Positions 1 to 64,000 of a stretch of 64,000 nt of DNA are shown in pieces. Position numbers and translations under genes: made by a program. Source of the DNA: Candidatus Omnitrophota bacterium (GTDB taxonomy: Bacteria > Omnitrophota > Gorgyraeia > 1-14-0-20-64-10). How positions within the stretch are numbered: the first letter of the stretch is position 1; every line of letters starts with the position of its first letter. Location: the NCBI GenBank assembly GCA_016201735.1, contig JACQCH010000017.1, forward strand, positions 7,910 to 71,909, written 5' to 3'. The notes below the pieces were generated by a model. The model saw only the letters and a list, made by a program, of their open reading frames with translations. It did not search any database and had not been told where the DNA came from.

Positions 1-647
1 CGGATAACGACCGCCCGATCTCGAGGGACCATGACATCCCTCACCTTCAGATCCCCGAACTCAAAGATCCGGTGAAGCATTCCCCGCTCATGCTCCCCGA
101 GGACTCCTTCCTCCTTCCCCATCTCGATCATCAGCTTAAGCTCCTCCTCCGTCACCAATGGGGACCGGGATGGAGTGGAAATTCCGACGAGCCGGAAAGC
201 CCAGTTGGTCAGCCGAGTCACCCCGCGGGCAATCGGATGAAAGATTCGGACCAGCAGGCGCATCGGCGGGGAAACCCAGAGAGAAACCTCGTCCGCGTGC
301 CGGACCGCGTACACCTTCGGAAGGATGTCCACCAGGAACAGGATCGTGCTTCCGGCAATCAAGGTCGCCACCAGAACCCCCACCCTCTGCCCCAACGCCC
401 CGATGCAGGCGGCGGTGACCAGGCCGGTCAGCGCGGCATTGATGAAACTGCTCCAGACCAAGATCGTGGTGATCACCTGGTCCAGTTGAGAGACCAGGCC
501 CTGCGCCGTCTTCGCGCCCCGGACCCCCCGATCGGCCATGTGCCGAAGCCGGATCTTGGAAATTCCCACCAGGGCGATTTCGGACAGAGACAGAAAGGCC
601 GACGCCGTCACCAACAGGAAAATCAGGAAAAACTCCAGCGGGCTCAT
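1..647 (-). CDS. CNNM/CorC-HlyC family protein (DUF21 membrane domain + CBS), N-terminal part; gene continues past window start
   Basis: Third minus-strand frame missing from ORF track (no stop within window): ATG at 647..645 gives MSPLEFFLIFLLVTASAFLSLSEIALVGISKIRLRHMADRG...ILFLVDILPKVYA...EEELKLMIEMGKEEGVLGEHERGMLHRIFEFGDLKVRDVMVPR, typical DUF21+CBS transporter-associated architecture; 4-nt overlap with nadD stop. Preferred over the low-complexity ORFs 72..674(+) and 136..696(-). Confidence 0.6.
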   Translation of the reverse strand, partial: MSPLEFFLIFLLVTASAFLSLSEIALVGISKIRLRHMADRGVRGAKTAQGLVSQLDQVITTILVWSSFINAALTGLVTAACIGALGQRVGVLVATLIAGSTILFLVDILPKVYAVRHADEVSLWVSPPMRLLVRIFHPIARGVTRLTNWAFRLVGISTPSRSPLVTEEELKLMIEMGKEEGVLGEHERGMLHRIFEFGDLKVRDVMVPRDRAVVI

Positions 648-1264
648 CGGTACAAACGACGCTTCTCGATGTAGCGATAGACCGGCTCCGGAACAAGGGA
701 TTGAATCGGCTGGCCCTGTCGGATCAACTCCCGGATCTCCGAGGAGGAGATGTCCGGGGTCTTCACGGGAATCTCCCGGACCCCGGCAGGAAGCGGATCG
801 GAATTTTTTCCAGGACGAGGAATCGCGATCGGTTGAACCAACTGTTTCAGCCGATCGTATTCCCGCCAGGTCGGAAGCTCCCGCGCGGTGTCGGAACCAA
901 CCAGCAGAAACCATTCATTTTTTGAATCCTTGAACTGCTCCTGGATCTGCCGCACGGTGTCTATAGTATAGGAAGGGGGCGGCCTCTCCAATTCAACCCG
1001 GGAAAGTTGGAAGGATGGGTGATCCCGGATCGCCAGCTCCACCATCTCGGCCCGGTCCTCCGGGGAAACGCTTCGGCTCCGTTCGTCCTGAGCTTTGTCG
1101 AAGGACGAACAGGATTTGTCGGCTTCGGTCTTGTGCGGAGCGATGTGGGCGGGGATCCATAAGACCTGGTCGAGCTTGAGCAGTTTCTTGGCCCCTTCCG
1201 CCAAAAGCAGATGCCCGTTGTGAACCGGGTTAAAGGTCCCCCCCAACAGGCCGATCCGCTTTAT
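644..1264 (-). CDS. nadD: nicotinate-nucleotide adenylyltransferase NadD; start codon unresolved (ATA in ATAA overlap with proA stop); contains 36-bp in-frame repeat insertion
   Basis: Conserved N-terminal motif KRIGLLGGTFNPVHNGHL and WIPAHIAPHK in ORF 644..1591; no in-frame ATG/GTG/TTG within ~150 nt upstream of the conserved N-terminus; ~12 extra residues (SCSSFDKAQDER) relative to canonical NadD coincide with a palindromic repeat. Confidence 0.7.
   Translation of the reverse strand: MKRIGLLGGTFNPVHNGHLLLAEGAKKLLKLDQVLWIPAHIAPHKTEADKSCSSFDKAQDERSRSVSPEDRAEMVELAIRDHPSFQLSRVELERPPPSYTIDTVRQIQEQFKDSKNEWFLLVGSDTARELPTWREYDRLKQLVQPIAIPRPGKNSDPLPAGVREIPVKTPDISSSEIRELIRQGQPIQSLVPEPVYRYIEKRRLYR
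1078..1110. repeat. REP-like palindromic unit GTTCGTCCTGAGCTTTGTCGAAGGACGAAC inserted in frame in nadD
   Basis: Perfect 11-bp stem palindrome; same unit family as 35721..35790 and 52932..53009 (CCGTTCGTCCTGAGCYTGTSGAAGGACGAAC). Confidence 0.6.
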
Positions 1265-2523
1265 CGTCTCACCTGGCCGTGGCCCATCACCACGTACTTG
1301 TAAGTCGTCAGCTCCTCCAACCCCATGGGACCCCGGGCATGCAGTTTGTCTGTCGAGACCCCGATCTCCGCGCCGAGCCCGAATTGGCCCCCGTCGGTGA
1401 ACCGGGTGGAGGCGTTCACATAGACGCAGGCGGAATCCACGCCCCGCAAAAATTCCTCCGCGTTTGGCTTGGAGCGGGTCACGATCGCGTCGGAGTGGCC
1501 GGAACCGTACCGCCGGATGTGCTGGACCGCCTCCTTCAAGGAATCGACCACCTTCACGGAGAGGATGAGCCCCAAATATTCGGTGGCCCAATCGGTCTCC
1601 GTCGCCGGCCGGACCGAAAAACCTTTCAGGATCCGGCGAGTTTCCGCGTCGCCCCGCAGCTCCACCCCGGCCACTTGATACGCCTTGGCCATAGCTGGCA
1701 GAAAAACGGGAGCCGCCTTGCGATGGACGAGAAGGGTCTCCATCGCGTTGCAGACGCCGGGCCGCTGGACCTTGGCGTTGTAGCAGATTTCCTGCGCCAT
1801 CTTAAGATCGGCCCCCTGATCCACAAAGGTGTGGCAGATCCCCTTGTACTGCTTGATCACCGGCACCTTGGCCTTCGCCACGATCTGGCGGATCAACCCT
1901 TCCCCTCCACGGGGAATCACCAGGTCCACCCATCCGACTAGCCCCAGAAGATGATCCACCGCCCGCCGGTCGGTCGTCCAGACCAGATTCACCGCTCCTC
2001 GAGGGAGCCCAGTCCGAAGTGCCGCCTTCTCCAGCCGGCGGAAGATCGCCCGGTTCGAGTGAATCGCCTCGGATCCTCCCCGCAGGATCACGCTGTTGCC
2101 GGATTTCAAGCAGAGTCCCGCGCAGTCGGCGGTCACATTAGGGCGGGCTTCGTAAATAATCCCGATCACCCCGATCGGAACCCGAACCTTGGCGATCTTC
2201 AATCCGTTGGGCCGGCTCCACCGCTTGATCACCTCACCCACCGGGTCCCGGAGTTTGGCCACGTCCCGCAGACCCTGGGCCATCTCATCGATCCGCTTCC
2301 CATTCAACAAAAGCCGGTCGAGCAGAGCTCCGCTGATCCCTCGGGCCCGGGCGGCCCGGAGATCTTTCCCGTTGGCCGCCAAAATCTCCCGCCGGCCGGC
2401 CTCCAGCCCGGCCGCCATGGCAAGCAGGGCTTTATTCTTGACGCTCGTCGGCGTCCGGCCCAAAACCACCGATGCTTCCTTCGCCCCCCGCGCTAATTTT
2501 TTAATCTGCTCGCGCATCTTCAT
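1261..2523 (-). CDS. proA: gamma-glutamyl phosphate reductase
   Basis: 420 aa; ALDH-fold ProA hallmarks (VPIGVIGIIYEARPNV, NASTRFTDGGQFGLGAEIG); adjacent proline-pathway context. Confidence 0.9.
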   Translation of the reverse strand: MKMREQIKKLARGAKEASVVLGRTPTSVKNKALLAMAAGLEAGRREILAANGKDLRAARARGISGALLDRLLLNGKRIDEMAQGLRDVAKLRDPVGEVIKRWSRPNGLKIAKVRVPIGVIGIIYEARPNVTADCAGLCLKSGNSVILRGGSEAIHSNRAIFRRLEKAALRTGLPRGAVNLVWTTDRRAVDHLLGLVGWVDLVIPRGGEGLIRQIVAKAKVPVIKQYKGICHTFVDQGADLKMAQEICYNAKVQRPGVCNAMETLLVHRKAAPVFLPAMAKAYQVAGVELRGDAETRRILKGFSVRPATETDWATEYLGLILSVKVVDSLKEAVQHIRRYGSGHSDAIVTRSKPNAEEFLRGVDSACVYVNASTRFTDGGQFGLGAEIGVSTDKLHARGPMGLEELTTYKYVVMGHGQVRR

Positions 2524-2571
2524 CTGACAACCTTAAGTTTCAACGGGAAGTTTTCCCATTTGGTGATTCGT

Positions 2572-2922
2572 CTACCGCGGATGCTCTTCGTGTTCCTTCT
2601 GCTTCTCTTGCATGCGCTCATCCCAGCGCTTGTTCATCTCTTGTGTGTGCTGCTGATATCTATTTTCCATCTCCTGCATGCGCTTGTCATGCTCCGCCTT
2701 CATGGCGGCCTGCATCTCATTGTGTTCTTCTTGTTCGAGCGCCTGCATCTTCTGTTTGAATTCGTTATGCATCTGCTCTCTGCGCGCTTGGTATTTGTCC
2801 TTGATCGCTTTCACCGCCGCCGACATCTCTCCGCGATGTCCCTCCTCGCCTTCGTGCGCGACAACGACACCCGCGGTCCCCAGCACCCCGATCAGCGCTG
2901 CAATCATCCCCCACCGTGGCAT
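2572..2922 (-). CDS. small secreted His/Met/Glu/Gln-rich protein (possible periplasmic metal-binding or Spy/ZraP-like)
   Basis: Signal peptide MPRWGMIAALIGVLGTAGVVVA then charged repeat-like HEGEEGH...EMQAAMKAEHDKRMQEMENRYQQHTQEM...KEHEEH; antisense ORF 2560..2994 is low-complexity leucine run, so minus frame preferred. Confidence 0.4.
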   Translation of the reverse strand: MPRWGMIAALIGVLGTAGVVVAHEGEEGHRGEMSAAVKAIKDKYQARREQMHNEFKQKMQALEQEEHNEMQAAMKAEHDKRMQEMENRYQQHTQEMNKRWDERMQEKQKEHEEHPR

Positions 2923-3104
2923 AAACCCTCCTCCTTGCTGAGCAGTTTCTTATTTACCAGGGTTCGCATAAACCCTAACATCCGCGTGGAATAACGGCGC
3001 CATTTAACAACCGTATCTTTCAAGAAAAAGCTTCTTCAACGTGTCCCCCCCCGCGTACCTGGCACCAATTTATCATGGGAAACGATTCCACTCTGCTCAA
3101 ATTC

Positions 3105-3740
3105 CTATTTCTTGACCGCGAGGGTGAGCCCGTCGCGGAGTGTCAGCATCACCGCTTCGACCCGCTTATCGGCCGCGACACGCCGGTTGAAGGCGGCGAT
3201 CGCCCTGTCACTGCTGTCCTGCGGGCGCAGTACCCTGCCGCCCCAGAGCGTGTTGTCCGCGAGCAGGATGCCCCCTTTGCGGATCTTCGGCACGCACAGC
3301 TCCCAATAACGGATGTAGTTTTCCTTGTCGGCATCGATGAACACGGCGTCGAAAGGACCTTTCAACCGCTGGATTGTCTGAGCCGCGTGACCGAGCCGGA
3401 GCTGGATCTTTTTCCCGTGGGGGCTTTTCGCCCAATAGGCCTTGGCGATTTTTGTGGTGTCGGGATTGATGTCGCAGGTGATGAGCCGGCCGCCCGTCGG
3501 GAGCCCTTCGGCCATCGCCAGCGCACTGTAGCCGGTGAACGTCCCGATCTCCAGCACCCGCTTCGCCCTCGCGATCCTCATCAGGAGCCGCAGGAAACTC
3601 CCTTCGAGATGCCCGACCTGCATCTGGGGGAGGTCCGTCGCAGCCCAGGTGGTACGCGCGAGATTCTTGAACAGGGCCGGTTCCGGGCTGGTGTGCTTTG
3701 CCGCGTAGGACTCAATCTCAGGATTTACGATCGGATTCAT
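3105..3740 (-). CDS. class I SAM-dependent O-methyltransferase (family 3, caffeoyl-CoA OMT-like)
   Basis: 211 aa; VLEIGTFTGYSALAMAEGLP...GRLITCDINP...AVFIDADKENY motifs of COG4122 O-methyltransferases. Confidence 0.75.
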   Translation of the reverse strand: MNPIVNPEIESYAAKHTSPEPALFKNLARTTWAATDLPQMQVGHLEGSFLRLLMRIARAKRVLEIGTFTGYSALAMAEGLPTGGRLITCDINPDTTKIAKAYWAKSPHGKKIQLRLGHAAQTIQRLKGPFDAVFIDADKENYIRYWELCVPKIRKGGILLADNTLWGGRVLRPQDSSDRAIAAFNRRVAADKRVEAVMLTLRDGLTLAVKK

Positions 3741-3762
3741 TAGAGAAACTCACCTCCGATCC

Positions 3763-4881
3763 TCAGCTCTTGAGGATCACCATCGAGTCCCGGTGGATCA
3801 CCTCTTGAGCTTTGCGGCCCAGCGCCGACCGGATGGCGTCGCTCTTGAACCCTTTGATCTTCTCCAATTCGGCGTGGGAGTAGCCGACGATCCCCCGCGC
3901 GAATTCCTGGTCCTGGTTGATCTGTGCCACGGAAACCAGATCCCCTCGGCGGAAGTTCCCCTCAACCGCGTGGACCCCCGAAGCCAGCAGGGAAAGCCGC
4001 CGAGAAGCCAACGCTTCCCTCGCCCCGGAATCAACCAGGATCCGCCCCTTGGGCCTTCCCGTCAGGCCGAGCCACCGCTGTTTCCCCTTTAATCCGGATC
4101 CCTTTCTCGGAATAAACCATGTTCCAGAGAACTCCTTTTTCAGGAAGGCCTTCGTCAAACAATTCTCCTGCCGGCCGTTCATCAAAATCATTGGGATGCC
4201 GCTGGCCATCACGATCTTGGCTGCCTCTAATTTCGTCCGCATGCCGCCCGTGGAAACTGCTTTGGTCGTCCCCCCGGCCGCCCTTTCCAAATCCGGCGTG
4301 ATCTCTGTGACGAGGGCCTGAAAACCATCGGGACCTTTGAGCTGGTCCACATCGCTTAAAAGAACCAGCAGGTCCGCGTCCACCAGCGCCGCCACCTGAG
4401 CGGAGAGGATGTCGTTGTCTCCGTAGCGAATCTCCTCAACCGACACCGTGTCGTTCTCATTGATGATCGGAACCACCTGCGCCTTCAACAAAGTCAACAG
4501 GGTCGCTTTGGCATTTAGGTACCGCCGGTGATTTTCAAGATCGTCCCGGGTCAGAAGAATCTGCGCCGCGTGGAGGCCCTCTTTCTCGAAATGGGTCGTG
4601 TACCACTGCATGAGCCGGCCCTGCCCCGTCGCCGCGGCGGCCTGGAGCTTGGCCAACTCCTTGGGACGCTTCTTTAAATCCAAGATCCCCATTCCCACCC
4701 CGATGGCGCCGGAGGTCACAACGATCACCTCCATCTTTTGGCGCCAGAGGGCGGCCACCTCGGAAGCGATCGCCTCAACCCGGTGGCGGACCACTCCGGC
4801 ACGGTCAGGATCGGTCAAGACCGACGTACCCACCTTGACCACCAGCCGCTTAGCGGAGGAGAGAAATTCTGTGGGGTTCAT
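3763..4881 (-). CDS. proB: glutamate 5-kinase (with C-terminal PUA domain)
   Basis: 372 aa; LVVKVGTSVLTD..., kinase core and PUA-like C-terminus; ATGA overlap with obgE stop. Confidence 0.9.
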   Translation of the reverse strand: MNPTEFLSSAKRLVVKVGTSVLTDPDRAGVVRHRVEAIASEVAALWRQKMEVIVVTSGAIGVGMGILDLKKRPKELAKLQAAAATGQGRLMQWYTTHFEKEGLHAAQILLTRDDLENHRRYLNAKATLLTLLKAQVVPIINENDTVSVEEIRYGDNDILSAQVAALVDADLLVLLSDVDQLKGPDGFQALVTEITPDLERAAGGTTKAVSTGGMRTKLEAAKIVMASGIPMILMNGRQENCLTKAFLKKEFSGTWFIPRKGSGLKGKQRWLGLTGRPKGRILVDSGAREALASRRLSLLASGVHAVEGNFRRGDLVSVAQINQDQEFARGIVGYSHAELEKIKGFKSDAIRSALGRKAQEVIHRDSMVILKS

Positions 4882-5996
4882 ATTCCAATGTCATCCTCGC
4901 TAAAGCGAGGATCAGATTCCCGCTTTCGCGGGAATGACGGATCTCGAGATTGCTTCGGCTCTTCGAGCCTCGCAATGACCTCCCCTATCTTCTTCAACAG
5001 TTTCGGGACTCCCTCGCCAGTCTTGGCGGAGATCGGAAGTACCGTTCCCTTAATCTTCTTCTTGAACCGGGCCAGGTTTTTGGCGGCGGCCGGCTCGTCC
5101 ATTTTGTTGGCCGCCAGGATTTGCCGCTTGGCGGCGACCGCCGGATCGTACAGCTTCAATTCCCGGTTCAACGTCTCGTAATCCTCCACCGGGTCCCGGC
5201 CGTCCGCCCCAGCCATATCGATCAAGTGGACCAGGAGCGTGGTCCGTTCAATGTGCCTTAAGAACTCCAGCCCAAGCCCCTTTCCCCGGTGGGCCCCCTC
5301 GATCAAGCCGGGGACATCCACGGCGACGACGGAGTTCTTGGAGGGAAGCGTCACCGCCCCCAGCACCGGATGGATCGTCGTGAAAGGAAACGGAGCGATC
5401 TTGGGCCGGGCCTGCGAAATCTGCGCGATCAAGGTGGACTTGCCGGCATTGGGAAGTCCCACGATCCCGACGTCCGCGAGGAGTTTCAGTTCCAGCCGCA
5501 GACGTCTGCGTTCACCGGCCGCCCCGTCCAATTTGCCCGGCTCTAAGAGACGGATATCCCGGGAAGGAGCCCAGGAAGAAGTGGACCGGGACCTTTCCTT
5601 GGAGGCGTTGCCGACCCCGCCGGCCCCGCCCCGGGCGATCAGCATTTCATCACCGGGTTTGAGCAGTTCCTGGATCAGCTCGCCGGTGTCGGCGTCCCAA
5701 AGGAGTGTTCCCAAGGGGACGTTGATCCGGCAGTCGGTCCCTTGAGCGCCGTGCTGTTTCTTGGAAGAGGCGTTGCCGCCGTGCCCGGCCCGGAAATGCC
5801 GTTTGGCTTGGAAATCGAGGAGAGTGGTTAGCTGCGGGTTGGCGCGAACCAGGACATGGCCGCCCCGGCCCCCGTCCCCGCCGTCAGGGATTGCATGCCG
5901 GGTCCAGCGATCCTGGTAAAACGAACGGCACCCCTTGCCGCCCCGGCCGGCTTCCGCGAGGATGGATGCTTGGTCGACGAAACGGGTCGTTCTCAC
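4878..5996 (-). CDS. obgE: GTPase Obg/CgtA
   Basis: 372 aa; Obg fold N-terminus ([21 protein letters not shown], glycine-rich), G domain [10 protein letters not shown]; conserved rplU-rpmA-obg context. Confidence 0.9.
4895..4990. repeat. cluster of three tandem REP-like hairpins (GTCATCCTCGCTAAAGCGAGGATC; ATTCCCGCTTTCGCGGGAATGAC; GATTGC...GCAATGAC) lying inside the 3' end of obgE coding sequence
   Basis: Seen directly; translated in-frame as obg C-terminal tail ...[25 protein letters not shown]; third hairpin resembles unit inside aroA insertion (32216..32250). Confidence 0.6.
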
Positions 5997-6235
5997 TGAG
6001 CATGGACAGCAACCAGTCGCGGCTTTGGGAAAACCACAATCCCATCCCGGAGAGCAAAGAGGGTGTCGTCCCCGCCGCGTCCGACGTTCAGACCCGGCTT
6101 GAAGCGGGTTCCCCGCTGGCGGATGATGATCGATCCGGTCGTGACAAACTCGCCGCCGTAGGCCTTGACTCCCAGCCGCTTGGAATGGGAGTCCCGCCCG
6201 TTTTTAGTCGATCCCTGTCCTTTAGTGTGCGCCAT
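5993..6235 (-). CDS. rpmA: 50S ribosomal protein L27
   Basis: [31 protein letters not shown]...[17 protein letters not shown] matches L27. Confidence 0.9.
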
Positions 6236-6551
6236 TGAAAGAAATCTCCGTCACTTTAAGGCGCGTCAATTCCTGGCGGTGCCCCACCTTCCGGTGGTAT
6301 CCCTTGCGCCTCTTGTACTTGAAGTTGATCACCTTCGGTCCTCGAAGATGCTTCACCACCTGCGCGACCACAGCAGCTCCTTTGACCAGGGGCCGCCCGA
6401 CCTGGAACTGATCCTGCGCCCGGACCGCCAAGACCTGCTCCAAACGGACAGAGGCCCCCACTTCCGCCTTCAGCAGCTCCACATCCAGCAGAGCGCCGGC
6501 GCTTACCTTATATTGCTTTCCACCCGTTTCCAAAACAGCGTAATCGGACAT
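6222..6551 (-). CDS. rplU: 50S ribosomal protein L21
   Basis: [27 protein letters not shown]... 109 aa, L21 family; overlaps rpmA start. Confidence 0.9.
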
Positions 6552-6623
6552 TTCCCCCTCGGTATCTCAAACGTTAAAAATACCACGGATCGCTCGATAA
6601 GACAACCGGATTCCACGAGATGG

Positions 6624-7616
6624 TCACTGGCGATTAAGCCAGGAGAGCCATTCCTTTTCGAGGGCAACGGGGGCTTCCTTATATTGGGCGCGGAGGGCGT
6701 CGACGATCGGGTACCCCTGCCCCAGGAGTTTGAGAAGACCTACCAGGTCGGGCCAACTGAAACGCTTGACCAGGTACTGCGTGATCAGATACCCCTGGGC
6801 ATAGTGGAGCTCCAGATCCCCTTGGTCGTATTCCTCCTTCCATAACTGCTCCCAGGGAATCGGCTTCCCCTTATCGAGGATCCCCCTGGCCAAACGGAGG
6901 TCGATCGGGCGGACACGGGCTTCCTGGAGGGTCGCGATTCCTTCATTGAGCCAAACCGGACATCGCCCTTTGGCCAGGTCATGGACGAGCGCGTGGGTGT
7001 ATTCGTGCCAAAGAATTGCTTTTAATGCGTCGCCCGGTCCGGATTGAACCGGCCCGCCGGATTGAATCGGCAACCGGATCTTTCCATCGTACAGGCCGGC
7101 GACCCGGTGGCTGATTCCCTTGACCTGTTCAAAACTGGAGGCCGGATAGAGAATCACGGTGATTGGATAATCCGGGAAATATTGAAAGGATTGGCCGACC
7201 TGCCGGTAGGTCTCTTGAAGGATCGGTCTAAGATCCTCCCGCTCCGGCCCGATCTGGTCCTGGGCAAACCGGACGACAAACGGGGCGGTGTCGTTTCGGG
7301 AGAGGCCCCGCTCCAACGGAGCTTCCTTCTGAAGTTTCTCCAAGCGCTCCCGGACGTCCCGCCTGGAAGGAGCCAGCTTTAAGGCCTGCTCCCAACTCTC
7401 CCGGGCCTTCTCCAAATCCTGGCGCAGGTAATACAGCTGCCCCAACAACAGATGCGCCTCGACGTGGCCCGGCTCCTCCCGGACGGCCTCCTCCGCATAG
7501 GAAAGCGCTTCATCTAACCGCCGGTCCTGGTACGCCGCTGCCGCCCGCGCGTACGGCGACGCCTCCTCCGCCCAGGAAATAGCCGAGGGCAAAAGGATGA
7601 TGAAATAAACGGTCAT
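6624..7616 (-). CDS. secreted TPR-repeat protein with HExxH(...NEG) zinc-metallopeptidase-like domain
   Basis: Likely start MTVYFIILLPSAISWA (signal-like) at 7616; TPR-like helical N-region; WHEYTHALVHD...WLNEGIATLQE gluzincin-type motif. The upstream 87 codons of ORF 6624..7877 are repeat-derived (CSHSPCQSIGRWPNPTGLSMESRSFQLGFPF recurs at two other loci). Confidence 0.55.
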   Translation of the reverse strand: MTVYFIILLPSAISWAEEASPYARAAAAYQDRRLDEALSYAEEAVREEPGHVEAHLLLGQLYYLRQDLEKARESWEQALKLAPSRRDVRERLEKLQKEAPLERGLSRNDTAPFVVRFAQDQIGPEREDLRPILQETYRQVGQSFQYFPDYPITVILYPASSFEQVKGISHRVAGLYDGKIRLPIQSGGPVQSGPGDALKAILWHEYTHALVHDLAKGRCPVWLNEGIATLQEARVRPIDLRLARGILDKGKPIPWEQLWKEEYDQGDLELHYAQGYLITQYLVKRFSWPDLVGLLKLLGQGYPIVDALRAQYKEAPVALEKEWLSWLNRQ

Positions 7617-7629
7617 TACGAGAGGGATG

Positions 7630-7876
7630 ATAATGCTTCGGAGAGCTTCGGGGTGTCGGGGGTGGGCTGGATCCCGCCAGCAGGGCCAACCATTGAGGAT
7701 CAAGCCCTGATGGAATGGAAACCCAAGCTGAAATGAACGACTTTCCATGGAGAGTCCTGTCGGGTTTGGCCACCTGCCGATGCTCTGACATGGTGAATGT
7801 GAACAATCCGTCCGAACAGGCCCGATGCCGGGAGCCGGCCCGCCCCCGACAGGACCCCGGGCGGTGGTCCGGAGCA
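7630..7876. mobile_element. MITE-like repeat, truncated copy A (3' two-thirds of the ~0.5 kb element)
   Basis: Core GGAAACCCAAGCTGAAATGAACGACTTTCCATGG...GCTCTGACATGGTGAATGTGAACAA...CCGAACAGGCCCGATGCCGGG shared with 18808..19287 and 25975..26469; fills rng/TPR-protease intergenic gap. Confidence 0.6.
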
Positions 7877-9382
7877 TCAGGCGACCGGCTCGACCTTCAC
7901 CATCTCCGGATGAAGTGTGGGATCCGGCTTCACAATCACCCGGCCCCGGTACTGAGATTCGATCGCCGTGATGGAGGACCGGTCCTCGTTAAAGAGGCGG
8001 GAGGCCAGGTCCGGGTGAACCGTGACTTCCACCGCCTGCTTCTTGGAAGTCTGGAAGGCCCTGCGGATCTGACGCAGGCACAGGATAGAAACCGTCATGA
8101 CCGATCGGATGGAACCCCGCCCCTGGCACATCGGGCATTCCTGGAAAGAGAGCGACTCCAGAGAGCGGCGGACCCTCTGCCGGGTCATCTGCACCAGGCC
8201 GAACTCCGACAGGAAGATCAGGTTGGTCTTGGCCCGGTCCTTGTGCATTGCGTTCTGCAGGATGTTGAACACCTTCTGCCGGTGGGACTGGGCGTTCATG
8301 TCGATGAAATCGATGATCAGGATCCCCCCTAAATCCCGGAGTCGGATCTGGCGGGGAATCTCCTTGGCCGCCTCCATGTTGGTGATGAAGGCGGTCTCCT
8401 CCAGGTTCCTCCGCCCGGTGAACTTGCCGCTGTTGACGTCGATGGCGACCAGGCTCTCCGTCTGCTCGATGATCACCGTTCCCCCGCTGGGGAGTTCCAC
8501 CTTTCGGTTGTAGATCCGTTCGATCTCTTTCTCCAAGCCCCGTTTTTCAAAGAGGGGGATCTCATGGCGATGCAACTCGACCCGGGAACGCATGTGGGGC
8601 TCCGTCTGGGCGAGAAACCGGTGGAGCTGCCGGAATTCCTCCTTGGAATCGACGATGATCTTGTTGACCTCTTCCGTCAGGTTGTCCCGGACAATCCTTA
8701 AGGGGAGGTTGTATTCCTCGTGGATCAGCGACGGGGCGGAGGCCCGGACCGAACGGGCCTTGATCCGCTTCCAGAGGGACCAGAGGAACCGCAGGTCACG
8801 GCCCAACTGTTTCCGGTTCGCTCCATCGGCGGCGGTCCGGACGATCAATCCGACCTCTTCTGGAGGACGCAGTTCCTTGACCAAACCGCGCAGCCGATCC
8901 CGCTCCTTGGGCTCGTCGACCCTTTTGGAAATCCCGAAGGTGGCATCCAGAGGCATCAGGACGATGAAGCGGCCCGGCAGGGTCAAGTGGGTGGTCAGCC
9001 GCGGCCCTTTCGTGCCGATCGGCTCCTTGATCACCTGGACCAGGATCTCCTGACCGATCCGGACCAGATCCTGGATCCGGGGCTGCTGACCACCGCTCAA
9101 AGGGGCCGCGGCCGGGCGCTCCCCCTCGATGTGGACCGTCTCCTCCATTTCCGAAGCCGGCCCCATGATGTCGGTCAGATACAGGAAGCCGTTCTTCCCC
9201 AGCCCCAAATCCACAAAGGCGGCCCGGATCCCAGGGACCACGGAGGTGACCTTTCCTTTATAGACGTTCCCGAGCAGGGGCGCAGGCGAAGAGCGCTCGA
9301 CGTAAAACTCCTCGAAGGCCCCCTCCTCGAGCACCGCCACGCGGGTCTCCATCGACTCGATGTTGATCAACAGTTCTTTCAT
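7877..9382 (-). CDS. rng: ribonuclease G/E family endoribonuclease (Rng/CafA-like)
   Basis: 501 aa; S1 domain N-terminus (LGNVYKGKVTSVVPGIRAAFVDLGLGKNGFLY), RNase E/G catalytic core motifs. Confidence 0.8.
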   Translation of the reverse strand: MKELLINIESMETRVAVLEEGAFEEFYVERSSPAPLLGNVYKGKVTSVVPGIRAAFVDLGLGKNGFLYLTDIMGPASEMEETVHIEGERPAAAPLSGGQQPRIQDLVRIGQEILVQVIKEPIGTKGPRLTTHLTLPGRFIVLMPLDATFGISKRVDEPKERDRLRGLVKELRPPEEVGLIVRTAADGANRKQLGRDLRFLWSLWKRIKARSVRASAPSLIHEEYNLPLRIVRDNLTEEVNKIIVDSKEEFRQLHRFLAQTEPHMRSRVELHRHEIPLFEKRGLEKEIERIYNRKVELPSGGTVIIEQTESLVAIDVNSGKFTGRRNLEETAFITNMEAAKEIPRQIRLRDLGGILIIDFIDMNAQSHRQKVFNILQNAMHKDRAKTNLIFLSEFGLVQMTRQRVRRSLESLSFQECPMCQGRGSIRSVMTVSILCLRQIRRAFQTSKKQAVEVTVHPDLASRLFNEDRSSITAIESQYRGRVIVKPDPTLHPEMVKVEPVA

Positions 9383-9675
9383 TGTTTCTTCTCGCGTTGT
9401 TGGAGCCCCGCTTTAATCTCCTGCAGTTCCTTCAAGATCCGGACCTGATCCTGATGAAGGGCCGTCAGGCCGCTGGCGATCAGTTCCTGCGTATCCCACT
9501 CCGCGTTCCCTTTCCGGAACCGCTTCAAATCCACCGCCTCACGAAAATCGTCACTCCCGGAAAAAACCTCCTCCCGGGAGACCGGCGGCGGCCGGTACTG
9601 GGCCTGAGCGACATCCCCAAAGGGAGCTAAGCTCAAACCGAAAATCATCATCCCCATCATCAAAGAACGCCTCAT
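9379..9675 (-). CDS. small secreted hypothetical protein
   Basis: 98 aa; signal peptide MRRSLMMGMMIFGLSLAPFGDVAQA; no recognisable domain. Confidence 0.35.
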   Translation of the reverse strand: MRRSLMMGMMIFGLSLAPFGDVAQAQYRPPPVSREEVFSGSDDFREAVDLKRFRKGNAEWDTQELIASGLTALHQDQVRILKELQEIKAGLQQREKKQ

Positions 9676-9842
9676 TAAAGTTCTCCTAAGGTTACAGGTT
9701 CACAGAGGAATCATTGTTGCCAGAGCCAAGTAAGTCGAAGTGCCGAAAGATGTAATCTCCTTCAAGACGCTCTTGAGGGTCGCCAGATCTTTTGCTTCGA
9801 GAAGCTGTTTCAGTTCCGGAAGGAAAAGAAAACAGGCCTTAG

Positions 9843-11516
9843 TCAACGCGGCTTCTGATGAGCCTGGCCTTTGTTGGACAGCTTTTCATGCAGGAACTCT
9901 CCATACTGCTGCTGAAGTTGATCCGTCTGCTCCGAAGAAAGAGTCCCTGGGTCGACGATCTTCGCGGTCAGGAAAATCAAGAGATCAATCTTCGCCAGAT
10001 CGGTTGTCGAACGGGAGAAGAGGGGCCCAACCAATGGGAGCTTCCCTAAGAAGGGCAGTCCCACCCGGGACTTGGACTTGACATCCTTCAAGAGCCCGCC
10101 GATCACCACCGTCTCCCCATGCTCCAGGACCACCTGGGTTTCCGCTTCCCGGACGTTCAAGATCGGATACTGGTTCGTGCCCACGACACTCCCCCGAGCG
10201 GAGATGACCGGATGGACGATCATGTCGATGTTGTGCTCGCCGCTGACCTGGGGAACCACGTACAGCTCAATGCCGATGTTTTGGTAATAATCCAGGCTTG
10301 TCGTCGTGGTGGTGGAGGAAGTGCCCGTCACCTGTGTGGAAAGAATCGGATACTTCTCTCCAATTAAGATCCTCGCCTCCTGGCCCGAGAGGGTCATCAC
10401 GTGAGGCGCCGAGAGGGTGTTGGTCCGCACATCCTCCTCCAAGGCCCTTAAGAGCAGTTCGAACTGCGTCCCGCGGAGCTGCCTTAGCACCAGCGACAGG
10501 CCCGTGTTGGCTGAAGTCAATCCGGAGGTCAGAGGAACGAAGCTGGCCGGGCTTAAAACTTGATTCAAGACAGATCCGCCGAATTTGGCCGTATCCGTTC
10601 CACCCACTCTTTTATCCAGAGATTGCAGGCCGAAGGGCCGGGAACTCGTGCTGGAAACGAATCCTTCGGACGAACTCGTGGTGGTGGAGCCGGGTCCTGT
10701 GCCCACCTCCAACCCAAGGTCCCTTAACAGATCGCGGCTGACCTCCATAACACGGGCCTCAATGAGGATCTGCTTCGGGAGAACGTCGATCATCGTTAGA
10801 ATCTTCTCCAGCCGGTCAATGGTGGTCGGGGTATCGGTGATCACTATCGCTTTGGAGCGGGCCTTCTCCCTCCCGGCCCGCTTCCGGTTCGCTTGTTCCT
10901 CCCCTCCTCCTCCCCCGGCCTTGGTCGTCCCAAAGGCCCACCCTTTCTGCCCCGTCATCTCCAACACCGAAATCTTCCCCTGGCCGGTCAGCTGCGGTTC
11001 CAGGAAGGTCTTGACGTCCCCGGCATCCAGAAATTTCAGCCGAATTACCTTGGTCGTCACCGGTTCAATCTCCACCAGCTGTTTCATGGCATCCCGCCTC
11101 GCCTTGAGATCTTCCAGGGTGGTGACGAGAATGACGTTGCCATCCTTCTCATAGCCGTACCCGTAGTTCTTGGCGATCACATCCAGGGCCTGCTCCCACG
11201 ACACCTCTTCCAGATGGATCGTCACCACCCCGGCGATCTCCTTGCCCGTGACGATGTTGACCTTGGCCTTCCGGGCCAAGGCCTGCAGGACCGTCTGAAT
11301 ATCCGCCTCCTTGAAATCGAGGGAAATCGATCCTCCGTCCGGAGGATTTGGAACCGGCGCCTGGGCGACCTGCACCGGTTTTTCTCCCGCTTCACCGGCC
11401 GCGCTCGGCCCCGGCTCTTCTTGAGAGAACAAGCCCGATCCCGTCGTTGTCAGAACCATTCCGATCGCCGTAAGCCAGATTGAAACCCGCTTCGGCAAGC
11501 CGTGGGTTCGTCTCAT
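9843..11516 (-). CDS. pilQ: type IV pilus secretin PilQ
   Basis: 557 aa; signal peptide, AMIN/N-domains, C-terminal secretin domain (GETVVIGGLLKD...RVGLPFLGKLPLVGPLF). Confidence 0.85.
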   Translation of the reverse strand: MRRTHGLPKRVSIWLTAIGMVLTTTGSGLFSQEEPGPSAAGEAGEKPVQVAQAPVPNPPDGGSISLDFKEADIQTVLQALARKAKVNIVTGKEIAGVVTIHLEEVSWEQALDVIAKNYGYGYEKDGNVILVTTLEDLKARRDAMKQLVEIEPVTTKVIRLKFLDAGDVKTFLEPQLTGQGKISVLEMTGQKGWAFGTTKAGGGGGEEQANRKRAGREKARSKAIVITDTPTTIDRLEKILTMIDVLPKQILIEARVMEVSRDLLRDLGLEVGTGPGSTTTSSSEGFVSSTSSRPFGLQSLDKRVGGTDTAKFGGSVLNQVLSPASFVPLTSGLTSANTGLSLVLRQLRGTQFELLLRALEEDVRTNTLSAPHVMTLSGQEARILIGEKYPILSTQVTGTSSTTTTTSLDYYQNIGIELYVVPQVSGEHNIDMIVHPVISARGSVVGTNQYPILNVREAETQVVLEHGETVVIGGLLKDVKSKSRVGLPFLGKLPLVGPLFSRSTTDLAKIDLLIFLTAKIVDPGTLSSEQTDQLQQQYGEFLHEKLSNKGQAHQKPR

Positions 11517-11905
11517 GGAGTTTCCTTCTCCTCTTTTGAGTGGATCAGAGTAAGACGATGGGATTGCCCTTCAACCCAGAGGACGACCGCGTCCGGCTCA
11601 ATCTTTAAAATCTTCATTCCATCAATCTCCTCTTTCTCCCTGACCACCTTTCCGTTGAGGACCGCGTAGGACTCCGCGTGAGGATCAAACACAATTCCCT
11701 GAAGGGTCAACCCTTCAATCCCCCCACCGACTTCCTCATCGAAACCGGGAGGATGCATCCGCTGGCCGTCTTCCGTCAGAAGGGCAACGAAAGGATCCCT
11801 CTTGCCCTTGGCCTGATACTCCGCCCAGACAGACGGCAATCCCAACCCACCGATGAAAGCGCAGAGAAGCCACGCGCAGGAAATCCCGGCGATGGTTCTG
11901 CTCAT
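11513..11905 (-). CDS. pilP: pilus assembly lipoprotein PilP-like
   Basis: Internal start MSRTIAGISCAWLLCAF... (130 aa) giving ATGA overlap with pilO stop; position between pilO and pilQ; upstream part of ORF 11513..12379 is antisense junk. Confidence 0.55.
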   Translation of the reverse strand: MSRTIAGISCAWLLCAFIGGLGLPSVWAEYQAKGKRDPFVALLTEDGQRMHPPGFDEEVGGGIEGLTLQGIVFDPHAESYAVLNGKVVREKEEIDGMKILKIEPDAVVLWVEGQSHRLTLIHSKEEKETP

Positions 11906-12480
11906 TTCTTTGAGTCCCCCGCGGCCGGCAGAAGATAGACCTGGAAGGTCAGGGTAGTCTGGTGGTTCCATACGTCCTTCGGGTTGGCCTGTATCTTCAA
12001 CTCCTGCAGCCGGATCAGACTTTCGGAACGCTCCAAGGCGTCGAGGAATTTCCCGATCGGATGATAGCCGCCCACGGCCTCCACCTGAATCGGCATCTCC
12101 AGAAACCCGGTGGGACTGGGACTCAGTTGACTGAGATTCTCTTTCGGCTTCACCAGAATCAACTTCACTTGAGAGGCGCGGGCCGCCTGGGCGATCATTT
12201 CCAGAAGCTCCGGCAGCTGCTCCTCGGGCGGGTGGGCAGCCGAGAAGATCTCCGCTTGGGCTTTCTGCTTCGCCAGTTCCTCCTCGGCGCCGGGCAATTG
12301 GGTCAATTCCTGACGGGCAAGACCAATCCTCTGTTTCATCGAGATGATACTGGAACGCCCTGCGGCCCACACCCTGCATTGCGGGATGAAAAAGAAACCT
12401 GCCCAGATAAAAAACCCAATCCCCGCTCCCACGGTGGAAAGAATCCTCCGCACACGGGGGTCGGAAAGAGTCAGGGCCAT
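11902..12480 (-). CDS. pilO: type IV pilus assembly protein PilO
   Basis: 192 aa, single N-terminal TM then coiled coil, canonical position in pilMNOPQ. Confidence 0.65.
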   Translation of the reverse strand: MALTLSDPRVRRILSTVGAGIGFFIWAGFFFIPQCRVWAAGRSSIISMKQRIGLARQELTQLPGAEEELAKQKAQAEIFSAAHPPEEQLPELLEMIAQAARASQVKLILVKPKENLSQLSPSPTGFLEMPIQVEAVGGYHPIGKFLDALERSESLIRLQELKIQANPKDVWNHQTTLTFQVYLLPAAGDSKK

Positions 12481-12483
12481 GGA

Positions 12484-13146
12484 TTACAGCCCCTCCGGGA
12501 AAAACAGCATCTCAAAATCGCTGACCTGTTCCTCATGGACCTGCCGCTGCTCTACCGACTTGAGCTCGACGGTACGAAACATCCGTTTAAAATCGGGCTG
12601 CTCCTTCAGGCGCTGGAGGTATCGACTGACAGGAGAACCAGCCCCTGTTTCCGTCACAAAGGCCGACCCCTTGAGGATCAGCATCGGGACAGCCGGCGGG
12701 GGCGGTGGATTCTTCGAAGCCGCGCCCTTTGGAGCGCCCGGTTTGGGTTTTTGCACAGGAGCAGTCGGGTTGGGATGGGCAACGGTTGTTTTAAATTCCA
12801 AGGAGGAAAACCACAGCTGTGAAACCAAGGCATTGGAAAGAAGATTCAGGCGAGGCGCCCACTGCGCCTCGGACGCTTTAAGAGTCTTTTGGAGCGTCGT
12901 TCGATTCTGCAGCGCCCGCAGGACCCCTTGGGTCCTTTGCAACCGGTTCCATTCCGGTTGAATACGGTTCCATTGAGCGGTCAGTCTTCCCAATGTCCAT
13001 GCGTGAAGCCCATTGGCCAGCAGCAAGAGGCAGGAGATGGAAACGACAACGGTGAGGGTCCTCCTCCCGATCAATTTCCAAGGCATCTGACCGAACTGCG
13101 GGATCGCCCGCCGGCCGATCGGAGGCAGCAGATTAATTCGGATCAC
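12484..13146 (-). CDS. pilN: type IV pilus assembly protein PilN (GTG start)
   Basis: VIRINLLPP N-terminus typical of PilN; GTG at 13146..13144 gives GTGA overlap with pilM stop; TM segment then coiled coil. Confidence 0.6.
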   Translation of the reverse strand: MIRINLLPPIGRRAIPQFGQMPWKLIGRRTLTVVVSISCLLLLANGLHAWTLGRLTAQWNRIQPEWNRLQRTQGVLRALQNRTTLQKTLKASEAQWAPRLNLLSNALVSQLWFSSLEFKTTVAHPNPTAPVQKPKPGAPKGAASKNPPPPPAVPMLILKGSAFVTETGAGSPVSRYLQRLKEQPDFKRMFRTVELKSVEQRQVHEEQVSDFEMLFFPEGL

Positions 13147-14219
13147 GACAGCTCCCGCACGGCCAGCCCAACTGCCACCCCGAGACTGTCCCGATTCTGT
13201 TCCATCTGGGCAGGATCTACCTCGGAAGCAAATCCCTCCAGCAGATTCCATTCCTCCATTGGAACTCCCAATCCCTCCTGGATCCATTCCTTGAAGCCGG
13301 CCAAGCGGGAAGATCCCCCGCTTAAGGCAACCCGCTGGATTCTCTGGCCGGATTGATCCTCATAAAAATCAAACGAAGCTCGGCATTGGGTCAGCCATTT
13401 CTCCCACAAAGGCTGCAGGACCGTTTGAACCTCAGCAGATCGCGTTTCCGGGCGACATTTTATCGCCTCCGCTTGAAGGGCGTCAAGCTGCAGGCTCTCC
13501 CCTATCACTTGAGTGAAGGAGCTTCCCCCAACGGAAACCTCACGGGTAAACTGCAGCAAGGAACCCAGAAGGAAAATCAAGATGGTGCCCCGAGCCCCCA
13601 CATGAATCAACGCCACCCCCTCGGAGCCCGGATTGGGGTGGCTCTTTCCCCAGGCATTGGCCAAGGCCAGCGCCTCCAGATCCACCGCATAGGGTGTTAC
13701 CCCGGCGGCCTCAAGCAGCGCCAGGTGAGACTGGATCAATTCCTGGCGGGCCGCCGCCAGCAGAACCTCCATCCGGCCCTCCGGCCGGTCCCCAACGATG
13801 GAAAAATCCAGAGTCGCTTCCTCCAATTTAAACGGGATGTATTTCTCCGCTTCAAAAGCAAGGGCCCCCTTTAATTCCTGGGGAGACATCTTCGGCAGGA
13901 GAACCGATCTTAAGACGGCGCTGGGTCCGGCAACGGCAGTCACCACCCGAACCTGACGGCCGTCCCGAAGTGACTCAACCACCTGCTGGACCGCTTGGGC
14001 CCGCTGGGGCAGCTCGGCCCCGGGGAGAATGGGGGCTGTGGCGAAGCGAACGAGTGGGGGACCTTGGGGGGCTGATTTAAGCAAGACCCCCTTGACCGAG
14101 GTAGATCCTATGTCAAGGCCAATGGAAGGAACGGAGCCTCTAAGGAGCCCCGTCAAGGTTTGCCTGAGACTTGACAGATCAGTGAGTTGGGATATTCGGA
14201 AGCCAGGCACGTTGGGCAA
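13143..14219 (-). CDS. pilM: type IV pilus assembly ATPase-like protein PilM
   Basis: 358 aa; actin-like fold motifs IGLDIGSTSVKGVLL. Confidence 0.85.
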   Translation of the reverse strand: MPNVPGFRISQLTDLSSLRQTLTGLLRGSVPSIGLDIGSTSVKGVLLKSAPQGPPLVRFATAPILPGAELPQRAQAVQQVVESLRDGRQVRVVTAVAGPSAVLRSVLLPKMSPQELKGALAFEAEKYIPFKLEEATLDFSIVGDRPEGRMEVLLAAARQELIQSHLALLEAAGVTPYAVDLEALALANAWGKSHPNPGSEGVALIHVGARGTILIFLLGSLLQFTREVSVGGSSFTQVIGESLQLDALQAEAIKCRPETRSAEVQTVLQPLWEKWLTQCRASFDFYEDQSGQRIQRVALSGGSSRLAGFKEWIQEGLGVPMEEWNLLEGFASEVDPAQMEQNRDSLGVAVGLAVRELS

Positions 14220-14273
14220 TTATACCGCTTTATGGCTTCCTGTCCAAGCTTGTCGGTGTTTAGGGGTTTGGGT

Positions 14274-14657
14274 TCAGTAGGACAGAACGCCCTTTTTCTC
14301 GAGTTCCTGGAGCTCTTCGGGCGTCGGAGTAATCGATCCTTCCTTCTTCTTCTCCTCCTGGAGAGGAGGGCTGATTTTTTGTTCCCGCCCAGGCGTCGCT
14401 CGAGAAGGGACCTCCGGAACGGATCGCTTCTCAAAAACCAATGGGTCGGGAGCCGGACCCGGGGCCCCTGGTGGCAGAACCGTTCCTAATTCCTCCGGCC
14501 GCGGCAATTGCAGGGGCTGTTTCCCCTTTAGCTCTTCCATAAAACCTCCGGAGGGAGACTCTGAAACCGACGGCTGTTTCCAGAATCCCAGAACAAAGGA
14601 GAAACCGACTGCCAGAATCCCCGCGAGCACCAAAATCAACTTTGTTTTATCATTCAT
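14274..14657 (-). CDS. hypothetical membrane-anchored Pro-rich protein
   Basis: 127 aa; TM LILVLAGILAVGFSFVLGF then Pro-rich region; inside pilus locus. Confidence 0.35.
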   Translation of the reverse strand: MNDKTKLILVLAGILAVGFSFVLGFWKQPSVSESPSGGFMEELKGKQPLQLPRPEELGTVLPPGAPGPAPDPLVFEKRSVPEVPSRATPGREQKISPPLQEEKKKEGSITPTPEELQELEKKGVLSY

Positions 14658-14674
14658 CGTGGTTTTCTCACATT

Positions 14675-15973
14675 TTATGTGTTGCTCTCATCGTTCCAGC
14701 TGAGGGTGCTGTAGCTGCCGGTCAACGGGAAGTACGGCGGAATCATGTTCTGCAAACGGGTGTCGTAGTGATAGTCCTTGGTGTACCCGGACAATTTGCT
14801 TCCGGTGCTCCCGCTGAATGTTCCCACAGGACCCCGGTTGGCCTGGTTGAGCCCTCCGTAGAGGGTCAGCGTCCCTTTCGGCGGCCCGATCCAATAGTTC
14901 GACACGGTGAACGACTTGTTCAGCGCCATCACCGACGCTTGAACCGTGATGTTCGTCGGGGCCGACGTGGAGATGATGGCGTTGCCGCCCGCTAAAACTC
15001 CCAAGAGATCGGTGGAATTGGGATTTGTTTGCGGGTTATCCGAATACGTGATCGAATCGACGAAATTAATATCTCCGCTGGCGGCAACGGTCATCTGTCC
15101 CTTCATCGTCCCCTGCAGGGTGAGGGTACCCCCGTTGACATAAACCACTCCGTTGGCGGGAGGGGGCAGCACGGCGTTGTTCAAGCCCGCGCTCGCATTC
15201 GTGACCTGGATGTTCCCGTTCGCCAAGAAGGTGAGCGTGGTGTTGCCGTTAAAGGTCTTGCCTGACGCGGAAGCGGCGGCGGTGATGAGAGCCGCGGGGA
15301 TGCTCGCCGGATACGGCTTGGCTGGAGCGTTCAACTGAAGCCCCCCGTTGAAATTCGGGGCATTCCCGCCGGGAGGAGGCGGGCTGTAGTAGTTGATGCT
15401 GGCGGAAACAGAGCTGACCAGACCGTCAAAGGTCGGCTTCCCATTCATGCTGAACTGGCTGTTCGTGTGCGTGGGCCCCTCGATGTGGTCCACCGTAATG
15501 AACCAAACCTTGGAACCGCTGGAAGATATCTCGCTGTTGGTCAAGTAGGCAAATTCCGCGAAGCTCTGCACCTGGACCACCATATCCGTCCGGCGGACAG
15601 CCGCTCCAGCCCCGGCGCTCGCCCATCCCTGGATGGAATATCGTTTGACGTAGGAGGTTGGATTTGCATCATCCGGGTCGATGGTCACGAGGAACTGCCC
15701 GTTCCCGAGATTCTGGACTCCTCCGTTGATGACGAACGGCGCCGATCCGCCGGGAGGACCCGCTTGACTCTGAAGCCAACGATACCCTTGATCAAGCGCC
15801 GCTTCCGTCAGATAGAAGGCCTGCGTGGATGCCTGCGACCGCTGAGCGGACCATCCCTCCGCGACCGCGTGCGTCATCATGGCTCCCACCAGAATCAGGA
15901 CGACCGCCAACACCATGTAGAAGGTGATCAGGACAAACCCCTCTTCTCCCTGCCGACCCCTGTTTGTTCTCAT
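14675..15973 (-). CDS. PilX-like large minor pilin / pilus-associated protein
   Basis: 432 aa; N-terminus RGRQGEEGFVLITFYMVLAVVLILVGAMMTHA resembles PilX-type pseudopilin anchor; Gly/Asn/Thr/Ser-rich beta region. Confidence 0.5.
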   Translation of the reverse strand: MRTNRGRQGEEGFVLITFYMVLAVVLILVGAMMTHAVAEGWSAQRSQASTQAFYLTEAALDQGYRWLQSQAGPPGGSAPFVINGGVQNLGNGQFLVTIDPDDANPTSYVKRYSIQGWASAGAGAAVRRTDMVVQVQSFAEFAYLTNSEISSSGSKVWFITVDHIEGPTHTNSQFSMNGKPTFDGLVSSVSASINYYSPPPPGGNAPNFNGGLQLNAPAKPYPASIPAALITAAASASGKTFNGNTTLTFLANGNIQVTNASAGLNNAVLPPPANGVVYVNGGTLTLQGTMKGQMTVAASGDINFVDSITYSDNPQTNPNSTDLLGVLAGGNAIISTSAPTNITVQASVMALNKSFTVSNYWIGPPKGTLTLYGGLNQANRGPVGTFSGSTGSKLSGYTKDYHYDTRLQNMIPPYFPLTGSYSTLSWNDESNT

Positions 15974-15985
15974 CGAGCGCCCTCC

Positions 15986-16540
15986 TTAGTTCCTGACCCG
16001 AACCCGGGTGCTTAAAGTCCCCGCGTTTGGAAAATCCCCCGAATTGGCTCCCCGCTGGACCGATACATTGATCTCGATCACCGATGGGGTGGCCGCCTGC
16101 CGGCGGAATTGGAGCGCCGTCACCCCGTTGGCCAAGACCTGATCCACGCCATTCTGGGACCTCAAGATCTGGTTGCCTCCGTTGCCCCCCAGGGAATAGG
16201 TGATCGGAGTCGACCATTCGATAAGACCCGTCGCGTCGTTCAACACGGTCGTCCCCGCATCCGGCCCGTCCTGGGGGATTCGAAAAATAAGGTTTCCTGA
16301 GTACCAGGCCGCACCCACTGGAATCTCAGTCAAATCAGCCAGTTGAGTTGAAATCAGCTCCCGAGACAGGGAATCGATGGCTCTTCGCAGCTCGGTGGAC
16401 GTCGTCATCCGGGCTTGCTCCACCTGCCATGTCCTCTGGCTCGAAGATAAAATCCCCACCACCACTCCGGAAATAATTGCGATGATCGCCATGGAGACCA
16501 GGATTTCAATAAAGGTAAACCCATCCCTTTTCCTCCTCAT
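15986..16540 (-). CDS. type IV pilin-like minor pilin (PilW/PilV-like)
   Basis: Prepilin class III signal RRKRDG|FTFIEILVSMAIIAIISGVVVG with Glu at +5. Confidence 0.6.
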   Translation of the reverse strand: MRRKRDGFTFIEILVSMAIIAIISGVVVGILSSSQRTWQVEQARMTTSTELRRAIDSLSRELISTQLADLTEIPVGAAWYSGNLIFRIPQDGPDAGTTVLNDATGLIEWSTPITYSLGGNGGNQILRSQNGVDQVLANGVTALQFRRQAATPSVIEINVSVQRGANSGDFPNAGTLSTRVRVRN

Positions 16541-16965
16541 CTCTGGGTCACCAATGTATTCACCGCCGCAAACCGGGCCCGGCCCCGCTCCGACCAGTTG
16601 ATCGTCACGGTGACATCCAGCGGATCCGCCGCGGGGTTGACATAGGCCACCGTCACTGCCTCATTATTCAGCGACGTCAGGTTGTTCGCCGTCGCCCACG
16701 CCGTCCAACCCGTCCCGGTCACGGCAGCCAATCCTCCTATCGAGACGTTCCGGATCTGCTCCAACACCGCCCGGGCGTCCGCCATCGCCCGCGTCATGTT
16801 CCGGCTCGATTCGTTCATCGCAGCGATACTCACATAAAATCCGACCAAAGCGGCCGTTGTGATCACGAAGATGCTCACCGTGACCAGGATCTCAATCAGG
16901 GTGAACCCATGCCGCTTCAAAAAACCGGGGCGGCAGCCCCGGAGGACCACCGCCCCTGAATTCAT
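16537..16965 (-). CDS. type IV pilin-like minor pilin
   Basis: Start at ATG 16965 (strong GGAGGAA SD) gives MNSGAVVLRGCRPGFLKRHG|FTLIEILVTVSIFVI prepilin motif. Confidence 0.55.
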   Translation of the reverse strand: MNSGAVVLRGCRPGFLKRHGFTLIEILVTVSIFVITTAALVGFYVSIAAMNESSRNMTRAMADARAVLEQIRNVSIGGLAAVTGTGWTAWATANNLTSLNNEAVTVAYVNPAADPLDVTVTINWSERGRARFAAVNTLVTQR

Positions 16966-16987
16966 TTCCTCCAGCCCTTTTAACTCA

Positions 16988-17458
16988 TTAATCAAGCGGC
17001 GGGCTGGCTGCACCCGCAGCACCCGCGGCCGCGACACGGATGACCCCCGTCTGATCCACAAAGAAACCTCTCGTACCGGTCACAGCGACCGTCACCGGAT
17101 CGGCGTTCAAGGTATACGTGTTGGCTGATCCAAACACATAGGTAAAGTTATACCCCTGCTTCGTCCCGCTGGACAACACAGTGTCAATGTAAGGCGGGTT
17201 TGCAGCCGACAAAACGAGCAAGTTCGCCGGATAGCTTAAAGGGGTCTGATTCGCCCTCCAGCTTTCCAACGACGAAACCAGCGTCCGACACGAGGCGATG
17301 GCCGCTGTCTCATCGGCATTGTGCCGCGCCCGAAGCATATTCGGGATAGCCACCGCTGCAATCAACGCGATAATGGCAACCACGATCATGATCTCAACCA
17401 GCGTGAAACCTTTTGCGTCATGAGAATGATATGCACGCATTTTTGTGTTCTCCTTCAT
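16988..17458 (-). CDS. pilA: type IVa major pilin PilA
   Basis: 156 aa; AKG|FTLVEIMIVVAIIALIAAVAIP prepilin leader and hydrophobic helix, conserved Cys pair absent/variable C-terminal. Confidence 0.7.
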   Translation of the reverse strand: MKENTKMRAYHSHDAKGFTLVEIMIVVAIIALIAAVAIPNMLRARHNADETAAIASCRTLVSSLESWRANQTPLSYPANLLVLSAANPPYIDTVLSSGTKQGYNFTYVFGSANTYTLNADPVTVAVTGTRGFFVDQTGVIRVAAAGAAGAASPPLD

Positions 17459-17581
17459 TTTTCAGTTAATCTAACCTACACACCACTCCATCGAAGGGCT
17501 CTTACGCGCCCTCCGTTACAGAGTATACCCGTTCCATCACTACGGCGACAAGGCGGGTTGGACAATGCACAAAAGCACATT

Positions 17582-18787
17582 TTATTTCCCCAGCACCTCG
17601 GTCAGCTTGAAGATCGGCAGCAGGATCGAGAAGACGATGGAACCGACCACTAACCCTAAGATGCCGATGATCATCGGCTCTAGCGCGCTGGTCAGCCCCC
17701 CGATCGCCACCTCCACCTGATCCTCATAGAATTCCGCAACCTTGGTCAACATCTCATCCAGCCGGCCGGTCTGCTCCCCGACTGAAATCATCCGAACCAC
17801 CAGGGGCGGAAACACCTTGCTAGCCGTCAATGGGCCCGCGATATTCTCTCCTTCCCGTATGGAAGCCCTGACCTTTAACACCGCATCCGCCACCACTCGG
17901 TTGCCCGCCGTGTCCGATACGATCTCCAGAGCCGAGAGGATGGGGACGCCGGTCTTGACCAGTGTGGAAAGGGTCCTGGCGAACTTGGCGATGGAGACCT
18001 TCCGGACCAGGGTCCCGATCACCCACAAACGAAGGAGCATCCGATCGAACCCCAGACGGCCCGATGGAGTCTTCAGCAGCCGACGCAGAAGGAACAGTCC
18101 GACGAATCCCGCCCCAATTCCAGGCAGGAAACTGTGCTGGGCAAATTCAGAAATCCCAATCAGGATGCGGGTGGGAAGAGGAAGGGAGACACCCAGCGTT
18201 ACAAAGATCTGCTTGAAGGTGGGGATCACCTTCAGCATCAGCACCCCGGTTATGAGGGCAGCCATGGAGATGACGATGACCGGGTAAATGCAGGCCGCCC
18301 GGATCTTCCGCTGAAGGGAGGCCGATTTCTCCAAGTAGGTGGAAAGCCGCTCCAGAATCTCAGCCAGATGGCCGCTGGCCTCTCCGGCCCGAATCATGCT
18401 GATAAAAAGGGGCGAAAAGACGGTGCTTTGTTTGGCGATGGCCGCCGTGAAATTCGCTCCCCCCTCCACGGCCGCCCGCACCTTGAGCACCACTCCCTGG
18501 AGGGTCCGATTCTCGATCTGCTCTGAAACGGCTTCCAATCCGGCCACAATCGGGATGCCCGCATCCACCAAGGTCGCCATCTGGCGGGTGAAAATCGCCA
18601 GGTCATCCATCCCCACTCTTTTGAGAAACAATTGGGAGGCCGCCGTGCCGCTGGCCTTTTTCAAGTTGATCACGATGAGCCCTTTTAAGTGCAGGGCTTC
18701 CAGAACCGCCGCCTGTGAGACCGCCTCCAGCGAGCCGGTAACTCTCCTGCCGTCCCCCAATTTAGCGACGTAAGAAAACTTAGGCAT
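17582..18787 (-). CDS. pilC: type IV pilus inner-membrane platform protein PilC (GspF family)
   Basis: 401 aa; two T2SS-F domains. Confidence 0.9.
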   Translation of the reverse strand: MPKFSYVAKLGDGRRVTGSLEAVSQAAVLEALHLKGLIVINLKKASGTAASQLFLKRVGMDDLAIFTRQMATLVDAGIPIVAGLEAVSEQIENRTLQGVVLKVRAAVEGGANFTAAIAKQSTVFSPLFISMIRAGEASGHLAEILERLSTYLEKSASLQRKIRAACIYPVIVISMAALITGVLMLKVIPTFKQIFVTLGVSLPLPTRILIGISEFAQHSFLPGIGAGFVGLFLLRRLLKTPSGRLGFDRMLLRLWVIGTLVRKVSIAKFARTLSTLVKTGVPILSALEIVSDTAGNRVVADAVLKVRASIREGENIAGPLTASKVFPPLVVRMISVGEQTGRLDEMLTKVAEFYEDQVEVAIGGLTSALEPMIIGILGLVVGSIVFSILLPIFKLTEVLGK

Positions 18788-18807
18788 CCCTGATTTCCTT
18801 ATTCATC

Positions 18808-19287
18808 CGAACAAGGCCCGATGCCGGGAGCGGACCGCTCCACGCCAGGCCCCGTCTCGTGGATGGGCTTCTCAGACCCGCTCGACGTCCCCAGCGAGGC
18901 CGTCTCGCTAAACGTCGGCCCTCGCTCTCTCCGCCGAACCCAAGCTCACCGGCGGAGAACCATGCCCGCTCGGGCCTCCGATTGTCTTCGAACCCCCTCC
19001 CCGAGCCGGAGCCATCGCATGAGACCTTCGGGGTGGCAGGGGGCAGGCCAGATTCCGCCAGCAGGGCCGACGTTTCAGGCCCATGCCCTGACCGAATGGG
19101 AACCCAAGCTGAAATGAACGACTTTCCATGGAACGTCCTGTTGGATTCGGCCATCTCCCGATGCTCTGACATGGTCAATGTGAACCATTCATCCGAACAA
19201 GGCCCGATGCCGGAACTGGCCTGCCCCCTGACAGGCCCCCGAAAGAAACAGGGGTGGTACCAGTCCAGCATCGCTGTGAACCATTCA
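18808..19287. mobile_element. MITE-like repeat, copy B, flanked by 9-bp direct repeat TTATTCATC (18799..18807 and 19288..19296)
   Basis: ~480 bp non-coding element filling entire pilB-pilC intergenic space; shares core and terminal sequences with copies at 7630..7876 and 25975..26469; ORF-track ORFs inside (18780..19295, 18859..19665) are repeat-derived. Confidence 0.65.
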
Positions 19288-21012
19288 TTATTCATCGCTG
19301 GTAACCCGCAGGACCTCTTCCACGCTGGTCCGCCCCAAGAGGCAGTGCTCCAGCCCTTCCTGCCGGAGGGTCCTCATTCCGTGCTCCACGGCATAGGCCT
19401 TGATCAAATCCGGAGGGCGTTTGGCGATGATCATCTCTCGGATCGGATCATCCACCAGCATCGCCTCCAAGATGGCGAAGCGGCCGTGGAAACCGGTCTG
19501 CTGACAGGAGAGACAACCCTGGCTCCGATACAGCTGCTTCCCCTGGGGGAGTACAAGGTTCAACTTCTTAAGAACCTCCGGTTTGACCGACTCTTCCTCC
19601 TTGCATTGAGGGCAGAGCTGGCGGCAGAGCCGCTGGGCCGCCACAAAGATAAGGCTCGAGCTTAACAGAAACGGGTCCACCCCCATATCGACGAGGCGCG
19701 TGATGGAGGTAGCGGCGTCGTTGGTGTGAAGGGTGGATAAAACGATCTGCCCCGTCAGAGAAGCCTTGACGGCAATGTCCGCCGTCTCTCCATCCCGGAT
19801 CTCTCCCACCAAGACCACGTCGGGGGCCTGGCGGAGGAAAGCCCTTAAGGCGTTGGAAAAGGTGAGCCCGATGCCGGGGTTGACCTGAACCTGGGTGATT
19901 CCGTCCAATTGATATTCCACCGGGTCCTCGACGGTGAGGATGTTCCTGCCCGGCTCGTTCATCTGGGCAAGCACGGAGTAGAGCGTCGTTGATTTCCCGC
20001 TGCCCGTCGGCCCTGTCACCAGGATCATTCCGAAAGGGCGCGAGACCGCCTTCTGGAAAGCCGCCAGAGAATCCGGAAGCAAGCCGATCTTTTCTAAGCC
20101 CACGGAAAGATTGCTTTTGTCCAGGGCCCGCATGACGATCTTGTTGCCGAATCCGATCGGCAAGCTCGAGACGCGGAAATCCACTTCCCGGTTTTCGACC
20201 CGGACCCGAAATCGCCCGTCTTGGGGAAGCCGGTTCTCCGTGATGTCCAACCGGGCCATGATCCTTAAGCGGGTCGTGATGGAGTTCTGGAGACGCTTTG
20301 GAAACCGAAAGGCCTCCAGAAGGTCCCCATCCACTCGATACCGGACCCGGACATCCTTTTCTTCGGGTTCCAGATGGATGTCGCTGGCCCGGGCCTTCAG
20401 GGCTTCCAGGATCATCGCGTCGACGATCTTGACCACCGGCGCCCGCTTGCCTACAATCCCAAAGGGGGTTAAATCCACAATCTCCTGCTGCTCTCCTCCA
20501 ACCGGTTCCTCTTCAGATTCAGACTTTTCTTCCTCCGAGGAAGATTCCGGTTGAGCCGTTTCCTGCAGAGGCCCGGCGTCGGACCGGTAAAGCTGCTGGA
20601 TCGCCGCGTTGACATCCTCTTCCGAAGCAATCACGGGAGTCACCTGGAGCGAAGTCAGGGTGGTCAGATCATCCAGGGCCAGTACGTTTAAGGGATCCGC
20701 CATCGCCACCGAGAGACAGTTGCTCATCTTGGAGACCGGGACCAGGCGATATTGGCGGGCCATCCGTTCCGGGACCAGTTTGGATAGGGCCGGATCGATC
20801 TGGTACCGGGCCAAGTTAATCGGAGGAATCTGCAGCCCTTTGGACAGCGTGGAAAGCAGGTCCTGCTGTCGGATCAGCCCCTGTTTCACCAACTGTCCCA
20901 GATTCCGGGGATCGCTCTTGGAGGATTTGAGGACTTCCTCCAGTTTCTTTCGGTCGATCCGCCGGTCTTCAACCAGAAGTTCTATGATCCTCTGCCTCAA
21001 GGATTCGGCCAT
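19288..21012 (-). CDS. pilB: type IV pilus assembly ATPase PilB (GspE family)
   Basis: 574 aa; N-terminal GSPII_E_N/MshEN-like repeats (NLGQLVKQGLIRQQDLLSTLSKGLQ), Walker A GPTGSGKST, C-terminal tetracysteine CRQLCPQC...CLSC. Confidence 0.9.
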   Translation of the reverse strand: MAESLRQRIIELLVEDRRIDRKKLEEVLKSSKSDPRNLGQLVKQGLIRQQDLLSTLSKGLQIPPINLARYQIDPALSKLVPERMARQYRLVPVSKMSNCLSVAMADPLNVLALDDLTTLTSLQVTPVIASEEDVNAAIQQLYRSDAGPLQETAQPESSSEEEKSESEEEPVGGEQQEIVDLTPFGIVGKRAPVVKIVDAMILEALKARASDIHLEPEEKDVRVRYRVDGDLLEAFRFPKRLQNSITTRLRIMARLDITENRLPQDGRFRVRVENREVDFRVSSLPIGFGNKIVMRALDKSNLSVGLEKIGLLPDSLAAFQKAVSRPFGMILVTGPTGSGKSTTLYSVLAQMNEPGRNILTVEDPVEYQLDGITQVQVNPGIGLTFSNALRAFLRQAPDVVLVGEIRDGETADIAVKASLTGQIVLSTLHTNDAATSITRLVDMGVDPFLLSSSLIFVAAQRLCRQLCPQCKEEESVKPEVLKKLNLVLPQGKQLYRSQGCLSCQQTGFHGRFAILEAMLVDDPIREMIIAKRPPDLIKAYAVEHGMRTLRQEGLEHCLLGRTSVEEVLRVTSDE

Positions 21013-21018
21013 CGGCTT

Positions 21019-22755
21019 CTACTCCAGGACTCCCACGGTGGTCCGGACGACCTCCTCGAGGGGGAGGATCCCTTCCGCCGCTTTGCCGATCGCATTCTCC
21101 CTCAAGAAAAGAAAACCGGCGGCGCGAGCCGCCTCCTGAAGCTTCACAGAGGAAGCCCCTTCCGCGACCAACCGGCGAAGCTGGGCCGTTAAAGGAATCG
21201 CTTCCAAAAGGCCGATCCGTCCGTCTAAACCTGTCCCTCGACATTCGGGACATCCCTTCCCCTTGCAGTAGTTCCCATTGGGTGGAAGGATCAGCCTTTC
21301 CATAAGCTGTTTGGAGGGATGGAAAATCTGCCGACAATGCGGGCAGACTCGGCGGGGCAGGCGCTGGGCTCCCACCAACAGAAGGGAAGAAGCGATCAGA
21401 TACGGTTCAATGCCCATATTCATCAAACGGGCGACCGCCCCGAGGGCCTCGTTGGTATGAAGCGTGGAAAGAACCAGGTGTCCCGTCAACGCCGCCTTGA
21501 TGGCGATGTCGGCCGTTTCCTCATCCCGGATCTCCCCCACCATGATGATGTTCGGGTCCTGTCGAAGAATCGAGCGCAAAGCGGCGGCGAAGGTCAGCCC
21601 GATCTCCGGGTGGATGGAAACTTGATTGATTCCGGCCAAGTCGTACTCCACCGGGTCCTCCACCGTGACCAGATTCCGCTTTGGGGTGTCGACCAGTTTC
21701 AAGAGACTGTACAGGGTGGTTGTTTTTCCGGATCCGGTCGGGCCGGTGATCAAGATCATCCCATGGGGATGCGTCGCGGCTTCTTTGAGCGCGTTCAGGG
21801 GAACCGGGTCGAATCCAAGCCGCTCCAGGTCCAGCGTCGCCTGATTCTTATCCAGAATCCGCAGACAGACCTTCTCCCCGAAATAAGAAGGGATCACCGA
21901 AACACGGAAGTCGACATCCCTCCCCCGGACGAAAAACTTGATTCTGCCGTCCTGCGGAAGCCGGTGCTCGGCGATATTGAGGGTGGACATCACCTTGATT
22001 CGGGAAACGATCCCTCCCTGCATGAGGGTGGGCAGGGACTTGCCTTCACGAAAGACCCCGTCCACCCGGTACCGGATCCGGAGCCGCTTTTCAAAAGGCT
22101 CGACCAAAATATCGCTGGCCTTCATCGAGACCCCCTCGGCAAGGATCGAATTGGTCAGCCGAACAATGGGGCCCTCTTGAGTCATCCGGATCAGGTCTTC
22201 CAGCTGCTCCGGCTCGGCCGTCTTGGTCTCCGAGACCAGCTCCAGGGTCGAGAGAGACCCCCCTTCTTCGGTAAGCTCCTTGAACGATTCCGACATGACG
22301 ATGCCGTACAATCGATTCAAGGCCTCCTGGATCTCCTCTTTCGTCGCCAGGAAAGGAACCAGGACCATTCCCGTCGTCTGGCTCAAATGATCCAGGGCCA
22401 GCACATTCATCGGGTCCACCATGGCAACCGTCAGTTGGTCGCCCAGGAACGAGACGGGAACGATTTGATAGTGAAAGGCCAGCTTCCGGGAGATCCTCTT
22501 GGTCAACTCCGGATCCATCTCCATCTTGGACAGACGGATGCTCGGAATCTGCAGGGTGTTGCTTAAGACGGCGATCAATTCCTTCGGCTCGACCAATCCC
22601 TGTTCCGTCAGGATCTGGCTCAAAGAGCCCCCCCGCTCCCGCTGCAGAGCCAGCGCCCGCTCCAGGTCTTCGGGCTTGAGGAGGCATTTCTCGACCAGCG
22701 CCTCTCCCAAGCGCTCCTTGACCGTTTTCCAATTCCTGGCACCCGCCTCAGGCAT
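21019..22755 (-). CDS. second PilB/GspE-family secretion ATPase paralog
   Basis: 578 aa; MshEN-like motifs RLGEALVEKCLLKPEDLERALALQ and LSQILTEQGLVEPKELIAVL, Walker A GPTGSGKTT, CPHC...CPEC zinc motif. Confidence 0.85.
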   Translation of the reverse strand: MPEAGARNWKTVKERLGEALVEKCLLKPEDLERALALQRERGGSLSQILTEQGLVEPKELIAVLSNTLQIPSIRLSKMEMDPELTKRISRKLAFHYQIVPVSFLGDQLTVAMVDPMNVLALDHLSQTTGMVLVPFLATKEEIQEALNRLYGIVMSESFKELTEEGGSLSTLELVSETKTAEPEQLEDLIRMTQEGPIVRLTNSILAEGVSMKASDILVEPFEKRLRIRYRVDGVFREGKSLPTLMQGGIVSRIKVMSTLNIAEHRLPQDGRIKFFVRGRDVDFRVSVIPSYFGEKVCLRILDKNQATLDLERLGFDPVPLNALKEAATHPHGMILITGPTGSGKTTTLYSLLKLVDTPKRNLVTVEDPVEYDLAGINQVSIHPEIGLTFAAALRSILRQDPNIIMVGEIRDEETADIAIKAALTGHLVLSTLHTNEALGAVARLMNMGIEPYLIASSLLLVGAQRLPRRVCPHCRQIFHPSKQLMERLILPPNGNYCKGKGCPECRGTGLDGRIGLLEAIPLTAQLRRLVAEGASSVKLQEAARAAGFLFLRENAIGKAAEGILPLEEVVRTTVGVLE

Positions 22756-23203
22756 GGTTGGTTCCGTAGCTGCGCTGGATCGCTTCCATCACATCGCTGA
22801 TCGTGGCCACAAAGACCTGCACCGTGCAGTGGCTGATCATCTCGATGTCTTCCACGGCCTTCATGTTCAGGGGATCGGCCATCGCGACGGTCACGGTGTC
22901 TCCAATCCGGTCCACCGGAACCAAGCAATATTGGCGGGCGACGTTCTCCGGAATCAGGCGCAGCAGATCCCCATCAATGGTGTACCGTTTCAAGGGCAGA
23001 TAAGGGAATCCGTACTGCAGGGTCAATGCCTGCGCCACCGCTTCCTCGCTGGCATATCCCAAATTCACCAGGATTTGGCCCAGCAGCCCTCCCCTCTTTT
23101 CCTGAAGCTTGAGGGCTTCCGCCACCTGATCGGGAGTGACCACTTTCCGCTCCACGAGCAGCTCGCCAATCAGCTTGGTAATGAGCTTCCGATGCGTTGG
23201 CAC
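22748..23203 (-). CDS. standalone GspE/PilB N-terminal (MshEN-like) domain protein
   Basis: 151 aa; KLIGELLVERKVVTPDQVAEALKLQ and LLGQILVNLGYASEEAVAQALTLQ tandem motifs resembling c-di-GMP-binding MshEN repeats; no ATPase domain. Confidence 0.55.
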   Translation of the reverse strand: MPTHRKLITKLIGELLVERKVVTPDQVAEALKLQEKRGGLLGQILVNLGYASEEAVAQALTLQYGFPYLPLKRYTIDGDLLRLIPENVARQYCLVPVDRIGDTVTVAMADPLNMKAVEDIEMISHCTVQVFVATISDVMEAIQRSYGTNHA

Positions 23204-23218
23204 CTTAAAAGACTCCCC

Positions 23219-24286
23219 TCATCCCCTTTGAGTTAACCGGGAGAATTCTTCCGGATCGTGGGAACGGGCAATGGCCTCTTCATGGTTGATGATCTTTCTC
23301 AGATACATCTCCGCCAAGGACTGGTTCATCGTCCGCATCCCTTCCCGCTGACTGGTCTGAAGCACGGAATAAAGCTGATGGGTCTTCGCCTCCCGGACCA
23401 GGGCCCGGACCGCCGAGTTGGCAATCATGATCTCCACCCCCAGAGCCCGGCCGGTCCCCGTCGCCTTTGGAATCAACTGCTGAGTCATCACCGCCAACAG
23501 GACAAAGGAAAGCTGGACCCGGACCTGCTGCTGCTGATGGGCCGGGAACACATCCACGATCCGGTTGACCGTCTGGACGGCGTCCGAGGTGTGCAGGGTG
23601 GCCAGCACCAAGTGCCCTGTCTCCGCGATGTTGAGCGCCGACTGGATCGTCTCCAAATCCCGCATCTCACCGATTAAGATCACGTTGGGATCCTCCCGCA
23701 GGACGTGCTTTAACGCGTTGGTGAAACTTAAGGTATCCGACCCAATCTCCCGCTGATCAACGATCGCTTTCTTATTCGTGTAGACATATTCAATCGGATC
23801 TTCCACGGTAATCACGTGACACTGTCTCTGGTTATTAATCCACTCCACCATCGAGGCCAAGGTGGTGGATTTCCCACTCCCTGTGGCACCCGTAATCAGG
23901 ACCAACCCCTTCTTTCTCCGGCACAACTCCTCTAGGATGGCCACGGGCAGACCGCACTCTCCGAAGTTCCGAATGGCGTGGGGAAGGAGCCGCACGGCGA
24001 CGCTCACCGAACCCCTCTGCAGGAAGACGTTGACGCGGAAGCGCCCCAGCCCTACCACGCCGAAGGACATGTCCAACTCCCTCTGCTTCTCAAAGTGAGC
24101 GATCTGTTCCGGGGAAAGAAGGCTGTAGGCCATCGCCTTGGTTTCAGCGGGCGTCAAGGGAGGATGCTCGGTCCGGATCAGCTCCTCATCCACCCGGAGA
24201 ACCGGCGGAGATCCGACGCACAGGTGCAGGTCGGAAGCGGTCCGCTCCACCATCTGCTTTAACAACTGATCCACAGGCATCGGCAT
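23219..24286 (-). CDS. pilT: twitching motility retraction ATPase PilT
   Basis: 355 aa; Walker A GATGSGKSTT, PilT-type AIRNLIRE-like region (ANSAVRALVREAKTHQL). Confidence 0.9.
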   Translation of the reverse strand: MPMPVDQLLKQMVERTASDLHLCVGSPPVLRVDEELIRTEHPPLTPAETKAMAYSLLSPEQIAHFEKQRELDMSFGVVGLGRFRVNVFLQRGSVSVAVRLLPHAIRNFGECGLPVAILEELCRRKKGLVLITGATGSGKSTTLASMVEWINNQRQCHVITVEDPIEYVYTNKKAIVDQREIGSDTLSFTNALKHVLREDPNVILIGEMRDLETIQSALNIAETGHLVLATLHTSDAVQTVNRIVDVFPAHQQQQVRVQLSFVLLAVMTQQLIPKATGTGRALGVEIMIANSAVRALVREAKTHQLYSVLQTSQREGMRTMNQSLAEMYLRKIINHEEAIARSHDPEEFSRLTQRG

Positions 24287-24299
24287 CGGGTCTTCTCCT

Positions 24300-25730
24300 T
24301 TAGCGCTTGGCGGACTGGATGGCTTCGGTCGCCTTTGCCAGCAGATGGGCTGCGGTGGATCCGTCCAACGGATTCTCGCTGACTCCCGCCGAGACCGACA
24401 GGGGGCAGGAAAGCAAACTGGATCCGGAGGTGAATGGCTGCCGCTCGATCTGCTGGCGGATGGCTTCCGCCAGTTCGATGGCCTCCCGCTTATTCCTCTC
24501 CGGCAGGATGAGGGTAAATTCTTCCGGCCCGGTCCGCCCCACCCGGTCCACTTCCGTCAGATTCTTCTTGAACAATCCGGCCACTTGTTTCAACACTTCA
24601 TCGGCTGCCGAAGATCCATCCACATCTCGGATCCGATCCAGGCTGCCCAGACGGAAGACCGCAAGGGAACAGGAGTGGTGGAAACGGATGGCCCGCTGGA
24701 TTTCCTCCTCCAGCCGGTTCCTCATGTGCTTGGCATTGTACAGACCGGTCAGCTCATCGGTAATCTCCAGCAGGGCGGCCCGTTTCGTCAGAGTGTCGTT
24801 CTCGATCGCGATCCCCATCTGCCGAGCGAAAACCCTTAACAGATTCATCGCGTCTTCCTCGAAAGTGAACCCCTGCTTCTGGTTCGCGGAAATCAGAAGC
24901 GAAACCGCTTTTCCCACCGAGACCAGCGGCTGACAGGCAGCGTTGCGCATGCCAAACAGGCTTTCAAGAAAATCCTTCTCCACCGAAGAACCTGTGCTGT
25001 CGTCAATCACGAGGAGGCGGCGCTCATGGAGGGCGCGGGCAAGCCACGGGGCCATCACCTTCTTATGGAGGAGCAGCTCCACCTGCGTCCGATCCACTCC
25101 CGCGGCGGCGTCAACCAAAAAGACTCCCTCCTCCCCTTCCACAGGCACCATAAGACAGTTGAGCTCCGCTTCCTCCAGGTGGGACAGCTTCTCCAGGATA
25201 AACCCCCGGATCTCCTCCAGACTGGCCGACTGGGTGATGAGGTTGCTCGCATGCAGCAGGTCGGAGAAAGCGAGGATGTGGCGATTGATCTCCAGATTCA
25301 GGAACTTCGTCTGCTCCCCATAAACCTGGAGCTGCCTCATATTGTCCCGCACCCGCTGAGTCATCTGATTCAGAGCCATCCCCAGATTTCCCAGTTCGCC
25401 CGGCTCGTCCGCATCCACCTCTGTGTCAAGATTCCCTTCAACAATCGCCTTCGCCTCCGAAGACATCCGGATCACCGGAAAGACCAGGCCCCTGGCAACC
25501 AAGAAACCCAAAACAGCCAGAACAATGGCCAGGCCGGCAATCACGGAAATCTGTCCGGGGGATTTTGTATGAGGAAAAACTTCACTCCAAAGCACGTAAC
25601 TCAACACCAGAAGCGGCAGGATCGACATCAGGGAGAAAGCAACCATCAGTTTCTCCCGGAGCCCCTGCGGCATGATGGAAAATTTCATGGATTCTGTAGA
25701 TCCTTGCTCTGACACCGCTCTCTTATCCAT
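24300..25730 (-). CDS. HAMP-GAF-GGDEF signalling protein with degenerate active site (GPEEF) and lost I-site; alternative start at 25688
   Basis: TM + HAMP (AKAIVEGNLDTEVDADEPGELGNLGMALNQMTQRV), GAF-like middle, GGDEF domain (ITDELTGLYNAKHMRNRL ... RVGRTGPEEFTLILP); M15 start at 25688 gives ATGA overlap with upstream HTH gene. Confidence 0.8.
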   Translation of the reverse strand: MDKRAVSEQGSTESMKFSIMPQGLREKLMVAFSLMSILPLLVLSYVLWSEVFPHTKSPGQISVIAGLAIVLAVLGFLVARGLVFPVIRMSSEAKAIVEGNLDTEVDADEPGELGNLGMALNQMTQRVRDNMRQLQVYGEQTKFLNLEINRHILAFSDLLHASNLITQSASLEEIRGFILEKLSHLEEAELNCLMVPVEGEEGVFLVDAAAGVDRTQVELLLHKKVMAPWLARALHERRLLVIDDSTGSSVEKDFLESLFGMRNAACQPLVSVGKAVSLLISANQKQGFTFEEDAMNLLRVFARQMGIAIENDTLTKRAALLEITDELTGLYNAKHMRNRLEEEIQRAIRFHHSCSLAVFRLGSLDRIRDVDGSSAADEVLKQVAGLFKKNLTEVDRVGRTGPEEFTLILPERNKREAIELAEAIRQQIERQPFTSGSSLLSCPLSVSAGVSENPLDGSTAAHLLAKATEAIQSAKR

Positions 25731-25873
25731 TGATCAATCTCCTCCTTCTGGAATCTCCACTGCCGGCCGATCTTGGTGGCAGGGATGGTATGGCCCTTGG
25801 CAAGCCGATAAATCGTGAACCGGCTGACCTGCATGTAAGCAGCAACATCTTCAATGGTCATTAATGCATTCAT
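25685..25873 (-). CDS. small helix-turn-helix DNA-binding protein (excisionase/AlpA-Xis family-like)
   Basis: MNALMTIEDVAAYMQVSRFTIYRLAKGHTIPATKIGRQWRFQKEEIDQWIRE; N-terminal extension of ORF 25685..26005 is repeat-derived. Confidence 0.45.
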   Translation of the reverse strand: MNALMTIEDVAAYMQVSRFTIYRLAKGHTIPATKIGRQWRFQKEEIDQWIRERCQSKDLQNP

Positions 25874-25974
25874 AGGCGTACCCATTGGCGAGTATGGCTG
25901 ATTGTTGCTTATCTGTGCAAGACTCTGGCAAATCCACGCAATGTGTACATTGCACAATTGGTACCGCTTCCGGG

Positions 25975-26469
25975 GTCCTGGCGTGGAGCAGTCCGTTCCC
26001 GGCATCGGGCCTGTGTTGGAACTACGAGAGGACCCCGTCTCGGGGGATGGGCTTCTCAGGCCCGCTCGTCGACCCCAGCGACTCAGAGCTTACAAGTGGT
26101 GCGGCCTCCTCTAGCCGCAGCCACGTGGTCGACTTCGCTAATCGAAAATCCCTCGCTCGTCCCCGGAATTTCAGAGCGCGGGGGACACCATGCCCGCTTG
26201 GGATTTTCATTGCCTTCGAACCCCATCCCCCGAGCCGGGGTCCTCGCAGATTCGTCGATCCTCGGGGTGGCGGGGAGCGGTCCGATTCCCGCCAGCAGTG
26301 CCGACGTTTGAGGCCGAGCTCTGTTGAATGGAAACCCATGCTGAAATGTACGACTTTCCATGGAACGTCCTGTTGGGTTTGGCCACCTGCCCATGCTCTG
26401 ACATGGTGAATGTGAACAACCCATCCGAACAAGGCCCGATGCCGGGAACGGACCGCTCCACGCCAGGAC
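25975..26469. mobile_element. MITE-like repeat, full-length copy C with ~45-bp terminal inverted repeats
   Basis: Left end GTCCTGGCGTGGAGCAGTCCGTTCCCGGCATCGGGCCTGTGTTGG vs right end CCGAACAAGGCCCGATGCCGGGAACGGACCGCTCCACGCCAGGAC (about 41/45 complementary); no credible ORF; contains sub-repeat module (26078..26130) that also occurs inside aroA and an alpha/beta hydrolase gene. Confidence 0.7.
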
Positions 26470-26510
26470 CCCGAAGGAACTAGGAGAGGATTAAATTTCT
26501 GGGAGGTGGA

Positions 26511-27611
26511 TTAGAAAACGGGACGGCGGACGCCGACGGAGAGGATCATCCCGACGGCGCCCAGGCAGGTGAGGAGCCAGGATCCTCCATAGCTTAAGAA
26601 CGGCAGGGGAAGCCCGACCACCGGCATCAGGCCCATCGTCATCCCAATGTTGACGACCAGGTGAGACGCCAATAGGGCCACCAACCCGACGATGAGCAGG
26701 CGGCCGAAGGGATCCCGGGTCTGGGTGGCGATCAGAATCGATCGATAGAAGAAAAAGGCGAATAACCCCAACAAGAGACTGGATCCTAAAAATCCCCATT
26801 CTTCGCCCACCACGGAGAAAATAAAATCGGTATGGCGCTCGGGCAGAAAGTTCAATTGGTTCTGTGTCCCGGCCAACCACCCTTTCCCTAACAAGCCGCC
26901 GGAGCCGATGGCGATCCGGGATTGGACCACCGTGTAGCCGGCACCGAGCGGATCCATGTTGGGATTCAAGAAAACCAGGAGCCGGGAACGCTGGTAATCG
27001 GCCAGACCCATCCATCCCAAAGGAACCAACGCGGCCCCCGCCGCGAGAAGGAGACCCAACACCTTAAGCCGGATTCCCCAAACCAGAAGCATGGCCAGCG
27101 CCATCGGGAGAAAGACGGAGGCGGTCCCCAGATTCGGCTCCCGCAGAATCAGAAACATCGGAACCGCAGCGAACAGGCCCGCGAAAATGAGAGCTCTCCA
27201 GCTTTGCTTGACCATCTCTCTTCTGGATCCGAGATACCGGGCCAAGGCCAGAACGGTCGTCACCTTGGCGAACTCGGACGGCTGAATGGTGAATCCCGCC
27301 AACGTCAGCCAGCGCTGGGCCCCGCCCCGCACGACCCCCATCTCCAACACCAACAACAGCAGGAGCAGATTCAGGCCGTAAAGCAGATAGGCCCATTCCA
27401 ACCAACGATGGTAATCCACCACCACCAGCAGGAGGGCCAGCAGCCCCCCCATGGCGGCCCAGCTCATCTGCCGGGTAAAGAAAGAGACTCCCGTCGCCTG
27501 GGCCTTCTGAAAGGATGCGCTGTAGAGGGTCAGAAACCCGACGGCCAAAAGAAGCAAGGCCGCCACCAGCAAAGGGCGATCGATTCCTCGGAGTTCCCGC
27601 CGCGTCAACAT
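26511..27611 (-). CDS. rodA: SEDS-family peptidoglycan glycosyltransferase RodA
   Basis: 366 aa from MLTRRELRGIDRPLL (start 27611, 1-nt overlap with mrdA stop); 10 TM; the upstream 224 codons of ORF 26511..28283 are antisense junk. Confidence 0.85.
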   Translation of the reverse strand: MLTRRELRGIDRPLLVAALLLLAVGFLTLYSASFQKAQATGVSFFTRQMSWAAMGGLLALLLVVVDYHRWLEWAYLLYGLNLLLLLLVLEMGVVRGGAQRWLTLAGFTIQPSEFAKVTTVLALARYLGSRREMVKQSWRALIFAGLFAAVPMFLILREPNLGTASVFLPMALAMLLVWGIRLKVLGLLLAAGAALVPLGWMGLADYQRSRLLVFLNPNMDPLGAGYTVVQSRIAIGSGGLLGKGWLAGTQNQLNFLPERHTDFIFSVVGEEWGFLGSSLLLGLFAFFFYRSILIATQTRDPFGRLLIVGLVALLASHLVVNIGMTMGLMPVVGLPLPFLSYGGSWLLTCLGAVGMILSVGVRRPVF

Positions 27612-29311
27612 TACAGGTACTCCAACTCCTTGAGATAGGCGAACAAATCCCTGGCCACCATCGCCGCGGACACCCCCCCCCTGCCTCCATGCTCCAAAAA
27701 CACCACGAGGCTCACCTTCGGATGTTCCACGGGAGCGTAACCCAGAAACCAGGCATGTGGAAGCCCTCTGGGATTCTGGGCTGTTCCGGTCTTTCCTGCC
27801 GCGTGGACTCCGGACACCTGCGCTAAACGCCCCGTTCCGGTCGGTGAGTTTACCACCCGCTCCAGCCCGATCTTCACCACCGACAAGGGTTCCGGTTCCA
27901 GGGAAAGCCGGGCCGGCTGAGGATGAGATTTCCCCTTCTCTCCCTCTACATCGGTGACGAGATGCGGCTGGGGAACCTTGCCGTCCTCCGCGATCACCGA
28001 CATCAAAACCAGCATCTGCAAAGGGGTCACTTGAAGCGGGCCCTGGCCGATGGCAAAGGAAATCGTATCCCCTTCCTGCCAGGAGGTGGGATGGTCGGGG
28101 ACAAACCCTTTGGATTCTTTTGGCAGGTCGATCCCGGTGGGAGACCCCAGCCCAAACAGATGCGCCGCCTGGGCGATCCCTTCCCTCCCCAAGCGGTGTC
28201 CCGTCTGATAAAAGAAAACGTTGCAGGAATGCTCGAGGGCATCCGTCACGGTCTGGGGGCCATGGCCCTCTTCCCTCCAACAATGGAAGAGCCCCCGGCC
28301 CAACTCAAAATAACCGGGGCAGACAAAGATCGTGTCGGGTCGAATCTTTCCGGCTTTCAGGGCCGCATAGGCGACGACCGGCTTAAAGATGGAACCGGGC
28401 GCCACGGCGGACCGAACCGCCCGGTTGAACATCGGCCGCTCCACCCCATGAAGGCTCGCGCGCACTTCCCGTTCACGGGCCGGATCAACGAAAGCATTCG
28501 GATCGAAGGAGGGAGTGGAGACGAGCGCCAGGATCTCTCCGGTGTCCGGATTCATGACCACGACGGCGCCCGAGATCCCTTTCAATAAATGATGGCAAAA
28601 GGCCTGCACCCGGCCATCCAGGGAGGTGGTCACCGCCCGTCCCCGTTGAGGTACGAGAAACCCAATCTGCCGAACCAGTCTTCCCCGGTTGTCCACCTCC
28701 ACTTGGAGTCCGCCGTCGCGCCCCCGCAGGACGGAGTCGTACTCCTGTTCCAGCCCCTCTTTGCCCACGAAATCACGGAAGGTGTAGCCGTACGATTGAA
28801 GGTGGGTCAGCTCTTCCGGCGCGATCAGTCCCACGTAGCCGGCCACCGATCCCAATGCCGGGCCGTCGCGGTAGGTCCGCCGAGGAACCGGCCGCACAAA
28901 AACGCCCGGAAGCTGAGCTCGTCTCTCTTCTAAGAGAAAGGCGGTTTCCGATGGAACGCTCCGAACCAATGGAACGGGAGCGAAGGGACCCTGATATCCT
29001 TTCCGATACCGGCTTGAAAGCTCCTTGGCGGAAATTCTCACCAACGATTCAAGGCGGGTCCAGGTCTGCCCAGGATCCTTCAGATCCTGAGGAAAGATGG
29101 TGAGTTCGAAGCTTAAGCGGTCCTCAGCAAGGGGAACTCCGTTCCGGTCAAGGATGGCCCCGCGGGCGGCGGGCAGATGAATCAGCCGGATCCGGTTTTT
29201 CTCCGCCTGCTGCTGGAATCTCCCCCCCTGGGGGATCTGCAGGGTAAAAAGCCCTGCCCAGATTAAGATCAACCCGCCGGCAATCAATCGCTGCAGGATC
29301 AGAAGCCGCAT
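27611..29311 (-). CDS. mrdA: penicillin-binding protein 2 (elongasome transpeptidase)
   Basis: 566 aa; PBP dimerisation + transpeptidase domains (SIFKP, SCN, KTGTA motifs: GSIFKPVVAYAAL, HSCNVFFY, AGKTGTAQ). Confidence 0.9.
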   Translation of the reverse strand: MRLLILQRLIAGGLILIWAGLFTLQIPQGGRFQQQAEKNRIRLIHLPAARGAILDRNGVPLAEDRLSFELTIFPQDLKDPGQTWTRLESLVRISAKELSSRYRKGYQGPFAPVPLVRSVPSETAFLLEERRAQLPGVFVRPVPRRTYRDGPALGSVAGYVGLIAPEELTHLQSYGYTFRDFVGKEGLEQEYDSVLRGRDGGLQVEVDNRGRLVRQIGFLVPQRGRAVTTSLDGRVQAFCHHLLKGISGAVVVMNPDTGEILALVSTPSFDPNAFVDPAREREVRASLHGVERPMFNRAVRSAVAPGSIFKPVVAYAALKAGKIRPDTIFVCPGYFELGRGLFHCWREEGHGPQTVTDALEHSCNVFFYQTGHRLGREGIAQAAHLFGLGSPTGIDLPKESKGFVPDHPTSWQEGDTISFAIGQGPLQVTPLQMLVLMSVIAEDGKVPQPHLVTDVEGEKGKSHPQPARLSLEPEPLSVVKIGLERVVNSPTGTGRLAQVSGVHAAGKTGTAQNPRGLPHAWFLGYAPVEHPKVSLVVFLEHGGRGGVSAAMVARDLFAYLKELEYL

Positions 29312-29797
29312 TTAACGAAGGATTCGTTGGAGTCTCGGAAACCCCCAGGCCGCGCAGATCCCGTTGACCCCCATGGCGACCGGGAGAGTCCAGAGAACCC
29401 ACCGGTTCCACGCAACTGCCGGGTCCGCCAGGGTAAGGAGACCTCCAAACAGAATCCCGCTGGCTCCGCTTAAGATTCCCGCCACAATCCCTTGGACCAG
29501 CGGGTCCTCCCGTTCCACCAGATGCCGGGTCGAGTTTAAGATCCAGCCGATCAGCCCAAAGGTGCAGGCGAAACCCCCCAAGAGGGAACCGGTCCCTAAA
29601 TCCCGAAGGAACCCTAATCCCATTCCGATCGCCCAAAGAAACCTGCCGGAAGGAAGACGGAATCCAAGGAAGATCAACAACAGCAGGAGCGGATCCACCA
29701 CCCAGCGCAGAAGCGGAACCCGGGAAAGAAACAGAAGGTCAACCCCCCAGAAAAGGAAGATCCAAAAGGGGAGGGAATGGGTGATCCGTTCACTCAC
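29312..29797 (-). CDS. mreD: rod shape-determining protein MreD
   Basis: 161 aa polytopic membrane protein immediately downstream of mreC. Confidence 0.65.
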   Translation of the reverse strand: MSERITHSLPFWIFLFWGVDLLFLSRVPLLRWVVDPLLLLLIFLGFRLPSGRFLWAIGMGLGFLRDLGTGSLLGGFACTFGLIGWILNSTRHLVEREDPLVQGIVAGILSGASGILFGGLLTLADPAVAWNRWVLWTLPVAMGVNGICAAWGFPRLQRILR

Positions 29798-30497
29798 TGT
29801 CGTTCTGCCGGACGATCAGGATCTCCTCCAAAGAGCCGGCCTGGACGGCCGGCCGGATCCTGGAGATAAGGAACATGTTCGAGGCATCGATGCGGGCTTT
29901 TCCGGCCGAACCGATCAGGACCCCATCCGGGCAGAAGCTTCTTCCACCGCTGGTGAGTACCTTCTCCCCTTCCTTGATTTCAGCGTTGAGAGGAAGATAG
30001 GTGAGAAGGCACTCCCCGGAAGAGGTCCCGGTTGCCAGCCCCGAGATCCTGGAAGGAGAAAGGGTCGCCGCCACCCTGAAATGGGAGTCGGTCGTCAGAA
30101 TCACCCGGCTGGCCGAAGGCCCCACTTCGCTCACCCGCCCCACCAGCCCCACCTCGGTGATCACCGCCATTCCACTCTTTAGGCCGTCCCGCGCCCCTTT
30201 GTCCACCAAGAGAGTGCGGGACCAAAGATTCAGCTCATGACCGATCACTTCCGCCGGGATCAAAACCCAGGGGGATCTTTTCCTGAAACCGATCAGGGCC
30301 CGCAGGCGTTCATTCTCCTGAGAAAGCTGCCGGTGGGTTTCCTCGTGCGCGGCGGCGGCGGCGAGCTGATTCCGAAGGCGGCGGTCCTCCTCGAGCAGGA
30401 AAGGTCCTTTCAAGAATCCAAAGAGGAGCCGTTGAAAACCGATCCGGCCCGCCTGGAACCCTTCAAAAACCGGCTTCAACCCCTCCACGACGTTCAT
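29790..30497 (-). CDS. mreC: rod shape-determining protein MreC
   Basis: 235 aa; N-terminal TM, coiled coil, beta domains; between mreB and mreD. Confidence 0.8.
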   Translation of the reverse strand: MNVVEGLKPVFEGFQAGRIGFQRLLFGFLKGPFLLEEDRRLRNQLAAAAAHEETHRQLSQENERLRALIGFRKRSPWVLIPAEVIGHELNLWSRTLLVDKGARDGLKSGMAVITEVGLVGRVSEVGPSASRVILTTDSHFRVAATLSPSRISGLATGTSSGECLLTYLPLNAEIKEGEKVLTSGGRSFCPDGVLIGSAGKARIDASNMFLISRIRPAVQAGSLEEILIVRQNDSE

Positions 30498-30600
30498 CCG
30501 CAGAGAGGAAGCTCCAGGACGAGACTGCAGGACGGGAAGCCAAAAAGGAGAGGCGACGAGAACTACCAGGACGGCAAACCGTTCAAGCTTGGGTCGCGTG

Positions 30601-31644
30601 TTAAGATTCGCTCCAGGTGGAGGTTGAAGTGCTGGTGATCTTGCGAAGAGTTTTCAAATCGGAAAGATACTTGCCGGTGCCTAAGGCCACCGCGGTGATC
30701 GGATCATCGGCCAGATGAAACGGCAGGCCGGTCTCTTCCGACAGGAGCCGATCAACTCCTCTCAACAGAGACCCCCCGCCGGCCAACACCACCCCCCGCT
30801 CGATCAAGTCCGCGGACAACTCCGGCGGAGTCCGTTCCAAGGTCAACCGGACCGCCTCCAGGATCTGCGCCAGCGGTTCCGCCAAGGCCTCCCGGATCTC
30901 TTCCGAAGAGACCGTCACCATCTTGGGTAACCCGGCCACCAGGTCACGCCCCCGAACCTCCATGGTGACTTCCTGCTCCAGAGGATAGGCGGACCCGATC
31001 TTCAATTTGATTTCCTCGGCCGTCCGCTCCCCGATCATCAAGTTGTAGGTTTTCTTCAAATGCTGGATGATCGCCTCATCCAGCTCATCCCCGCCGACCC
31101 GGATCGACTTGGAGAAAACGATGTCCGAAAGAGAGATCACCGCGATCTCCGTCGTGCCGCCGCCGATGTCAACGATCATGTTCCCGGCCGGCTCATGGAT
31201 CGGCAGGCCCACCCCGATCGCCGCCGCCACCGGCTCCGGAACCAGATGGACCTCCCGAGCCCCCGCGTGAAGGGCCGAATCCCGCACCGCCCGTTTTTCC
31301 ACCTCGGTGATTCCGGAGGGGATGGCGATGACCATCCGGGGACGAACCAAAACCCGGTGATTGTGGACCTTCTTGATGAAGTAACGCAGCATCGCCTCGG
31401 TCACTTCGAAATCGGCGATCACTCCGTCTTTCATCGGGCGGATGGCGAGGATGGAACCGGGGGTCCGGCCCAGCATTCGCTTGGCCTCTTCTCCGACGGC
31501 CAACACCCCGTTCCCGTTGCGTTGGATGGCGACCACGGACGGCTCGCACAGGACGATCCCCTGCCCTTTGACGAAGACCAGGGTCGTCGCAGTCCCCAGG
31601 TCGATCCCCATATCATTGGAGAACATCCCCAGGAGACTGCTCAT
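30601..31644 (-). CDS. mreB: rod shape-determining actin homolog MreB
   Basis: Start at ATG 31644 gives [32 protein letters not shown], matching canonical MreB N-terminus; ORF-track start 31713 is a TTG extension. Confidence 0.9.
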
Positions 31645-31728
31645 CGCATCACCGCGCCACTCATGATTGTTTTCAGGCATCGGAAGGTGGGTATCCAGTT
31701 TCCATTGTAGCAATGGGGGCGAGGGGTG

Positions 31729-33111
31729 TCAACGGCGAATCGACTCTAAGATCTCGACGAATTCGGGGAAGGAGATATCGATCCACTCCGCCCCCTCGAT
31801 CGTGGTCTGCCCTTTCGCCGCCAACCCGGCCACGGCCAGCGCCATGGCGGTCCGATGATCGTTGAAACTTTTGACCCGGGCCCCTTTCAAGGGAACGGGC
31901 CCTTCAATCCGGATCTCATCTCCCTCGGCCTGAATCTTGGCTCCCATCGCCGTCAGACCCGTCGCCATCGAAACAATCCGATCGGCCTCCTTGACCCGGA
32001 GCTCCCCCGCTCCTTGAATCAGGGTGATCCCTTGGGCTTGAGTCGCGGCCACCATCAGGATCGGAAGCTCATCAATCAGCCCTGGAATCGCCGCCGGGCC
32101 GACCCGAATCCCTTTGAGCGGCGCATGGCTCACCGTCACATCCCCGACCGGCTCCCAGGAGTCCACGTCATGGCTGCGGTTAGAGGAGACCGCACCATTT
32201 CTAAGCTCTAGGTCATTGCGAGCGACCAACGGGAGTGAAGCAATCTCGCTTTTAACATTCGCCCCCATTTGCTTCAACATCTCCAAGAAGCCGGTCCGGG
32301 TCGGATTCAGGCCGACTTGACGGACCGTCACGGAGGATCCGGGAACGATCGCCGCGGCCGCGAGGAAGAAGGCGGCGCTGGAAATATCCCCGGGGATGGT
32401 GAGATCTTTCCCCTTCAGTTCCGGGCCGGGAACCAGGGTGATCTCCGGGCCTTCCCTTTTAATCTGCGCTCCGAAATGCTCAAGCATCCGCTCGGTATGG
32501 TCCCGGGTGGGGATCGGCTCGACGACCGTCGTGGGTTCCTTCGCGTAGAGAGCTGCCAGCAGGAGAGCCGATTTGACCTGTGCCGAGGGAACCGGAAGCG
32601 TGTAGAGGATCCCATGCAGACCTCCGCCCCGGACCGTGAGCGGCAGATGATCCGCCCCATCCGGCCCTTGGATATCCGCCCCCATCTTCCCGAGAGGTTC
32701 GGTAACGCGGCGCATCGGCCGCTGGGAGAGAGAAGCATCCCCGCTTAAAGTCGCAGAGAAAGATTGCCCGGCCAGCAGTCCCAAGAGGAGCCGTGTCGTC
32801 GTCCCGGAATTGCCCATCTCCAGGGGGGAGGAGGGAGTTTTAAAACCGTAGAGCCCGCGGCCCTCGATAACGACCCTCTCGGCTTCCTCTTGGATCCGGA
32901 TCCCGAGAGCCCGGAGGGCCCGCCGCGTCGATTCATTGTCTTCCGATTCCAGGCAATGATCGATCCGTGTTGTCCCTTGGCTGACCGCGCCCAAGAGCAG
33001 GGCCCGGTGAGAAATCGATTTGTCTCCCGGAAGGGACAGTTCCCCTCGGAGAGAATGAGCCGGAGAGATCGTCAGGTGTGCCATGTGGATGAGGGAACCA
33101 ATTCCGTTCAC
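31729..33111 (-). CDS. aroA: 3-phosphoshikimate 1-carboxyvinyltransferase (EPSP synthase) carrying ~90-bp in-frame repeat insertion
   Basis: 460 aa; LPGDKSISHRALLLGA, EPSPS fold motifs; extra segment SLPLVARNDLELRNGAVSSNRSHDVDSW coincides with repeat at 32161..32250. Confidence 0.85.
   Translation of the reverse strand: MNGIGSLIHMAHLTISPAHSLRGELSLPGDKSISHRALLLGAVSQGTTRIDHCLESEDNESTRRALRALGIRIQEEAERVVIEGRGLYGFKTPSSPLEMGNSGTTTRLLLGLLAGQSFSATLSGDASLSQRPMRRVTEPLGKMGADIQGPDGADHLPLTVRGGGLHGILYTLPVPSAQVKSALLLAALYAKEPTTVVEPIPTRDHTERMLEHFGAQIKREGPEITLVPGPELKGKDLTIPGDISSAAFFLAAAAIVPGSSVTVRQVGLNPTRTGFLEMLKQMGANVKSEIASLPLVARNDLELRNGAVSSNRSHDVDSWEPVGDVTVSHAPLKGIRVGPAAIPGLIDELPILMVAATQAQGITLIQGAGELRVKEADRIVSMATGLTAMGAKIQAEGDEIRIEGPVPLKGARVKSFNDHRTAMALAVAGLAAKGQTTIEGAEWIDISFPEFVEILESIRR
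32161..32250. repeat. composite REP-like insertion inside aroA (sub-repeat of MITE family + GGTCATTGCGAG...GAAGCAATC hairpin)
   Basis: ~85% identity over ~54 bp to reverse complement of 26078..26130; second half resembles hairpin in obg tail (4955..4990). Confidence 0.55.
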
Positions 33112-33165
33112 CCTGAGTCCCCGATCGAGTCGGGGGCAAGCTTTGTCGAAGGGTGAATGGATATG

Positions 33166-33969
33166 CTACGAAGTCAGGCGGACGAGGTCTCCCTCTTTGA
33201 CCTGACCCTTTTTCTCCTCGGTCAGGAGAGTCGCGGCGGACATCGTTTCGTAAAGCTTCTCGACCTGGGCCTTGCCGATCGCCTTACCTCCCCGCCACAA
33301 AGAGAGCTGATCGCCGATCTTCAGTCCCTCTTTGGAGCCCAGATTGACCACGACAAAATTAAAATCCCGGTTGACCACCAACACTTTTCCTTCCAAGGGG
33401 CTTGAGGATTGAGAAGGAGCGGGGATTAAGTCTGTGTTAGTCGAACGGGTGGGCTTGACGACGATCTTCTCCGCTTCCTGGGCCTGGAGGGAGAGCATCT
33501 CCTTCACCCGCCGCTCCAGCGCCTCCTTTGCCTGGCGCAGGGTAGTCAGCTCATTGCTCAAGGCCTGGTAGCTTTGCTTGGCCTTGGCCAGATCCTCGGT
33601 TAAGTTCTCCTTCTCCTTCTCTGTGTTGCTGACCTGCTCGTTCCGATCGGTCAAATCCCGGCGGGTCTGAGCCAATTCCGTGGTGAGGGACTCCCGGGCC
33701 TTCTTCTCCTGGGCGAACTGCTGGGCCAGATCCTTGGCCTGGGACATGGTGTCCTTCAACTGCCCCTCGAGCGATTCCTTGGTCTTGACCAGCTCGTCCC
33801 GTTCCTCCTGCAGAGCGTCCCGGGCCTTGGTGATCTTGTCCAACTGCCCCTCCAGCCAGATCCGCTTGGTCCGCTCGGCGTTGCGGCCCAGCGCAAAATT
33901 CACCGCGGACAAGGTGGATAGGATCAGCGCCACGAACAAAACGATTGTTCCAACCGATGGCTTCTTCAT
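33166..33969 (-). CDS. hypothetical secreted/anchored coiled-coil protein
   Basis: 267 aa; N-terminal hydrophobic segment, long coiled coil, C-terminal beta-rich domain (LVVNRDFNFVVVNLGSKEGLKIGDQL). Confidence 0.35.
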   Translation of the reverse strand: MKKPSVGTIVLFVALILSTLSAVNFALGRNAERTKRIWLEGQLDKITKARDALQEERDELVKTKESLEGQLKDTMSQAKDLAQQFAQEKKARESLTTELAQTRRDLTDRNEQVSNTEKEKENLTEDLAKAKQSYQALSNELTTLRQAKEALERRVKEMLSLQAQEAEKIVVKPTRSTNTDLIPAPSQSSSPLEGKVLVVNRDFNFVVVNLGSKEGLKIGDQLSLWRGGKAIGKAQVEKLYETMSAATLLTEEKKGQVKEGDLVRLTS

Positions 33970-34006
33970 GAGTATGGTCGGAATTTATCACACGCCGATT
34001 CGATTA

Positions 34007-34921
34007 TCAAGGGAAAAGAGCCGCAGCTTGGGCCAGGTCCTCCGGCCAGGGAGATTGGAATTCGACCCAGCGGCCGGAATGGGGATGATTGAATCCGAGC
34101 CGATGGGCGTGGAGGGCCTGCCGGGGAAATCCTGCCCTGAGCCCAGTCGAAGGGCCGGCCTGAACCCCGTACCGGGTATCCCCCAGGATCGGGTGCCCCA
34201 AGTGGGCCAGGTGAACCCGGAGCTGATGAGTCCGGCCGGTCTGCGGGGTCAGCTCCAGGAAAGTGGCGGTGGAGAATCTTTTTAGGACCCGGTAGCGGGT
34301 CACGGCGTCCCGGGTCGCGTCGTACCGGACCGCCATCCGCTGGCGCTTCACTGGATGCCGCCCGATGGGAGCGTCAATCACCCCCTCCTGCCGCCGCACC
34401 AAACCCTGAACCAGCGCCAAGTAAACCCGATGGACTTTCCGGGAGGCGAACTGCTCGCTCAAATGCCGGTGCGTGGCGTCGTCCTTCGCCACCAGAAGCA
34501 GGCCGGAGGTGTCCTTGTCCAGCCGATGAACGATTCCCGGCTTGAACGGCCCCGCCACCGACGAGAGGCGGCCGCCGTGAGCCAGCAGGGCGTTGACCAG
34601 GGTGCCGGAAGGATTCCCTGCCGCCGGGTGAACCACCAGCCCCGCCGGCTTGTTGACGACGAGAAGATATTTGTCCTCGTAGACGATCTTTAACGGGATC
34701 GGCTCCGGCTTTAGGTTCATCGGAGCCGGCGGAGGAATTTCGATGGACAGTTTCTTCCCCGGAATGATCCGGTGAGACGGCTTGACCGATTTGCCGTCGA
34801 CCTGGATGTGCCCCCCGGAAATAAGTTTCTGGATCTGGGCCCGGGAAGAGTCGGGGAGGATCACCGTCAGGTACCGGTCGAGACGCTGAGGAATCGCGTC
34901 CGGGGGGATGGTAAGGGTCAT
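34007..34921 (-). CDS. rluD: 23S rRNA pseudouridine synthase, RluA/RluD family
   Basis: 304 aa; S4 domain N-terminus, catalytic LLVVNKPAGLVVHP and HRLDKDTSGLLL motifs. Confidence 0.85.
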   Translation of the reverse strand: MTLTIPPDAIPQRLDRYLTVILPDSSRAQIQKLISGGHIQVDGKSVKPSHRIIPGKKLSIEIPPPAPMNLKPEPIPLKIVYEDKYLLVVNKPAGLVVHPAAGNPSGTLVNALLAHGGRLSSVAGPFKPGIVHRLDKDTSGLLLVAKDDATHRHLSEQFASRKVHRVYLALVQGLVRRQEGVIDAPIGRHPVKRQRMAVRYDATRDAVTRYRVLKRFSTATFLELTPQTGRTHQLRVHLAHLGHPILGDTRYGVQAGPSTGLRAGFPRQALHAHRLGFNHPHSGRWVEFQSPWPEDLAQAAALFP

Positions 34922-35709
34922 TTCGACGAGCGAAGCGAGGAGAAATCTCGATTTTTAGAGCGGGATTTCTCGGCCTGGCGGCCTCGAAATGACTTAAAGA
35001 GTAGCCACCCGCATGTGAGCGCTAAAGGAATGCTCGCCCATTGGAACGCGGTCAAACCGCAGGCCGCCGCCGGATTGTCTCCCCGGAGGAACTCGATGAA
35101 GAATCGCCAGATTCCGTAAGAGAATCCGTAGATCAAGAAGACGGTTCCTGGCCTGGGACGCCGGCGCTCCACGGCTTTCAGCAGAAAGAATAGAAGAATC
35201 AGCGCTCCCGATTCATAAAGCTGGGTCGGATGACGCGGGACGGTTTCCGGTGGGAAAACTACCGCCCAAGGAACCGAGGACGGTTTCCCGTAGCAGCAGC
35301 CATTAAGGAAGCAGCCGATCCGGCCGATCGCGTGGGCCAGCACGAGCGGCGGCACCATCAGATCCACGGTGATCCAGAGAGGGAGTTGGGCCTTCCTTAC
35401 AGTCCAGATTCCAGTGAGGATCCCCCCTGCCAATCCGCCGTAGAAGACGAGCCCTCCATGATCCAGCCGAATGATTTCCAGAAGGTTGGAGCGAAACGCC
35501 GCCCAATTCAGCGCCACGTAAGCGGCCCGGGCTCCCGCGATCCCACCGAGAAGGACAACGACTCCCAGCGTCTGGATCTGGGTGGGATTCAAGCCCAGAC
35601 GCAGGGCCCGCCGGGCCGCGAGACGGATCGCCCCCAGGAACCCCAAAGCCAGCATTAGGCCGTAGCTGTAGAAGGTGAACGGCCCCCAACGAAATAGGAT
35701 TGGGTGCAT
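34918..35709 (-). CDS. lgt: prolipoprotein diacylglyceryl transferase
   Basis: Start MHPILFRWGPFTFYSYGLMLALGF (ATG 35709); Lgt signature HPTQLYES; upstream part of ORF-track ORF overlaps palindromic repeat. Confidence 0.85.
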   Translation of the reverse strand: MHPILFRWGPFTFYSYGLMLALGFLGAIRLAARRALRLGLNPTQIQTLGVVVLLGGIAGARAAYVALNWAAFRSNLLEIIRLDHGGLVFYGGLAGGILTGIWTVRKAQLPLWITVDLMVPPLVLAHAIGRIGCFLNGCCYGKPSSVPWAVVFPPETVPRHPTQLYESGALILLFFLLKAVERRRPRPGTVFLIYGFSYGIWRFFIEFLRGDNPAAACGLTAFQWASIPLALTCGWLLFKSFRGRQAEKSRSKNRDFSSLRSSK

Positions 35710-35720
35710 CGGACAATCCC

Positions 35721-35790
35721 CCGTTCGTGCTGAGCCTGTCGAAGCACGAACCTCCATTAGTTCACCCTTCGACAAGCTCAGGGTGAACGG
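35721..35790. repeat. 70-bp nested-palindrome REP-like element occupying the lspA-lgt intercistronic gap
   Basis: CCGTTCGTGCTGAGCCTGTCGAAGCACGAAC ... TTCACCCTTCGACAAGCTCAGGGTGAACGG; two hairpins that are also mutually complementary; same family as 1078..1110 and 52932..53009. Confidence 0.6.
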
Positions 35791-35797
35791 TTCTATT

Positions 35798-36232
35798 CTA
35801 TCTCCGTCGCAAAAGATTCCAGGCGATCAGTACCGCTCCGATCGTGATGCAGCTGTCGGCCACGTTAAAAACGGGCCAGATCCGGAAATCCAGGAAGTCG
35901 ATCACCCCTCCGACCCGGACCCGGTCGATCAGGTTCCCGACCGCCCCTCCGAAGATCAACCCCAGCGCAAGGTTGTTCCATCGGCTGCTTCCCTGCCCCC
36001 GGACGGCGGAAAAGAGCAGTCCCACGACCACCGCCGTCGTCGCCAGGGCGATCGGGAAACTGTAGCCGCTGAACAATCCGAAGGCGACCCCGGGATTGCG
36101 CAAATAGGTCAGATGAAAAACACCCGGAAGAATCGGAACCGAAGGAGAACCGGAAAGGGTTCGGACCACCAGGAACTTGGTGCCCTGATCCAGGAGGATG
36201 ATCCCGAGAGACAAAAGAAGGATTTGGGTCAA
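35798..36232 (-). CDS. lspA: lipoprotein signal peptidase II
   Basis: 144 aa; four TM, conserved NxGxAFG-like (NPGVAFGLF) and FNVAD motifs. Confidence 0.85.
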   Translation of the reverse strand: MTQILLLSLGIILLDQGTKFLVVRTLSGSPSVPILPGVFHLTYLRNPGVAFGLFSGYSFPIALATTAVVVGLLFSAVRGQGSSRWNNLALGLIFGGAVGNLIDRVRVGGVIDFLDFRIWPVFNVADSCITIGAVLIAWNLLRRR

Positions 36233-36246
36233 CCTTTGAAGCGTTC

Positions 36247-36666
36247 TTAGCCGCGATCTTCCGGCGGCAGCCCGGAGGAGGGAGCGACCCCGCGGCGCTT
36301 GGTCTCCTCCTTCGACTGGCAGGCGATGCAGAGACTGGCGTACGGGATCGCCGTCAGGCGCCTCCGGTTGATTGGCTTGCCGCAGGTCAAGCAGTCGCCG
36401 AACCGCTTCTCCTGCACTCGCTTCAACGCCTCATCAATTTCGTACAGGATGGACTGGGCGTTGGTGGCCAGACCGAGGGAGAATTCCCGGTCGTAGCTGT
36501 CGGTGGCGATGTCGGCCATGTGCAGGGTGTAGCCGGACAGATCCCCGGAGGCATCCCGCTGGGACTTGCTCAGGGTATCCTTCTCGATGTGCTTCATCGC
36601 CTGAAGGACCTCCTCTTTCTTCTTGAGGAGCAGTTTTTTGTATCGGTCCAGATCTTTCTTGGTCAC
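36247..36666 (-). CDS. DksA/TraR-family C4 zinc-finger transcription factor (GTG start)
   Basis: 139 aa; coiled-coil N-region, CLTCGKPI...CIACQ zinc finger; GTG start embedded in GGAGGGGCGGGGTGA motif. Confidence 0.7.
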   Translation of the reverse strand: MTKKDLDRYKKLLLKKKEEVLQAMKHIEKDTLSKSQRDASGDLSGYTLHMADIATDSYDREFSLGLATNAQSILYEIDEALKRVQEKRFGDCLTCGKPINRRRLTAIPYASLCIACQSKEETKRRGVAPSSGLPPEDRG

Positions 36667-36826
36667 CCCGCCCCTCCATGGATCGGGACGCCAAAACTGC
36701 GCTCAGGAGCACTGTGGGCGTCCCGAAAAGCTCCATGAGCTTTTATTCTCTGGGGCAACCCGGAAATTACCCTCATGCTCATCCTCCCTCCATGGCCCCA
36801 GAGAAATCCATGGAGGGGCGGGGTCA
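36663..36826 (-). promoter_or_regulatory. structured GC-rich inverted-repeat element between ileS stop and dksA start; outer arms TGACCCCGCCCCTCC / GGAGGGGCGGGGTGA pair and would sequester dksA SD + GTG
   Basis: On minus strand: ileS stop TGA is first 3 nt of 5' arm; inner stems UCUCUGGGGC/GCCCCAGAGA and GGGACGCC/GGCGUCCC; homologous element upstream of ADH at 42458..42691. Confidence 0.5.
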
Positions 36827-39694
36827 TCGTAAACCGAGAGTATACCACATGTTCACCGTTTCCACGCACCGATGGCACAGGGCCGGATGCTCCGAAGAAG
36901 CCCCTACCGAAGGCAGCCGCATCCAGCAGCGCTGGCACTTGGACCCGGCTGCCGGGCGGACATTCATCTGAAGTGCCGGGCCGGGCCCGGATCCCGGGAC
37001 AATCTCCAGTTTCGAAACGATGCAGGCCAGCTCCAACTCCGACCGGCGCTTCGTCAGAAAGTCCAACGATTCCTTATCCTGGACCAGGATCTCCAACTCC
37101 GCTTCCAGAGAATCTCCGATCTGGCCTCCCTCTCGCGCCTTCTCCAACGCCTTCATCGCCTGGTCTCTGAACTGAATCAGGCGGGCCCAGTCCGCTTCCA
37201 GCGATCGGTCCGGCGGCAGACCCGGAGAGATGGGCCAATCCTGCAGGTGCACGCTCCGGCTGCGGTTGGAGGAAACCGCACCAGGCGCCTCGGCGCTCCC
37301 GCCGCTGGGGAGCCCGAAGGCGGTCCAGGCCTCTTCCGCCGTCAGCGGAAGGATCGGGGCGATCAGGCGGATCATTGCGTCGGTCAGGATTGCCAGAACG
37401 GTTTGAATCTCCCGCCGCTGGGGATCCTTGGGGTAAAAAGTGTACAGCCGATCCTTGATCACATCGAGATAAAAGTTGGAGAGGATGCCCGTGCAGAATT
37501 CATGGATCTTCTTGACCGCCCGGTGAAACGCATATTGCTCGTAGGCATCGGTCACCTCCCGCACAAGGGCACCAAACTGCAGAAGTATCCAGCGGTTGAG
37601 CCCCTGCATCTTCTCCAGCGGGACCCGGACTTCCGAGGCCTGGAAATCGGACAGGTTGGCCAGCATGAACCGGAGGGTGTTCCGGATCTTCCGGTACACC
37701 TCGGCGGTCTGCGACAGGATCTCCGGTGAGATCCGAACATCTTCCCGATAGTCGGAGGCGGCCACCCAGAGCCGCAGGAGATCAGCCCCCAGCGAGGAGA
37801 CCACCTCCTGCGGAGCGGTGACGTTCCCCAGCGACTTCGACATCTTCCGCCCTTGGCCGTCCACGACGAACCCGTGGGTCAGCACCGCCCGGTAAGGGGC
37901 CTTCCCCTCCAGCGCCACCCCGGTGATCAGCGAAACCTGGAACCAGCCCCGGTGCTGGTCCGATCCTTCCAGGTACATGTCGGCTGGGACTGCGTGATCT
38001 TCGCGGCGCTTCAAGACGGCTTGATGACTGACCCCGGAATCAAACCAGACATCCAGGATGTCGGTTCCCGGTTTGAAATCGGATTTGCCGCATTTGCATT
38101 TCAATCCGGCGGGGAGCCACCGGCTGACCGGCTCGCTGAACCACCGGTCGCTCCCCTCCGGGTCCTTCTCGATCTCTTTCGCGAACCGGTCGATCACCCG
38201 GGAGTCCAGAATTCCTTCTCCGCAGCCAGAGCAGATCACCGCCGGGATCGGGATCCCCCAGAGCCGCTGGCGGGAGAGGCACCAGTCCGGCCGGGTCTTG
38301 ATCATGCCGGCCATCCGCTCCTTTCCCTCCGGCGGGATCCATTGAACCTGTTTCTCGACGGCGTCGAGCAGTTTCCGGCGGAGATCCTCATGCTCGACGT
38401 TCAAGAACCATTGGTCGGTCGCCCGGAAGATGATCGGGTTGTGACACCGCCAGCAGTGTGGATACTGATGTTCCTCTTCGCCGGCTTTCACGAGAGCTCC
38501 CCGTTGTTTGAGCAGTTCGATGACGGCGGGATTGGCTGTCTGAACCTGCTGGCCGTTAAATTGTGCGACTTCTTTGGGCAAGCCGACGAACTGTCCCCGT
38601 GAATCGACCGGCGCCAATACCTCCAGCCCGTATTTCTTTCCGATCGCGTAATCCTCAGCTCCGAACCCGGGCGCCGTGTGAACCAGCCCCGTCCCGTCCT
38701 CCGAGGAAACGTAATCAGCCAGAATGACTTTCCCTTCCCGCAATCCAAACGGATGCTGATAACGAAGTCCGTCAAGATCGCGACCGCGAAATCGATGAAA
38801 GATGGAGCTGGGATCTTCGGACAAACCGAGATCTTTTTGGGCCACTTCTGGCAAACGGGCCAGCGTCACCCAGATTTCATCCGGGTTAGTTCCTTTTCGC
38901 GCGACGTATTCATAATCCGGATGAATCGCCACGCCGACATTGCCCATCAATGTCCAGGGAGTGGTTGTCCAAATCACTAAATAGGCCTTCCGTGGCTGGA
39001 TTCCAAGAGGATTCATCCTAAGAGCGGCGTTCTTTTCCAATTCAAACTTCATGTAGATCGAGGGAGAGCGGTGCATCTCGTACTCCACCTCGGCCTCGGC
39101 CAGGGCGGTCTCGCAGGACCAGCACCAGTTGACCGGCTTCCGGGCCCGATACACGAAACCTTTCCCGACGAGCGTGCTCAAGACCTGCAGGGCCGCCGAC
39201 ACGTACCCCGGCTCCAGCGTCAGGTACGGATGCTCCCAATCCCCCTGAACCGCCAGCCGTTTGAACTGATCCCGCTGGATCCCGACGTATTTCATGGCGT
39301 AGGCCCGGGCCTTGCGGCGGAACTCCAGCGTGTCCACCTGATGCTTGGTAACCTTCAGCTCCTTCATCAGGGCGTACTCGATCGGCAGACCGTGGCAGTC
39401 CCAGCCGGGAATGTACGGGGCCTTCCTCCCCCGCATCCCTTTGTACCGGACGATGAAATCCTTGAGCACCTTGTTCAAGGCATGCCCGATGTGAATGTCC
39501 CCGTTGGCGTACGGCGGCCCGTCGTGGAGGACAAAGGCCGGCGCCCCCTTCCGGTGTTCCAGGAACTGGGAATAAAGTCCTTCCCGTTCCCATTGGTCCA
39601 GGATCTTCGGCTCGCTCTGAGGGAGATTTCCCTTCATCGGGAAAGAGGTCTTCGGCAGGTTCAGGGTCGATTTGTAATCGGTCACCGGATTCAC
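36824..39694 (-). CDS. ileS: isoleucyl-tRNA synthetase
   Basis: 956 aa; HIGH (PYANGDIHIGH), KMSKS, C-terminal zinc-binding Cys cluster. Confidence 0.95.
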   Translation of the reverse strand: MNPVTDYKSTLNLPKTSFPMKGNLPQSEPKILDQWEREGLYSQFLEHRKGAPAFVLHDGPPYANGDIHIGHALNKVLKDFIVRYKGMRGRKAPYIPGWDCHGLPIEYALMKELKVTKHQVDTLEFRRKARAYAMKYVGIQRDQFKRLAVQGDWEHPYLTLEPGYVSAALQVLSTLVGKGFVYRARKPVNWCWSCETALAEAEVEYEMHRSPSIYMKFELEKNAALRMNPLGIQPRKAYLVIWTTTPWTLMGNVGVAIHPDYEYVARKGTNPDEIWVTLARLPEVAQKDLGLSEDPSSIFHRFRGRDLDGLRYQHPFGLREGKVILADYVSSEDGTGLVHTAPGFGAEDYAIGKKYGLEVLAPVDSRGQFVGLPKEVAQFNGQQVQTANPAVIELLKQRGALVKAGEEEHQYPHCWRCHNPIIFRATDQWFLNVEHEDLRRKLLDAVEKQVQWIPPEGKERMAGMIKTRPDWCLSRQRLWGIPIPAVICSGCGEGILDSRVIDRFAKEIEKDPEGSDRWFSEPVSRWLPAGLKCKCGKSDFKPGTDILDVWFDSGVSHQAVLKRREDHAVPADMYLEGSDQHRGWFQVSLITGVALEGKAPYRAVLTHGFVVDGQGRKMSKSLGNVTAPQEVVSSLGADLLRLWVAASDYREDVRISPEILSQTAEVYRKIRNTLRFMLANLSDFQASEVRVPLEKMQGLNRWILLQFGALVREVTDAYEQYAFHRAVKKIHEFCTGILSNFYLDVIKDRLYTFYPKDPQRREIQTVLAILTDAMIRLIAPILPLTAEEAWTAFGLPSGGSAEAPGAVSSNRSRSVHLQDWPISPGLPPDRSLEADWARLIQFRDQAMKALEKAREGGQIGDSLEAELEILVQDKESLDFLTKRRSELELACIVSKLEIVPGSGPGPALQMNVRPAAGSKCQRCWMRLPSVGASSEHPALCHRCVETVNMWYTLGLR

Positions 39695-40509
39695 AGCTGC
39701 TCGATCAGTTGACTCACCAGATGGGTCAAGCGGGGCTTGGCCTCTTTGGCCACTCGAAGAATTTCCTCCAGCAGGGCCGGCTTCAAGGTTTCCGGGATGC
39801 AGACGTCGGTGATGCAGCTGACCCCGAAGACCCGCATCCCGCCGTGGACCGCCGTCAGCACCTCCGGCACCGTCGACATTCCGACCGCATCGGCCCCGAT
39901 CCCCCGGAGGAACCGATACTCCGCCCGGGTTTCCAGGTTCGGCCCGGTCACCGCCGCGTAAACTCCCCGGTGCAGGCGGATCCCGGCCGCCTTGGCGATC
40001 CGCTCGGCCAACCCGATCAGTTTCTGGTCGTACGGGGCAGACATATCCGGGAACCGGATCCCCAGCCGGTCGTCGTTGGGACCGGTCAACGGATTGACTC
40101 CCATCAAGTTGATCTGGTCGGCAATCACCATCAGGTCCCCGGCGGTAAATTTCGGATTCATCCCGCCGGCGGCGTTGGAGACGATCAGAACCTCCGCCCC
40201 TAGGGCCCGCATCACCCGAACCGGATAGGTCACCTGCGCCAGGGAATATCCTTCGTAGAAATGGAACCGCCCCTCCATGACGACCACCGGTTTTGCTCCG
40301 ATCCGGCCGAAGACCAGCTGCCCCTTGTGCCCTTCCACCGTCGAGCGGGGGAAATGGGGGATCTCCTCGTAGGAGATGGGGTGAGCGTCATCAATCTTTT
40401 CTCCCAACCCCCCCAAACCGGTCCCCAAGATCACCCCGATCCGGGGCGTATCGGAAACCTTCGCCTGGATGAACCGAATTGTCTCTTGAAGCTGATCCCA
40501 AATCGGCAT
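39691..40509 (-). CDS. purine nucleoside phosphorylase / MTA phosphorylase family (PNP/MTAP family)
   Basis: 272 aa; PNP-UDP family motifs (GVILGTGLGG, VGMSTVPEV). Confidence 0.75.
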   Translation of the reverse strand: MPIWDQLQETIRFIQAKVSDTPRIGVILGTGLGGLGEKIDDAHPISYEEIPHFPRSTVEGHKGQLVFGRIGAKPVVVMEGRFHFYEGYSLAQVTYPVRVMRALGAEVLIVSNAAGGMNPKFTAGDLMVIADQINLMGVNPLTGPNDDRLGIRFPDMSAPYDQKLIGLAERIAKAAGIRLHRGVYAAVTGPNLETRAEYRFLRGIGADAVGMSTVPEVLTAVHGGMRVFGVSCITDVCIPETLKPALLEEILRVAKEAKPRLTHLVSQLIEQL

Positions 40510-40513
40510 CGGA

Positions 40514-40816
40514 TTATCGCAGCCGCAGACTCAAATCCACCAGGGTCCGCACCAGGAAATGCTGGATCGCCTGCAGAAGAAGCAGGGCCACGATCGGCGT
40601 GATGTCGAGGAACCCGATCGACGGGATCAGGCGCCGGAGGGGCTCCAAAACCGGGTCCGTCGCCCGCTGCAGGAATTGAACCACCGGGTTAAACGGGTCG
40701 GGGCTGACCCAACTGATCAGCACCCGGATGATGAGGACCCAAGTGTAGATGGTAAGCGTGGCGTTCACCAACTGCGCCAACGCAGAGACGAGATTCCCGA
40801 TCACAAACATCCTCAC
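40514..40816 (-). CDS. yggT: YggT family membrane protein
   Basis: 100 aa; two TM, conserved position after proC in yggS-proC-yggT operon. Confidence 0.7.
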   Translation of the reverse strand: MRMFVIGNLVSALAQLVNATLTIYTWVLIIRVLISWVSPDPFNPVVQFLQRATDPVLEPLRRLIPSIGFLDITPIVALLLLQAIQHFLVRTLVDLSLRLR

Positions 40817-41631
40817 CTCCCTAGCTTCTTACTTCTTTGAGCGGCTGCCTGAATTCCGGCCCGAATTATTTTCCCCAGCCCGGCCCGAGCATACACCTTA
40901 AACGCCGCTTCCGTGGTTCCCCCCTTGGAGGTCACCCGGGCCCGCAGAAGTTTCGGCTCCTCGCCGGATTTCGCCAGCTTGGCGGCTCCTTCGGCGGTGG
41001 CCAGAACTAACTGCCGCGCCGCCTGTTTCGACAGCCCCAAGTGGACTCCCGCCTCAATCATCTGCTCCATCAGAAAAAAGAAATAGGCCGGCCCGGAGCC
41101 GCTGACCGCCGTGACCCCGTTCATCCAGCTTTCCGGAACCTCCAGCACCTCCCCCACTCCTTGAAAGATCCGTTTCACTATCTTGACCATCGAGGGGATC
41201 GCCGCCCGGCCGGGGGCGATCGCCGTCACACCGGCCCCCACCAACGCCGGGGTGTTCGGCATCACCCGGACCACCGGGACGGCCTTGCCGGTTGAACCAG
41301 CGCGGCCGATCCGTTTCTCGATCCAACGGGTTGAAATCCCTGCCGCAATCGAAATTAGAAGCGGCCGTTTGCTAAGATGCAGACGGATCTCCTCGAGAAC
41401 CCCCTACATCTGCTGGGGCTTGACCGCCAAGAGGATGAGTTGTGATTTCTCGGCCAGATCGGAATTGGACCGGGCTCGCCGAATTCCAAAGACCCGGCTC
41501 AATTTCTTAAGCTTCTCCGAATCCGAATCCCAGACAAGGATCCGGCCCGGCGCAACGAACCGGCTCGCCAGCATCCCCCGGATCAGGGCGGACCCCATGT
41601 TCCCGCATCCGATCACCCCGATCGTTTTCAT
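40813..41631 (-). pseudogene. proC: pyrroline-5-carboxylate reductase ProC interrupted by a single in-frame TAG (41404..41406)
   Basis: N-fragment ORF 41404..41631 (MKTIGVIGCGNMGSAL...AVKPQQM*) and C-fragment 40813..41274 are in the same frame; the 129 nt between read through as GVLEEIRLHLSKRPLLISIAAGISTRWIEKRIGRAGSTGKAVP without further stops. Confidence 0.7.
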
Positions 41632-42320
41632 TGAAAGATCGCCGTCCCGATCCGCACCATCGTCGCTCCTTCCTCCACCGCCACCTCCAAGTCCTGGCTC
41701 ATCCCCATGGACAAATCCAGCGAGGGGTCGATCCCATCCCGAAGCCGGCGCAATTGCCGGAAAACCGGTCGGGCCGATTCCGGATCGTCGGCAAATGGGG
41801 CCATCGTCATGAAGCCCGACAATTTCAGATTCTTCGATTTCAAGATCGCCGCCGCCAGCACCCTTGCTTCGTCCGGCTTACAGCCATGCTTGGCCGCCTC
41901 TCCCGACACATTCACCTGAACCAGCAGCTCCAACCCCCGCTCGGGCTGAGCCGGTCGAAGCCCGACGGCCCGACCCAGCGCCTCGACCAGCTCCAGCGAG
42001 TCGACCGAGTGAACCACGTCGAACAGCTCCACCGCGGCCCTCACCTTGTTCCGCTGAAGGTGCCCGATCAGGTGCCAGCGGACTTCGCGCCCGATCGCCG
42101 GCTGTTTCTGCTGGGCTTCCTGGACCCGGTTCTCGCCGATCTCCCGCACCCCGCAGGCAATCGCCTCCCGGATCCTCTCGACCGGAACTCCTTTGGTCAC
42201 ACCGATGAGACGCACGCCGGCAGGGTCTCGGCCTTTAGACCGGGCCGCTGCCGCAATCCGTTGCCGGATCTGCTCCAGGTTCGCGTCGATCACCCCGCCC
42301 CTCCGGAGTTCCGCTTCCAT
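41628..42320 (-). CDS. yggS: PLP homeostasis protein YggS (alanine racemase N-terminal fold)
   Basis: 230 aa; LIGVTKGVP...IGHLQRNK motifs; ATGA overlap with proC start. Confidence 0.85.
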   Translation of the reverse strand: MEAELRRGGVIDANLEQIRQRIAAAARSKGRDPAGVRLIGVTKGVPVERIREAIACGVREIGENRVQEAQQKQPAIGREVRWHLIGHLQRNKVRAAVELFDVVHSVDSLELVEALGRAVGLRPAQPERGLELLVQVNVSGEAAKHGCKPDEARVLAAAILKSKNLKLSGFMTMAPFADDPESARPVFRQLRRLRDGIDPSLDLSMGMSQDLEVAVEEGATMVRIGTAIFQ

Positions 42321-42457
42321 CCCTGCAGGGATGGAAGCGCTGTGCCGAAGGCACAGATGCCCTCGGCTGTCTCTCGCTTTAAACGATCCCTCTTTTCATG
42401 AACCTGTGCATCTCCTCAGACCCTGAAGAATCCACCCCCCTGCCGAGGGCATACTCC

Positions 42458-42691
42458 GGAGGGGCGGGGTCATGAAATTGCTATTACAGCACCCCGCTTC
42501 CACCTTGTCAACCGACGGAACGGCGTGATAAATTAGACGGCGTGACCCCGCCCCTCCTTTGGGCTCTCTGGCACAGTTGGAGGGTGGTCAACCGGGAGGG
42601 GTCAGCGAGTCACCTGTGCCAGAGAGAGAAATCTTACGAAAGATTTCTGGGACGCCTGAAAGGCGTCCCTACCAAAGGAGGGGCGGGGTGA
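42458..42691 (+). promoter_or_regulatory. three-arm GC-rich inverted-repeat leader (GGAGGGGCGGGGTCA / TGACCCCGCCCCTCC / GGAGGGGCGGGGTGA) with 18-codon uORF (42472..42528), preceding ADH GTG start
   Basis: Arm 1 42458..42472 carries SD+ATG of uORF MKLLLQHPASTLSTDGTA; arm 2 42543..42557 is perfectly complementary to arm 1 and 14/15 to arm 3 (42677..42691) which contains SD and GTG of the ADH; inner stems CTCTCTGGCACAG/CTGTGCCAGAGAG and GGGACGCC/GGCGTCCC. Confidence 0.5.
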
Positions 42692-43752
42692 AGGCAGCCA
42701 TCTATCGGGGGCCGAATGATGTCCGGGTGGAAGAGGTGCCGGTGCCGCCGGTGGGACCCGGCGAGGTACTGCTTCAGGTACAGGCTTGCGGCGTCTGTGG
42801 GACGGATCTAAAGAAGATCGCGCAGGGGGATCTGCCGGCTCCCCGCATCTTCGGCCACGAGGTGGCCGGCCGGGTGGTGGCCGTCGGATCGGGCGTCGGG
42901 CAATGGCGTAGCGATGACCGGGTCGTCTTCTTCCACCACATCCCCTGCCGATCCTGCGATCTCTGCCGCGTTCAGGCCTATGCCCAGTGCCCGCAGTACC
43001 TTCGGGTGGGGACCACTGCCGGCTTTGAGCCGGCCGGCGGCGGATTCGCCGAGTACGTCAAGGTGATGGATTGGATCGCGCGTGACGGTCTAGTCAAGAT
43101 CCCCAACGGGGTCACGGACGAAGAGGCGATTTTCGTGGAACCGGTCAACACCTGCTTGAAAGGAATTCAAAAGGCTGAGATCATTCCCGGTCGGCCGGTG
43201 CTGATCCTCGGCTCCGGACCGGTGGGGCTGATCTTGCTTCAGCTGGCCCGGTTGGCCGGCGGGGTGGTCTACGTCGCCGATCCCATTCCGGAACGCCTGG
43301 AGGCGGCCCGCCGGCTGGGGGCGGCCGATACGCACGACATCTCGGGACATTCCCTCCTGGATTGGGTCCGCCGGCGAATTGATCCGCGCGGGGCAGAGGT
43401 CGCCCTCGTCGCCGCGGCATCGGTGCAGGCCATTTCCTCCGCGCTGGAGGCGGTGCGGCCAGCCGGTCGAGTGGTCCTCTTCGCGCAAACTCGACTCGGC
43501 GAGACGGCCGCGCTGGACGTCGGGCAGATCGGCAAACTGGAGAAGGAACTGGTGGGGAGTTACAGCGCATCGATTGATCTGCAGGAGGAGGCGGCCCGGC
43601 TGGTCTTTACTCGAGAGATTCAAGTCGCTCCGCTCATCTCTCATCGGTTCGGGCTGAATCAGATCCGCGAGGCCCTCGGTGTAGCGATGCGGCCCTCCGC
43701 CCAATCTCTGAAGGTCATCGTCCAGCCAGGGTTGAACGGATCCACGCCATGA
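42688..43752 (+). CDS. zinc-dependent alcohol dehydrogenase (MDR superfamily, sorbitol/threonine DH-like), GTG start
   Basis: VKAAIYRGPNDVRVEEVPVPPVGPGEVLLQV..., GHE motif, structural zinc cysteines, GxGxxG; upstream 43 codons of ORF 42559..43752 are leader, not coding. Confidence 0.8.
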   Translation: MKAAIYRGPNDVRVEEVPVPPVGPGEVLLQVQACGVCGTDLKKIAQGDLPAPRIFGHEVAGRVVAVGSGVGQWRSDDRVVFFHHIPCRSCDLCRVQAYAQCPQYLRVGTTAGFEPAGGGFAEYVKVMDWIARDGLVKIPNGVTDEEAIFVEPVNTCLKGIQKAEIIPGRPVLILGSGPVGLILLQLARLAGGVVYVADPIPERLEAARRLGAADTHDISGHSLLDWVRRRIDPRGAEVALVAAASVQAISSALEAVRPAGRVVLFAQTRLGETAALDVGQIGKLEKELVGSYSASIDLQEEAARLVFTREIQVAPLISHRFGLNQIREALGVAMRPSAQSLKVIVQPGLNGSTP

Positions 43753-44780
43753 AGGCCGCGGTCCTGCACGGAAAAGAGGATGTCCGGTTAGAGGAAGTGC
43801 CCCTGCCCGCCCCCGGCCCCGGTGAGATCTTGATCAAGGTCCGCTCGGCCCTGACCTGCGGCACGGACCTGAAGGTGTTCCGCAACGGATCGCATGCCCG
43901 GATGATCAAACCGCCGGCCCTGTTCGGCCACGAATTCGCCGGAACCATCGAGAAGATCGGCTCCGGCGTGACCGGCTGGCGGCAGGGTCAGCGGGTCGTC
44001 GCCGCCAATTCTGCCCCGTGCCGCTCTTGCTTCTACTGCCGGCGGCATCAGCCGAACCTGTGCGAGGATCTGCTGTTCGTCAACGGCGCCTATGCGGAGT
44101 ATCTCTTGCTCCCCGCGCGAATTGTGCGAGAGAATCTGCTGGAGATCCCAGAGCGTCTTGGCTTTCAGGCCGCGGCACTCACGGAACCGCTGGCCAGCAC
44201 CTTACGCGGATTCCAGGCGGTGCATCCCGGCCCGGAAGAAACCGTGGTGATCCTCGGAGCCGGCCCGGTGGGCCTGATGTTCGCGCAGTTGGCCCGCCGA
44301 GCGGGCTGCCGGATCATCCTGCTCGGTAAAGGAAGCCGCCGGCTGGAAGCTGCCCAGCAATGCGGCGCGGATCGGGCGCTCGACCTTGGCCAACTCAGCG
44401 ACCCAATTCAGGCGATCCGGCAGGTCACTCCCGAAGGGAAAGGAGCCGATGTCGTCATCGAGGCGGTGGGGCGGCCGCAGGCCTGGAGCCAGGCCCTCTC
44501 GATGGTCCGGCCGGGAGGCCGGGTGCTTTTCTTTGGAGGCTGCCCCCCCGGCACAGAAATCCCCCTGGATACCGGCCGGATGCATTACGAGGAGCTCACC
44601 CTCCTGTCGGTCTTCCATCACACGCCCGAGGCGATCCGCCAAGCCCTGGGCCTTCTGGCCGACGGATCCATCCGGGCCGATCTGCTGATCACCGGCGATG
44701 CGCCCCTGGGCGAGCTGCCCGCGATCCTTCGGCGGATGTTAACCGACCAGGACGCCGTCAAGACGGCGATCCTTCCATGA
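43749..44780 (+). CDS. zinc-dependent alcohol dehydrogenase paralog
   Basis: 343 aa; MKAAVLHGKEDVRLEEVPLPAPGPGEILIKV; ATGA overlap with upstream ADH. Confidence 0.8.
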   Translation: MKAAVLHGKEDVRLEEVPLPAPGPGEILIKVRSALTCGTDLKVFRNGSHARMIKPPALFGHEFAGTIEKIGSGVTGWRQGQRVVAANSAPCRSCFYCRRHQPNLCEDLLFVNGAYAEYLLLPARIVRENLLEIPERLGFQAAALTEPLASTLRGFQAVHPGPEETVVILGAGPVGLMFAQLARRAGCRIILLGKGSRRLEAAQQCGADRALDLGQLSDPIQAIRQVTPEGKGADVVIEAVGRPQAWSQALSMVRPGGRVLFFGGCPPGTEIPLDTGRMHYEELTLLSVFHHTPEAIRQALGLLADGSIRADLLITGDAPLGELPAILRRMLTDQDAVKTAILP

Positions 44781-44784
44781 GGAG

Positions 44785-45705
44785 TTGAAGATGCGGATCT
44801 GCTCCCTCCTCCCCACCGCCACCGAGATGCTGTACGCCCTGGGGCTAAGCCGTTCCGTCGTCGCCCGAAGCCAGCACTGCAGTTATCCACCCCAGGTCCG
44901 GGCGAAGCCCGTCGTCGTGACGAGCCGCGTCAAGAAGATCGCCAAGCAGGACAGTTTCGCCATTCACCAGGCGGTCCTCAAACTCCAGCAGGAGGGAGTC
45001 CACCAATTCCAGATCGATCTGCCCGCCTTAAAGCGTCTCAAGCCGGACTTGGTGATCACCCAGAATCTCTGCTCCGTCTGCGCCGCTCCTCATCCGGAGG
45101 TTTCCGCCGTTCTGCAGCATCTCTCCCCTCGCCCCCGGCTGATCTCCATCAACTCCCAGCGGCTCGATGAGATCTTTACCGAGATCCGGAAGCTTGGAGA
45201 AATGACCCATCGGGAAAAAGCAGCAATCCGCTTGACGCACCAGCTTCAACAGCGGATCGACCGGGTCCGGCAATTGGTCTCTCGAACCTCCTACCGGCCC
45301 CGTGCCTGGGTCTGCGAGTGGCTGGAACCGCTGATGGCGGCCGGCCATTGGATCCCGGAGATGGTGGAGGTGGCCGGCGGCGTCGATGGGCTGGGGGTGA
45401 AAGGAAAGGATTCCATCTGGCTGAATTGGGAGCAGGTGCGCCGCTACGATCCGGAGGTGATCGTGGTGATGCCCTGCAGTTACTCAATCTCCCAAACCCT
45501 GCGGGAGAAGAAGCGGCTCACCCAGCGCCCCGGCTGGAAATCTTTATCCGCGGTGAAGCAAGGAAGGGTGTTTGCCCTGGAAGGAAGCTTCTTCCATCAC
45601 GCCGGGCCTCGCCTCGTCGACGGGATCGAGCTCCTGGCCCACCTGTTCCACCCGACCCAAGTCCCCGGAAATTCCCTCTGCCGTCATTACCGCGCATTGA
45701 CCTAA
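44785..45705 (+). CDS. class III periplasmic-binding-protein-fold protein (BtuF/FecB-like ABC substrate-binding domain)
   Basis: 306 aa; PDLVITQNLCSVC and EVIVVMPC motifs typical of cobalamin/siderophore binding proteins; no obvious signal peptide. Confidence 0.55.
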   Translation: MKMRICSLLPTATEMLYALGLSRSVVARSQHCSYPPQVRAKPVVVTSRVKKIAKQDSFAIHQAVLKLQQEGVHQFQIDLPALKRLKPDLVITQNLCSVCAAPHPEVSAVLQHLSPRPRLISINSQRLDEIFTEIRKLGEMTHREKAAIRLTHQLQQRIDRVRQLVSRTSYRPRAWVCEWLEPLMAAGHWIPEMVEVAGGVDGLGVKGKDSIWLNWEQVRRYDPEVIVVMPCSYSISQTLREKKRLTQRPGWKSLSAVKQGRVFALEGSFFHHAGPRLVDGIELLAHLFHPTQVPGNSLCRHYRALT

Positions 45706-46373
45706 TTGGGCTCCAATCCCTTGGCAAGCGTTTCACGCCACTCGTTGAAAAACCCCTGCAGCTCCTGGAAAGGAATCGGTTCCAAGAGCCACAGCATTTC
45801 GGGCATTTCCTCTTTGAAGGTTTTGATCCGCTCCAACGCTACCGCAAGCCAATAAGAATCAAAACCGGGATCCTTTCTTTTGGCATTCTCCATCAGCTCG
45901 TTTGGCTGAAAGCCCCCCTTCTTGACCAAAACATAGAGGTCGATGAAATCTCTCAAGGCCGCTCGGCCAAACAAAGCCAACAGTTTATTGGAAGCGATGT
46001 CCACCAGACTGTCCACTTTCAGGCGCGGATATTCCGGAAACTCCTTGACCGGCTCAAACCGAAAAGGGGCGTCCTGGGCCAGTTGGATCAACGTGGACTC
46101 GCCGGATCGCTCAACGAATAGTTCGACGAACGAATGGAGACCCCTCTGGCGCTCAACGGAAATCCCTTTGGCTCTAAGCACTCCCTCTAGTCGACGACTG
46201 AACGGCTCAACCAGCTCCTCCGTCACCGTGAAAAAGTCCAGATCCTGACTCTTCCGATGGTGAAGGTAAAACTGCGCCAAGGCGGTCCCACCCGTCAGAT
46301 AAAATTGTTCGCTTTCCTGGATGGATGGGAAATTTCGAAGGATAAAATCTTGAATCTTACTGATGACCTGCAA
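45702..46373 (-). CDS. nucleotidyltransferase AbiEii/AbiGii-family toxin (type IV TA / abortive infection, DUF1814)
   Basis: 223 aa; FYLTGGTALAQFYLHHRKSQDLDFF hallmark; lower GC than flanking chromosome. Confidence 0.75.
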   Translation of the reverse strand: MQVISKIQDFILRNFPSIQESEQFYLTGGTALAQFYLHHRKSQDLDFFTVTEELVEPFSRRLEGVLRAKGISVERQRGLHSFVELFVERSGESTLIQLAQDAPFRFEPVKEFPEYPRLKVDSLVDIASNKLLALFGRAALRDFIDLYVLVKKGGFQPNELMENAKRKDPGFDSYWLAVALERIKTFKEEMPEMLWLLEPIPFQELQGFFNEWRETLAKGLEPN

Positions 46374-46623
46374 GGAAATCTTCCCAAAACATCCGCACCT
46401 CCGTTGGAAGGAAGGGGTTCACTCTTCGAATCGACTCGCGCAGCCGATTCCACGGAAGCGTCTTGAGCAAATCCCGGACATCTCCCAGCCGGCCCCGAGT
46501 CAAGACCTGCTGGACGAGAAGATCCGCCTGGGGCGGATCGTCGAGATCGATCCGCGCTCCTTCCCGAAGGAACCAGAAGAGGCGTTTGTGCGGCTGATAA
46601 TCCCGTGGCATCTTAAAGTTCAC
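46357..46623 (-). CDS. putative cognate partner/antitoxin of AbiEii (short, unclassified)
   Basis: 88 aa, overlaps AbiEii start by 17 nt, co-directional; no recognisable wHTH so assignment weak; antisense ORF 46363..46713 is an alternative. Confidence 0.3.
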   Translation of the reverse strand: MNFKMPRDYQPHKRLFWFLREGARIDLDDPPQADLLVQQVLTRGRLGDVRDLLKTLPWNRLRESIRRVNPFLPTEVRMFWEDFLAGHQ

Positions 46624-46669
46624 ACTCCCATGTCGGAGTGTATCACATTCGAGGAAAGACAGGAAGGCG

Positions 46670-49600
46670 TTACGCGAAGATCAGGAGGGCCTCGCCGAAG
46701 TCCCCCCCCTTGAAGAGGCGATGGAGCACCACGATCGAGCCCGGCTCCAACAGCCCCTGCTTCTGTAAATATTGAAGCAGCCCCGCAGTTACTTTAGAAG
46801 CGGTCTGATCATTGACTTGAATCAGCACTTGATCCCGCCGAATTGAAACATTATCGCCCCCAATCACAATCGCCGCTTCCTCCAGAGTCTTCGCCCATCT
46901 AATCAACTTCTTGTCAATCGCATCGTGAAGCCCCGGGGTCACCTGGCCCAACCACCCTTGCTGCACATAGACCGGAACCTCCGTGCCAACGAATGCCTCT
47001 TCAAGCACTGCCGGCGGAACCATCCGGGCGAGGCCCTCCCGATATCCAGCATTTTCTGCCAGCTTCGAAAGGCCGTCGAATTTATCCGCGACATCCACCA
47101 CCCGTTGCGGATCGATCAGATATAGCAGGGTATCGGCAATGACCCGCCGGGCTATGAATTCGTTCAACATATCCCGGGCCTCCTCCGCCGTCGGCGGCGC
47201 CGCCAGCGCCGGCACCGGCGCTTCGGTCTTCTTCACCTCCTCCATCCCGGCGCGCAAGCCAAACTCCCTTGCCACGTCTGGAGCAAACCTTAGTACCTCC
47301 TCTTCAGAGAGCCGAGTAAGACTCCCATTTCTCATAATACGGGCATATTCGGGTAAGAAGCTATTCTGCGGATTGAGATATTTAACGTAGACATCGCCCC
47401 TTACCGTGAATGCGCTCACATTGTCCAGAGAAATGTGCCGCCCCAAATCCAAGAAGTGGACTTCCAAATACCCATCGTCCCCCGGTTTAGGTTTACCAAG
47501 TCGGAATTCCATGCCGGGGCGATTTTCAGGTGCGTCCATGTATGCAGTCTTGAGATGGGATTCCATCGCCGCACGCTTCATGATGCCCAACTCCTGCCTC
47601 ATCTGAGCATCAAGAGATTCCTCGGCAACTTCGGTTATGCCTTTCCTTGTAATACGCAAATAGACGGGAGTATAAGCTCGTTTGGGATCAAGACGTCGCA
47701 CATAAACGTCTCCGCCAAACGACGTAAAACCCGTCACTTTCGTCAACCTGTTTTCCTTCCCAATATCCTTTTGGTGCACATAAAGAAGCTCTGCGGATTC
47801 TACCAAACTAAATGCGATTCCAAGACGGGTGTCCGGATGAACTCTATTTATCTGACGATCCAATTCGTTATAAGACATGCGAGTGCCCAATGGGGCGATG
47901 ACATCCCCACGCAGAAGGCCTACCGTCGGCGTTACTTCTGCCACGTCATCACTATCAACGAGATACTCCCTACTCTCAACCCTAAGTAAAACCTTCCTGC
48001 CGTCGGAACTCAGGCCTCGAACCACATCCCCATTGACAAGAAATCCTTTCGGCACACGCTCTTTGAATCCGATATCTCCCCGGCTGTTTGGATGTATCCA
48101 CTCGATGACATTGACATATCGACCCTTAGGATCTACTACATCAACCATCTTTGTCCCACCATCTCTTAATCTATGTGCCCTCAATCCGTACAAAGGATGC
48201 CCCTTGAGCTCTTGCTTGAGGCCACTGAACAGGTCAAATGCGGAACAGAGCACGTCAGCAGCATCGCGGGCCTGTTCGTCTGTCACGACAGGTTTGAACC
48301 CATCAAACGAAATAGGCACTGGAGTGAGAACCTGAGGAGGAACCCTGGCTGGTTCCGGGGTATGTGGCTGTGGAGTAGGCGTTGTTAACGCATCGTAACC
48401 GATCTTTCCAACTACCCCAGCAGCAGTCCCTAATACTGCCCCCACTGTCCCCACCAGAAGGTCCCGCCTCGTTAAGCCTCTTCCCTTTTTTCCCTCCTCC
48501 AGCCCGGCGGCGGGAGAAGGTGGTTCTTGCTCCCATTTAATCTCCGCTTCCTTAAAATCCATTTTGGCGACAAGCTGCGCTAAAACTGCTTTAAGGACCT
48601 TTTGAATATCTGGGGCAGCTTCCCATCGAGCGAGCCCCCATTCCTCCTTTGAGAAATCGTTGAGGATTGGATTGAATTCCTCGCCCAGCTCGCGACGGTG
48701 GTCAGGTGTAATCTTAAATTGATCCCAATTCATACCGATAAAAAGCCCCAGATCAAATGCGGATATGCCTTTCTCTTGAAATTTCTTTAACAATTTTTTC
48801 TCTGGCTCCTCCAGCCCGGCGGAAGTCTTCTTCTCAAATGGACCCGAAAGGAGTTTGATTTCAAGCTCTAGCTCATCCGGAAACGCGGGGGGAAGTTCAT
48901 TGACTTGAAATTGATAATCGGACAACCCGTCAGCGAGCAGGCGTTCCCTTACGCCATCCAGAACTGTGGGAACATTGGACCACCCCTGAATCGCCACAGG
49001 AACTTTAACCGCATCTCCCCTCTCCAAATCCAAAGCCCTCTTCGGAAAACCGACCAGATTGATGGTTGCCGCTTTACTCACGCTCTTAAGAATTCCTTCA
49101 GCCTTCTGCCATGCCTGTTGTGGAGACAGCCCCCCCTCCAACTCGGCGGCGCCCGGTAGTCGATCGTTGTAGAGAATCATGGCCAGAGCAAGGGCATCTT
49201 GCCTCACGTCAACAATTCCACGGAGATCCAGTTCCAATCCTCTCCGTGTGAAAGCATACGACAGCGTTACTGAATCGCCCTTGATATCCTCCGTGGGTTT
49301 CTTGATGTCTAGATAGAGTAATGCGCCATCCGGACCTACGGATCCGTGGAGAGGTATTGTGTCTGACATCGTTATTAGATCCGCCATCTCTCCTATTCCC
49401 CTAAAAACGGCTTCAATCCTCTTTATGTTGCCCTTGACAACGGGGTCGTCAGCGCGCGTGGGATCTGAAGCTAGTTGAGCTCTAAGGACCTCAAGCCGGG
49501 ACGCAGCCTGAGTGATTGCCAAAGCCGTTCTTTCCAGCCCGTTGAGCTGGCGATTCATGAACTCGTAGGAGCGGTGATTGACTTGCGGGGAAAGTCTCTC

Positions 49601-52600
49601 CCTCTCTTTGCTAAGTGCAGTTTTATCCGATTCCTCCCGAATTGACCGGATCGTTTTCTCCAGCTCATTGAGCCGTCCGTTCAATCGCCCTGCAAGATTT
49701 GTGCGTAATCTTTCCATGTCGGCTAGAAGATTCCGCCCTTCTTGAAGTAAACGTCCAGCATCCTCATGGGTCATATTCTCTCCGGACAAATCCTGCCACA
49801 AGGCATTCGCCCTCGGAGACAACTTCTTGGCTTCGTCCGCCCCCGTTATGATCTCATTCGACGAATGGATCTGTGCCATGAGAATTTGAAGGAATTCCCG
49901 CAGGTCCGGATTAACAGGACGAGGCAGATCAGAAACTTGGCGAAGTTCCTCTATTTCGCGCCGAGGAAGGAAAACCCGTGCCCCAGATCGGCCCTCTTCT
50001 CGTATCAACAATCCTTTCTCAGGAATAGATTGGAATGCAACGTGCTTTCTCGAGATATGTTGAGGAGCTTCAACTCCCAGGAGTCCCGGTTTACTGCTCT
50101 CGCCTCTTCCAAAACCAAACTTCCCTTCAGAATCAAAAGGGATCATCCCTTCCCCTATTTTTCTCGGATCTGCGAACCAGAAGCCGCCCTTTCCATCCCA
50201 GGCGAGAATTCCCTGGATTAAACCGTTCGGTTCAATAGGGTTTTTATCTATACGATCTGTTACGACATAGACCGTGATTGCCCCAGGTTCTCTCAAGGCG
50301 TTCGGGGAAATAAGAATTCCTCCACCCGGAACTCCAAGAAGCTTCCTCTCTTCAACCCGATTTTTGTAATCGAACATGAGTGAGCTTCCCGTCACTCTAG
50401 ATTCCACTTTCTCGACCTTTCGATAGGTCTTCTGGACCAAACCGTCCAAGTCCAAGTCGGCAAGCTCCCTGGTCTCTTCCAGCCCAGCGAGATTGTTCTG
50501 GACAAACCAGACGTCCGATTCCACCTCCGCCGTGGTGATCTGCGTCCCATCCAGGAACCTCACCTCCGTCTCGCCTCCCTCCATCGGGACTGAATAGCTG
50601 ACAATCCGGACCGCGTCGTCGGGTCCCCTCACCCGATCCCCGCCGCGCAAATTCCTCAGATCTGGCCCCGTCAGCGCCTTCCACTGCTCTAACTCCTCCA
50701 TCCCGGCGGCGGTACGAGTACCCCAGGACCGCAACCCTTCCCGGACAGCGTAGAGGAACGTAAGGAATTCTGATGATTTCCGAGAAGGCAGGTTCTGTCT
50801 TTCTTTACCTATCTCCCGCAGGATTAATCCGTTGATCTTTAAGAGAACCGGATCGGTACTGAGATCTACGACTTGGCGATCGATATAATGTTTAAAAAGG
50901 AGGTCGCCTACTTCCCTCGCCAGATCCTCCCTTGCAGAATCCTGGACGAGACCTCCGAGAGAACGAGACGCTACCAACCGGTCTACAACATGATTCCGGA
51001 GTGCCTCTCGATCGGAGGTCCATTGCAATCCTCTCCGGAGTGACTCCATTTGGTTATCATCAAGAAAAACATCACCGCGAATGGGCTGCAGGCGGATTGC
51101 ATCTCCATCCTGCGTGATCTTCATTACCTTTGTCTTCTTAACTGTAAGAGTGCTTCCACTCTCCTTAAAAGGTTGGCGTTCCTCCTCTCCGGATTCATTT
51201 GTGGATACAAGATCAAAGCCGCTGCCGTTCCACTGAAGGGTAACCATCTGCATGCCCGGTATCTCGATCATCAGACCCCTCGTCAACTGGGCCGCAGCAA
51301 CTCCGGCAACTGGGATTCGCAGTCCACCCTTAGGAACCTGCGCCTGCTTAACAACAGTCCCATACTGCAACACGGTTTTCTTCGAAGCCGTCCGGAACCA
51401 TGCCGCGAATTCCTCTCCAGCGGCACCAAACAACTTCCGCTCAGGAGCAGTCCCTTCTGCTTGAATCCCAATTTCTTCAATCTGTGATTGAATCGCCTTA
51501 GGGGTACTGAGGATAAGAACGGGTTTCCCACTTTCTCCATCGGGCTCATGCCTAACCATGAATAATCTGGGTATCTTATAATCCCTACCACTATTCAGGC
51601 TCCTTTTCTTGCCCTTGGAATTTGAAAGCACAACCTTTCTATCTTTACCCTCGGCAAGTTTAAAGCGCGCCTCCTTCCCGGGCTGGCGCGCGGCAAGATT
51701 CAAGGGCCCTGACAGAACGACGGGCATCCTTACCTCTTCTCCCGACTTGAATCGAAATAGGATGCGCTCGCCAGGTTGCAGGCGGATGGGCCCCTCAACA
51801 ACGCCAAACGAACTTTGGTCGGTTATCTTTCCAGAAAGGATGAGCTCTAACAACTTATAGCGGCTCACCACGAACCGCACCTGCCCGTTCTCTCCCGGAA
51901 CCTTCATCTCCGCCAGTTGCCCAGGGTTAACACGGTGTAAAGCCGCAAGGTATAAATCGGCGGTCTTGTCTCGATAAACGGCCCCGTCAACCGGTTTCCT
52001 TTTTTTACGAAGTTTTTGGATATCCGCGATAACTTGCTCCGCCACCTTGCGCATATCACCGTTGCCCAGGCCGGACTTCGCAAGGCGGTCCAACGCCTTC
52101 TGCACATCTCCGCTCTCAGCTTTACCCAGCAAGGTCTTAACCACCGCCGCGCCAGCGAGTTCGGCAGCCAGTTCTTGAGTCATTATCCCTCCAGATCCGC
52201 CAATACGTGAATCGGCCCACTCTCTGGAGAAATTCTTTGCCGCTGCAAAAGGATGATGTCGATTCGACAAAGCAATAATCAAGGCGACTTTTTGCCATGA
52301 AAGCTGGCTCATGATCTGCGAATAAGCTCTTTCCACTCGTGCCTTTTCTTCTGGAGTCACTCGAGTGCCCGTCGTGAGTTTGAATTGAAGGACCTGGTAA
52401 GCTCCAATAACAGCCATCTCTCTTTTTAACCTCCCCCACGCTGCCTCGAGCTCCGCATCGGTTGGCTGCACGAATCTTCTGAGAACTTTCAAGGAGGGGG
52501 CCTTAAATGTTCCCCCTTCCATGCCGGCGGCGGGGGCGGAGTTCGGGGCGGCGCCGAGGGCTTTTTCGAGTGCTTCGAGACCGGCTTCCTGCTGTTTGAT

Positions 52601-52720
52601 TTCATTGGGACGCAGGGCGAGGGCGGAATTAGGCAAGGCAAGGCATAGACTTAGGAAAAGGGCCAAAATTCTGGGATAAAAAAATAGTTTCTGACTCATG
52701 AAATTTCCTTTGTACCTCAA
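46670..52720 (-). CDS. giant (2016 aa) orphan secreted protein with internal Tat-like/TM segment; no recognisable catalytic domain
   Basis: Sec signal MSQKLFFYPRILALFLSLCLALPNSALA|LRP; long mixed alpha/beta region; coiled coil ~aa 1100-1210; GRGLTRRDLLVGTVGAVLGTAAGVVGKIG then Pro-rich linker (~aa 1520-1570); C-terminal ~450 aa with internal duplications (GDVYVRRLDPKRAYTPVYLRITRKG / GDVYVKYLNPQNSFLPEYARIMRNG); DNA ~50% GC vs ~65% surroundings. Confidence 0.7.
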   Translation of the reverse strand: MRYKGNFMSQKLFFYPRILALFLSLCLALPNSALALRPNEIKQQEAGLEALEKALGAAPNSAPAAGMEGGTFKAPSLKVLRRFVQPTDAELEAAWGRLKREMAVIGAYQVLQFKLTTGTRVTPEEKARVERAYSQIMSQLSWQKVALIIALSNRHHPFAAAKNFSREWADSRIGGSGGIMTQELAAELAGAAVVKTLLGKAESGDVQKALDRLAKSGLGNGDMRKVAEQVIADIQKLRKKRKPVDGAVYRDKTADLYLAALHRVNPGQLAEMKVPGENGQVRFVVSRYKLLELILSGKITDQSSFGVVEGPIRLQPGERILFRFKSGEEVRMPVVLSGPLNLAARQPGKEARFKLAEGKDRKVVLSNSKGKKRSLNSGRDYKIPRLFMVRHEPDGESGKPVLILSTPKAIQSQIEEIGIQAEGTAPERKLFGAAGEEFAAWFRTASKKTVLQYGTVVKQAQVPKGGLRIPVAGVAAAQLTRGLMIEIPGMQMVTLQWNGSGFDLVSTNESGEEERQPFKESGSTLTVKKTKVMKITQDGDAIRLQPIRGDVFLDDNQMESLRRGLQWTSDREALRNHVVDRLVASRSLGGLVQDSAREDLAREVGDLLFKHYIDRQVVDLSTDPVLLKINGLILREIGKERQNLPSRKSSEFLTFLYAVREGLRSWGTRTAAGMEELEQWKALTGPDLRNLRGGDRVRGPDDAVRIVSYSVPMEGGETEVRFLDGTQITTAEVESDVWFVQNNLAGLEETRELADLDLDGLVQKTYRKVEKVESRVTGSSLMFDYKNRVEERKLLGVPGGGILISPNALREPGAITVYVVTDRIDKNPIEPNGLIQGILAWDGKGGFWFADPRKIGEGMIPFDSEGKFGFGRGESSKPGLLGVEAPQHISRKHVAFQSIPEKGLLIREEGRSGARVFLPRREIEELRQVSDLPRPVNPDLREFLQILMAQIHSSNEIITGADEAKKLSPRANALWQDLSGENMTHEDAGRLLQEGRNLLADMERLRTNLAGRLNGRLNELEKTIRSIREESDKTALSKERERLSPQVNHRSYEFMNRQLNGLERTALAITQAASRLEVLRAQLASDPTRADDPVVKGNIKRIEAVFRGIGEMADLITMSDTIPLHGSVGPDGALLYLDIKKPTEDIKGDSVTLSYAFTRRGLELDLRGIVDVRQDALALAMILYNDRLPGAAELEGGLSPQQAWQKAEGILKSVSKAATINLVGFPKRALDLERGDAVKVPVAIQGWSNVPTVLDGVRERLLADGLSDYQFQVNELPPAFPDELELEIKLLSGPFEKKTSAGLEEPEKKLLKKFQEKGISAFDLGLFIGMNWDQFKITPDHRRELGEEFNPILNDFSKEEWGLARWEAAPDIQKVLKAVLAQLVAKMDFKEAEIKWEQEPPSPAAGLEEGKKGRGLTRRDLLVGTVGAVLGTAAGVVGKIGYDALTTPTPQPHTPEPARVPPQVLTPVPISFDGFKPVVTDEQARDAADVLCSAFDLFSGLKQELKGHPLYGLRAHRLRDGGTKMVDVVDPKGRYVNVIEWIHPNSRGDIGFKERVPKGFLVNGDVVRGLSSDGRKVLLRVESREYLVDSDDVAEVTPTVGLLRGDVIAPLGTRMSYNELDRQINRVHPDTRLGIAFSLVESAELLYVHQKDIGKENRLTKVTGFTSFGGDVYVRRLDPKRAYTPVYLRITRKGITEVAEESLDAQMRQELGIMKRAAMESHLKTAYMDAPENRPGMEFRLGKPKPGDDGYLEVHFLDLGRHISLDNVSAFTVRGDVYVKYLNPQNSFLPEYARIMRNGSLTRLSEEEVLRFAPDVAREFGLRAGMEEVKKTEAPVPALAAPPTAEEARDMLNEFIARRVIADTLLYLIDPQRVVDVADKFDGLSKLAENAGYREGLARMVPPAVLEEAFVGTEVPVYVQQGWLGQVTPGLHDAIDKKLIRWAKTLEEAAIVIGGDNVSIRRDQVLIQVNDQTASKVTAGLLQYLQKQGLLEPGSIVVLHRLFKGGDFGEALLIFA

Positions 52721-52931
52721 GTATATCCTCCCGATGGGGCCGTGTCAATATCCTGAGAAAAGTCCTCTGTAACTCCTTTGTTCGCAGGGGGTTGTTTAAA
52801 CAAGATATGCGTTACCGCTAACTAAAAGCCAATTTCACGCCTAGTTCCGTAACTCCGCAGAAACGCTGTAACGTATTGATAGACAGAGGATAGAAATACG
52901 GTGAATGAGGCACCCGTTTTCTTGAGCGTCT

Positions 52932-53009
52932 CCGTTCGTCCTGAGCTTGTGGAAGGACGAACATTTGTACTCGGTTCCGTTCATGGTTCGACAAGCTCAC
53001 CATAAACGG
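52932..53009. repeat. nested-palindrome REP-like element upstream of giant gene
   Basis: CCGTTCGTCCTGAGCTTGTGGAAGGACGAAC ... CCGTTCATGGTTCGACAAGCTCACCATAAACGG; family shared with 1078..1110 and 35721..35790. Confidence 0.55.
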
Positions 53010-53045
53010 TTTGCGGAGCTAAGGAAGCAGGCGTGAGCCAATTTT

Positions 53046-54272
53046 TCATGGCAACAAAGAGAAAAAACGGTCGGCTCCCATCACATAAAGGTCCTTTGCT
53101 TTCTGCACGCAGAGTCCTTTTTGGTTGACGATCTGGAGTGCCAAGTCGGCTTGCGTCTTCTCTTGAAGAAAAGAGAGACTCTTCGACAGGGAGGTTTCCG
53201 CCTCCTTGGTCTCAACAAGAAGCAGGACTTTATTTCGGTTGGTTACTGCGAAGTCTACCTCCTGACCATCCTTCGTCCTCAAATAATGGAGCTTAAAAGG
53301 ACCTTTCCCTGTCTCATTCCAATGCGCCACGGCGCGCTGTAATTGAACCGCAACGAAATTCTCGAAACGGGCTCCCCGAGAGGTCGCCATCCCCCAATCC
53401 CAAAAATACACCTTCTCCTCTTTAAGAACAGACCGAGAAAGACGTGAAGTCCAGGGAGAGACCGAAAAGATGAGATAGACCATCTTCAACGCCTCCAGCC
53501 ATGACCGGATCGAACCGTGGGCGGATTCCAACGGCTGGCGCAGCGCATTGAGGCTTAGCGGGGAACCCACCCTTTCCGGAAGCAGATAGAGCAGGGTTTC
53601 GAGTTTTCTGACATGGACGATCTTTGTGAGGTCCCTTAGATCCTCCTGCAGGATAAGAGAGATGTAGTTGTCCCGCCACCGGTTGCAAAAAACCTGCGTT
53701 CCGACGGCGAACGGTTCCGGATAGCCCGTCAGGTTAAGCAGACTCTTCAATACTTCATGGACTTGAGAACCGGCGGTTGGAACCGACTTGATTTTCTCTT
53801 CCGGGTTCCATCCATCGGACTTTGGGATGTTGGGAAGAACCTCCCGGATCCCGAGCGGCAGCATCTTAAAAAGGAAGTAACGGCCCACAAGGCTGTCGCC
53901 CGATTTTCGAAAAAGATCTAGGCGAGCGCTGCCCGTAACGATAAACCGGATTTTCTCCCGCCACTCATCATAATACCCTTTGATGAGATTCTTCCATTCG
54001 GGATACTTGTGGATTTCGTCTAAAGCGACCCAGGGCCTGGGAAGCTCCGGCGGGATATCCTCGATGAAAAAATCCGGCTTCGCGGCAAATCGCCTCTTGA
54101 CCGTTGGGGTATCCCAGTTGTAGTAAAGATGGCGCTGCCCTTGCTCGCTCAAAAACCGCTGAACCGCTGTGGTCTTCCCGATCTGTCGAGGCCCAGAAAT
54201 GAACGACATCCGTCCCTGCAAGGCCGCTTCGGAAAGGGCGGTGTGAATCACCTGGCGGCTGAAATATCTCAC
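53046..54272 (-). CDS. AAA+ ATPase, AAA_14 + DUF4143 family (COG1373)
   Basis: 408 aa; Walker A ISGPRQIGKTT, Walker B ...VALDEIHKYPEW; low-GC DNA. Confidence 0.75.
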   Translation of the reverse strand: MRYFSRQVIHTALSEAALQGRMSFISGPRQIGKTTAVQRFLSEQGQRHLYYNWDTPTVKRRFAAKPDFFIEDIPPELPRPWVALDEIHKYPEWKNLIKGYYDEWREKIRFIVTGSARLDLFRKSGDSLVGRYFLFKMLPLGIREVLPNIPKSDGWNPEEKIKSVPTAGSQVHEVLKSLLNLTGYPEPFAVGTQVFCNRWRDNYISLILQEDLRDLTKIVHVRKLETLLYLLPERVGSPLSLNALRQPLESAHGSIRSWLEALKMVYLIFSVSPWTSRLSRSVLKEEKVYFWDWGMATSRGARFENFVAVQLQRAVAHWNETGKGPFKLHYLRTKDGQEVDFAVTNRNKVLLLVETKEAETSLSKSLSFLQEKTQADLALQIVNQKGLCVQKAKDLYVMGADRFFSLLP

Positions 54273-54330
54273 ATGTCTATTTTATACATCAATCGAAATT
54301 AGTCAAGTCTATTTTACATACCTATGAAAA
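54273..54330. repeat. AT-rich imperfect direct repeat (TCTATTTTATACATC / TCTATTTTACATACC) at right edge of low-GC island
   Basis: Seen directly immediately upstream of the AAA ATPase gene at the composition boundary. Confidence 0.3.
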
Positions 54331-54343
54331 ACAGCCATACCTC

Positions 54344-54715
54344 CTACTGATCTTCCAGTGCCCCTTCGAGGCGGCCGACCAGAAGGTCCACCCGGAGGCC
54401 GTGGGCCGAGCGCAGATGGATCTCGAAATCGGTACCGGAGGGCTCCACTCCCAACAATCCACCCAAAGGAGGCTTGGCATCGTACTCCTCCCAGATCGAT
54501 ATCCCCTTCACATGGGAAATGGTCAGCCGGCACGGGACCCAGTCCTGCCGGGTTTTCCGGAAAAGGCCGGCTCCTTTGAGCGAGTCGGCGGGCGGCCGGG
54601 CGGTTTCCAGAATAAAAACCGGGCCCGGCTCCCAACAGCAATTGGCCCGGTCAAAATCAGATTCCGCAAGAATTTCTCCGACCTTCTTTAATTGTTCAAG
54701 ATTTTGGAATTCCAT
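54344..54715 (-). CDS. hypothetical protein
   Basis: 123 aa, high GC, no recognisable motif. Confidence 0.3.
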   Translation of the reverse strand: MEFQNLEQLKKVGEILAESDFDRANCCWEPGPVFILETARPPADSLKGAGLFRKTRQDWVPCRLTISHVKGISIWEEYDAKPPLGGLLGVEPSGTDFEIHLRSAHGLRVDLLVGRLEGALEDQ

Positions 54716-54732
54716 GGAGCGCTCCTCTTCCT

Positions 54733-55686
54733 CTATTCACCCAGGTCCAACAACATGCACTTGACCGCCCCGCCTCCCTTTTCCAGAAACTCCGACACAT
54801 CGACCGGACACGGGACGACGCCCAAGGAACGGACCTTCTCGTACAGCGCCTCGGTGAGGCCGTCGGGCATCAGAAGGAGACGGGTTGTCTCGCCGTGATA
54901 CCGGGTCGAGATCTGGAAACTGTTGGCGGCAAAGTTCCGGCCGTCCGGATCGCTTAAAGGGACCAGGCGGCTGCCGAAGCGGCGGCGCAGGACGGCCTGG
55001 GAATCTTTAGACAGGGCGTTTAAGTAAACCAGAAGATGCTCCCGGTGAGGGCCGAAGGAATACAAGACGGTGTCCCCGTGGTAATGGGCCTCGTTGACCA
55101 GATCCAGCGGCAGGACCTCTCGCGGCTGGACGATCGATTCCAGGAGCGGCAAGGTCCGCCGATCCGACCGGAATCCGTAGACCCGCCGGTACGGGGGAAT
55201 CCCGAACCGGAAGGCCCATTTCTGCCGCTCGACCGGCCCGCAGGTAAACAGATAAACCGTCTTGGCCGGGTCGCCGGAAGGATCTCCCACTGGAATGAAA
55301 TCGGCCTCCCCCTCGAAGGGCAGCGGCCTCTCGAAGGGATCCGGCGAGGGAATGTCCCGAATCGAAAATCCCAATGAATCTAAAATTTCACGGTAATATT
55401 CCCGTTCCCCGGCCCGGCCGGGATTCAGGTTGCTTAGATAGAAGGCGTCCCCATGTCGGAAACCGGCGTTGGCCGGGAAAACAAGCCCTGGCAGTCCTGG
55501 ATCCGGAGGGACAACATGAATCCGGACCCCATGACTTTCCAGCACCGATTTTAACTGGAGCCATTGGGCGACCGCCTTTGGAAGATCCACCTTCTTGCGG
55601 CGGCCCCAGGAATCCCGGGTGTGGGGGTTGGCGCCGGAGCGGATCCGGAAATGAGTCGGGTCTCCGAGAAGAACCTGCTGCGCCAT
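54733..55686 (-). CDS. amidinotransferase-superfamily hydrolase (DDAH/CtlX-like, C-terminal catalytic Cys)
   Basis: 317 aa; C-terminal EKGGGAVKCMLLDLG resembles DDAH/arginine deiminase superfamily catalytic Cys loop. Confidence 0.5.
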   Translation of the reverse strand: MAQQVLLGDPTHFRIRSGANPHTRDSWGRRKKVDLPKAVAQWLQLKSVLESHGVRIHVVPPDPGLPGLVFPANAGFRHGDAFYLSNLNPGRAGEREYYREILDSLGFSIRDIPSPDPFERPLPFEGEADFIPVGDPSGDPAKTVYLFTCGPVERQKWAFRFGIPPYRRVYGFRSDRRTLPLLESIVQPREVLPLDLVNEAHYHGDTVLYSFGPHREHLLVYLNALSKDSQAVLRRRFGSRLVPLSDPDGRNFAANSFQISTRYHGETTRLLLMPDGLTEALYEKVRSLGVVPCPVDVSEFLEKGGGAVKCMLLDLGE

Positions 55687-55702
55687 CAGAACCGGCAGGC
55701 CA

Positions 55703-57193
55703 CTAAAAGGGAAGCGCCCGTTTGTTGAGTGGCCGGGTATCCTTCAAGACCGCCACCGGAACCGTGCAGTAGTAAGGGGAGAAGAGCCCAGCCGGTTTGA
55801 AGGAGCCGCTGGCCTTGGTGCCGCCGAAGGGAAGTTTTCCCGACGAGAAGATCGTTCCCCGGTTCCAGTTCACCATCCCGGTATCAATTCCCGGCAGGAG
55901 GCGTTCAAAAGTTTTTCGGTTCCGGGTGAAGACGGCGGTGATCAGCCCGTAGGGAACCTCGTTGTTGATCGACACGGCTTCATCGTTTCCTTTCGCCAGA
56001 TAGACGGCCGCGTCCGGCCCGAAGATCTCCTCCCGACGGTAATGGACGGACCGGTTCTTCGCCGGCCGCTCGCACAAATGGACGCTGGGGCTCACATAAT
56101 AGCCGCGCCGCTTGCCCCAACTGCCCAGCGCTTTCCCGACCCGGAGGGTCTCGTATCCTTCTTCCTCAGCCAGCTTCATGTACTTCTGGAACTTGGCCAC
56201 CGCGTCATGACTGACCAGCGGGCCCATCAAGACCCCTTCCTCCAATGGATAGCCCACCTTGACCTGGTTCGCCACCTTAAGGAAAATCTCCAGGAACCTC
56301 TTGGCGACCCGCCGGTCGACGACGACGCGGCTGGTCGCGTTGCACCGCTGTCCCGCCATGGAGAACGCGGCGACCGCGATTTCCCGGGCGGCCAGTTCCA
56401 GATCGGCGTCCGCTAAAACGAGGGCGGCGTTCTTCCCTCCCATCTCGAGGGCAAGGCATTTCTGCGGCTCCTTCAACGTCACCGCCTTGATCGCCTGCCC
56501 CGTTGCGGTGGAACCGGTAAAGAGGACCCCGGCCACCTTCGGATGGCCGACCAACCGGGTTCCCACTCCGCCGTCCCCCTGAACCAGATTGAAGACGCCC
56601 GGCGGGAAACCGGCCTCATCCAGAATCTCGGCAATCCGCTGGCCGACGAACGGGGTGTGCTCGGAGGGTTTGAAGACGATCGTGTTGCCGGTCAACAGCC
56701 CCGGGATGATGTGGCTGCCCGGCGTGTGGGCCGGAAAATTGAACGGCCCGATCACCGCCAAAACTCCCAGGGGCCGGTACCGGCACTCTCCCTTCACTCC
56801 GGGCGCCGTTTCGATGGAAAAGGGGCGGATGAGCTTTAGCCCCAAGTTCACCATCTCATCCACTTTGCCGATCAGCCGTTCCACTTCCCGGCGGGATTCC
56901 GTCAGCGGCTTGCCCGCTTCTTTGGCAATCAGACGGGTGAATTCCTCCTGACGCCCGGCTAGGATCCGCTGAAAAGATCGGAGCAGGCCGATCCGCTTAG
57001 AAAGGGACTGGCCCATCCATTTCGGAAACGCTTGTCCCGCCGCCGCCACCGCTTGATCGACCGGATCCGTTGAGAAAACAAGAGAACCGACCGGATCCAG
57101 AAGATCCCCGGGGTCCTCGCTGATCAGATCGGCCCCCTTCGAGGTCCGGACGAACCGCCCGGCGATGTAGTTACCTCGATAAAGGACAGACAT
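55703..57193 (-). CDS. NAD-dependent aldehyde dehydrogenase (succinylglutamate-semialdehyde / P5C dehydrogenase-like)
   Basis: Start MSVLYRGNYIAGRFV at 57193 with GGAGAAGG SD; ALDH motifs FTGSTATG, catalytic LEMGGKN / Cys region AGQRCNA. Confidence 0.8.
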   Translation of the reverse strand: MSVLYRGNYIAGRFVRTSKGADLISEDPGDLLDPVGSLVFSTDPVDQAVAAAGQAFPKWMGQSLSKRIGLLRSFQRILAGRQEEFTRLIAKEAGKPLTESRREVERLIGKVDEMVNLGLKLIRPFSIETAPGVKGECRYRPLGVLAVIGPFNFPAHTPGSHIIPGLLTGNTIVFKPSEHTPFVGQRIAEILDEAGFPPGVFNLVQGDGGVGTRLVGHPKVAGVLFTGSTATGQAIKAVTLKEPQKCLALEMGGKNAALVLADADLELAAREIAVAAFSMAGQRCNATSRVVVDRRVAKRFLEIFLKVANQVKVGYPLEEGVLMGPLVSHDAVAKFQKYMKLAEEEGYETLRVGKALGSWGKRRGYYVSPSVHLCERPAKNRSVHYRREEIFGPDAAVYLAKGNDEAVSINNEVPYGLITAVFTRNRKTFERLLPGIDTGMVNWNRGTIFSSGKLPFGGTKASGSFKPAGLFSPYYCTVPVAVLKDTRPLNKRALPF

Positions 57194-58199
57194 AGACCTT
57201 CTCCCCCACTTTAAGTTTGAGAAGCCGCAACGCCTCTCTGCTGACGAAACAGCGGCCCCGATCCACCTGGGCCCGAATCCGGACCGCTCGGAAGAAACCG
57301 CCCGCATCGGTCCCAACCAGAAAAGCAGGAGATTGCTTCGCCCTTCCAGGGCTCGCAATGACGGCGGCCTTCAGCCGGCGCATCTGGCGGATGAGCCGCA
57401 CCCGCCGGCGATCAGCACTGTAATAAGGCCCCCCGTCGAACGGCTCGATCTGCGCAAGCGCACGAAACCCAATTCCCCTTAAAAGTCCCGCGGCCCGCCG
57501 GGCGGCCGGATGAATGGCCCCGATCGCTTCCTGGACCGATTCCGGCAGGAGGGCGCAGTAGATCGGCTCCCGGGGAAAAAGATTCAGGATGAACTCCTTG
57601 TTCGTGACCGAGAGCCGGTCCGCCTTCTGATAAGGGAGCCCGGTGAAAACCCGGCCGACCGCCTCCCAGAAGGGACTCTTGTTCCCGGCTCCCATCGCCC
57701 CCCGGTATTCCACCAGGATTTTCCTCTCAAAGCGGTCTGGGTGGATTCCCATATAGAGGAAGCGGACATAAGAGATCTGGAGGCCGCAGACCTCCGGATG
57801 CTTCCGGTAGCCGGGGAGGACCACCAGCCCCCCCACCTCGGTCGGCCCATTGACCGTGTATCCCAACCGGAGGACCTGATGCGACCGTCGAATGCCCAAG
57901 GTGCGGCTCTGCTTCCTTATCTTTTCCAGCCCCAGCCAAAGATGCGGGCGCCCCGGTGTGCCATGTTTTCCGATGATCAGGGAACAGCCGACTAAGGTAC
58001 CGGGTACCGTTTTCCCCTCCAGAACGAAAAGATACTTCGCCTTCGCCTTGGGCAGCTTTCCGGCAAACGAGGCCTCGGAATCCCGGAGGAGCTGCCGGAT
58101 GTATCCCCGATCCGCCGGCAGATTGTAGGAATCCAGCAGTCTGGCCAGCTGGAAGAGGCCGGAGAAATCGGATGGACCCGCCTGCCGGATCAGGAACAT
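57171..58199 (-). CDS. astA: arginine/ornithine N-succinyltransferase (AstA/AruF family)
   Basis: 342 aa; family-level similarity (LFVLEGKT...GCSLIIGKHG, GNKSPFWEAVGRVF). Confidence 0.6.
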   Translation of the reverse strand: MFLIRQAGPSDFSGLFQLARLLDSYNLPADRGYIRQLLRDSEASFAGKLPKAKAKYLFVLEGKTVPGTLVGCSLIIGKHGTPGRPHLWLGLEKIRKQSRTLGIRRSHQVLRLGYTVNGPTEVGGLVVLPGYRKHPEVCGLQISYVRFLYMGIHPDRFERKILVEYRGAMGAGNKSPFWEAVGRVFTGLPYQKADRLSVTNKEFILNLFPREPIYCALLPESVQEAIGAIHPAARRAAGLLRGIGFRALAQIEPFDGGPYYSADRRRVRLIRQMRRLKAAVIASPGRAKQSPAFLVGTDAGGFFRAVRIRAQVDRGRCFVSREALRLLKLKVGEKVYVCPLSR

Positions 58200-59608
58200 A
58201 TTTTCTTTAAGAACGCCTCGTAGAACCGGACGGCCGCCCTCAGTTGGCGGAGCGAAACCGATTCATTGGGTTGATGGATGTTTCCCTTGGAGCGGCCCGG
58301 GCCGATCACGACAGAGGGAATCCCCACCTTGGCGTACAGCCCGGCCTCGGAACAGCCGGACTTGGCGGTGATTTTCACCGGCAGCCGGGCCGCCCGCAGC
58401 GCGGAAACCGCCTGCCGGACGACCGGCGCATCCCGCTTCACCTCCAAAGCCGGATTTTCCCTCTCCAGATGGAACTGCCAGTCGGAACCCGGATGCCCGA
58501 ACCGTTTCCACAGTTTCCCTTCAAAGGCCTTGATCGTCCGCTCCACTCTCTGCCCGGGGAGCGAACGGATGTCCATCGCCATGCTCCATCCCTCCTTGGT
58601 TTCCCGGAGAAGGGTCGCGTTCCAGGTGAGATGGGGCGGCTGGAAATCCCGGTCCCGCGGTTTCTCCAGCGGTTCTAAGAGGGTCCCCAGGGTATCGAGG
58701 GACCAGACGGCGTCCGCCCAGGGCAGCGTCGGGTACCAGCCCGGTTCAAGCCGCTTGGACCGCACCTGACAATCCCGCGTGGACCGGAAATTCATCTTCG
58801 GGGAATCTCCCAATGAGAAGCGGACCACCGCTTGAGCCGGGATGATGTTATGGCCCGTCCCGCCGGTCCAAGAGAGGACCTGACACTTTTTCACCTTCGG
58901 CTGGAGTTTCCGCAAGAATTCGATTGAGGTACCGATGGCATTGACTCCCAGATCCGGCGTGCTGGAATGGGCCGGGCGCCCCGTGCAGGTCAACTCGTAG
59001 ACCCACTCGGCGGCCGACGGGCGATGAAGGCCCCGCGATTTAAAGAGAAGTTCAACCACCGCGAACCCTTTGTGGCGCGTGACCAGGGAAAGTTCCGACG
59101 GTTCCCCCACCAGAGCCATCTCCGGTCTGGGGAATTCCCCCTGACAAAACCGGGCGGCCCCCCGCAGCCCGGATTCCTCCCCGAAGGTTCCCAGCAGAAT
59201 CACCGGCCGCTTCAAGGAGTCGGGTTTAAACTGACCGACGGCGAGCAGTTTGCATAAGAAATCCAGTTTTGTGTCGGCCGCCCCCAGACCGTACAGGGTG
59301 TCTCCCCGAACCGTCAGTTTCCACGGATCTGCGCCGGTCTTCGTCCAGAACCGGGGATTGCCGGAATCCACCGTGTCCAGGTGAGTGGTGAGAAGAAGGG
59401 GCGCCCCTTTGCCTTTTCCGACGAGGCCGGCCACATTCATGAACAGGACTCCATCCTCCGAGCGGCTGTCTTGATAGGAAATTTGGGCGCCAAGTTTACG
59501 CAGGAGGGAACCGACGTAGACGGCGCAGTCGGCGTTGCTGTTCCAGGTGACGGTATTAAACCGGATGAGGCGCTTGGCCTCGTCGATCAGATGGAAGGGG
59601 GCGGCCAT
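58190..59608 (-). CDS. M20-family metallopeptidase / deacylase (ArgE-DapE-like)
   Basis: Start MAAPFHLIDEAKRLIRFNTV at 59608; HLDTVD, GAADTK, GEESG-like (GTFGEESG) metal-binding motifs. Confidence 0.7.
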   Translation of the reverse strand: MAAPFHLIDEAKRLIRFNTVTWNSNADCAVYVGSLLRKLGAQISYQDSRSEDGVLFMNVAGLVGKGKGAPLLLTTHLDTVDSGNPRFWTKTGADPWKLTVRGDTLYGLGAADTKLDFLCKLLAVGQFKPDSLKRPVILLGTFGEESGLRGAARFCQGEFPRPEMALVGEPSELSLVTRHKGFAVVELLFKSRGLHRPSAAEWVYELTCTGRPAHSSTPDLGVNAIGTSIEFLRKLQPKVKKCQVLSWTGGTGHNIIPAQAVVRFSLGDSPKMNFRSTRDCQVRSKRLEPGWYPTLPWADAVWSLDTLGTLLEPLEKPRDRDFQPPHLTWNATLLRETKEGWSMAMDIRSLPGQRVERTIKAFEGKLWKRFGHPGSDWQFHLERENPALEVKRDAPVVRQAVSALRAARLPVKITAKSGCSEAGLYAKVGIPSVVIGPGRSKGNIHQPNESVSLRQLRAAVRFYEAFLKKICS

Positions 59609-60255
59609 AGCTCGCACATCACTCCATCCACTCCCAGCGCGGAAAACCGCTTTAACTGCGTGGGGGTTCGGACGGTCCAGACATAACATCTTAAGCCGGC
59701 TTCGTGGACCCGACGCAGAGATCCCTTCGTGATCCAGCCCCGGTAAACGAGCAGGCCCGTCAGTTTCAACCGCCGGGCTTGACCGACTCGGCTTCGAGTC
59801 ACACGGGCTCGGAAACCGGTCACCCAGAAAAGCGGCCTCTTCCCGAGCAGCCGCCGCCATCGCTTGAGACTGGCCTTCGTTCCTGCTCCCACCACCGTCT
59901 GATGGAGCCAACCGGACTGCTTCAAGACCTTAAAAAGTTCCCCTTCTCCTTGGGTGACCTTCACATCCAGGACCACCCGCACATGACGGCGGCGGCACAG
60001 ATCCAGAACCTGAGTGATCCGGGGAATTCCCAGCGGACGCAGCGCCGTCCAGGGAGTGCGGGCGAGAATCCCCCTGCGGCCGGTGGTCCGCCGAAGGGTC
60101 AGATCATGGAAAGCAACCCACACCCCGTCGGAGGATCGGCGGACATCCGTCTCCACTGCCTTGGCCCCCTTGGCGATAGCGGACCGGAACGAAGCCAGGG
60201 TATTCTCCGGGGCGTGGACCGGATCCCCCCGATGCGCGATCAGCAAAGGGTGCAT
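59587..60255 (-). CDS. glycerophosphodiester phosphodiesterase family protein
   Basis: Start MHPLLIAHRGD at ATG 60255 (AGGA SD); GDPD motifs HRGD...ENTL, ETDV. Confidence 0.7.
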   Translation of the reverse strand: MHPLLIAHRGDPVHAPENTLASFRSAIAKGAKAVETDVRRSSDGVWVAFHDLTLRRTTGRRGILARTPWTALRPLGIPRITQVLDLCRRRHVRVVLDVKVTQGEGELFKVLKQSGWLHQTVVGAGTKASLKRWRRLLGKRPLFWVTGFRARVTRSRVGQARRLKLTGLLVYRGWITKGSLRRVHEAGLRCYVWTVRTPTQLKRFSALGVDGVMCELWPPPSI

Positions 60256-60380
60256 GAATCCTATGATATCATAACCGCCATGCACGTCGTCTCGGTTGGA
60301 CAACTGTTTGTATGTTCAACATTTTTCTTGAGCCTTTCGGCGTTGGAGAAGTGGTCAACAGCATGAGTTGTCCAACCGAT

Positions 60381-60650
60381 TCTGAGGGGAAAACCATTGC
60401 GTGGTTTTCCCCTCAGGACTCCCCAATCCAGCAAAAGCAATCGGTCTCGTTGGGGGAGATCTCCCATCTCCCCCAACATCCCCCTCTTCCAGAGGAAGGC
60501 CCCGGCTCGGTGGATGAGTTCGAAGACCCTCGGAGGCCCGAGCGGGCATGGTTCTCCGCCTGTGAGCTTAATTATGGCGGAGAGAGCGAGGGCCGGAGTA
60601 GGAGCGAGGCGGACACGCTGGGTCCGCCGAGCGTGTCTGAGAACTCGCCA
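60381..60650. mobile_element. two strong hairpins (60381..60416, 60450..60476) plus inverted partial MITE-like copy E (60478..60650) in divergent GDPD/hydrolase intergenic region
   Basis: 60478..60650 is reverse complement of the left half of copy B (e.g. GGAGGCCCGAGCGGGCATGGTTCTCCGCC); hairpins CTGAGGGGAAAACCA/TGGTTTTCCCCTCAG and TTGGGGGAGAT/ATCTCCCCCAA. Confidence 0.5.
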
Positions 60651-60665
60651 CCGAGCCGGGGCCGG

Positions 60666-61655
60666 ATGGCCATGGCTGGGTTGCTGATCGTAACGCTGAG
60701 TGGATGTGCGTCGGTTCCGATGACGGGTCAAAGTACTGATCATCCTCCTCTGTCCGAAAAATTAATTTCTTATTATGCATATCCGCGGCAATCCTTAGAA
60801 GCGACCGTGGAATCGATTCAGGAGAAGTCCGGGTATCGGATCCGGCACCTGCATCTGGCCGCACCGAACGATTCCGCCTTCCGCCCGATCCGGATTGATT
60901 TCTACCAATCCAATCGGCCGGGGCGGCTGCGGCTAGAGGGAGCCGCACCACTTGTAAGCTCTGAGTCGCGCCTGCCGGTGGTTCTGATGTCCCCGATCCT
61001 GGCGGGGAATGATCTGTACATCCGGGAGTTCGCTCAGTATTACGCGGCGCGGGGCCTGCATTCCGTAATCGTCTACCGGCCGAAGGAGGTTTTCTCCGCG
61101 GACCGGGACTTGAAAGACATTGAAACCCATTTCCAGGAATCGATCATCCAGCTGCGGCGGACGATCGATTGGCTGGAGACACTGGACTCGGTCGACCCCC
61201 GGCGGATCGGATCCTTCGCCATCAGTCTCGGAGCCATCCTCACCATTCCCCTGGCGGCGGTGGAACCCCGAGTGAAAGCTCATGTTTTTGGAATGCCCGC
61301 GGGACACCTCGCCCAGGTGATCATGACCTCCAAGGACAGAACGATCCGAAAACGACGCAGGGCCTATCTGGAAAAGCACGGGTGGAGTCAGGAAGAGGGA
61401 CTGCGCCAGCTAAAAGCGGTGATCGTTTCGGAGCCGATGGAATTCGCCTCAGGGATCGATCCTGAAAGAGTCCTGGTGATCGCGGGACTTTTTGATCGGG
61501 TCCTGGGAGTCCGGCGGTCGCTTGATCTCTGGCAGGCGATGGGCCGGCCGAAACTGATCGTGCTTCCGACCGGGCATTACTCGGCTTACCTGGCCACCCC
61601 GTACCTGAAGATCGTCACCTACTCGTTCTTCCGCCGCCAACTAAAGCTTAAATAG
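60666..61655 (+). CDS. lipoprotein alpha/beta hydrolase (dienelactone-hydrolase-like) with ~40-bp in-frame repeat insertion
   Basis: Start MAMAGLLIVTLSGCAS (lipobox LSGC); AISLG nucleophile-elbow variant; segment LRLEGAAPLVSSESR encoded by repeat at 60935..60975; upstream 118 codons of ORF 60312..61655 are repeat-derived. Confidence 0.55.
   Translation: MAMAGLLIVTLSGCASVPMTGQSTDHPPLSEKLISYYAYPRQSLEATVESIQEKSGYRIRHLHLAAPNDSAFRPIRIDFYQSNRPGRLRLEGAAPLVSSESRLPVVLMSPILAGNDLYIREFAQYYAARGLHSVIVYRPKEVFSADRDLKDIETHFQESIIQLRRTIDWLETLDSVDPRRIGSFAISLGAILTIPLAAVEPRVKAHVFGMPAGHLAQVIMTSKDRTIRKRRRAYLEKHGWSQEEGLRQLKAVIVSEPMEFASGIDPERVLVIAGLFDRVLGVRRSLDLWQAMGRPKLIVLPTGHYSAYLATPYLKIVTYSFFRRQLKLK
60935..60975. 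repeat. sub-repeat module (GAGCCGCACCACTTGTAAGCTCTGAGTCGCG) inserted in frame in hydrolase gene
   Basis: Reverse complement matches 26080..26110 in MITE copy C and 32165..32215 in aroA. Confidence 0.5.
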
Positions 61656-62870
61656 ATCCTCCATGTCCACCCGGTGGTACGTTCCCATCGCGGCCGGCTG
61701 CCGATCCTTCGGGTTGGCAATCCAGAGTTCCGGAGCGGCATAGATAATGCTCTGAATGTTGCTCGAAGGAGCCACCGCCCGGGCGATCGCCATGGCAACC
61801 TCCGGATCGATCTTTCCATGGAAGGTTTGAAGCAGAGTTCCCATCCCGCAGTAGCGGACATCGTACGCGGTCGAACCGACCGGGGATTCCAGCCCGGCTT
61901 GAGAAGGATTCCCTCGGGAAGCGGTCTGCAGATCCCGGACCGCCGGGTCAAGCGCCCAATCGGAACGGAAGATCGCATTGGGGACGTATAGGGCGAAAGG
62001 AACCTTCGGTTCCTGGTCCGCCCAGAAGACCGCCGCCTGGCTTCGGGTCGTCTCCAACGCAACGGCCCGCCGCCCGGTTGAGTTGGCGAACAGGTAATTG
62101 TAGCCGCCGGTCCTGGGAGAGGTTCTTATGATCGAGACCGCCTCCTCCAGATCAAGCGCCTGCTCCAGAACCCGCCGGAGCAGAAACGGCATCGGGGTCC
62201 CTTTCAAGCGGGCGTCCTTCGTCTTGGCCCCGATCTCCGCCACGGAGATTCCCCGCTGGTTGATCCCGGAAATGACCCCGATGAATCCGAGCCACCCGAT
62301 GCTGATAAACGGCTCCCTCCCTGCCGGGTGGTAAACGAACAGGGCCGAATACCGCTGCACGTTCGACTGGATCGCCCAGTCCAGATTCCGGGCCTGGATC
62401 ATCCGTCCTTCCCTTGTCGCCTGGCCGAACGCGGCGAAACTGGAGCAGCTGGACGACATCAATTCCGGCAGGGCGTGAACCCTCTGCAGATCCCGCAGGG
62501 AAACCCCGGCCCCGTCGGCAAGCCCCTGGAGTTCCTGCTGGATCTCGAGCGGCACGAATGGAGCCATCTGGTTCCAGGCCCGGTCCAGGGCCCGTCGGGC
62601 GAACCACCGGCCCGCCAGAGGAACCTTGATTTGGCCGTCCACAAAGGCCATCGCGTTGTCCACCGAGGCGTGGACTTCCTCCTGCAGGAGAGCCCCGTGC
62701 TGATATCCCATCTCGTACGGGGAGCCGTGGAGAATCAGGACCGGAATCCCCGCCACCCACGCGAGCCGGCCCGAGGGAACCGTGTAGATCGGCCCCAGCC
62801 GCTGCGCGGGGGCGCAACCGGCTAGCAAAGTTGAGAGCCCGATTGTCATTGCGAGAAGCACAGCGCCCAT
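61641..62870 (-). CDS. predicted lipoprotein, possible Ntn-hydrolase (peptidase C45/acyltransferase-like)
   Basis: 409 aa; lipobox LLAGCA; internal SSSCSSFAAFG candidate autoproteolytic Gly/Ser-Cys site; functional call tentative. Confidence 0.45.
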   Translation of the reverse strand: MGAVLLAMTIGLSTLLAGCAPAQRLGPIYTVPSGRLAWVAGIPVLILHGSPYEMGYQHGALLQEEVHASVDNAMAFVDGQIKVPLAGRWFARRALDRAWNQMAPFVPLEIQQELQGLADGAGVSLRDLQRVHALPELMSSSCSSFAAFGQATREGRMIQARNLDWAIQSNVQRYSALFVYHPAGREPFISIGWLGFIGVISGINQRGISVAEIGAKTKDARLKGTPMPFLLRRVLEQALDLEEAVSIIRTSPRTGGYNYLFANSTGRRAVALETTRSQAAVFWADQEPKVPFALYVPNAIFRSDWALDPAVRDLQTASRGNPSQAGLESPVGSTAYDVRYCGMGTLLQTFHGKIDPEVAMAIARAVAPSSNIQSIIYAAPELWIANPKDRQPAAMGTYHRVDMEDLFKL

Positions 62871-64000
62871 TACTTTCGCTTCTCTTTGTACAACCCGGCA
62901 AGCTCCTGCACCCGATCCACCAGGTACAGGCCGAAGCTCGGCCCGTACCAGGTCATCCAGGCTTCATAACTCCGGCGGCTCCATTGCTCCGGCGTGACCG
63001 CGTAACCGAGATAGCCGTTGGCGTATTCCACCAGGATCGGGGACAATCCTTGGGCTTCCAGTTTTTGTCTTAAATCCTGGCCGAGCCCGGTGGTCATCTC
63101 ACCGGACAACGGCACAAAGAGGACTTGATCCAGAGCAAGAAGATTCAAATCCGAAGAGGTGGGCCGAATGAACCGCCCGATTTGAGAAGGGATGGGAATA
63201 GGACCCAAATGCAACTGGGGAGGAGGCAGTGGAATCTCCCATCCCCAGGCGGCCAGATCCCCGTTGGACTTTACGCTGATTTGGTTCACCAATCCGGTGA
63301 CTCCTTCCGCCAACGCCCGCCCAAACCGGCCGATCCGTTCCTCCGGGGACGATCCGATCTCCCCCTTGGGCCTCAAGTCCCCGGCCGCCCCGTTGACAAA
63401 CAGACAGGTCGCCCCAGGATAGGTCTCCTCGATCAGGCGGCAGAATTCGCCGGGGTAGTCGGCGCTGAACCGGAACGCCTTTGAATCCATCAAGGTAGGA
63501 TGCGCCGAGGCATTAGCCAAAATCGCCAAGGGCCTTCCTTCCATCGAGTCAAACAGCAGGACCGTCACCGCCGGGTCAACTCCTCCCAAGGGATCCATCC
63601 GGTTCTCAATCAGCCCCCTCAAAAGCAGATTCCCCTTTCCCACCCCCCATCGGGCCGGCTGTTGATGATCGAACGCCTGCCGGACGGCCCAGATCACGCG
63701 GCCTTTGAGCCCCTCGACGATCTGGGACTGGTAGGACCCAAAGACCATCTGATAGAGAAATCCATCCGCGATCGAGCCGAGCCCGGAATGGGTATGGGTG
63801 CCGGCAAGAACAATGGCCCGCTTGGGAATCTTTAACTGTTCCGATACCTCATCCAAAATCTCCTCCGCCAGGGGCGGCGGAAACAGCAAGATGTCCGCGG
63901 AGACCAGAACCAGAATATCTTCCCCATCGTTTAAGACCAGCGCCCGGACGTAGAGAGGATCCCGGATTCCCACGGAGGGCTTGCCGCGCCGTTTGGAATA
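62870..64000 (-). CDS. neutral/alkaline ceramidase-like hydrolase, C-terminal ~370 aa; N-terminus lies beyond window end
   Basis: DPLYVRALVLNDGEDILVLVSAD and LAGTHTHSGLGS match neutral ceramidase N-domain motifs, which normally sit ~50-150 aa from the true start, so gene is 5'-truncated by the window. Confidence 0.6.
   Translation of the reverse strand, partial: YSKRRGKPSVGIRDPLYVRALVLNDGEDILVLVSADILLFPPPLAEEILDEVSEQLKIPKRAIVLAGTHTHSGLGSIADGFLYQMVFGSYQSQIVEGLKGRVIWAVRQAFDHQQPARWGVGKGNLLLRGLIENRMDPLGGVDPAVTVLLFDSMEGRPLAILANASAHPTLMDSKAFRFSADYPGEFCRLIEETYPGATCLFVNGAAGDLRPKGEIGSSPEERIGRFGRALAEGVTGLVNQISVKSNGDLAAWGWEIPLPPPQLHLGPIPIPSQIGRFIRPTSSDLNLLALDQVLFVPLSGEMTTGLGQDLRQKLEAQGLSPILVEYANGYLGYAVTPEQWSRRSYEAWMTWYGPSFGLYLVDRVQELAGLYKEKRK

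Follow-up and report, generated by a model that had tools for sequence, protein, structure and literature searches.

A MITE-like mobile element at start codons in an Omnitrophica-like genome and its possible passage through translation

The 64-kb stretch of DNA that we analysed (the window) contains three copies of a small, non-autonomous, MITE-like mobile element, E1, E2 and E3. The element sits in the TGA of start codons, and its end helps to form a new start codon for the gene behind it. To explain how such a gene could stay functional, we propose that the element is "translationally transparent": a leader ORF runs through it and ends in a GTGA stop-start overlap with the host gene. According to this reading, to which we assign a probability of roughly 0.6, the element is not a switch specific to the alcohol dehydrogenase (ADH) gene next to which one of the copies lies.

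Anatomy and mobility

The 13-mer GGAGGGGCGGGGT occurs exactly six times in the window. The six occurrences are the arms of three separate paired units of 150-185 nt, each laid out as TGA-CCCCGCCCCTCC-[three hairpins]-GGAGGGGCGGGG-TGA (Table 1). This paired-arm pattern matches three times in the window and never in 100 shuffles. The terminal inverted repeats CCCCGCCCCTCC and GGAGGGGCGGGG are 12 nt long and identical across all copies; within each copy the pairing extends to 18-21 nt. Behind the identical ends the interiors are highly diverse. The element is about 145-200 bp long; between the TGA repeats a copy measures 143-197 bp and contains no transposase gene. The sole ORF is a frame of 49-61 codons, and its peptide sequence is not conserved.

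Table 1. Features of the three element copies and the adjoining genes (positions refer to the window)
Feature	Position	Strand	Details
DksA/TraR-family gene, downstream of E1	36247..36666	-	starts at GTG 36666-64 formed by E1
E1 with flank	36663..36827	-	core 36823-36666, 3' TGA 36665-63; MFE -102 kcal/mol, z -8.78
E1 arms	36663-36677 and 36812-36826	-	motif search
E1 5' junction	36827-25	-	ancestral ATG, overlaps ileS stop TGA 36826-24; sequence
E1 leader ORF	spans whole E1	-	54 codons (MTPPLH…HGGAG); translation
Isoleucyl-tRNA synthetase gene (ileS)	36824..39694	-	own TGA stop = 5' TGA of E1
YggS-family (Ala_racemase_N) gene	41628..42293	-	starts at GTG 42293-42291 formed by E2
E2	42290..42473	-	flank ATGA 42473-42470, core 42469-42293, 3' TGA 42292-42290; MFE -114.7 kcal/mol, z -9.83
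E2 closing inverted repeat	42289-42309/42453-42473	-	21 nt complementary
18-codon "uORF" of the earlier note	42472..42528	+	judged spurious; within E2/E3 promoter spacer
Predicted ADH promoter	42505..42534	+	-35 at 42505, -10 at 42529-42534; TTGTCA-N18-TAAATT, TG upstream
E3 leader ORF	42542..42691	+	ancestral GTG 42542, 49 codons (VTPPLL…KGGAG), TGA overlaps ADH GTG as GTGA
E3	42543..42691	+	MFE -100.2 kcal/mol, z -10.07
E3 ends	42543-45; 42546-57; 42677-88; 42689-91	+	5' TGA; CCCCGCCCCTCC; GGAGGGGCGGGG; 3' TGA; sequence
E3 helix P1, 5' strand	42545..42562	+	pairs with 42672-42689; 18 nt, 100% complementary
E3 hairpin P2 (CTCTCTGGCACAG…CTGTGCCAGAGAG)	42564..42626	+	fold and compensatory changes; apical region variable, purine-rich
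E3 hairpin P3 (AGAAATCTT/AAGATTTCT)	42627..42648	+	fold and compensatory changes
E3 hairpin P4 (GGGACGCCT/AGGCGTCCC)	42649..42669	+	fold and compensatory changes
E3 helix P1, 3' strand	42672..42689	+	holds GGAGG 42677-81 and first two bases of ADH GTG (42688-90)
Zn-dependent alcohol dehydrogenase (ADH) gene, first of tandem pair	42688..43752	+	354 aa

An earlier note on this DNA had combined three 15-nt arms (42458-42472, 42543-42557 and 42677-42691) into one leader of the tandem ADH genes. All three arms exist, and arm 3 holds GGAGG and the ADH start GTG (42688). The inner hairpins that the note described between arms 2 and 3, CTCTCTGGCACAG/CTGTGCCAGAGAG and GGGACGCC/GGCGTCCC, are present too, together with an additional third one, AGAAATCTT/AAGATTTCT. 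The grouping, however, covered three of the six arms and missed those at 42290-42304, 36663-36677 and 36812-36826. It also joined arm 1 to arm 2, whereas by inward complementarity the true pairs are arm 0 with arm 1 (E2, minus strand) and arm 2 with arm 3 (E3, plus strand). E2, on the opposite strand, has arm 1 as its 5' end; E3 is bounded by arms 2 and 3.

In related Omnitrophica-like genomes the element is missing from all three window loci, and the orthologous syntenic sites hold a single NTGA (…NTGA…). The E1 site is empty in L174, L173 and L169, the E2 site in L175, L176 and L177, and the E3 site in L179 and L177, where the -35 and -10 sequences are conserved. At the E1 site, for example, L174 reads gtggtatact…cgATGAccaagaa and the window reads …cgATGA[158 nt]TGAccaagaa. 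Because the orthologous sites in the relatives are empty, we interpret E1-E3 as insertions with TGA duplication at start codons. TGA stands on both flanks of all three window copies, and a sub-group of copies has ATGAA/TGAA; the flanking TGA pair fits a 3-bp target-site duplication (TSD) and fits equally well an element that itself ends in TGA and goes in directly behind an existing one.

E2 and E3 are independent insertions at the start codons of two divergent, leaderless-looking genes, the yggS-like gene and the ADH gene. The 69-nt spacer between them is promoter sequence in the relatives. From the predicted ADH promoter the start codon lies 7 nt downstream, a leaderless-type geometry. The gene caller chose the same ADH start, GTG 42688, and ADH homologs begin MKAAVYRG. 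An independent Logan assembly contig breaks within E3.

Beyond the window, copies are found at different genes in one GTDB MAG and several metagenomes. Together with the window this gives 17 unique copies with perfect arms, and L182, which was recovered independently via its leader peptide, is the 18th; the sample is defined by perfect 12-nt arms and may over-represent copies under selection. A profile search with the leader peptides returned just four proteins, two of them previously known. Either the family is rare in public data or leader ORFs are seldom called. Scanning the genome collection for the 15-mer TSACCCCGCCCCTCC gave at least 117 matches, mostly chance single ones in GC-rich genomes; L117 is the only true copy among the matches listed for this 15-mer. 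One copy, in L168, is inverted, which is expected because the ends are symmetric.

Thus the element combines the features of a MITE: small size, no transposase gene, terminal inverted repeats, a flanking TGA repeat, and dispersed copies, with sites that are filled here and empty in relatives. We looked for an autonomous IS bounded by these ends; in the window and the relatives' loci examined, no arm pair 300-4000 bp apart encloses a transposase. No degenerate or solo copies turned up in the window or these loci, either with relaxed arm searches or with blastn of the interiors. Rfam gave no match, either for the whole window at gathering thresholds or for the locus searched permissively, and E3 had no BLAST match to annotated plasmids and phages. 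Our literature searches found neither the element nor its end sequence described in bacteria.

Gene starts and the open frame

Copies occupy the TGA of an NTGA start codon (ATGA, GTGA, TTGA), often where the stop and start codons of two operon genes overlap. The 5' TGA of the element keeps the upstream stop codon as well as the ancestral start codon, and in eight copies a long upstream ORF ends at this TGA. At the other end, the last G of the element and the duplicated TG form the GTG start of a real gene in 17 of the 18 unique copies. The new GTG lies 6 nt after the element's GGAGG. Genes opened in this way are long ORFs with bona fide N-termini, for example ArgG-, Dxr-, IspE-, RibD- and MlaF-like genes.

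For the association with gene starts we obtain p ~1e-14 against a crude background, in which about 13% of non-disruptive TGA sites lie at starts. Copies within a subfamily are not independent; hence our p-values are optimistic. The near-absence of copies from other harmless TGA sites could reflect target choice or selection. The earlier note had named, as an outcome that would refute its model, arms that prove to be the ends of a dispersed repeat with no link to gene starts. Half of this holds: the element is indeed dispersed and mobile, yet it is very strongly tied to gene starts.

In 15 of the 17 scored copies (16 of 18 with L182), no stop interrupts the frame that ends at the 3' TGA anywhere in the element. 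Over the same 17 copies, the other sense frames are open in three and two, and the antisense frames in four to six. When the interiors are shuffled 2000 times, the mean is 2.6 open copies and the maximum is eight. Furthermore, among the 17 copies with an NTGA or ATGAA flank, the frame begins at the retained ancestral start in 12 (1/3 expected; p = 0.002), whereas in five the length phase is wrong for the flank start codon. L182 retains a native Shine-Dalgarno sequence (SD), GGAGAG, upstream of the flank ATG.

E2 is at odds with a model in which ribosomes pass through the element, because the frame from its flank ATG meets a TGA after 25 codons while yggS nevertheless appears intact.

RNA structure and expression of the host gene

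E1, E2 and E3 are each predicted to fold as a four-way junction, with MFE values of -100 to -115 kcal/mol and z-scores of -8.8 to -10. In 15 of 17 copies the fold combines a closing helix P1 of 17 bp or more with exactly three branches and no more than four unpaired junction nucleotides; 2.6% of interior shuffles do so. In nearly all copies P1 is a perfect duplex of 18-20 bp. The junction leaves 0-4 nt unpaired, and the sole large loop, at the apex of P2, varies in sequence and length. Compensatory changes are present in all four helices. For the E1/E3 subfamily, both sides have changed in 15 of 48 pairs, compared to 6.1±1.7 in shuffled data (0/500) and 0-3 when the partner is slid.

We dropped a UUCG tetraloop as a sign of RNA-level selection, as the P3 loop is a UUC triloop. 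Despite the cloverleaf shape we also set aside a kinship with tRNA or RNase P, as a P1 of 18-20 bp is unlike an acceptor stem.

Could the fold matter in DNA rather than in RNA? The element might be a purely selfish palindrome whose hairpins serve transposition as single-stranded or cruciform DNA, with the open frame and the position at start codons as by-products of insertion preference. The stems are almost all Watson-Crick and mostly changed on both sides, the four-way junction resembles a cruciform, and the symmetric ends permit both orientations, as the inverted copy in L168 illustrates. However, the orientation follows the gene in 17 of 18 copies, including the neighbouring, opposite E2 and E3. 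The excess of open frames is limited to one sense frame, and G·U pairs are more frequent on the sense strand (76) than on the antisense strand (39). Gene orientation, openness of one frame and the sense-strand G·U excess thus argue for selection on the transcript or its translation, and we consider an explanation at the DNA level alone improbable.

At the ADH gene, the predicted fold buries the SD and GTG in the 18-bp perfect P1 helix together with arm 2. The earlier note had proposed a leader dedicated to the tandem ADH genes and resembling an attenuator or riboswitch, in which arm 2 alternates between arms 1 and 3 under an 18-codon uORF. Sequestration of the ADH ribosome-binding site by arm 2 agrees with this proposal, and all 15 nt of arm 1 are able to pair with arm 2. 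Yet the MFE fold keeps arm 2 paired with arm 3 even when arm 1 is part of the folded RNA, and arm 1 is one end of E2, another element, which serves the divergent yggS-like gene. The ORF starting at ATG 42472 exists; a role as uORF fails, as it overlaps the predicted promoter and falls outside the predicted transcript. The leader ORF that matters is another one, from GTG 42542 through the element to TGA 42689-42691. Arm 1 and this ORF lie upstream of or inside the predicted, conserved promoter. Control dedicated to the ADH genes does not fit either: the relatives L177 and L179 have the ADH gene with an empty site, and the same element stands at many unrelated genes.

Features of a riboswitch or attenuator are missing too. 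The structure is absent from the orthologous loci, it lacks a conserved core of unpaired nucleotides to which a ligand or other effector could bind, no terminator was found at the locus, and Rfam gave no match. For a riboswitch or thermometer, P1 is also far too stable. A three-arm switch is therefore very improbable. Most likely, translation of an upstream ORF opens the ADH P1 helix.

The mechanism we propose for the translationally transparent element is as follows. The element would be transcribed together with its host gene and fold as a very stable four-way junction, whose closing helix would bury the new SD and GTG. Ribosomes would start at the retained ancestral start codon, or would terminate there when they arrive from an upstream gene. 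Translation along the open frame (MTPPL…GGAG) through the whole element would then unwind the structure. Termination at the 3' TGA that overlaps GTG (GTGA) would lead to re-initiation on the host gene. With an open frame and re-initiation, the element would be nearly neutral for expression, and therefore selfish DNA rather than a dedicated ADH regulator. The weak point is the beginning: ribosomes should have difficulty with a start codon that is 5'-terminal and lies at the base of a GC helix of 18-20 bp.

Alternatively, the host gene could be expressed through RNA processing of the same mobile element. RNase III-type cleavage of P1 would free the SD and GTG, separate the cistrons and leave stabilising stem-loops on the products. 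Correia/NEMIS elements in Neisseria mRNAs behave in this way. Processing would suit the perfect 18-20 bp duplex that P1 forms in nearly all copies, and the 3' arm, with GGAGG, 6 nt and GTG, has the optimal geometry for direct initiation. It would also account for E2, which works without an open leader frame. Moreover, SDs appear to be little used in this host, where many genes look leaderless, so that a freed SD would matter. What processing leaves unexplained is the open frame at the 3' TGA and the match between length phase and flank start codon. We think it unlikely as the sole explanation; it is compatible with translation of the leader ORF.

Relation to known systems and implications

The closest relatives in kind are small repeats that are transcribed together with genes. 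Like Correia/NEMIS of Neisseria, ERIC, YPAL and Nezha, the element is small and non-autonomous, has terminal inverted repeats and a short target duplication, occurs in multiple copies with filled and empty sites between relatives, and folds into very stable RNA hairpins at transcribed intergenic positions (reviewed in part in PMC3184786). The differences from these co-transcribed MITEs are specific. Their target is TA, whereas here it is TGA at a start codon. Here the ends double as SD and donate the G of a new GTG, one frame stays open as far as a stop/start overlap, and a four-way junction with very diverse interiors replaces one long hairpin.

Repeats that supply translation signals are also known. 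Neisseria REP2 and Borrelia IR sequences lie immediately upstream of genes and carry the ribosome-binding site and start codon for the downstream ORF (PMC3184786). REP2, however, has no terminal inverted repeats, carries a promoter, and is not known to be mobile; it lacks a closing helix, a TGA duplication and an ORF like the one proposed here to be translated through. Our element supplies an RBS-like GGAGG and part of the start codon, but the promoters lie outside it and it has terminal inverted repeats.

Rickettsia palindromic elements (RPE), which belong with other repeats fused in-frame to genes, are described, in the summary given by PMC3184786 citing Ogata et al. 2000, as selfish palindromes that persist in translated sequence via an open frame. 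RPEs lie inside coding sequences and become part of the protein. In contrast, the element described here forms a separate mini-ORF between the old and new starts; its frame stops at its own TGA ahead of the host gene, whose protein begins at the new GTG.

Translational coupling is familiar from long-range pairing in the RNA phage MS2, from ATGA/GTGA operon overlaps, and from leader-peptide control such as that of ermC. There a translating or terminating ribosome opens the helix that buries the downstream SD and start, and termination is followed by re-initiation at overlapping stop/start codons. A review on the subject is PMC12548453. Known cases are fixed features of particular operons, whereas here the whole device arrives as a mobile cassette at many unrelated genes.

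As for the mobilising enzyme, IS5-family (IS1031 group) elements and PIF/Harbinger-Tourist transposons make 3-bp TNA target duplications and have terminal inverted repeats. The possible likeness lies in the TNA form of the duplication and the terminal repeats, and it is a lead for the enzyme only. REP/REPIN sequences, which are mobilised by RAYT, are imperfect palindromes of 20-40 nt, single or in inverted doublets, and have no target duplication; our units measure 150-200 nt, with three hairpins, 12-nt terminal repeats and flanking TGA. Palindromic elements derived from IS200/IS605 have subterminal hairpins at each end, no terminal inverted repeats, and an orientation tied to replication; they insert 3' of a fixed short target. 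Such a derivation does not fit ends that are perfect inverted repeats pairing together, nor the adjacent E2 and E3, which point in opposite directions, each along its own gene. An insertion site beside a fixed TGA would suit the IS200/IS605 family.

More broadly, and tentatively, at somewhat below even odds, these copies may represent an undescribed class of bacterial mobile element that colonises start codons while remaining invisible to expression. Its ends would serve at once as transposition ends, SD and donor of the start base, the duplication would restore both stop and start, and the interior would be constrained to a four-way junction and one open frame. Hosts may have co-opted the element as a portable cassette that couples translation or donates an SD to leaderless genes, or target choice may be mechanistically tied to start codons.

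For annotation and assembly the element is a warning. Contigs break within its sequence, and gene-calling programs either carry N-termini into the element or report its frame as a hypothetical protein of 55-58 aa.

If our reading is true, selfish DNA invades the most sensitive nucleotide of a gene, the start codon, without killing the gene. For this it would bring along a complete repair kit: stop codon, SD, start codon and a frame that stays open up to a stop/start overlap. It would also exemplify, in natural and portable form, how termination can be coupled to re-initiation over about 150 nt of RNA with an extremely stable structure, and it would offer a testable system for how ribosomes handle a -100 kcal/mol four-way junction at a start codon. 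For the Omnitrophica-like (PVC group) lineage, which is seemingly rich in leaderless mRNAs, it would generate new leader peptides and SD-led starts.

Three palindromic units in the window

The core 13-mer GGAGGGGCGGGGT occurs exactly six times in the window. From these occurrences a repeat finder extends the complementarity inward: over 21 nt between 42289-42309 and 42453-42473, over a perfect 18 nt between 42545-42562 and 42672-42689, and over a perfect 19 nt between 36665-36683 and 36806-36824. Since the arms are complementary inward, in pairs, the six are the ends of three separate units (E1, E2 and E3), each of the form TGA-CCCCGCCCCTCC-[interior]-GGAGGGGCGGGG-TGA. The gapped unit pattern matches three times in the window and never in 100 shuffles.

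The earlier note combined three 15-nt arms within 42458-42691 into a single switch upstream of the gene for a Zn-dependent alcohol dehydrogenase (ADH). The arms are present. Arms 2 and 3 do belong together, as both ends of E3 on the plus strand, but arm 1 belongs to E2 on the minus strand, whose 5' end it forms when read on the correct strand. A fold of 42440-42720 that includes arm 1 still pairs arm 2 with arm 3. Arm 1 and most of the proposed 18-codon uORF lie 5' of the predicted ADH transcript start, at about 42541, which leaves both the switch and the uORF without support. Judged by the features of riboswitches and attenuators, the element does not qualify as either.

A promoter scan places a predicted ADH promoter at 42505-42534 (TTGTCA-N18-TAAATT, with TG upstream). 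Relatives with an empty site keep this promoter, and the start codon lies 6-7 nt past the -10 box, by sequence a leaderless-type geometry. On the side of the yggS-like gene a conserved TGTATAAT box lies 9-10 nt 5' of the ATG, and comparable boxes precede the flank start codons of other copies. With conserved promoter boxes on both sides, the 69 nt that separate E2 from E3 are promoter DNA. Extended -10 boxes (TGnTAnAAT-like), conserved between relatives, are found 6-11 nt 5' of the starts of yggS, ADH, dksA and other genes, and suggest that the lineage has many leaderless or very short-leader mRNAs. An SD-like motif lies upstream in only 13 of 56 crude gene calls.

Features of the three units, their host genes and predicted promoter boxes (L-numbers are loci from other genomes or metagenome contigs)
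Feature	Position	Strand	Detail
13-mer GGAGGGGCGGGGT	36665, 42292, 42545	-	exact match
13-mer GGAGGGGCGGGGT	36812, 42458, 42677	+	exact match
E1	36663-36826	-	arm pair
E2	42290-42473	-	arm pair
E3	42543-42691	+	arm pair
ADH start	42688	+	GTG formed by E3; same start chosen by gene caller on independent assembly
YggS-family gene	3' of E2		GTG start formed by E2
DksA/TraR-family gene	3' of E1		GTG start formed by E1
E3 leader ORF	GTG 42542 to TGA 42689-91	+	49 codons from retained flank start
E1 leader ORF	ATG 36827 to TGA	-	54 codons
Extended -10 boxes, window	42483-42534; 36837-36842		
Extended -10 boxes, L175	4520-4545		
Extended -10 boxes, L176	4420-4440		
Extended -10 boxes, L177	1826-1850; 2470-2505		
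Extended -10 boxes, L179	2455-2505		
Extended -10 boxes, L126 and L135			

Insertion at start codons

A single-arm scan of a genome collection returned mostly noise, with one true copy among the matches listed (L117, in a MAG). When metagenome contigs were scanned for both arms together, 50 loci matched, a subset of which has shared flanks and architecture. Together with the window these make 17 unique copies, a small and partly non-independent sample chosen for perfect arms. An 18th, L182, lies between mlaE and mlaF and was found independently through a profile of element-encoded peptides. The family seems restricted and rare, with about 18 perfect-armed copies among the matches listed. All copies apparently derive from a few related Omnitrophica-like (PVC) populations, an assignment based on the names of the closest homologs and on a single syntenic MAG with the label Planctomycetia.

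Close homologs of the DksA-like protein are numerous, the named ones coming from Candidatus Omnitrophica MAGs, and their contigs keep the order proC-yggT-PNP-ileS-dksA-lspA-lgt. The E1 site reads …gtggtatactgaaggtttgcgATGAccaagaaggat… in L174, where it is empty, and …gtggtatactctcggtttacgATGA[CCCC…158 nt…GGGG]TGAccaagaaagat… in the window; it is also empty in L173 and L169 (DksA 92% identical). At the E2 site L175, L176 and L177 read …TGTATAATnnnnnnttcATG…, without the element. At the E3 site the empty forms are TTGACG-N15-TGATAAGTTgacgatATGAaagcagcg (L179) and TTGACC-N15-TGGTAACGTgggcggcGTGAaggcagcg (L177), and the filled form is TTGTCA-N15-TGATAAATTagacggcGTGA[E3]TGAaggcagcc. Thus, going by these alignments, E1, E2 and E3 are lineage-specific insertions at NTGA, with a TGA on either side. 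The flanking TGA is either a target duplication or carried by the element; the two look alike here.

A symmetric-ended DNA element fits three further observations: in the metagenomic copy L168 the interior is inverted relative to close relatives, interiors differ greatly among copies with identical ends, and an independent assembly contig breaks within E3. In structure the element is a MITE: a small unit with inverted repeats at its ends and a duplicated target, dispersed in several copies, with both filled and empty sites. No autonomous partner with matching ends was found among the loci examined, annotated plasmids and phages gave no match, and literature searches, also for the end sequences themselves, turned up no account of the element.

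In all window copies the GTG start of the host gene consists of the element's last G and the following TG, 6 nt past its GGAGG. In 17 of the 18 unique copies a long ORF whose N-terminus is recognisable begins at this GTG (for example VKPKVVLAYSGGLDTS, VKRIVVLGSTGSIG, VKALVTGGAGFIGS and VIEIINLCKSF); ADH homologs begin with MKAAVYRG. The 5' flank is ATGA, GTGA or TTGA across copies (ATGA at E1 and E2, GTGA at E3), and ATGAA in a sub-group, so that the start codon is retained. In eight copies the 5' TGA closes a long upstream ORF (160-1187 codons), and the ileS stop codon is the 5' TGA of E1. What the insertions at NTGA are shown to rebuild is the stop codon, a GTG start and, before it, an SD-like GGAGG.

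Start codons make up only about 13% of the TGA sites at which an insertion would spare genes (a crude window count on crude gene calls), and so 17 of 18 copies at gene starts are extremely unlikely by chance. Orientation relative to the gene is identical in 17/18 copies (p ~1e-4); this holds for E2 and E3, which lie side by side in opposite orientations on the chromosome. The near-exclusive location at start codons may reflect target choice or selection. The sole copy away from a start codon is L117 (4846-5045, MAG CAZRTR01; 5' flank ATGGG). Its downstream gene has an ATG 40 nt past the 3' TGA, preceded by a TATAAT box. Reading back from the 3' TGA of this copy, the frame stays free of stops for 143 codons and extends into the upstream region.

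Some loci stand apart. The copy at L137 (2901-3057), 96% identical to the L156 element, has a 5' ATGA flank and no 3' TGA (flank GGAGCTACC); the contig ends 28 nt beyond it, and the copy may be rearranged or recombinant. In L177, from the sample of the closest relative, yggS and the ADH pair are separated by a ParE/PhdYeFM toxin-antitoxin pair (1863-2391). In the window the same interval holds E2 and E3, and it is evidently a hotspot for insertions. In L129 (2425-2445) GGAGGGGCGGGGTAATG, identical to the element's 12-nt end, encodes the native C-terminus of RibD (…IIGGAG*), where the stop naturally overlaps the start of the following gene; the match may be coincidental, may be a solo end or may hint at how the terminal repeat arose. 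The 12-mer also lies inside unrelated 140-nt near-perfect palindromes, GGGAACCTCTCC-CCCCGCCCCTCCCCTAGGAAGGGAGGGGAG…, of metagenome Ga0207416/Ga0102924 (L122, L125, L127, L133, L140, L161) and in further distinct palindromes (L128, L153, L155, L163).

The window holds other repeats. One structured repeat of about 210 nt has two copies (19034-19233 and 26268-26465, 89% identical) and a partial inverted piece (25980-26003), lies in the intergenic gaps T2SS-E|T2SS-F and FtsW|GGDEF, and has no Rfam match; its interior is conserved and its 25-nt closing stem altered on both sides (compensatory). Adjoining the 26268 copy is a palindrome-closed unit (26028-26245) whose 34-nt arms are 88% complementary and enclose 150 nt. 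A 166-nt unit at 60498-60663 with perfect 16-nt arms (GGCCCCGGCTCGGTGG/CCACCGAGCCGGGGCC) ends 2 nt 5' of the ATG (60666) of a lipoprotein-like gene (MAMAGLLIVTLSGCA), whose frame meets no stop through the unit as far back as 60312. This unit may represent a second family of gene-start elements. GC falls to 0.52-0.55 at 48001-56000 (about 0.60 elsewhere), over and past a 2016-aa ORF (46670-52720, minus) beside an AbiEii-like gene, and this segment may have been acquired horizontally.

A conserved four-way junction and open frame

The RNA of E1, E2 and E3 is predicted to form P1, an 18-20 bp closing helix, and three hairpins (P2 long, P3 short, and P4) with almost no unpaired junction nucleotides. 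Minimum free energies (in kcal/mol) and z-scores relative to dinucleotide shuffles are -102 and -8.8 for E1, -114.7 and -9.8 for E2, and -100.2 and -10.1 for E3. This architecture is found in 15 of the 17 unique copies from all sources, vs 2.6% of interior-shuffled controls; Rfam has no match. For the E1/E3 subfamily (E1, E3 and three metagenomic copies) RNAalifold recovers four helices. Both sides have changed in 15 of 48 pairs, spread over all four helices. Column shuffles give 6.1±1.7 such pairs (none of 500 reaches 15), and sliding the partners gives 0-3.

In 15 of 17 scored copies no stop interrupts the frame leading across the element to the 3' TGA; L182, which retains a native SD (GGAGAG) 5' of its flank ATG, makes this 16 of 18. 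Control frames are open in 3/17 and 2/17 (other sense frames) and 4-6/17 (antisense), and in 2000 interior shuffles the number of open copies averages 2.6 and never exceeds 8. Core length sets the flank start codon in the open frame in 12 of 17 start-codon-flanked copies, vs 1/3 expected (p = 0.002). Folds of the sense strand contain twice as many G·U pairs as antisense folds (76 vs 39). What is shown is that the copies conserve a four-way junction and keep one frame open. The biases in open frame, phase, orientation and G·U pairing point to selection on transcript and translation, not on DNA alone.

Like Neisseria REP2 and Borrelia IR repeats, the element provides a ribosome-binding site and a start codon, and like Rickettsia palindromic elements it remains translatable (PMC3184786). 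It lacks the defining features of each of these.

Proposed translation through the element

We propose that the element is co-transcribed with its host gene and that P1 would sequester the new SD and GTG. A ribosome would initiate at the old start codon or reach the 5' TGA from the upstream gene; by its footprint and helicase reach, the mRNA channel of a ribosome at the 5' TGA would already cover the 12-nt 5' arm. It would then translate through the element, melting the structure, terminate at the 3' UGA and re-initiate on the overlapping GUG. In E3 the leader-ORF stop overlaps the ADH GTG as GTGA.

E2 is the exception, as the frame from its flank ATG meets a stop once 25 codons have been read. 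Here the 3' arm would have to be unmasked during translation of the 5' arm, or the RNA processed. Such processing is the main rival: cleavage of P1 by an RNase III-type enzyme, known for Correia elements, would permit expression and accounts for E2, but leaves the frame bias unexplained. It is compatible with read-through, and both could operate. In E2 (42291-42473, minus strand) the flank ATG lies 180 nt from the yggS GTG and in frame with it, with a single TGA between them, at codon 26. A single point mutation would make the element a 60-residue extension at the N-terminus of YggS.

Follow-up and report, generated by a model that had tools for sequence, protein, structure and literature searches.

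A low-GC chromosomal insertion in an uncultivated Candidatus Omnitrophota bacterium encodes a modular protein from a family not described before

We analyzed a 64-kb window of DNA, the whole stretch under study, from an uncultivated Candidatus Omnitrophota bacterium whose nearest relatives are Omnitrophota MAGs with 60-69% amino-acid identity. The original prediction of a low-GC island of about 8.6 kb is borne out by a sliding-window check, which shows that GC content is not uniform: segment 45706-54343 (8638 bp) has a GC content of 0.5216 compared to 0.6013 for the remaining window (52.2% against 60.1%), and it is the only part of the window with GC this low. Each of the eight 1-kb windows inside the segment (0.502-0.545) lies below the lowest of the 55 outside (mean 0.601, sd 0.022, minimum 0.554), and GC3 is 0.54-0.63 in the four segment genes versus 0.72-0.79 in flanking genes. 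The flanks themselves measure 60-66% GC rather than the 65-70% first estimated. All of the cargo genes lie on the minus strand, each with a promoter-like site of its own. The genes and boundary features are as follows.

44785..45705 (+): Peripla_BP_2 periplasmic binding protein gene, native left flank (Pfam PF01497, E 2e-27)
45702..46373 (-): AbiEii-type nucleotidyltransferase gene, toxin-like, 223 aa (PF08843, E 5e-17)
46357..46623 (-): 88-aa ORF, overlapping the AbiEii start by 17 nt
46670..52720 (-): modular protein with leader, junctions and C-terminal domain, a continuous 2016-codon ORF from TTG at 52720
52932..53009 (-): REP-like pair of inverted hairpins, 37 nt 3' of the AAA gene stop
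53046..54272 (-): AAA_14 + DUF4143 ATPase gene, 408 aa from GTG, 387 aa as called on Logan contigs
54273..54343 (-): AT-rich right boundary, 29.6% GC, with direct repeat and promoter-like site
54344..54715 (-): orf123, conserved hypothetical gene, native right flank, outside the insertion

Both predicted edges stand. On the left, the stop codon of the Peripla_BP_2 gene at 45705 overlaps that of the AbiEii gene at 45702, giving the sharp boundary at convergent stops that had been described; on the right, a promoter-like TTGACT-16-TAAAAT within the AT-rich stretch is framed by the two copies of the expected imperfect direct repeat, ATGTAAAATAGAC / ATGTATAAAATAGAC. Because orf123 is a native core gene, the island ends where it was first placed. 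Comparison with relatives shows that DDAH/orf123 directly adjoins the Peripla_BP_2 gene in seven related loci (L005, L006, L009-L012 and L038; Peripla_BP_2 orthologues 65-70% identical), where the proposed presence/absence check finds none of the four segment genes, and the segment is thus an insertion relative to those loci. Orthologues of orf123 in L003, L009 and L011 are 55-63% identical, those in L009 and L011 lying beside the Peripla_BP_2 gene. The AbiEii gene is missing from all related loci, and the AAA_14-DUF4143 gene is missing at this site in them. In locus L003, an 867-aa ORF sits between orf123 and the Peripla_BP_2 gene, which is exactly the same site.

The translation of the AbiEii gene contains GGTAL and DLD motifs, and plasmid homologues annotated as AbiEii/AbiGii toxin are 27-32% identical to it. 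When the segment's proteins were searched against PADLOC defence models, as originally suggested, this protein matched 21 AbiEii models (best E 7e-12) and the AAA_14-DUF4143 protein matched PDC-S01 over its full length (E 2e-61). No Pfam, PADLOC, NCBIfam or PHROG match was obtained for the 88-aa ORF at normal thresholds; its match to DUF6922 is weak (E 0.22), and it aligns with the C-terminal half of a 149-aa ORF from a Pseudarthrobacter plasmid (29% over 56 aa, pairwise E 0.001) that itself overlaps an AbiEii homologue. We therefore regard the 88-aa ORF as a putative cognate, antitoxin-like partner of AbiEii. Its assignment as AbiEi is rejected because it matches no AbiEi model, so that the AbiE toxin pair of the original prediction stands in its toxin-like half only.

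The ATPase has Pfam domains AAA_14 (PF13173, E 2e-28) and DUF4143 (PF13635, E 4e-25), and its translation contains Walker A (GPRQIGKTT), Walker B (ALDEIH) and D...ETK motifs. Since DUF4143 has been placed in the PD-(D/E)XK superfamily (PMC3424549), the protein is a candidate ATPase-nuclease. Downstream of this gene, the REP-like palindrome (31-nt arms, two hairpins, folding energy -39.8 kcal/mol, z = -2.75) has a second copy at 35723-35790 in native DNA, in which the loops are conserved (GAGCTTGTSGAA) and the stem changes are compensatory. The palindrome exists as predicted, but it lies 37 nt past the stop of the AAA gene and more probably belongs to the 3' end of that gene than to the promoter of the big gene, where it had been placed.

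The big gene probably starts at the ATG at 52699, giving 2009 aa; this ATG directly follows a promoter-like site, and gene calls on two Logan contigs give an identical 2009-aa product. Sequence searches of the protein against Pfam, PADLOC, NCBIfam, PHROG and PDB gave no match, residues 1-816 having been searched only with a word-indexed tool. Within and upstream of the gene we recognize the following elements.

52720..52748 (-): promoter-like TTGACA-17-TATACT (11/12, a consensus match only), then AAGGAA and ATG 52699
52571..52699 (-): conserved N-terminal leader, MSQKLFFYPRILALFLSLCLALPNSALA and then LRP..., followed by a degenerate first junction, AGLEA
52514..52528 (-): second degenerate N-terminal junction, AGMEG
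50693..50707 (-): junction 1, AAGMEE, GCC GGG ATG GAG GAG
50474..50488 (-): junction 2, LAGLEE, GCT GGG CTG GAA GAG
48806..48820 (-): junction 3, SAGLEE, GCC GGG CTG GAG GAG
48494..48508 (-): junction 4, AAGLEE, GCC GGG CTG GAG GAG, directly preceding the internal Tat-like/transmembrane segment
48398..48472 (-): internal basic and hydrophobic segment GRGLTRRDLLVGTVGAVLGTAAGVVGK (hydropathy scan), Tat-signal-like or transmembrane, then a Pro-rich linker
47225..47836 (-): tandem duplicated cassette of about 100 aa (aa 1629-1725 and 1731-1832)
47237..47251 (-): junction 5, RAGMEE, GCC GGG ATG GAG GAG, directly preceding the C-terminal domain
46673..47215 (-): conserved C-terminal domain, about 180 aa, ending ...GDFGEALLIFA

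AG[LM]EE occurs five times in frame in this protein against 0.013 expected (Poisson P 3e-12) and, outside it, in none of the six frames of the 64-kb window. Every such junction is encoded by a near-identical 15-nt in-frame repeat; its glycine codon is GGG in 5/5 cases, and GGG makes up 32% of Gly codons. The two copies of the duplicated cassette are 36% identical (E 7e-12, as an internal repeat). The C-terminal domain is predicted to be a confidently folded alpha/beta domain (AF2 pLDDT 94) with no match in PDB, Pfam or NCBIfam. The leader, which has a hydrophobic core at residues 11-37, combined with the RR-flanked internal hydrophobic segment, implies a topology not cleanly satisfied by one uncleaved chain, which hints at processing.

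Although the protein had been called an orphan, it belongs to an undescribed, lineage-internal multigene family defined by a conserved Sec-type leader, unrelated cassettes bounded by junctions, and the C-terminal domain of about 180 aa. An exhaustive HMMER search gave 48 representatives; in about 45 of these, similarity is confined to the C-terminal 180 aa, which invariably form the end of the protein. The leader consensus is RFLAL..LALPxPAFALRP, and the layout of leader, GLEE, spacer and AGxEE recurs in 17 family leaders. GxEE is found 107 times in 45 proteins against 16 expected, the variable residue being L, A or M in 98 instances and alanine preceding the glycine in 81, and the resulting consensus (P)-x-A-A-G-[L/A/M]-E-E bounds the modules. 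In relatives, the junctions coincide with boundaries between unrelated domains: each of the domains GATase, Metallophos, GNAT, WD40, abhydrolase, PP2C and Response_reg is confined to one inter-junction segment. Cassettes also recur at different positions in different proteins, homologues of the cassette of about 100 aa being present in P0002, P0022 and P0048, although shared cassettes are only 27-36% identical and so document no recent exchange event. In P0023, the junction codons are GCC GGC GCG GAG GAG in 8/9 cases, with GGC in 9/9.

Different family members occupy one chromosomal site in different genomes. The leader of the window protein is 50% identical over 66 aa to that of the 867-aa ORF in L003, and the leader HMM detects this ORF (E 6e-17) together with L044 (6e-19), L047 (5e-17) and L012 (4e-8). 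Moreover, the L003 ORF has low GC and four AGLEE junctions with the same codons as the window gene. The HMM does not find the C-terminal domain in L003 or L012, and the same-locus argument therefore rests on leader and junctions. A second site, after the fab operon, likewise carries different cargo in L044 and L047. Family genes sit among housekeeping genes and have GC below their flanks in three other genomes, wherever this was checked.

These observations bear on the original proposal of a horizontally acquired defence or surface-variation island, which in its strict form holds that the whole 8.6-kb segment is recently acquired foreign DNA transferred as one unit. The sharp drop in GC and GC3, the absence from seven related loci, the presence of AbiEii and a PADLOC candidate defence gene, and the AT-rich boundary with direct repeats are all in its favor. 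We nevertheless consider recent import of the whole unlikely. No integrase or transposase was found in the segment, as had been stated, nor any tRNA, flanking repeat or target-site duplication, and there are no phage-family matches or viral relatives. The tetranucleotide check proposed as a sign of foreignness points the other way, the GC-normalized signature of the segment correlating with the rest of the window at r 0.83-0.86, inside the native range of 0.77-0.93. Given this native signature, the copy of the genome's own REP-like element, the family's nativeness to the lineage (with low GC as a family trait) and the member at the same site in L003, the main cargo is better explained by something other than recent foreign import. 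What survives of the proposal is the composition, the absence from relatives and the two conflict-type genes, and "surface variation" comes close to the appearance of the big gene. We instead interpret 45706-54343 as a lineage-specific variable locus rather than a classical mobile island, at which AbiEii with its small partner and the AAA_14-DUF4143 ATPase may have accumulated as independent conflict- or addiction-type genes at one hotspot.

Together with this view of the locus we propose that the big gene encodes a hypervariable, exported modular protein, a combined account that is, if narrowly, the probable one. The protein would be exported or membrane-inserted via its leader, and the junctions would be functional joints, most likely recognized by a processing protease specific to the lineage, which would release the modules from what would be a bacterial polyprotein. 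Junction DNA may also act as microhomology for in-frame gain, loss and exchange of cassettes, and rapid cassette turnover would explain both the orphan modules and the low GC. These roles of the junctions, in cleavage or cassette exchange, are inferred. In line with processing, modules begin like independent exported proteins, with RRxFL and a hydrophobic stretch 5-15 residues past junctions; a basic/hydrophobic segment also follows junctions in P0006, P0013, P0029, L003 and L012, and one post-junction segment of L012 passes the Pfam UCR_Fe-S_N TAT-signal model (28.9 bits, cutoff 24). Against it, the excess of hydrophobic segments just past junctions is modest (9/34 versus about 15% expected), conserved Cys, His or Ser residues that could make the C-terminal domain the protease are lacking, and no protease, dedicated transporter or other conserved neighbor was found beside family genes. 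The 15-nt repeat is also short for RecA-mediated exchange.

The 2016-aa product might instead be a single uncleaved multi-domain membrane or periplasmic protein in which AG[LAM]EE is merely a favored linker or helix cap, the identical junction codons stemming from internal duplication rather than recombination or processing; taken jointly, these suggestions are possible but doubtful. The Pro/Ala-rich stretch upstream of the motif is typical of linkers, no protease was found, and a preprint describes long multi-domain proteins that carry signal peptides and transmembrane helices and stay uncleaved as the Omnitrophota norm (10.64898/2026.06.07.730766). The modules around the junctions are mutually unrelated, however, and duplication does not explain junction codons that are identical where the modules share no sequence. 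Furthermore, the glycine and both glutamates of the motif are invariant in 106 sites, far beyond the needs of a linker, and other lineages use different, equally rigid motifs after the same cassette, one shared cassette being followed by RAGMEE, SAGAEE, LGARLT or VQGMAERF depending on the protein. Internal Tat-type signals past junctions would also make little sense in an uncleaved chain. An extremely unlikely alternative is that junctions are internal translation signals, with GGAGGAG as a Shine-Dalgarno sequence and modules translated separately from one mRNA. GGAGGAG does occur in nearly all junctions, and the third junction residue is often encoded by ATG, CTG or GTG; in many members, however, alanine (GCG/GCC) is the residue most often found there, and GTA occurs as well, so this position is not a start codon. 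Inspection reveals no start codon at a constant 5-9 nt downstream, and the upstream module has no stop codon.

Unlike the polyprotein reading, a polymorphic toxin/effector system would make the small neighbors immunity genes and AbiEii, the 88-aa ORF and the AAA gene one system with the big gene. Conserved ends, variable modules and a short joint with conserved DNA do recall CdiA/Rhs proteins, and in three loci a family member has toxin-antitoxin-like neighbors: besides the window, these are L003, with a 156-aa nucleotidyltransferase-like ORF, and L041, with a DUF433/DUF5615 pair. Such a system is very improbable, though, given that searches turned up no domain of the toxin, pretoxin, RHS, PAAR or filamentous haemagglutinin types, that relatives carry signalling or metabolic cargo domains rather than nucleases or deaminases, that the neighbors differ at every locus, and that the segment genes have separate promoter-like sites.

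Several known systems resemble parts of this locus. In MARTX (multifunctional autoprocessing RTX) toxins of Vibrio and relatives, conserved termini flank heterogeneous effector modules, the repertoire varies between strains via recombination, and modules are freed by cleavage at short inter-domain sites. RTX repeats, a cysteine protease domain (Peptidase_C80) and a T1SS signal are, however, not detected in the window protein, its leader is Sec-like, its junction motif and C-terminal domain are unrelated, and cleavage is only proposed. In polymorphic toxins (CdiA VENN, Rhs PxxxxDPxGL), a short motif conserved in protein and DNA marks off exchangeable modules, variable parts fall below host GC, and alleles at one locus differ in cargo. 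Unlike CdiA/Rhs, the window family has many modules in series between two conserved ends, no recognizable toxin/immunity pair, and cargo domains that are not typical toxins. As in viral polyproteins, independent units in one chain are separated by a short rigid motif that differs by lineage; here, however, the gene is cellular and chromosomal, and neither a protease module nor any viral relative was found. The left-hand gene pair resembles AbiE type IV toxin-antitoxin/abortive infection systems (AbiEi + AbiEii) in its AbiEii domain with GG[ST]AL and DxD motifs and in its two-gene arrangement with the upstream ORF overlapping the toxin start. It differs in that the upstream ORF is 88 aa, lacks the AbiEi winged-helix domain and resembles only the C-terminal part of an uncharacterized actinobacterial plasmid partner. 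The ATPase is like PADLOC candidate PDC-S01, a single-gene AAA_14 + DUF4143 protein (COG1373), in its Walker A/B motifs and PD-(D/E)XK-type C-terminal domain, a sequence likeness to a gene that is only a defence candidate without demonstrated mechanism. Finally, long or giant Omnitrophota proteins have an N-terminal signal peptide and/or transmembrane segments and many unrelated enzymatic or signalling domains (10.1101/2023.11.21.568195; 10.64898/2026.06.07.730766), and it has been proposed that they are cleaved after translation to yield several products, with the cleavage points stated to be unknown (West-Roberts et al. 2023, 10.1101/2023.11.21.568195). Those papers cover proteins of >10,000 aa and report no conserved leader, junction motif or common C-terminal domain; the window protein, at 2,016 aa, nevertheless shares with the giants their phylum, a long ORF and a modular build.

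The island at window positions 45706-54343 (8638 bp) has a GC content of 52.2%, compared to 60.1% in the remaining 55 kb. GC values for all eight 1-kb windows in the island (0.502-0.545) lie under the minimum of 0.554 found outside, where 55 such windows have a mean of 0.601 (sd 0.022). At third codon positions, the four island genes have a GC of 0.54-0.63 and the genes that flank them one of 0.72-0.79. On the basis of the 1-kb profile and the third-position values, the compositional drop proposed in the original prediction is real and well localized, although the flanks, which had been placed at 65-70% GC, measure 60-66%. The predicted gene map also matches ours, with all of the island genes being located on the minus strand:

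45702-46373, minus strand: AbiEii-type nucleotidyltransferase (ORF call and PF08843)
46357-46623, minus strand: 88-aa ORF (ORF call)
46670-52720, minus strand: 2016-codon ORF (ORF call)
53046-54272, minus strand: AAA_14 + DUF4143 gene (ORF call and Pfam)

At the left border, the stop codons of the AbiEii gene and the convergent Peripla_BP_2 gene overlap. The right border is a 71-bp stretch of 29.6% GC, in which the imperfect direct repeat reported earlier is present together with a promoter-like TTGACT-16-TAAAAT element.

Relatives were gathered by scanning with the flanking DDAH-like protein, one genome being kept per species. The closest of these are Candidatus Omnitrophota MAGs, some mislabeled as Planctomycetia, with amino-acid identities of at most 69%. 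Comparing all of the window proteins to the relatives' loci (tblastn) reveals a conserved backbone of AstA-like, aldehyde dehydrogenase and DDAH-like genes (and orf123), the convergent Peripla_BP_2 gene, and two alcohol dehydrogenases. DDAH or orf123 adjoins Peripla_BP_2 in loci L005, L006, L009, L010, L011, L012 and L038, and all four island genes are missing from these loci. Absence of the island from relatives is thus seen at seven related loci, with the caveat that these share 60-69% amino-acid identity and that L003, another related locus, has a related gene at the site. Since orf123 (54344-54715) is a conserved native gene, the insertion spans exactly 45706-54343. At the same site, L030 carries a small secreted protein and an M28-like peptidase, and L003 carries an aldo/keto reductase, a 156-aa nucleotidyltransferase-like ORF and an 867-aa ORF. 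The insertion site is a hotspot. In L003 (10909-12748), the aldo/keto-reductase-like gene, which has a Tat-like N-terminus, is located between DDAH and orf123, and the 156-aa ORF, with weak matches to DUF6036, NTP_transf_5 and DUF2204, is just upstream of the 867-aa ORF. The native right flank (54733-58199, minus strand) resembles an arginine succinyltransferase-type catabolic cluster (AstA-like, aldehyde dehydrogenase, DDAH/amidinotransferase-like), and is kept across Omnitrophota, Binatia and Deltaproteobacteria MAGs.

The original prediction regarded the island as horizontally acquired. Deviating composition and third-position GC, together with syntenic absence, agree with this idea, but mobility genes, an att site and a foreign tetranucleotide signature do not materialize. 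No integrase, transposase or recombinase in the island is matched by Pfam, scans of the window find no tRNA or tmRNA and match no Rfam family, and both the PHROG (phage-family) search and the viral scan are empty. Flanking direct repeats were considered as att sites and rejected, the repeat search having given no flanking pair. Moreover, the GC-normalized tetranucleotide correlation of the island (0.83-0.86) lies inside the spread of native 4-kb windows (0.77-0.93), and so the signature is not distinct from that of the host.

The 2016-aa protein encoded by the large gene (the window protein) had been described as an orphan. A word-indexed search of 5.8 billion proteins with its full sequence returns only the protein itself, and there is nothing in Pfam, PADLOC, NCBIfam, PHROGs or the PDB sequences. 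An identical copy of the gene is present in the Logan runs SRR12113409 and SRR12113410. Exhaustive HMMER with residues 817-2016, however, yields 48 cluster representatives and shows that the protein belongs to a family with 45 or more clusters and is no orphan. About 45 of the 48 representatives match the last ~180 residues only, always at their own extreme C-terminus, with phmmer E-values between this C-terminal domain and independent proteins being as low as 4e-25; the lengths of these proteins range from 121 to 2343 aa. Word-indexed searches retrieve two proteins with the profile of the C-terminal domain and six short fragments with that of the leader, and a metagenome scan using a narrower C-terminal domain alignment gives four short loci. 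Because word-indexed searching misses the family, its lack of homologs alone would have falsely upheld orphan status. Neither the leader nor the C-terminal domain is represented by an NCBIfam or Pfam model, and a literature search on the motif strings returned unrelated papers only, none of which mentions the motif.

The representatives begin with a leader (...RFLAL.L.LGLALPxPAFALR(P/Q)), followed by an early GLEE and then by many junctions, which are AG[L/A/M]EE motifs located between modules. In the window protein, AG[LM]EE is found at residues 673, 746, 1302, 1406 and 1825, these five copies comparing to 0.013 expected by composition (Poisson P 3e-12), and two degenerate junctions (AGLEA and AGMEG) are present near the N-terminus. 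Only 2 of 20,000 shuffles of the protein contain at least two copies, and the motif is absent from the rest of the window in all six frames. Across 45 proteins, GxEE occurs 107 times versus 16 expected, the variable residue being leucine (55), alanine (28) or methionine (15); the residue before the glycine is alanine at 81 of 106 sites, with proline overrepresented at -3 and -4. Each recognizable Pfam domain falls within one inter-junction segment, as seen for GATase, metallophosphatase and GNAT domains in representative P0009, WD40 in P0004 and P0023, an alpha/beta hydrolase in P0015, PP2C in P0040, and a receiver domain in P0011. When the proteins are split at the junctions, 140 modules result; the C-terminal domains group into a single cluster with 45 members, and most modules are singletons. 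A few cassettes reappear in different proteins at differing ordinal positions, with alignments that reach the module ends. These shared cassettes are 27-36% identical, and are old.

An HMM for the leader, built from 17 members that included the window protein, matches the ORFs of loci L003, L044, L047 and L012, all left out of the build, with E-values of 6e-17 to 4e-8, and has no further match over ~650 kb of the window and loci. The C-terminal domain HMM has no match to L003 or L012, and alignment of the C-terminal modules from the three proteins (window, L003 and L012) gives just 21-27% identity. As a result, the leader-plus-junction superfamily is wider than the C-terminal domain family, and the L003 and L012 proteins are, as judged by sequence comparison, tied to the window protein through leader and junctions only. 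The 867-aa ORF of L003, at the same chromosomal site as the window gene, begins with the leader that the window protein also has (here FFYPRILAL..LALRP; 66 aa at 50% identity), and has four AGLEE motifs with codons as in the window gene and a low GC content (0.49-0.56 versus 0.61-0.68 for its flanks). The 1659-aa ORF of L012 (14306-19285, plus strand), located just past the alcohol dehydrogenase pair, begins with a related leader and contains the motifs SGMEE, SGVEE, AGLEE and AGVEE, with RRxFL and a hydrophobic stretch being found within a few residues after each motif. One of these segments clears the Pfam UCR_Fe-S_N (Rieske TAT-signal) model at 28.9 bits (cutoff 24), and the L012 protein also has a weak TAT_signal match. 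This ORF resembles several Tat substrates fused in a single reading frame. In the window protein, the internal segment LTRRDLLVGTVGAVLGTAAGVVG may be compared to the Tat pattern S/T-R-R-x-F-L-K plus a hydrophobic region; it has no Pfam TAT match. Some short database members start exactly at the third residue of a junction (MEE... or LEE...), and may be fragments or genuine stand-alone units. In addition, P0043 is a 162-aa gene consisting of the C-terminal domain alone (L041/L042, 10001-10489), in the same MAG as L030, and adjoins a DUF433/DUF5615 toxin-antitoxin-like pair.

The C-terminal domain, modeled using AlphaFold2 with a 27-sequence alignment (A3), has a pLDDT of 93.8 and a pTM of 0.86. 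In the model, a helical N-terminal part precedes a flavodoxin/Rossmann-like alpha/beta sandwich, the ~180-aa domain ending in ...L(I/V/L)F(A/V). By comparison, a single-sequence model of residues 1404-2016 has a pLDDT of only 36. Foldseek against the PDB gives no E-value below 0.04, with TM scores below 0.36; members of the domain family have no meaningful Pfam match, and the profile finds none among PDB sequences. We also considered this domain as the processing protease. It is not an obvious one, and we rejected that role, because the alignment conserves no Cys, His or Ser and the fold matches are generic flavodoxin/Rossmann types. The domain is thus predicted to be confidently folded and is unclassified.

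The DNA of the junctions is more uniform than their protein sequence would demand. Repeat finding recovered the junctions independently as the direct-repeat families D1/D2, which are near-identical in-frame 15-nt repeats. Junction codons in the window gene are GCC GGG CTG/ATG GAG GAG, with GGG being used at 5/5 sites even though it accounts for 32% of the gene's glycine codons, and CTG at 3/3 compared to 21% of its leucine codons. In P0023 (locus L044), the junctions read GCC GGC GCG GAG GAG at 8/9 sites, with GGC at 9/9. The modules between junctions have no mutual similarity. Such near-identical codons are not explained by protein-level selection alone, and suggest that the joints evolve in concert or recombine, or that they are constrained at the nucleotide level. 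All of the strong junctions contain an in-frame, Shine-Dalgarno-like GGAGGAG, and these heptamers could cause ribosome pausing at module boundaries. Internal initiation at the junctions is unlikely: GTA and GCG/GCC are often found at the third position, where an NTG start codon would have to stand, and no start codon follows GGAGGAG at the consistent spacing of a working Shine-Dalgarno sequence.

Residues 1629-1832 of the window protein form a tandem cassette (internal repeat E 7e-12), which is also present in P0002, P0022 and P0048. The motif that follows its ...(E/D)FG(L/I) end is RAGMEE in the window protein, SAGAEE in P0002, LGARLT in P0022, and VQGMAERF in P0048, and the latter two have their own recurring motifs, [AT]AR[LM][AS] (six copies in P0022) and VKGMAExF (four copies in P0048). 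P0022 (2273 aa) and P0048 (1505 aa) carry this tandem cassette yet are without the leader or C-terminal domain. Joints that stay rigid in one lineage but differ between lineages are, we infer, what would be expected of a co-evolving recognition site, and motif-delimited modular proteins with lineage-specific dialects may be a wider phenomenon.

Family members in other genomes are found in housekeeping neighborhoods, and the loci examined have no accessory gene in common. The genes for the 2343-aa P0023 (L044, 8001-15032) and an 836-aa member (L047, 3782-6292) are both directly downstream of the fab operon in two genomes, and another is located between a CNNM gene and rsfS/argS. The L044/L047 pair is a second case of a conserved locus with exchanged cargo. 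Low GC is also seen for these genes relative to their flanks:

L044: 0.58 versus 0.64
L012: 0.57 versus 0.64
L003: 0.545 versus 0.63-0.66

A second copy of the REP-like double hairpin (52932-53009) is found at 35723-35790, the loops being conserved (GAGCTTGTSGAA and its complement) and the stem changes compensatory. Each copy follows closely on the stop codon of a gene on the minus strand, and the relatives' loci contain isolated REP loop matches only. This palindrome had been assigned to the promoter region of the large gene; given that it lies 37 nt past the stop codon of the AAA gene and ~185 nt upstream of the large gene's -35 element, and that the second copy also follows a stop codon, we consider a 3'-end role to be more likely. 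Taken together, the housekeeping sites, the low GC of the family, the native tetranucleotides and the second REP copy argue that the large gene is a resident member of a fast-turning-over family rather than an import. For annotation, this cautions that low GC and orphan genes in a region can reflect a native, fast-evolving gene family and not foreign DNA.

The other two components of the island are ordinary candidates of known kinds. The AbiEii protein matches PF08843 (E 5e-17, 63 bits versus a cutoff of 22.5) and the PADLOC AbiEii models, its translation contains GGTAL and SQDLDF motifs, and its plasmid homologs (27-32% identity) are annotated as AbiEii/AbiGii toxins. Its gene and the 88-aa ORF overlap by 17 nt (46357-46373) in a bicistronic arrangement. 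The 88-aa ORF has no match to AbiEi models in Pfam, PADLOC or NCBIfam, its only hit being DUF6922 (E 0.22), and it aligns at 29% identity (pairwise E 0.001) with the C-terminal half of a 149-aa Pseudarthrobacter plasmid ORF that itself overlaps an AbiEii homolog. Thus, of the AbiE toxin pair in the original prediction, the AbiEii nucleotidyltransferase and the overlapping arrangement are borne out, and a canonical AbiEi (winged helix-turn-helix, COG5340) is not; judging from these matches, this is an AbiE-like pair whose partner is non-canonical and probably minimal. The AAA_14 + DUF4143 protein matches the PADLOC profile PDLC04790 (PDC-S01) over its full length (residues 4-386, E 2e-61) and both PF13173 and PF13635, with Walker A, Walker B and D...ETK motifs being evident in the translation. 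DUF4143 is catalogued in the PD-(D/E)XK nuclease superfamily (PMC3424549). The PADLOC search finds the AbiEii models and PDC-S01 in a segment suspected of encoding defense functions, but PDC-S01 is itself only a candidate in PADLOC-DB, and the AAA_14-DUF4143 gene is likewise a candidate defense gene only. Toxin-antitoxin-like genes adjoin family members in L003 and L041 too. This is consistent with such genes accumulating at variable sites, though with so few loci no linkage can be claimed.

The variable locus, family membership, coincidence of junctions with domain boundaries, homogenized junction DNA, cassette sharing and different-cargo alleles at conserved loci are all supported directly. 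A tentative reading of these sequences, which we consider possible but on the doubtful side, is that AG[L/A/M]EE and its dialects are processing sites of bacterial polyproteins, with the junction repeats also reshuffling cassettes between alleles and paralogs. Export via the conserved Sec-type leader is predicted, with a cut after AxA (ALA|LRP). In the polyprotein reading, a lineage-specific protease would act on the single exported precursor at the junctions, freeing modules that might include several independent enzymes, regulators and membrane proteins. The apparent Tat or transmembrane start of some modules would be hard to square with a single uncleaved topology. A protease or transporter partner was not found beside the family loci examined. 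The junction repeats might also serve as in-frame recombination joints behind cassette turnover; 15 nt is short for homologous exchange, however, and the age of the shared cassettes, at 27-36% identity, speaks against recent exchange.

The island itself is ordinary, and it is the leader, junction and C-terminal domain family that is newly exposed. MARTX toxins, polymorphic toxins and viral polyproteins can be likened to the window protein by analogy, but their defining domains are not found in it by Pfam. Six segments of the window protein match no Pfam family of any kind at E-values up to 10, the glycine-rich RTX repeats and the internal cysteine protease domain of MARTX included, there is no pretoxin or toxin domain, and no conserved small downstream gene that might encode immunity recurs across the family loci compared. 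Omnitrophota are ultra-small, probably host-dependent bacteria that are notable for extremely long modular proteins. These proteins are the closest described, and their cleavage has been proposed without known sites, a gap that, according to one published analysis, blocks their dissection (10.1101/2023.11.21.568195). If the polyprotein reading is true, the junctions would be the first concrete candidate cleavage points for long or giant Omnitrophota proteins. The present family is compact and tractable (0.3-2.3 kaa), with a rigid motif at each domain boundary, a dedicated leader and a folded C-terminal domain, and so makes polyprotein status and cargo diversification directly testable.

Follow-up and report, generated by a model that had tools for sequence, protein, structure and literature searches.

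What is encoded by a 6-kb reading frame that contains no stops and matches no known protein family, and does its product act as one chain or as several? The question is raised by the minus strand of a 64,000-nucleotide stretch of Candidatus Omnitrophota DNA, the whole of which is referred to here as the window. The Omnitrophota, nanobacteria that have not been cultivated and probably live as predators or parasites, are known for enormous multi-enzyme proteins. As an earlier note on this DNA reported, the frame is uninterrupted (46670..52720, 2016 codons), and the open reading frame 46670..52699 is a real gene, with GC1/GC2/GC3 values of 0.62/0.41/0.54 that are typical of coding sequence and a codon-position GC pattern that is even along its length. 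The extra 5′ end of the longer frame is a TTG codon at 52720 which overlaps the −10 box of a near-consensus promoter-like site, so that the ATG at 52699 (aaaggaaatttcATG) is the likely start codon, giving a product of 2009 aa; two Logan assemblies that are independent of each other (SRR12113409 and SRR12113410) yield the identical product. The foreign composition claimed for the gene is borne out (GC 0.525 vs 0.60 for the rest; GC3 0.54 vs ~0.77). The gene may have been acquired by horizontal transfer into a low-GC island that also bears AbiE and an AAA_14/DUF4143 ATPase.

The protein produced no match in Pfam or NCBIfam (E<=1), PADLOC, PHROGs or the PDB sequences, in agreement with the earlier statement that it contains no recognisable domain and no known catalytic or adhesin domain. 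It had also been treated as an orphan, and this view has to be abandoned: a full HMMER search covering 1.84 billion representatives detected ~45 relatives, and the recurrent junction motif, conserved leader and C-terminal domain, which the earlier note did not recognise, define a family. The gene is a member of this undescribed Omnitrophota protein family (three of the three genome matches are Candidatus Omnitrophota), in which unrelated modules are flanked by a leader and a tail that are both conserved. The ~45 relatives share a signal-like leader, AG[L/A/M]EE punctuation and a C-terminal domain of ~185 aa, and nothing else; all three features were tested for and found in the present mosaic protein, with AG-[L/A/M]-EE at the junctions. 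Its parts, in the direction of translation, are listed below.

52720..52748, minus strand: promoter-like site TTGACA-17-TATACT, 11/12 consensus matches, just 5′ of the ATG
46670..52699, minus strand: coding sequence of the mosaic protein, 2009 aa plus stop
52514..52699, minus strand: conserved N-terminal leader, residues 1-62, aligning with at least 18 relatives
50708..52513, minus strand: cargo module A, residues 63-664
50693..50707, minus strand: junction motif AGMEE, residues 665-669 (GCC GGG ATG GAG GAG)
50489..50692, minus strand: short module a, residues 670-737
50474..50488, minus strand: junction motif AGLEE, residues 738-742
48821..50473, minus strand: cargo module B, residues 743-1293
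48806..48820, minus strand: junction motif AGLEE, residues 1294-1298
48509..48805, minus strand: short module b, residues 1299-1397
48494..48508, minus strand: junction motif AGLEE, residues 1398-1402
48398..48484, minus strand: twin-arginine or membrane-anchor-like segment, residues 1406-1434, starting 4 residues past the motif
48314..48391, minus strand: Pro/Thr-rich linker, residues 1437-1462
47879..48313, minus strand: domain X, residues 1463-1607
47582..47878, minus strand: duplicated module, copy 1, residues 1608-1706 (helix, seven-strand beta meander, helix)
47255..47581, minus strand: duplicated module, copy 2, residues 1707-1815
47237..47251, minus strand: junction motif AGMEE, residues 1817-1821
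46673..47236, minus strand: family-defining C-terminal domain, residues 1822-2009 (structured from ~1838), ending GDFGEALLIFA-COOH

The leader consists of a signal peptide (residues 1-28, ALA|LR), a helix with AGLEA at 39-43, and AGMEG at 58-62. The signal peptide is as described earlier (K4/R10, ILALFLSLCLAL, ALA|LR), the signal-peptide and topology calls being made by rule of thumb. The leader matches those of P0012 (domain E 3e-9), P0011 (7.5e-8) and other relatives, and six-frame translation of the window shows LPxx[AS]x[AG][LM]R in this leader only. The architecture of the family can be summarized as a Sec-type leader, RFLALxLxLxLPxPAFA|LRP...GLEExL...AAGxEE, followed by a variable number of unrelated modules and the C-terminal domain. 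Between the motifs of the relatives lie the Pfam domains of a shuffled and unrelated cargo that includes GATase, phosphatases, GNAT, hydrolase, WD40 and HTH. The same modules recur in different proteins and at different positions, with alignments that begin at segment starts; the modules behave as cassettes bounded by the motif, homology beginning at the motif itself.

No activity can be assigned to the cargo of the mosaic protein (modules A, a, B and b, domain X and the two beta-meander modules). Relatives were detected neither for domain X nor for module A, the latter region lying outside the full HMMER search, and that search yielded none for residues 810-1293. By eye, module B contains an FHA-like stretch (~850-915), for which Pfam shows no match to the FHA profile at E<=1 and which is a lead only, and, further on, a stretch that resembles a coiled coil (~950-1080); a degenerate motif, GAAELEGG, is located inside the same module at 1183-1190. 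The duplication reported near the C-terminus is real, the best 30-aa diagonal scoring 68 vs <=39 in 10 shuffles, and further copies of this module were found in other proteins. The reported twin-arginine or transmembrane-like segment (GRGLTRRDLLVGTVGAVLGTAAGVVGKIG) exists as well and is followed, as stated, by the Pro/Thr-rich linker; its position was misplaced, however, at residues 1520-1550, whereas it occupies 1406-1434 (1413-1441 in the 2016-aa numbering). This segment is the sole internal hydrophobic stretch of the protein, and its K/R residues cluster on the N-terminal flank.

The C-terminal domain (~185 aa, alpha/beta), kept in the relatives at the extreme C-terminus and ending hhhF[AV], aligns with them at E values from 1e-9 to 1e-29 in a family-restricted search. 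The AF2 model predicts a confident structure (pLDDT 94.5), for which no fold match was found in the PDB. Among the relatives this domain has no invariant Cys, His, Ser or Asp and no conserved catalytic residues and, given that it is the sole conserved domain, self-processing is unlikely.

The feature on which the argument turns is the junction motif. The mosaic protein contains seven copies of AG[LM]E (five strict AG[LM]EE and two relaxed), against a mean expectation of 0.15 and with <=3 in any of 20,000 shuffles, and AG[LM]EE is absent elsewhere in the six-frame window; in six-frame translations of eight further loci, AG[LMA]EE was found once outside the family genes, in a non-coding-looking frame. 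Across 45 representatives with pairwise identity <50%, there are 78 AG[LMA]EE vs 0.34 expected, and the family logo reads P-P-A-A-G-[L/A/M]-E-E, Pro and Ala usually preceding the pentapeptide. The variable position is homogeneous within each protein (138 same-residue pairs vs 83 +/- 7 shuffled, maximum 115 in 10,000 shuffles). Following one type of beta-meander module, the sequence is AGMEE here, AGAEE in P0002, GMAE in P0048 and GARL in P0022; the junction is, on such comparisons, lineage-specific and not part of the module fold. The motif codons in the gene are GCC GGG CTG/ATG GAG GAG (GGG 5/5, CTG 3/3, GAG 9/10), and no direct DNA repeat in the gene ranks above the motif. Given that the motif is kept at the codon level too, a DNA-level role (a recombination joint) or recent copying is possible.

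The explanation that we prefer, at a probability slightly short of even, is that the mosaic protein is a precursor, a polyprotein that is cut at the motif. Under this scheme, a trans-acting, lineage-matched endopeptidase would recognise AGxEE, cutting possibly (as a guess) at G|[LAM], and the modules would be released as separate proteins with N-termini of their own, with the leader and the C-terminal domain serving in targeting or recognition of the precursor and not in catalysis. Cleavage would free module C, whose new N-terminus (LEEGKKGRGLTRRDLLVG...) would be a twin-arginine signal or an N-in anchor, with a Pro/Thr stalk behind it. The Tat motif (S/T)RRxFL and the h-region are both present (TRRDLLVGTVGAVLGTAAGVV) but internal, and would become N-terminal only after cleavage at residue ~1399. 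Twin-arginine or hydrophobic segments, with K/R on the N-terminal flank, start 4-20 residues past a motif in P0001, P0006, P0013 and P0029, those of the last three being analogous to the segment here. The module N-termini look in this respect like free N-termini, and N-in signal or anchor segments right after motifs conflict with an uncleaved chain exported via an N-terminal Sec signal. The internal Tat-like segments could also be relics of fused genes. At the loci examined, no protease or transporter gene is conserved beside the family genes.

The explanation that fares next best, although it is on balance unlikely, is that the protein remains an uncleaved mosaic at the surface or in the periplasm, AGxEE being an inter-module linker whose 15-20 nt (CC GCC GCC GGG CTG GAG GAG) provide microhomology for in-frame cassette exchange between paralogues or strains; the protein would diversify like a polymorphic surface or effector protein and act as one chain. 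This fits the motif codons, which depart from chance expectation under the codon usage of the gene itself, the status of the motif as the top direct DNA repeat also at the level of the region, the shuffling of modules between members with breakpoints at the motif, and the homogeneity of motif variants within genes, which is expected of concerted evolution. However, 15 nt is short for homologous recombination, the N-in segments past the motifs misfit a single exported chain, and the peptide motif is kept across relatives <50% identical with other Leu and Gly codons, so that selection acts at least partly on the peptide.

Internal translation starts are improbable. In this scenario, GGAGGAG within CTG/ATG-GAG-GAG would be an internal Shine-Dalgarno sequence or a ribosome pause, and the modules would be made or folded separately from one stop-less message. 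The strong preference for GAG over GAA (9/10 here; 12/12 Glu codons in the six AG[LM]EE of L004 and L005) and the frequent ATG, CTG or TTG at the variable position would be compatible with such starts, but the [LM] codon lies upstream, not downstream, of the SD-like bases, none of the five sites has a start codon at a consistent 5-10 nt downstream of GGAGG, and Ala (GCN) occupies the variable position in 32 of 123 loosely matched motifs (~1/4).

Still less probable, to the point of being hardly tenable, is a toxin or defence effector that, as part of a defence island, works with the neighboring genes for AbiE and AAA_14/DUF4143. The AbiEii gene does adjoin the mosaic gene, as the earlier note observed, and the gene lies in the low-GC island between AbiEii and an ATPase that matches the PADLOC candidate PDC-S01 (E 1.9e-61). 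However, neither PADLOC nor PHROGs yields anything for the mosaic protein, no relative was found in viral contigs, and the surroundings of the relatives are of a housekeeping kind and lack Abi and AAA_14 genes: homologues in four other loci adjoin fab genes and smc, the suf operon, or an HD-GYP protein and an amidase. The gene neighbors are not conserved, and the AbiE adjacency is accordingly incidental. The proposal of a novel secreted surface, toxin or defence effector stands as regards novelty, export-type leader, foreign composition and a meaningful internal Tat-like segment, and fails as regards the defence link. Finally, an assembly or sequencing artefact that fused several genes into one frame, suggested by the internal N-terminus-like segment and by modules that resemble independent proteins, is barely credible given the identical product in two separate assemblies, the lack of stops and uniform codon-position GC over 6 kb, and the same stop-less, motif-joined architecture in ~45 divergent clusters, which stem from NCBI, JGI, ENA and Logan.

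Cleavage at AGxEE, the reading preferred here, can be extended to a tentative proposal, held at below even confidence, that Omnitrophota use true polyproteins, with one secretion-tagged precursor bearing several unrelated enzymes or effectors, in which a dedicated, lineage-matched protease cuts AG|xEE (GMAE or GARL in sister lineages) and some modules are re-targeted via their own Tat signal or anchor; the same punctuation would explain the processing of the giants of 10,000-150,000 aa as well as in-frame cassette exchange.

Comparison with known systems reveals partial resemblances. The TRRDLL sequence and the Gly/Ala-rich h-region fit the (S/T)RRxFL consensus of Tat signals, but here they lie inside the chain, 1405 residues away from the N-terminus. 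The small residues A-A-G that precede the putative cut resemble -3/-1 or GG-type sites, as in double-glycine (C39-processed) leaders, but the junction is A-G, not G-G/A/S, and lacks an upstream C39 leader helix. Polymorphic toxins (Rhs, CDI, LXG) combine one variable C-terminal toxin with an adjacent immunity gene; they are similar to the mosaic protein in having conserved termini, hypervariable exchanged cassettes and foreign composition, whereas here the C-terminus is conserved and several internal cassettes vary, and no RHS/YD repeat, LXG or CDI delivery domain (Pfam, NCBIfam) or immunity gene (neighborhood) was found. Between the conserved ends of MARTX toxins lie interchangeable effector modules, which are released by cleavage at inter-domain linkers and shuffled between strains; these toxins also have glycine-rich repeat regions, a T1SS signal and a cysteine protease domain that acts in cis. 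The arrangement of shuffled modules between conserved N- and C-terminal regions is shared, but the mosaic protein has no glycine-rich RTX repeats, cysteine protease domain or T1SS signal (no Pfam or NCBIfam match at E<=1, no PDB sequence match), its C-terminal domain is devoid of conserved Cys/His, and there is no sequence or fold relation. In viral and gingipain-type polyproteins, one frame encodes several units separated by a short uniform recognition sequence, and the protease is known and usually resides in the polyprotein. The mosaic gene resembles these in its uniformly separated units and differs in having no protease in cis or in the neighborhood, cleavage here being putative.

Within the phylum, cleavage of the very long multi-enzyme proteins of Omnitrophota has been proposed by West-Roberts et al. 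(2023), who state that the cleavage points are unknown (10.1101/2023.11.21.568195), and C39, S8, SecA, dockerin and TSP3 content has been described in these giants (10.1101/2023.11.21.568195; 10.64898/2026.06.07.730766). None of these archaeovorin- or dockerin-type features (dockerin, TSP3, C39, S8, SecA-like) was detected as a Pfam family in the mosaic protein. The giants belong to the same phylum as the located relatives, combine many unrelated enzyme-type domains in one polypeptide and commonly have a signal peptide and internal TM helices; they differ in being 10 to 70 times longer than the mosaic protein, and neither a junction motif nor a conserved leader or conserved C-terminal domain is on record for them. 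The 2009-aa protein and its ~45 relatives represent a small, tractable version of the giant-protein design. The junction motif of the family is explicit and very strong in statistical terms, its leader is conserved, and its C-terminal domain is modelled with confidence and has no structural match in the PDB. If cleavage is not borne out, the motif still marks the in-frame cassette boundaries of a mosaic secreted family; if it is, the family would be among the few bacterial examples of virus-like polyprotein expression and would provide a rule for splitting giant reading frames into functional units.

The open reading frame at 46670..52720 on the minus strand runs without interruption, so that the giant ORF described in the earlier note is real. 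Its length of 2016 aa is probably overstated because the listed TTG start falls inside the -10 box of a promoter that closely matches the consensus:

52748..52720, minus strand: near-consensus promoter TTGACA-17-TATACT

The true start is likely the ATG at 52699, with aaaggaaatttc just before it, which yields a product of 2009 aa (hereinafter the mosaic protein; residue numbers refer to this product). Gene calls in the separate assemblies SRR12113409 and SRR12113410 both give exactly this product, which argues against a sequencing error fusing genes. The GC1/GC2/GC3 values of the gene (0.62/0.41/0.54) follow the pattern typical of coding sequence.

The N-terminal signal peptide was found as described previously, and the mosaic protein is presumably exported. 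The Tat/TM-like segment (GRGLTRRDLLVGTVGAVLGTAAGVVGKIG) is genuine and is the sole internal hydrophobic stretch but lies at residues 1406-1434 rather than 1520-1550; the reported Pro/Thr linker follows it at residues 1437-1462. The C-terminal duplication consists of copies at residues 1608-1706 and 1707-1815 (diagonal score of 68 vs ≤39 in shuffles); the duplicated module was modeled from a single copy. The statement that the protein contains no recognizable domain is borne out by searches of the whole sequence against Pfam, NCBIfam, PADLOC, PHROGs, and PDB sequences, all of which were negative. A weak phmmer similarity of residues 185-307 (approximately 51779-52147) to the HutP RNA-binding regulator (PDB 4ok9, E 0.02) is probably due to chance.

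The feature that had been overlooked is the junction motif, AG[L/M/A]EE (AGxEE for short). The mosaic protein contains seven AG[LM]E copies, at residues 39, 58, 665, 738, 1294, 1398, and 1817, compared to 0.15 on average and at most 3 across 20,000 composition-matched shuffles, and AG[LM]EE is confined to this protein when the 64-kb window is translated in all six frames. The protein is parsed as follows:

Residues 1-62: leader
Residues 63-664: large module A, bounded by motifs
Residues 670-737: short module a, bounded by motifs
Residues 743-1293: large module B, bounded by motifs
Residues 1299-1397: short module b, bounded by motifs
Residues 1403-1816: module C, with the Tat-like segment, the linker, domain X, and two repeats
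Residues 1822-2009: last module

No kinship was detected among these modules, with Smith-Waterman scores equal to those of shuffles, and an ancient triplication of the large modules, considered because of the ~627-aa spacing of motifs, was rejected on the same scores. Two degenerate motif copies, GAAELEGG (residues 1183-1190; 49130-49153, minus strand), recovered as a member of a DNA repeat, and DAELEAA (residues 82-86), could be remnants of junctions that have decayed within modules B and A, respectively.

An index-free HMMER search of 1.84 billion representatives with residues 810-2009 as the query returned 48 proteins including the query. Among the 47 others, 44, with lengths from 87 to 2343 aa, align only via the last ~170-190 residues, always their own extreme C-terminus. 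In two, P0022 and P0048, similarity is confined to the duplicated module, and the remaining one, P0047, a 1115-aa perfect tandem-repeat protein, is a spurious low-complexity match. A word-indexed search of 5.8 billion proteins with the whole query retrieved the query itself only; such a search with the C-terminal domain (210 aa) found nothing, even the self-match being missed, and a profile of this domain recovered one fragment. The whole family thus is missed by word-indexed searching and is seen only through the index-free comparison. It is rare, at ~45 clusters among the 1.84 billion representatives, and undescribed.

Compared over their whole length, the relatives have exactly three elements in common, namely the leader, the punctuation, and the C-terminal domain. 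The leader aligns residue for residue (...RFLALxLxLxLPxPAFA|LRP...GLEExL...P-AAG[LMA]EE). AG[LMA]EE occurs 78 times in 32,122 residues vs 0.34 expected, and the logo across the family reads P-P-A-A-G-[L67/A32/M16]-E-E. The cargo between motifs is unrelated from member to member: Pfam identifies glutamine amidotransferase, calcineurin-like phosphoesterase, GNAT, alpha/beta hydrolase, WD40 propellers, RNA polymerase alpha-CTD-like, PP2C, Xre-type HTH, and DUF7790 domains, and receiver and Fic-like modules are discernible by eye. Given that the Pfam domains fall between motifs, that the same modules reappear in other members in other positions and combinations, and that alignments of modules between members begin at the motif or a few residues off it, these proteins are cassette mosaics whose boundaries are the motifs. 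The mosaic protein is a member of this motif-punctuated family, so far found only in Omnitrophota, a finding that is real and of more interest than an orphan giant ORF.

The variable residue of the motif goes with the protein: same-residue pairs within proteins number 138 vs 83 ± 7 after shuffling (maximum of 115 in 10,000), and individual members are homogeneous, P0023 containing nine AGAEE and P0006 only xGLE[A/S/M]. The duplicated beta-meander module ends in ...EFGL-R-AGMEE in the mosaic protein, ...EFGI-S-AGAEE in P0002, ...DFGI-TSNQVQ-GMAE in P0048, and ...DFNL-L-GARL in P0022. Where AGxEE would stand, P0048 has V[KQ]GMAE[QSR]F four times and P0022 has x[AVS]R[LMV]x about seven times. Judged from these module ends, the junction is lineage-specific and lies outside the module fold. 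P0048 (1505 aa) and P0022 (2273 aa) possess neither AGxEE nor the C-terminal domain but have recurrent junction-like motifs of their own, and hence punctuated mosaics may extend beyond the AGxEE family; P0048 and the family member P0028 have one module in common (44% identity over 173 aa).

The C-terminal domain was modeled with AlphaFold2 from the family alignment (pLDDT 94.5, pTM 0.87). In the predicted structure, a short helical subdomain is followed by an alpha/beta sandwich, the final strand of which is the conserved ...LIFA terminus. Foldseek returned no match to this model at E≤0.001, and the profile of the domain retrieved nothing significant from PDB sequences. The near-invariant positions of the alignment are Gly, Ala, Thr, Leu, and Phe; no Cys, His, Ser, or Asp is invariant, so the domain is unlikely to be a protease. 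By default, we would guess at a role in recognition, docking, or assembly.

The mosaic gene lies within a low-GC island (~45.5-54.5 kb; GC ~0.52, range 0.49-0.56, vs ~0.60-0.65 around it and 0.60 for the chromosome), which supports the foreign composition noted earlier, as does its GC3 of 0.54, far under the ~0.77 of its neighbors. The island, which contains AbiE, the mosaic gene, and an ATPase gene, has a periplasmic-binding-protein gene on one side and an arginine-succinyltransferase-pathway-like cluster on the other, and neither flanking direct repeats nor a tRNA or an integrase turned up at ~45500-54500. The features of the island and of two further clusters in the window are:

45702-46623, minus strand: stretch with the AbiEii nucleotidyltransferase toxin gene (Pfam E 5e-17) and the ORF of the next row
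46357-46623: ORF of 84-88 aa ahead of AbiEii, overlapping its start by 17 nt, no family match; presumably a divergent AbiEi-type antitoxin
53046-54272, minus strand: AAA_14 plus DUF4143 ATPase (PADLOC candidate defence family PDC-S01, E 1.9e-61)
54306-54279, minus strand: promoter-like site of this ATPase
54344-54715: 123-aa ORF upstream of the ATPase, no family match
54733-59911, minus strand: arginine succinyltransferase-pathway-like set (DDAH/amidinotransferase-like, aldehyde dehydrogenase, AstA, M20 peptidase, then GDPD)
9843-24286, minus strand: type IV pilus/T2SS-like cluster

The pilus cluster encodes a secretin, a T2SSB-like protein, PilM, a DUF4900 protein, a PilC-like protein, two PilB/GspE-like ATPases, and one ATPase resembling PilT; conservation of a gspD/E/F locus has been reported across Omnitrophota (10.1101/2023.11.21.568195). 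The rest of the window is housekeeping (IleRS, EPSP synthase, MreB, PBP2, RodA, Obg, RNase G).

Scanning with a narrow back-translated pattern, hence the small numbers, located family genes at three genomic loci, all in Candidatus Omnitrophota MAGs (PCVW01000066, JAHFFF010000033, and JACPXU010000049), and on four more metagenomic contigs; a scan of viral contigs yielded no relatives. From the genomic hits, the window itself would also be of Omnitrophota origin. The neighbors differ at every locus (fabD/fabF/fabI and smc; Rrf2 and the suf operon; an HD-GYP protein and an amidase), and no gene for a protease, a transporter, AbiE, or AAA_14 recurs beside family genes in the compared loci. A functional tie to the Abi neighbor or to defence is therefore not supported: AbiEii with its small upstream ORF and the AAA_14/DUF4143 ATPase look like incidental island cargo. 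The family gene at one fetched locus (L004) has a GC content of 0.53, poorer than its flanks at 0.58-0.64, which fits horizontal movement of family genes. In PCVW01000066, the smc gene adjoining the family gene (10414-13020, plus strand, of the fetched locus) is seemingly broken by a ~540-aa intein-like insertion straight after the Walker A motif (GPNGCGKC|LAPS...VVHN|SNIADAI). An AGLEE outside family genes, at 3855-4379 of the fetched locus L005, belongs to a non-coding-looking Gly/Arg/Pro-rich ORF and was discarded as a chance match.

Signal-like segments begin 4-20 residues past a motif in the mosaic protein (AGLEE-GKK-GRGLTRRDLLVG...), P0006 (AGLEA-VTRRTFLAGMGAATVAP), P0029 (AGLEE-NSSRISRRRFIWTAAGALAG and AGLEE-GGFRKWLSRNGEWLFVALTMVG), and P0013 (AGMEE-GDSKARGRLLKWGLAALVVGG). 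The K/R residues of these segments sit on the N-terminal flank, which under the positive-inside rule implies an N-in/C-out orientation, whereas a chain already exported via its N-terminal signal needs the opposite one; the segments accordingly conflict with export of an uncleaved mosaic, in which the motif would be a linker or a recombination joint. They would make sense if each module gained its own cytoplasmic N-terminus. In our own reading, the logo resembles the surroundings of a signal-peptidase-type site, with Pro in positions -4/-5 and small residues (A-A-G) in positions -3/-1 ahead of the cut and acidic ones behind it. Together, the lineage-specific junction, the variant shared within each protein, the N-terminus-like segments, and the logo favor a polyprotein precursor cleaved at the motif, a tentative proposal, drawn from sequence patterns, whose chance of being correct we put a little short of even. 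Such a precursor would be cut by a trans-acting protease that co-evolves with the motif, and module C would be re-targeted through its Tat-like N-terminus.

The main alternative is that the motif DNA was copied recently or homogenized by gene conversion, or that it serves as a microhomology joint where cassettes are exchanged in frame. Of the five strict (AG[LM]EE) copies in the mosaic gene, four read GCC GGG (C/A)TG GAG GAG, the use of GGG (5/5), CTG (3/3), and GAG (9/10) is in each case unlikely under the gene's own codon usage, and the top direct-repeat family reported by the repeat finder is the motif DNA with upstream GCC GCC. At other loci, however, the Leu (TTG, CTC, CTA) and Gly (GGT, GGC) codons vary while the peptide stays, so that selection at the peptide level is certain and selection at the DNA level is possible in addition. 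Another possible source of the nucleotide conservation is an effect of the GGAGGAG string at the mRNA level. Internal translation initiation at the motifs is unlikely given that no start codon stands at a steady distance after their SD-like bases and that Ala occupies the variable position in about a quarter of the family motifs (32 of 123 loosely matched).

We found no report in the literature of the junction motif, of Omnitrophota polyproteins, or of the accessions SRR12113409 and SRR12113410. Cleavage of giant proteins of this phylum has been proposed, without cleavage points (West-Roberts et al., 10.1101/2023.11.21.568195), and a 2026 preprint describes multi-enzyme long proteins with a signal peptide and TM across the phylum, leaving motifs and processing unmentioned (10.64898/2026.06.07.730766). 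Should cleavage at the motif be confirmed, the upside would be substantial. The family is akin to the mosaic long proteins of Omnitrophota and, more generally, to polyprotein and multi-effector designs.
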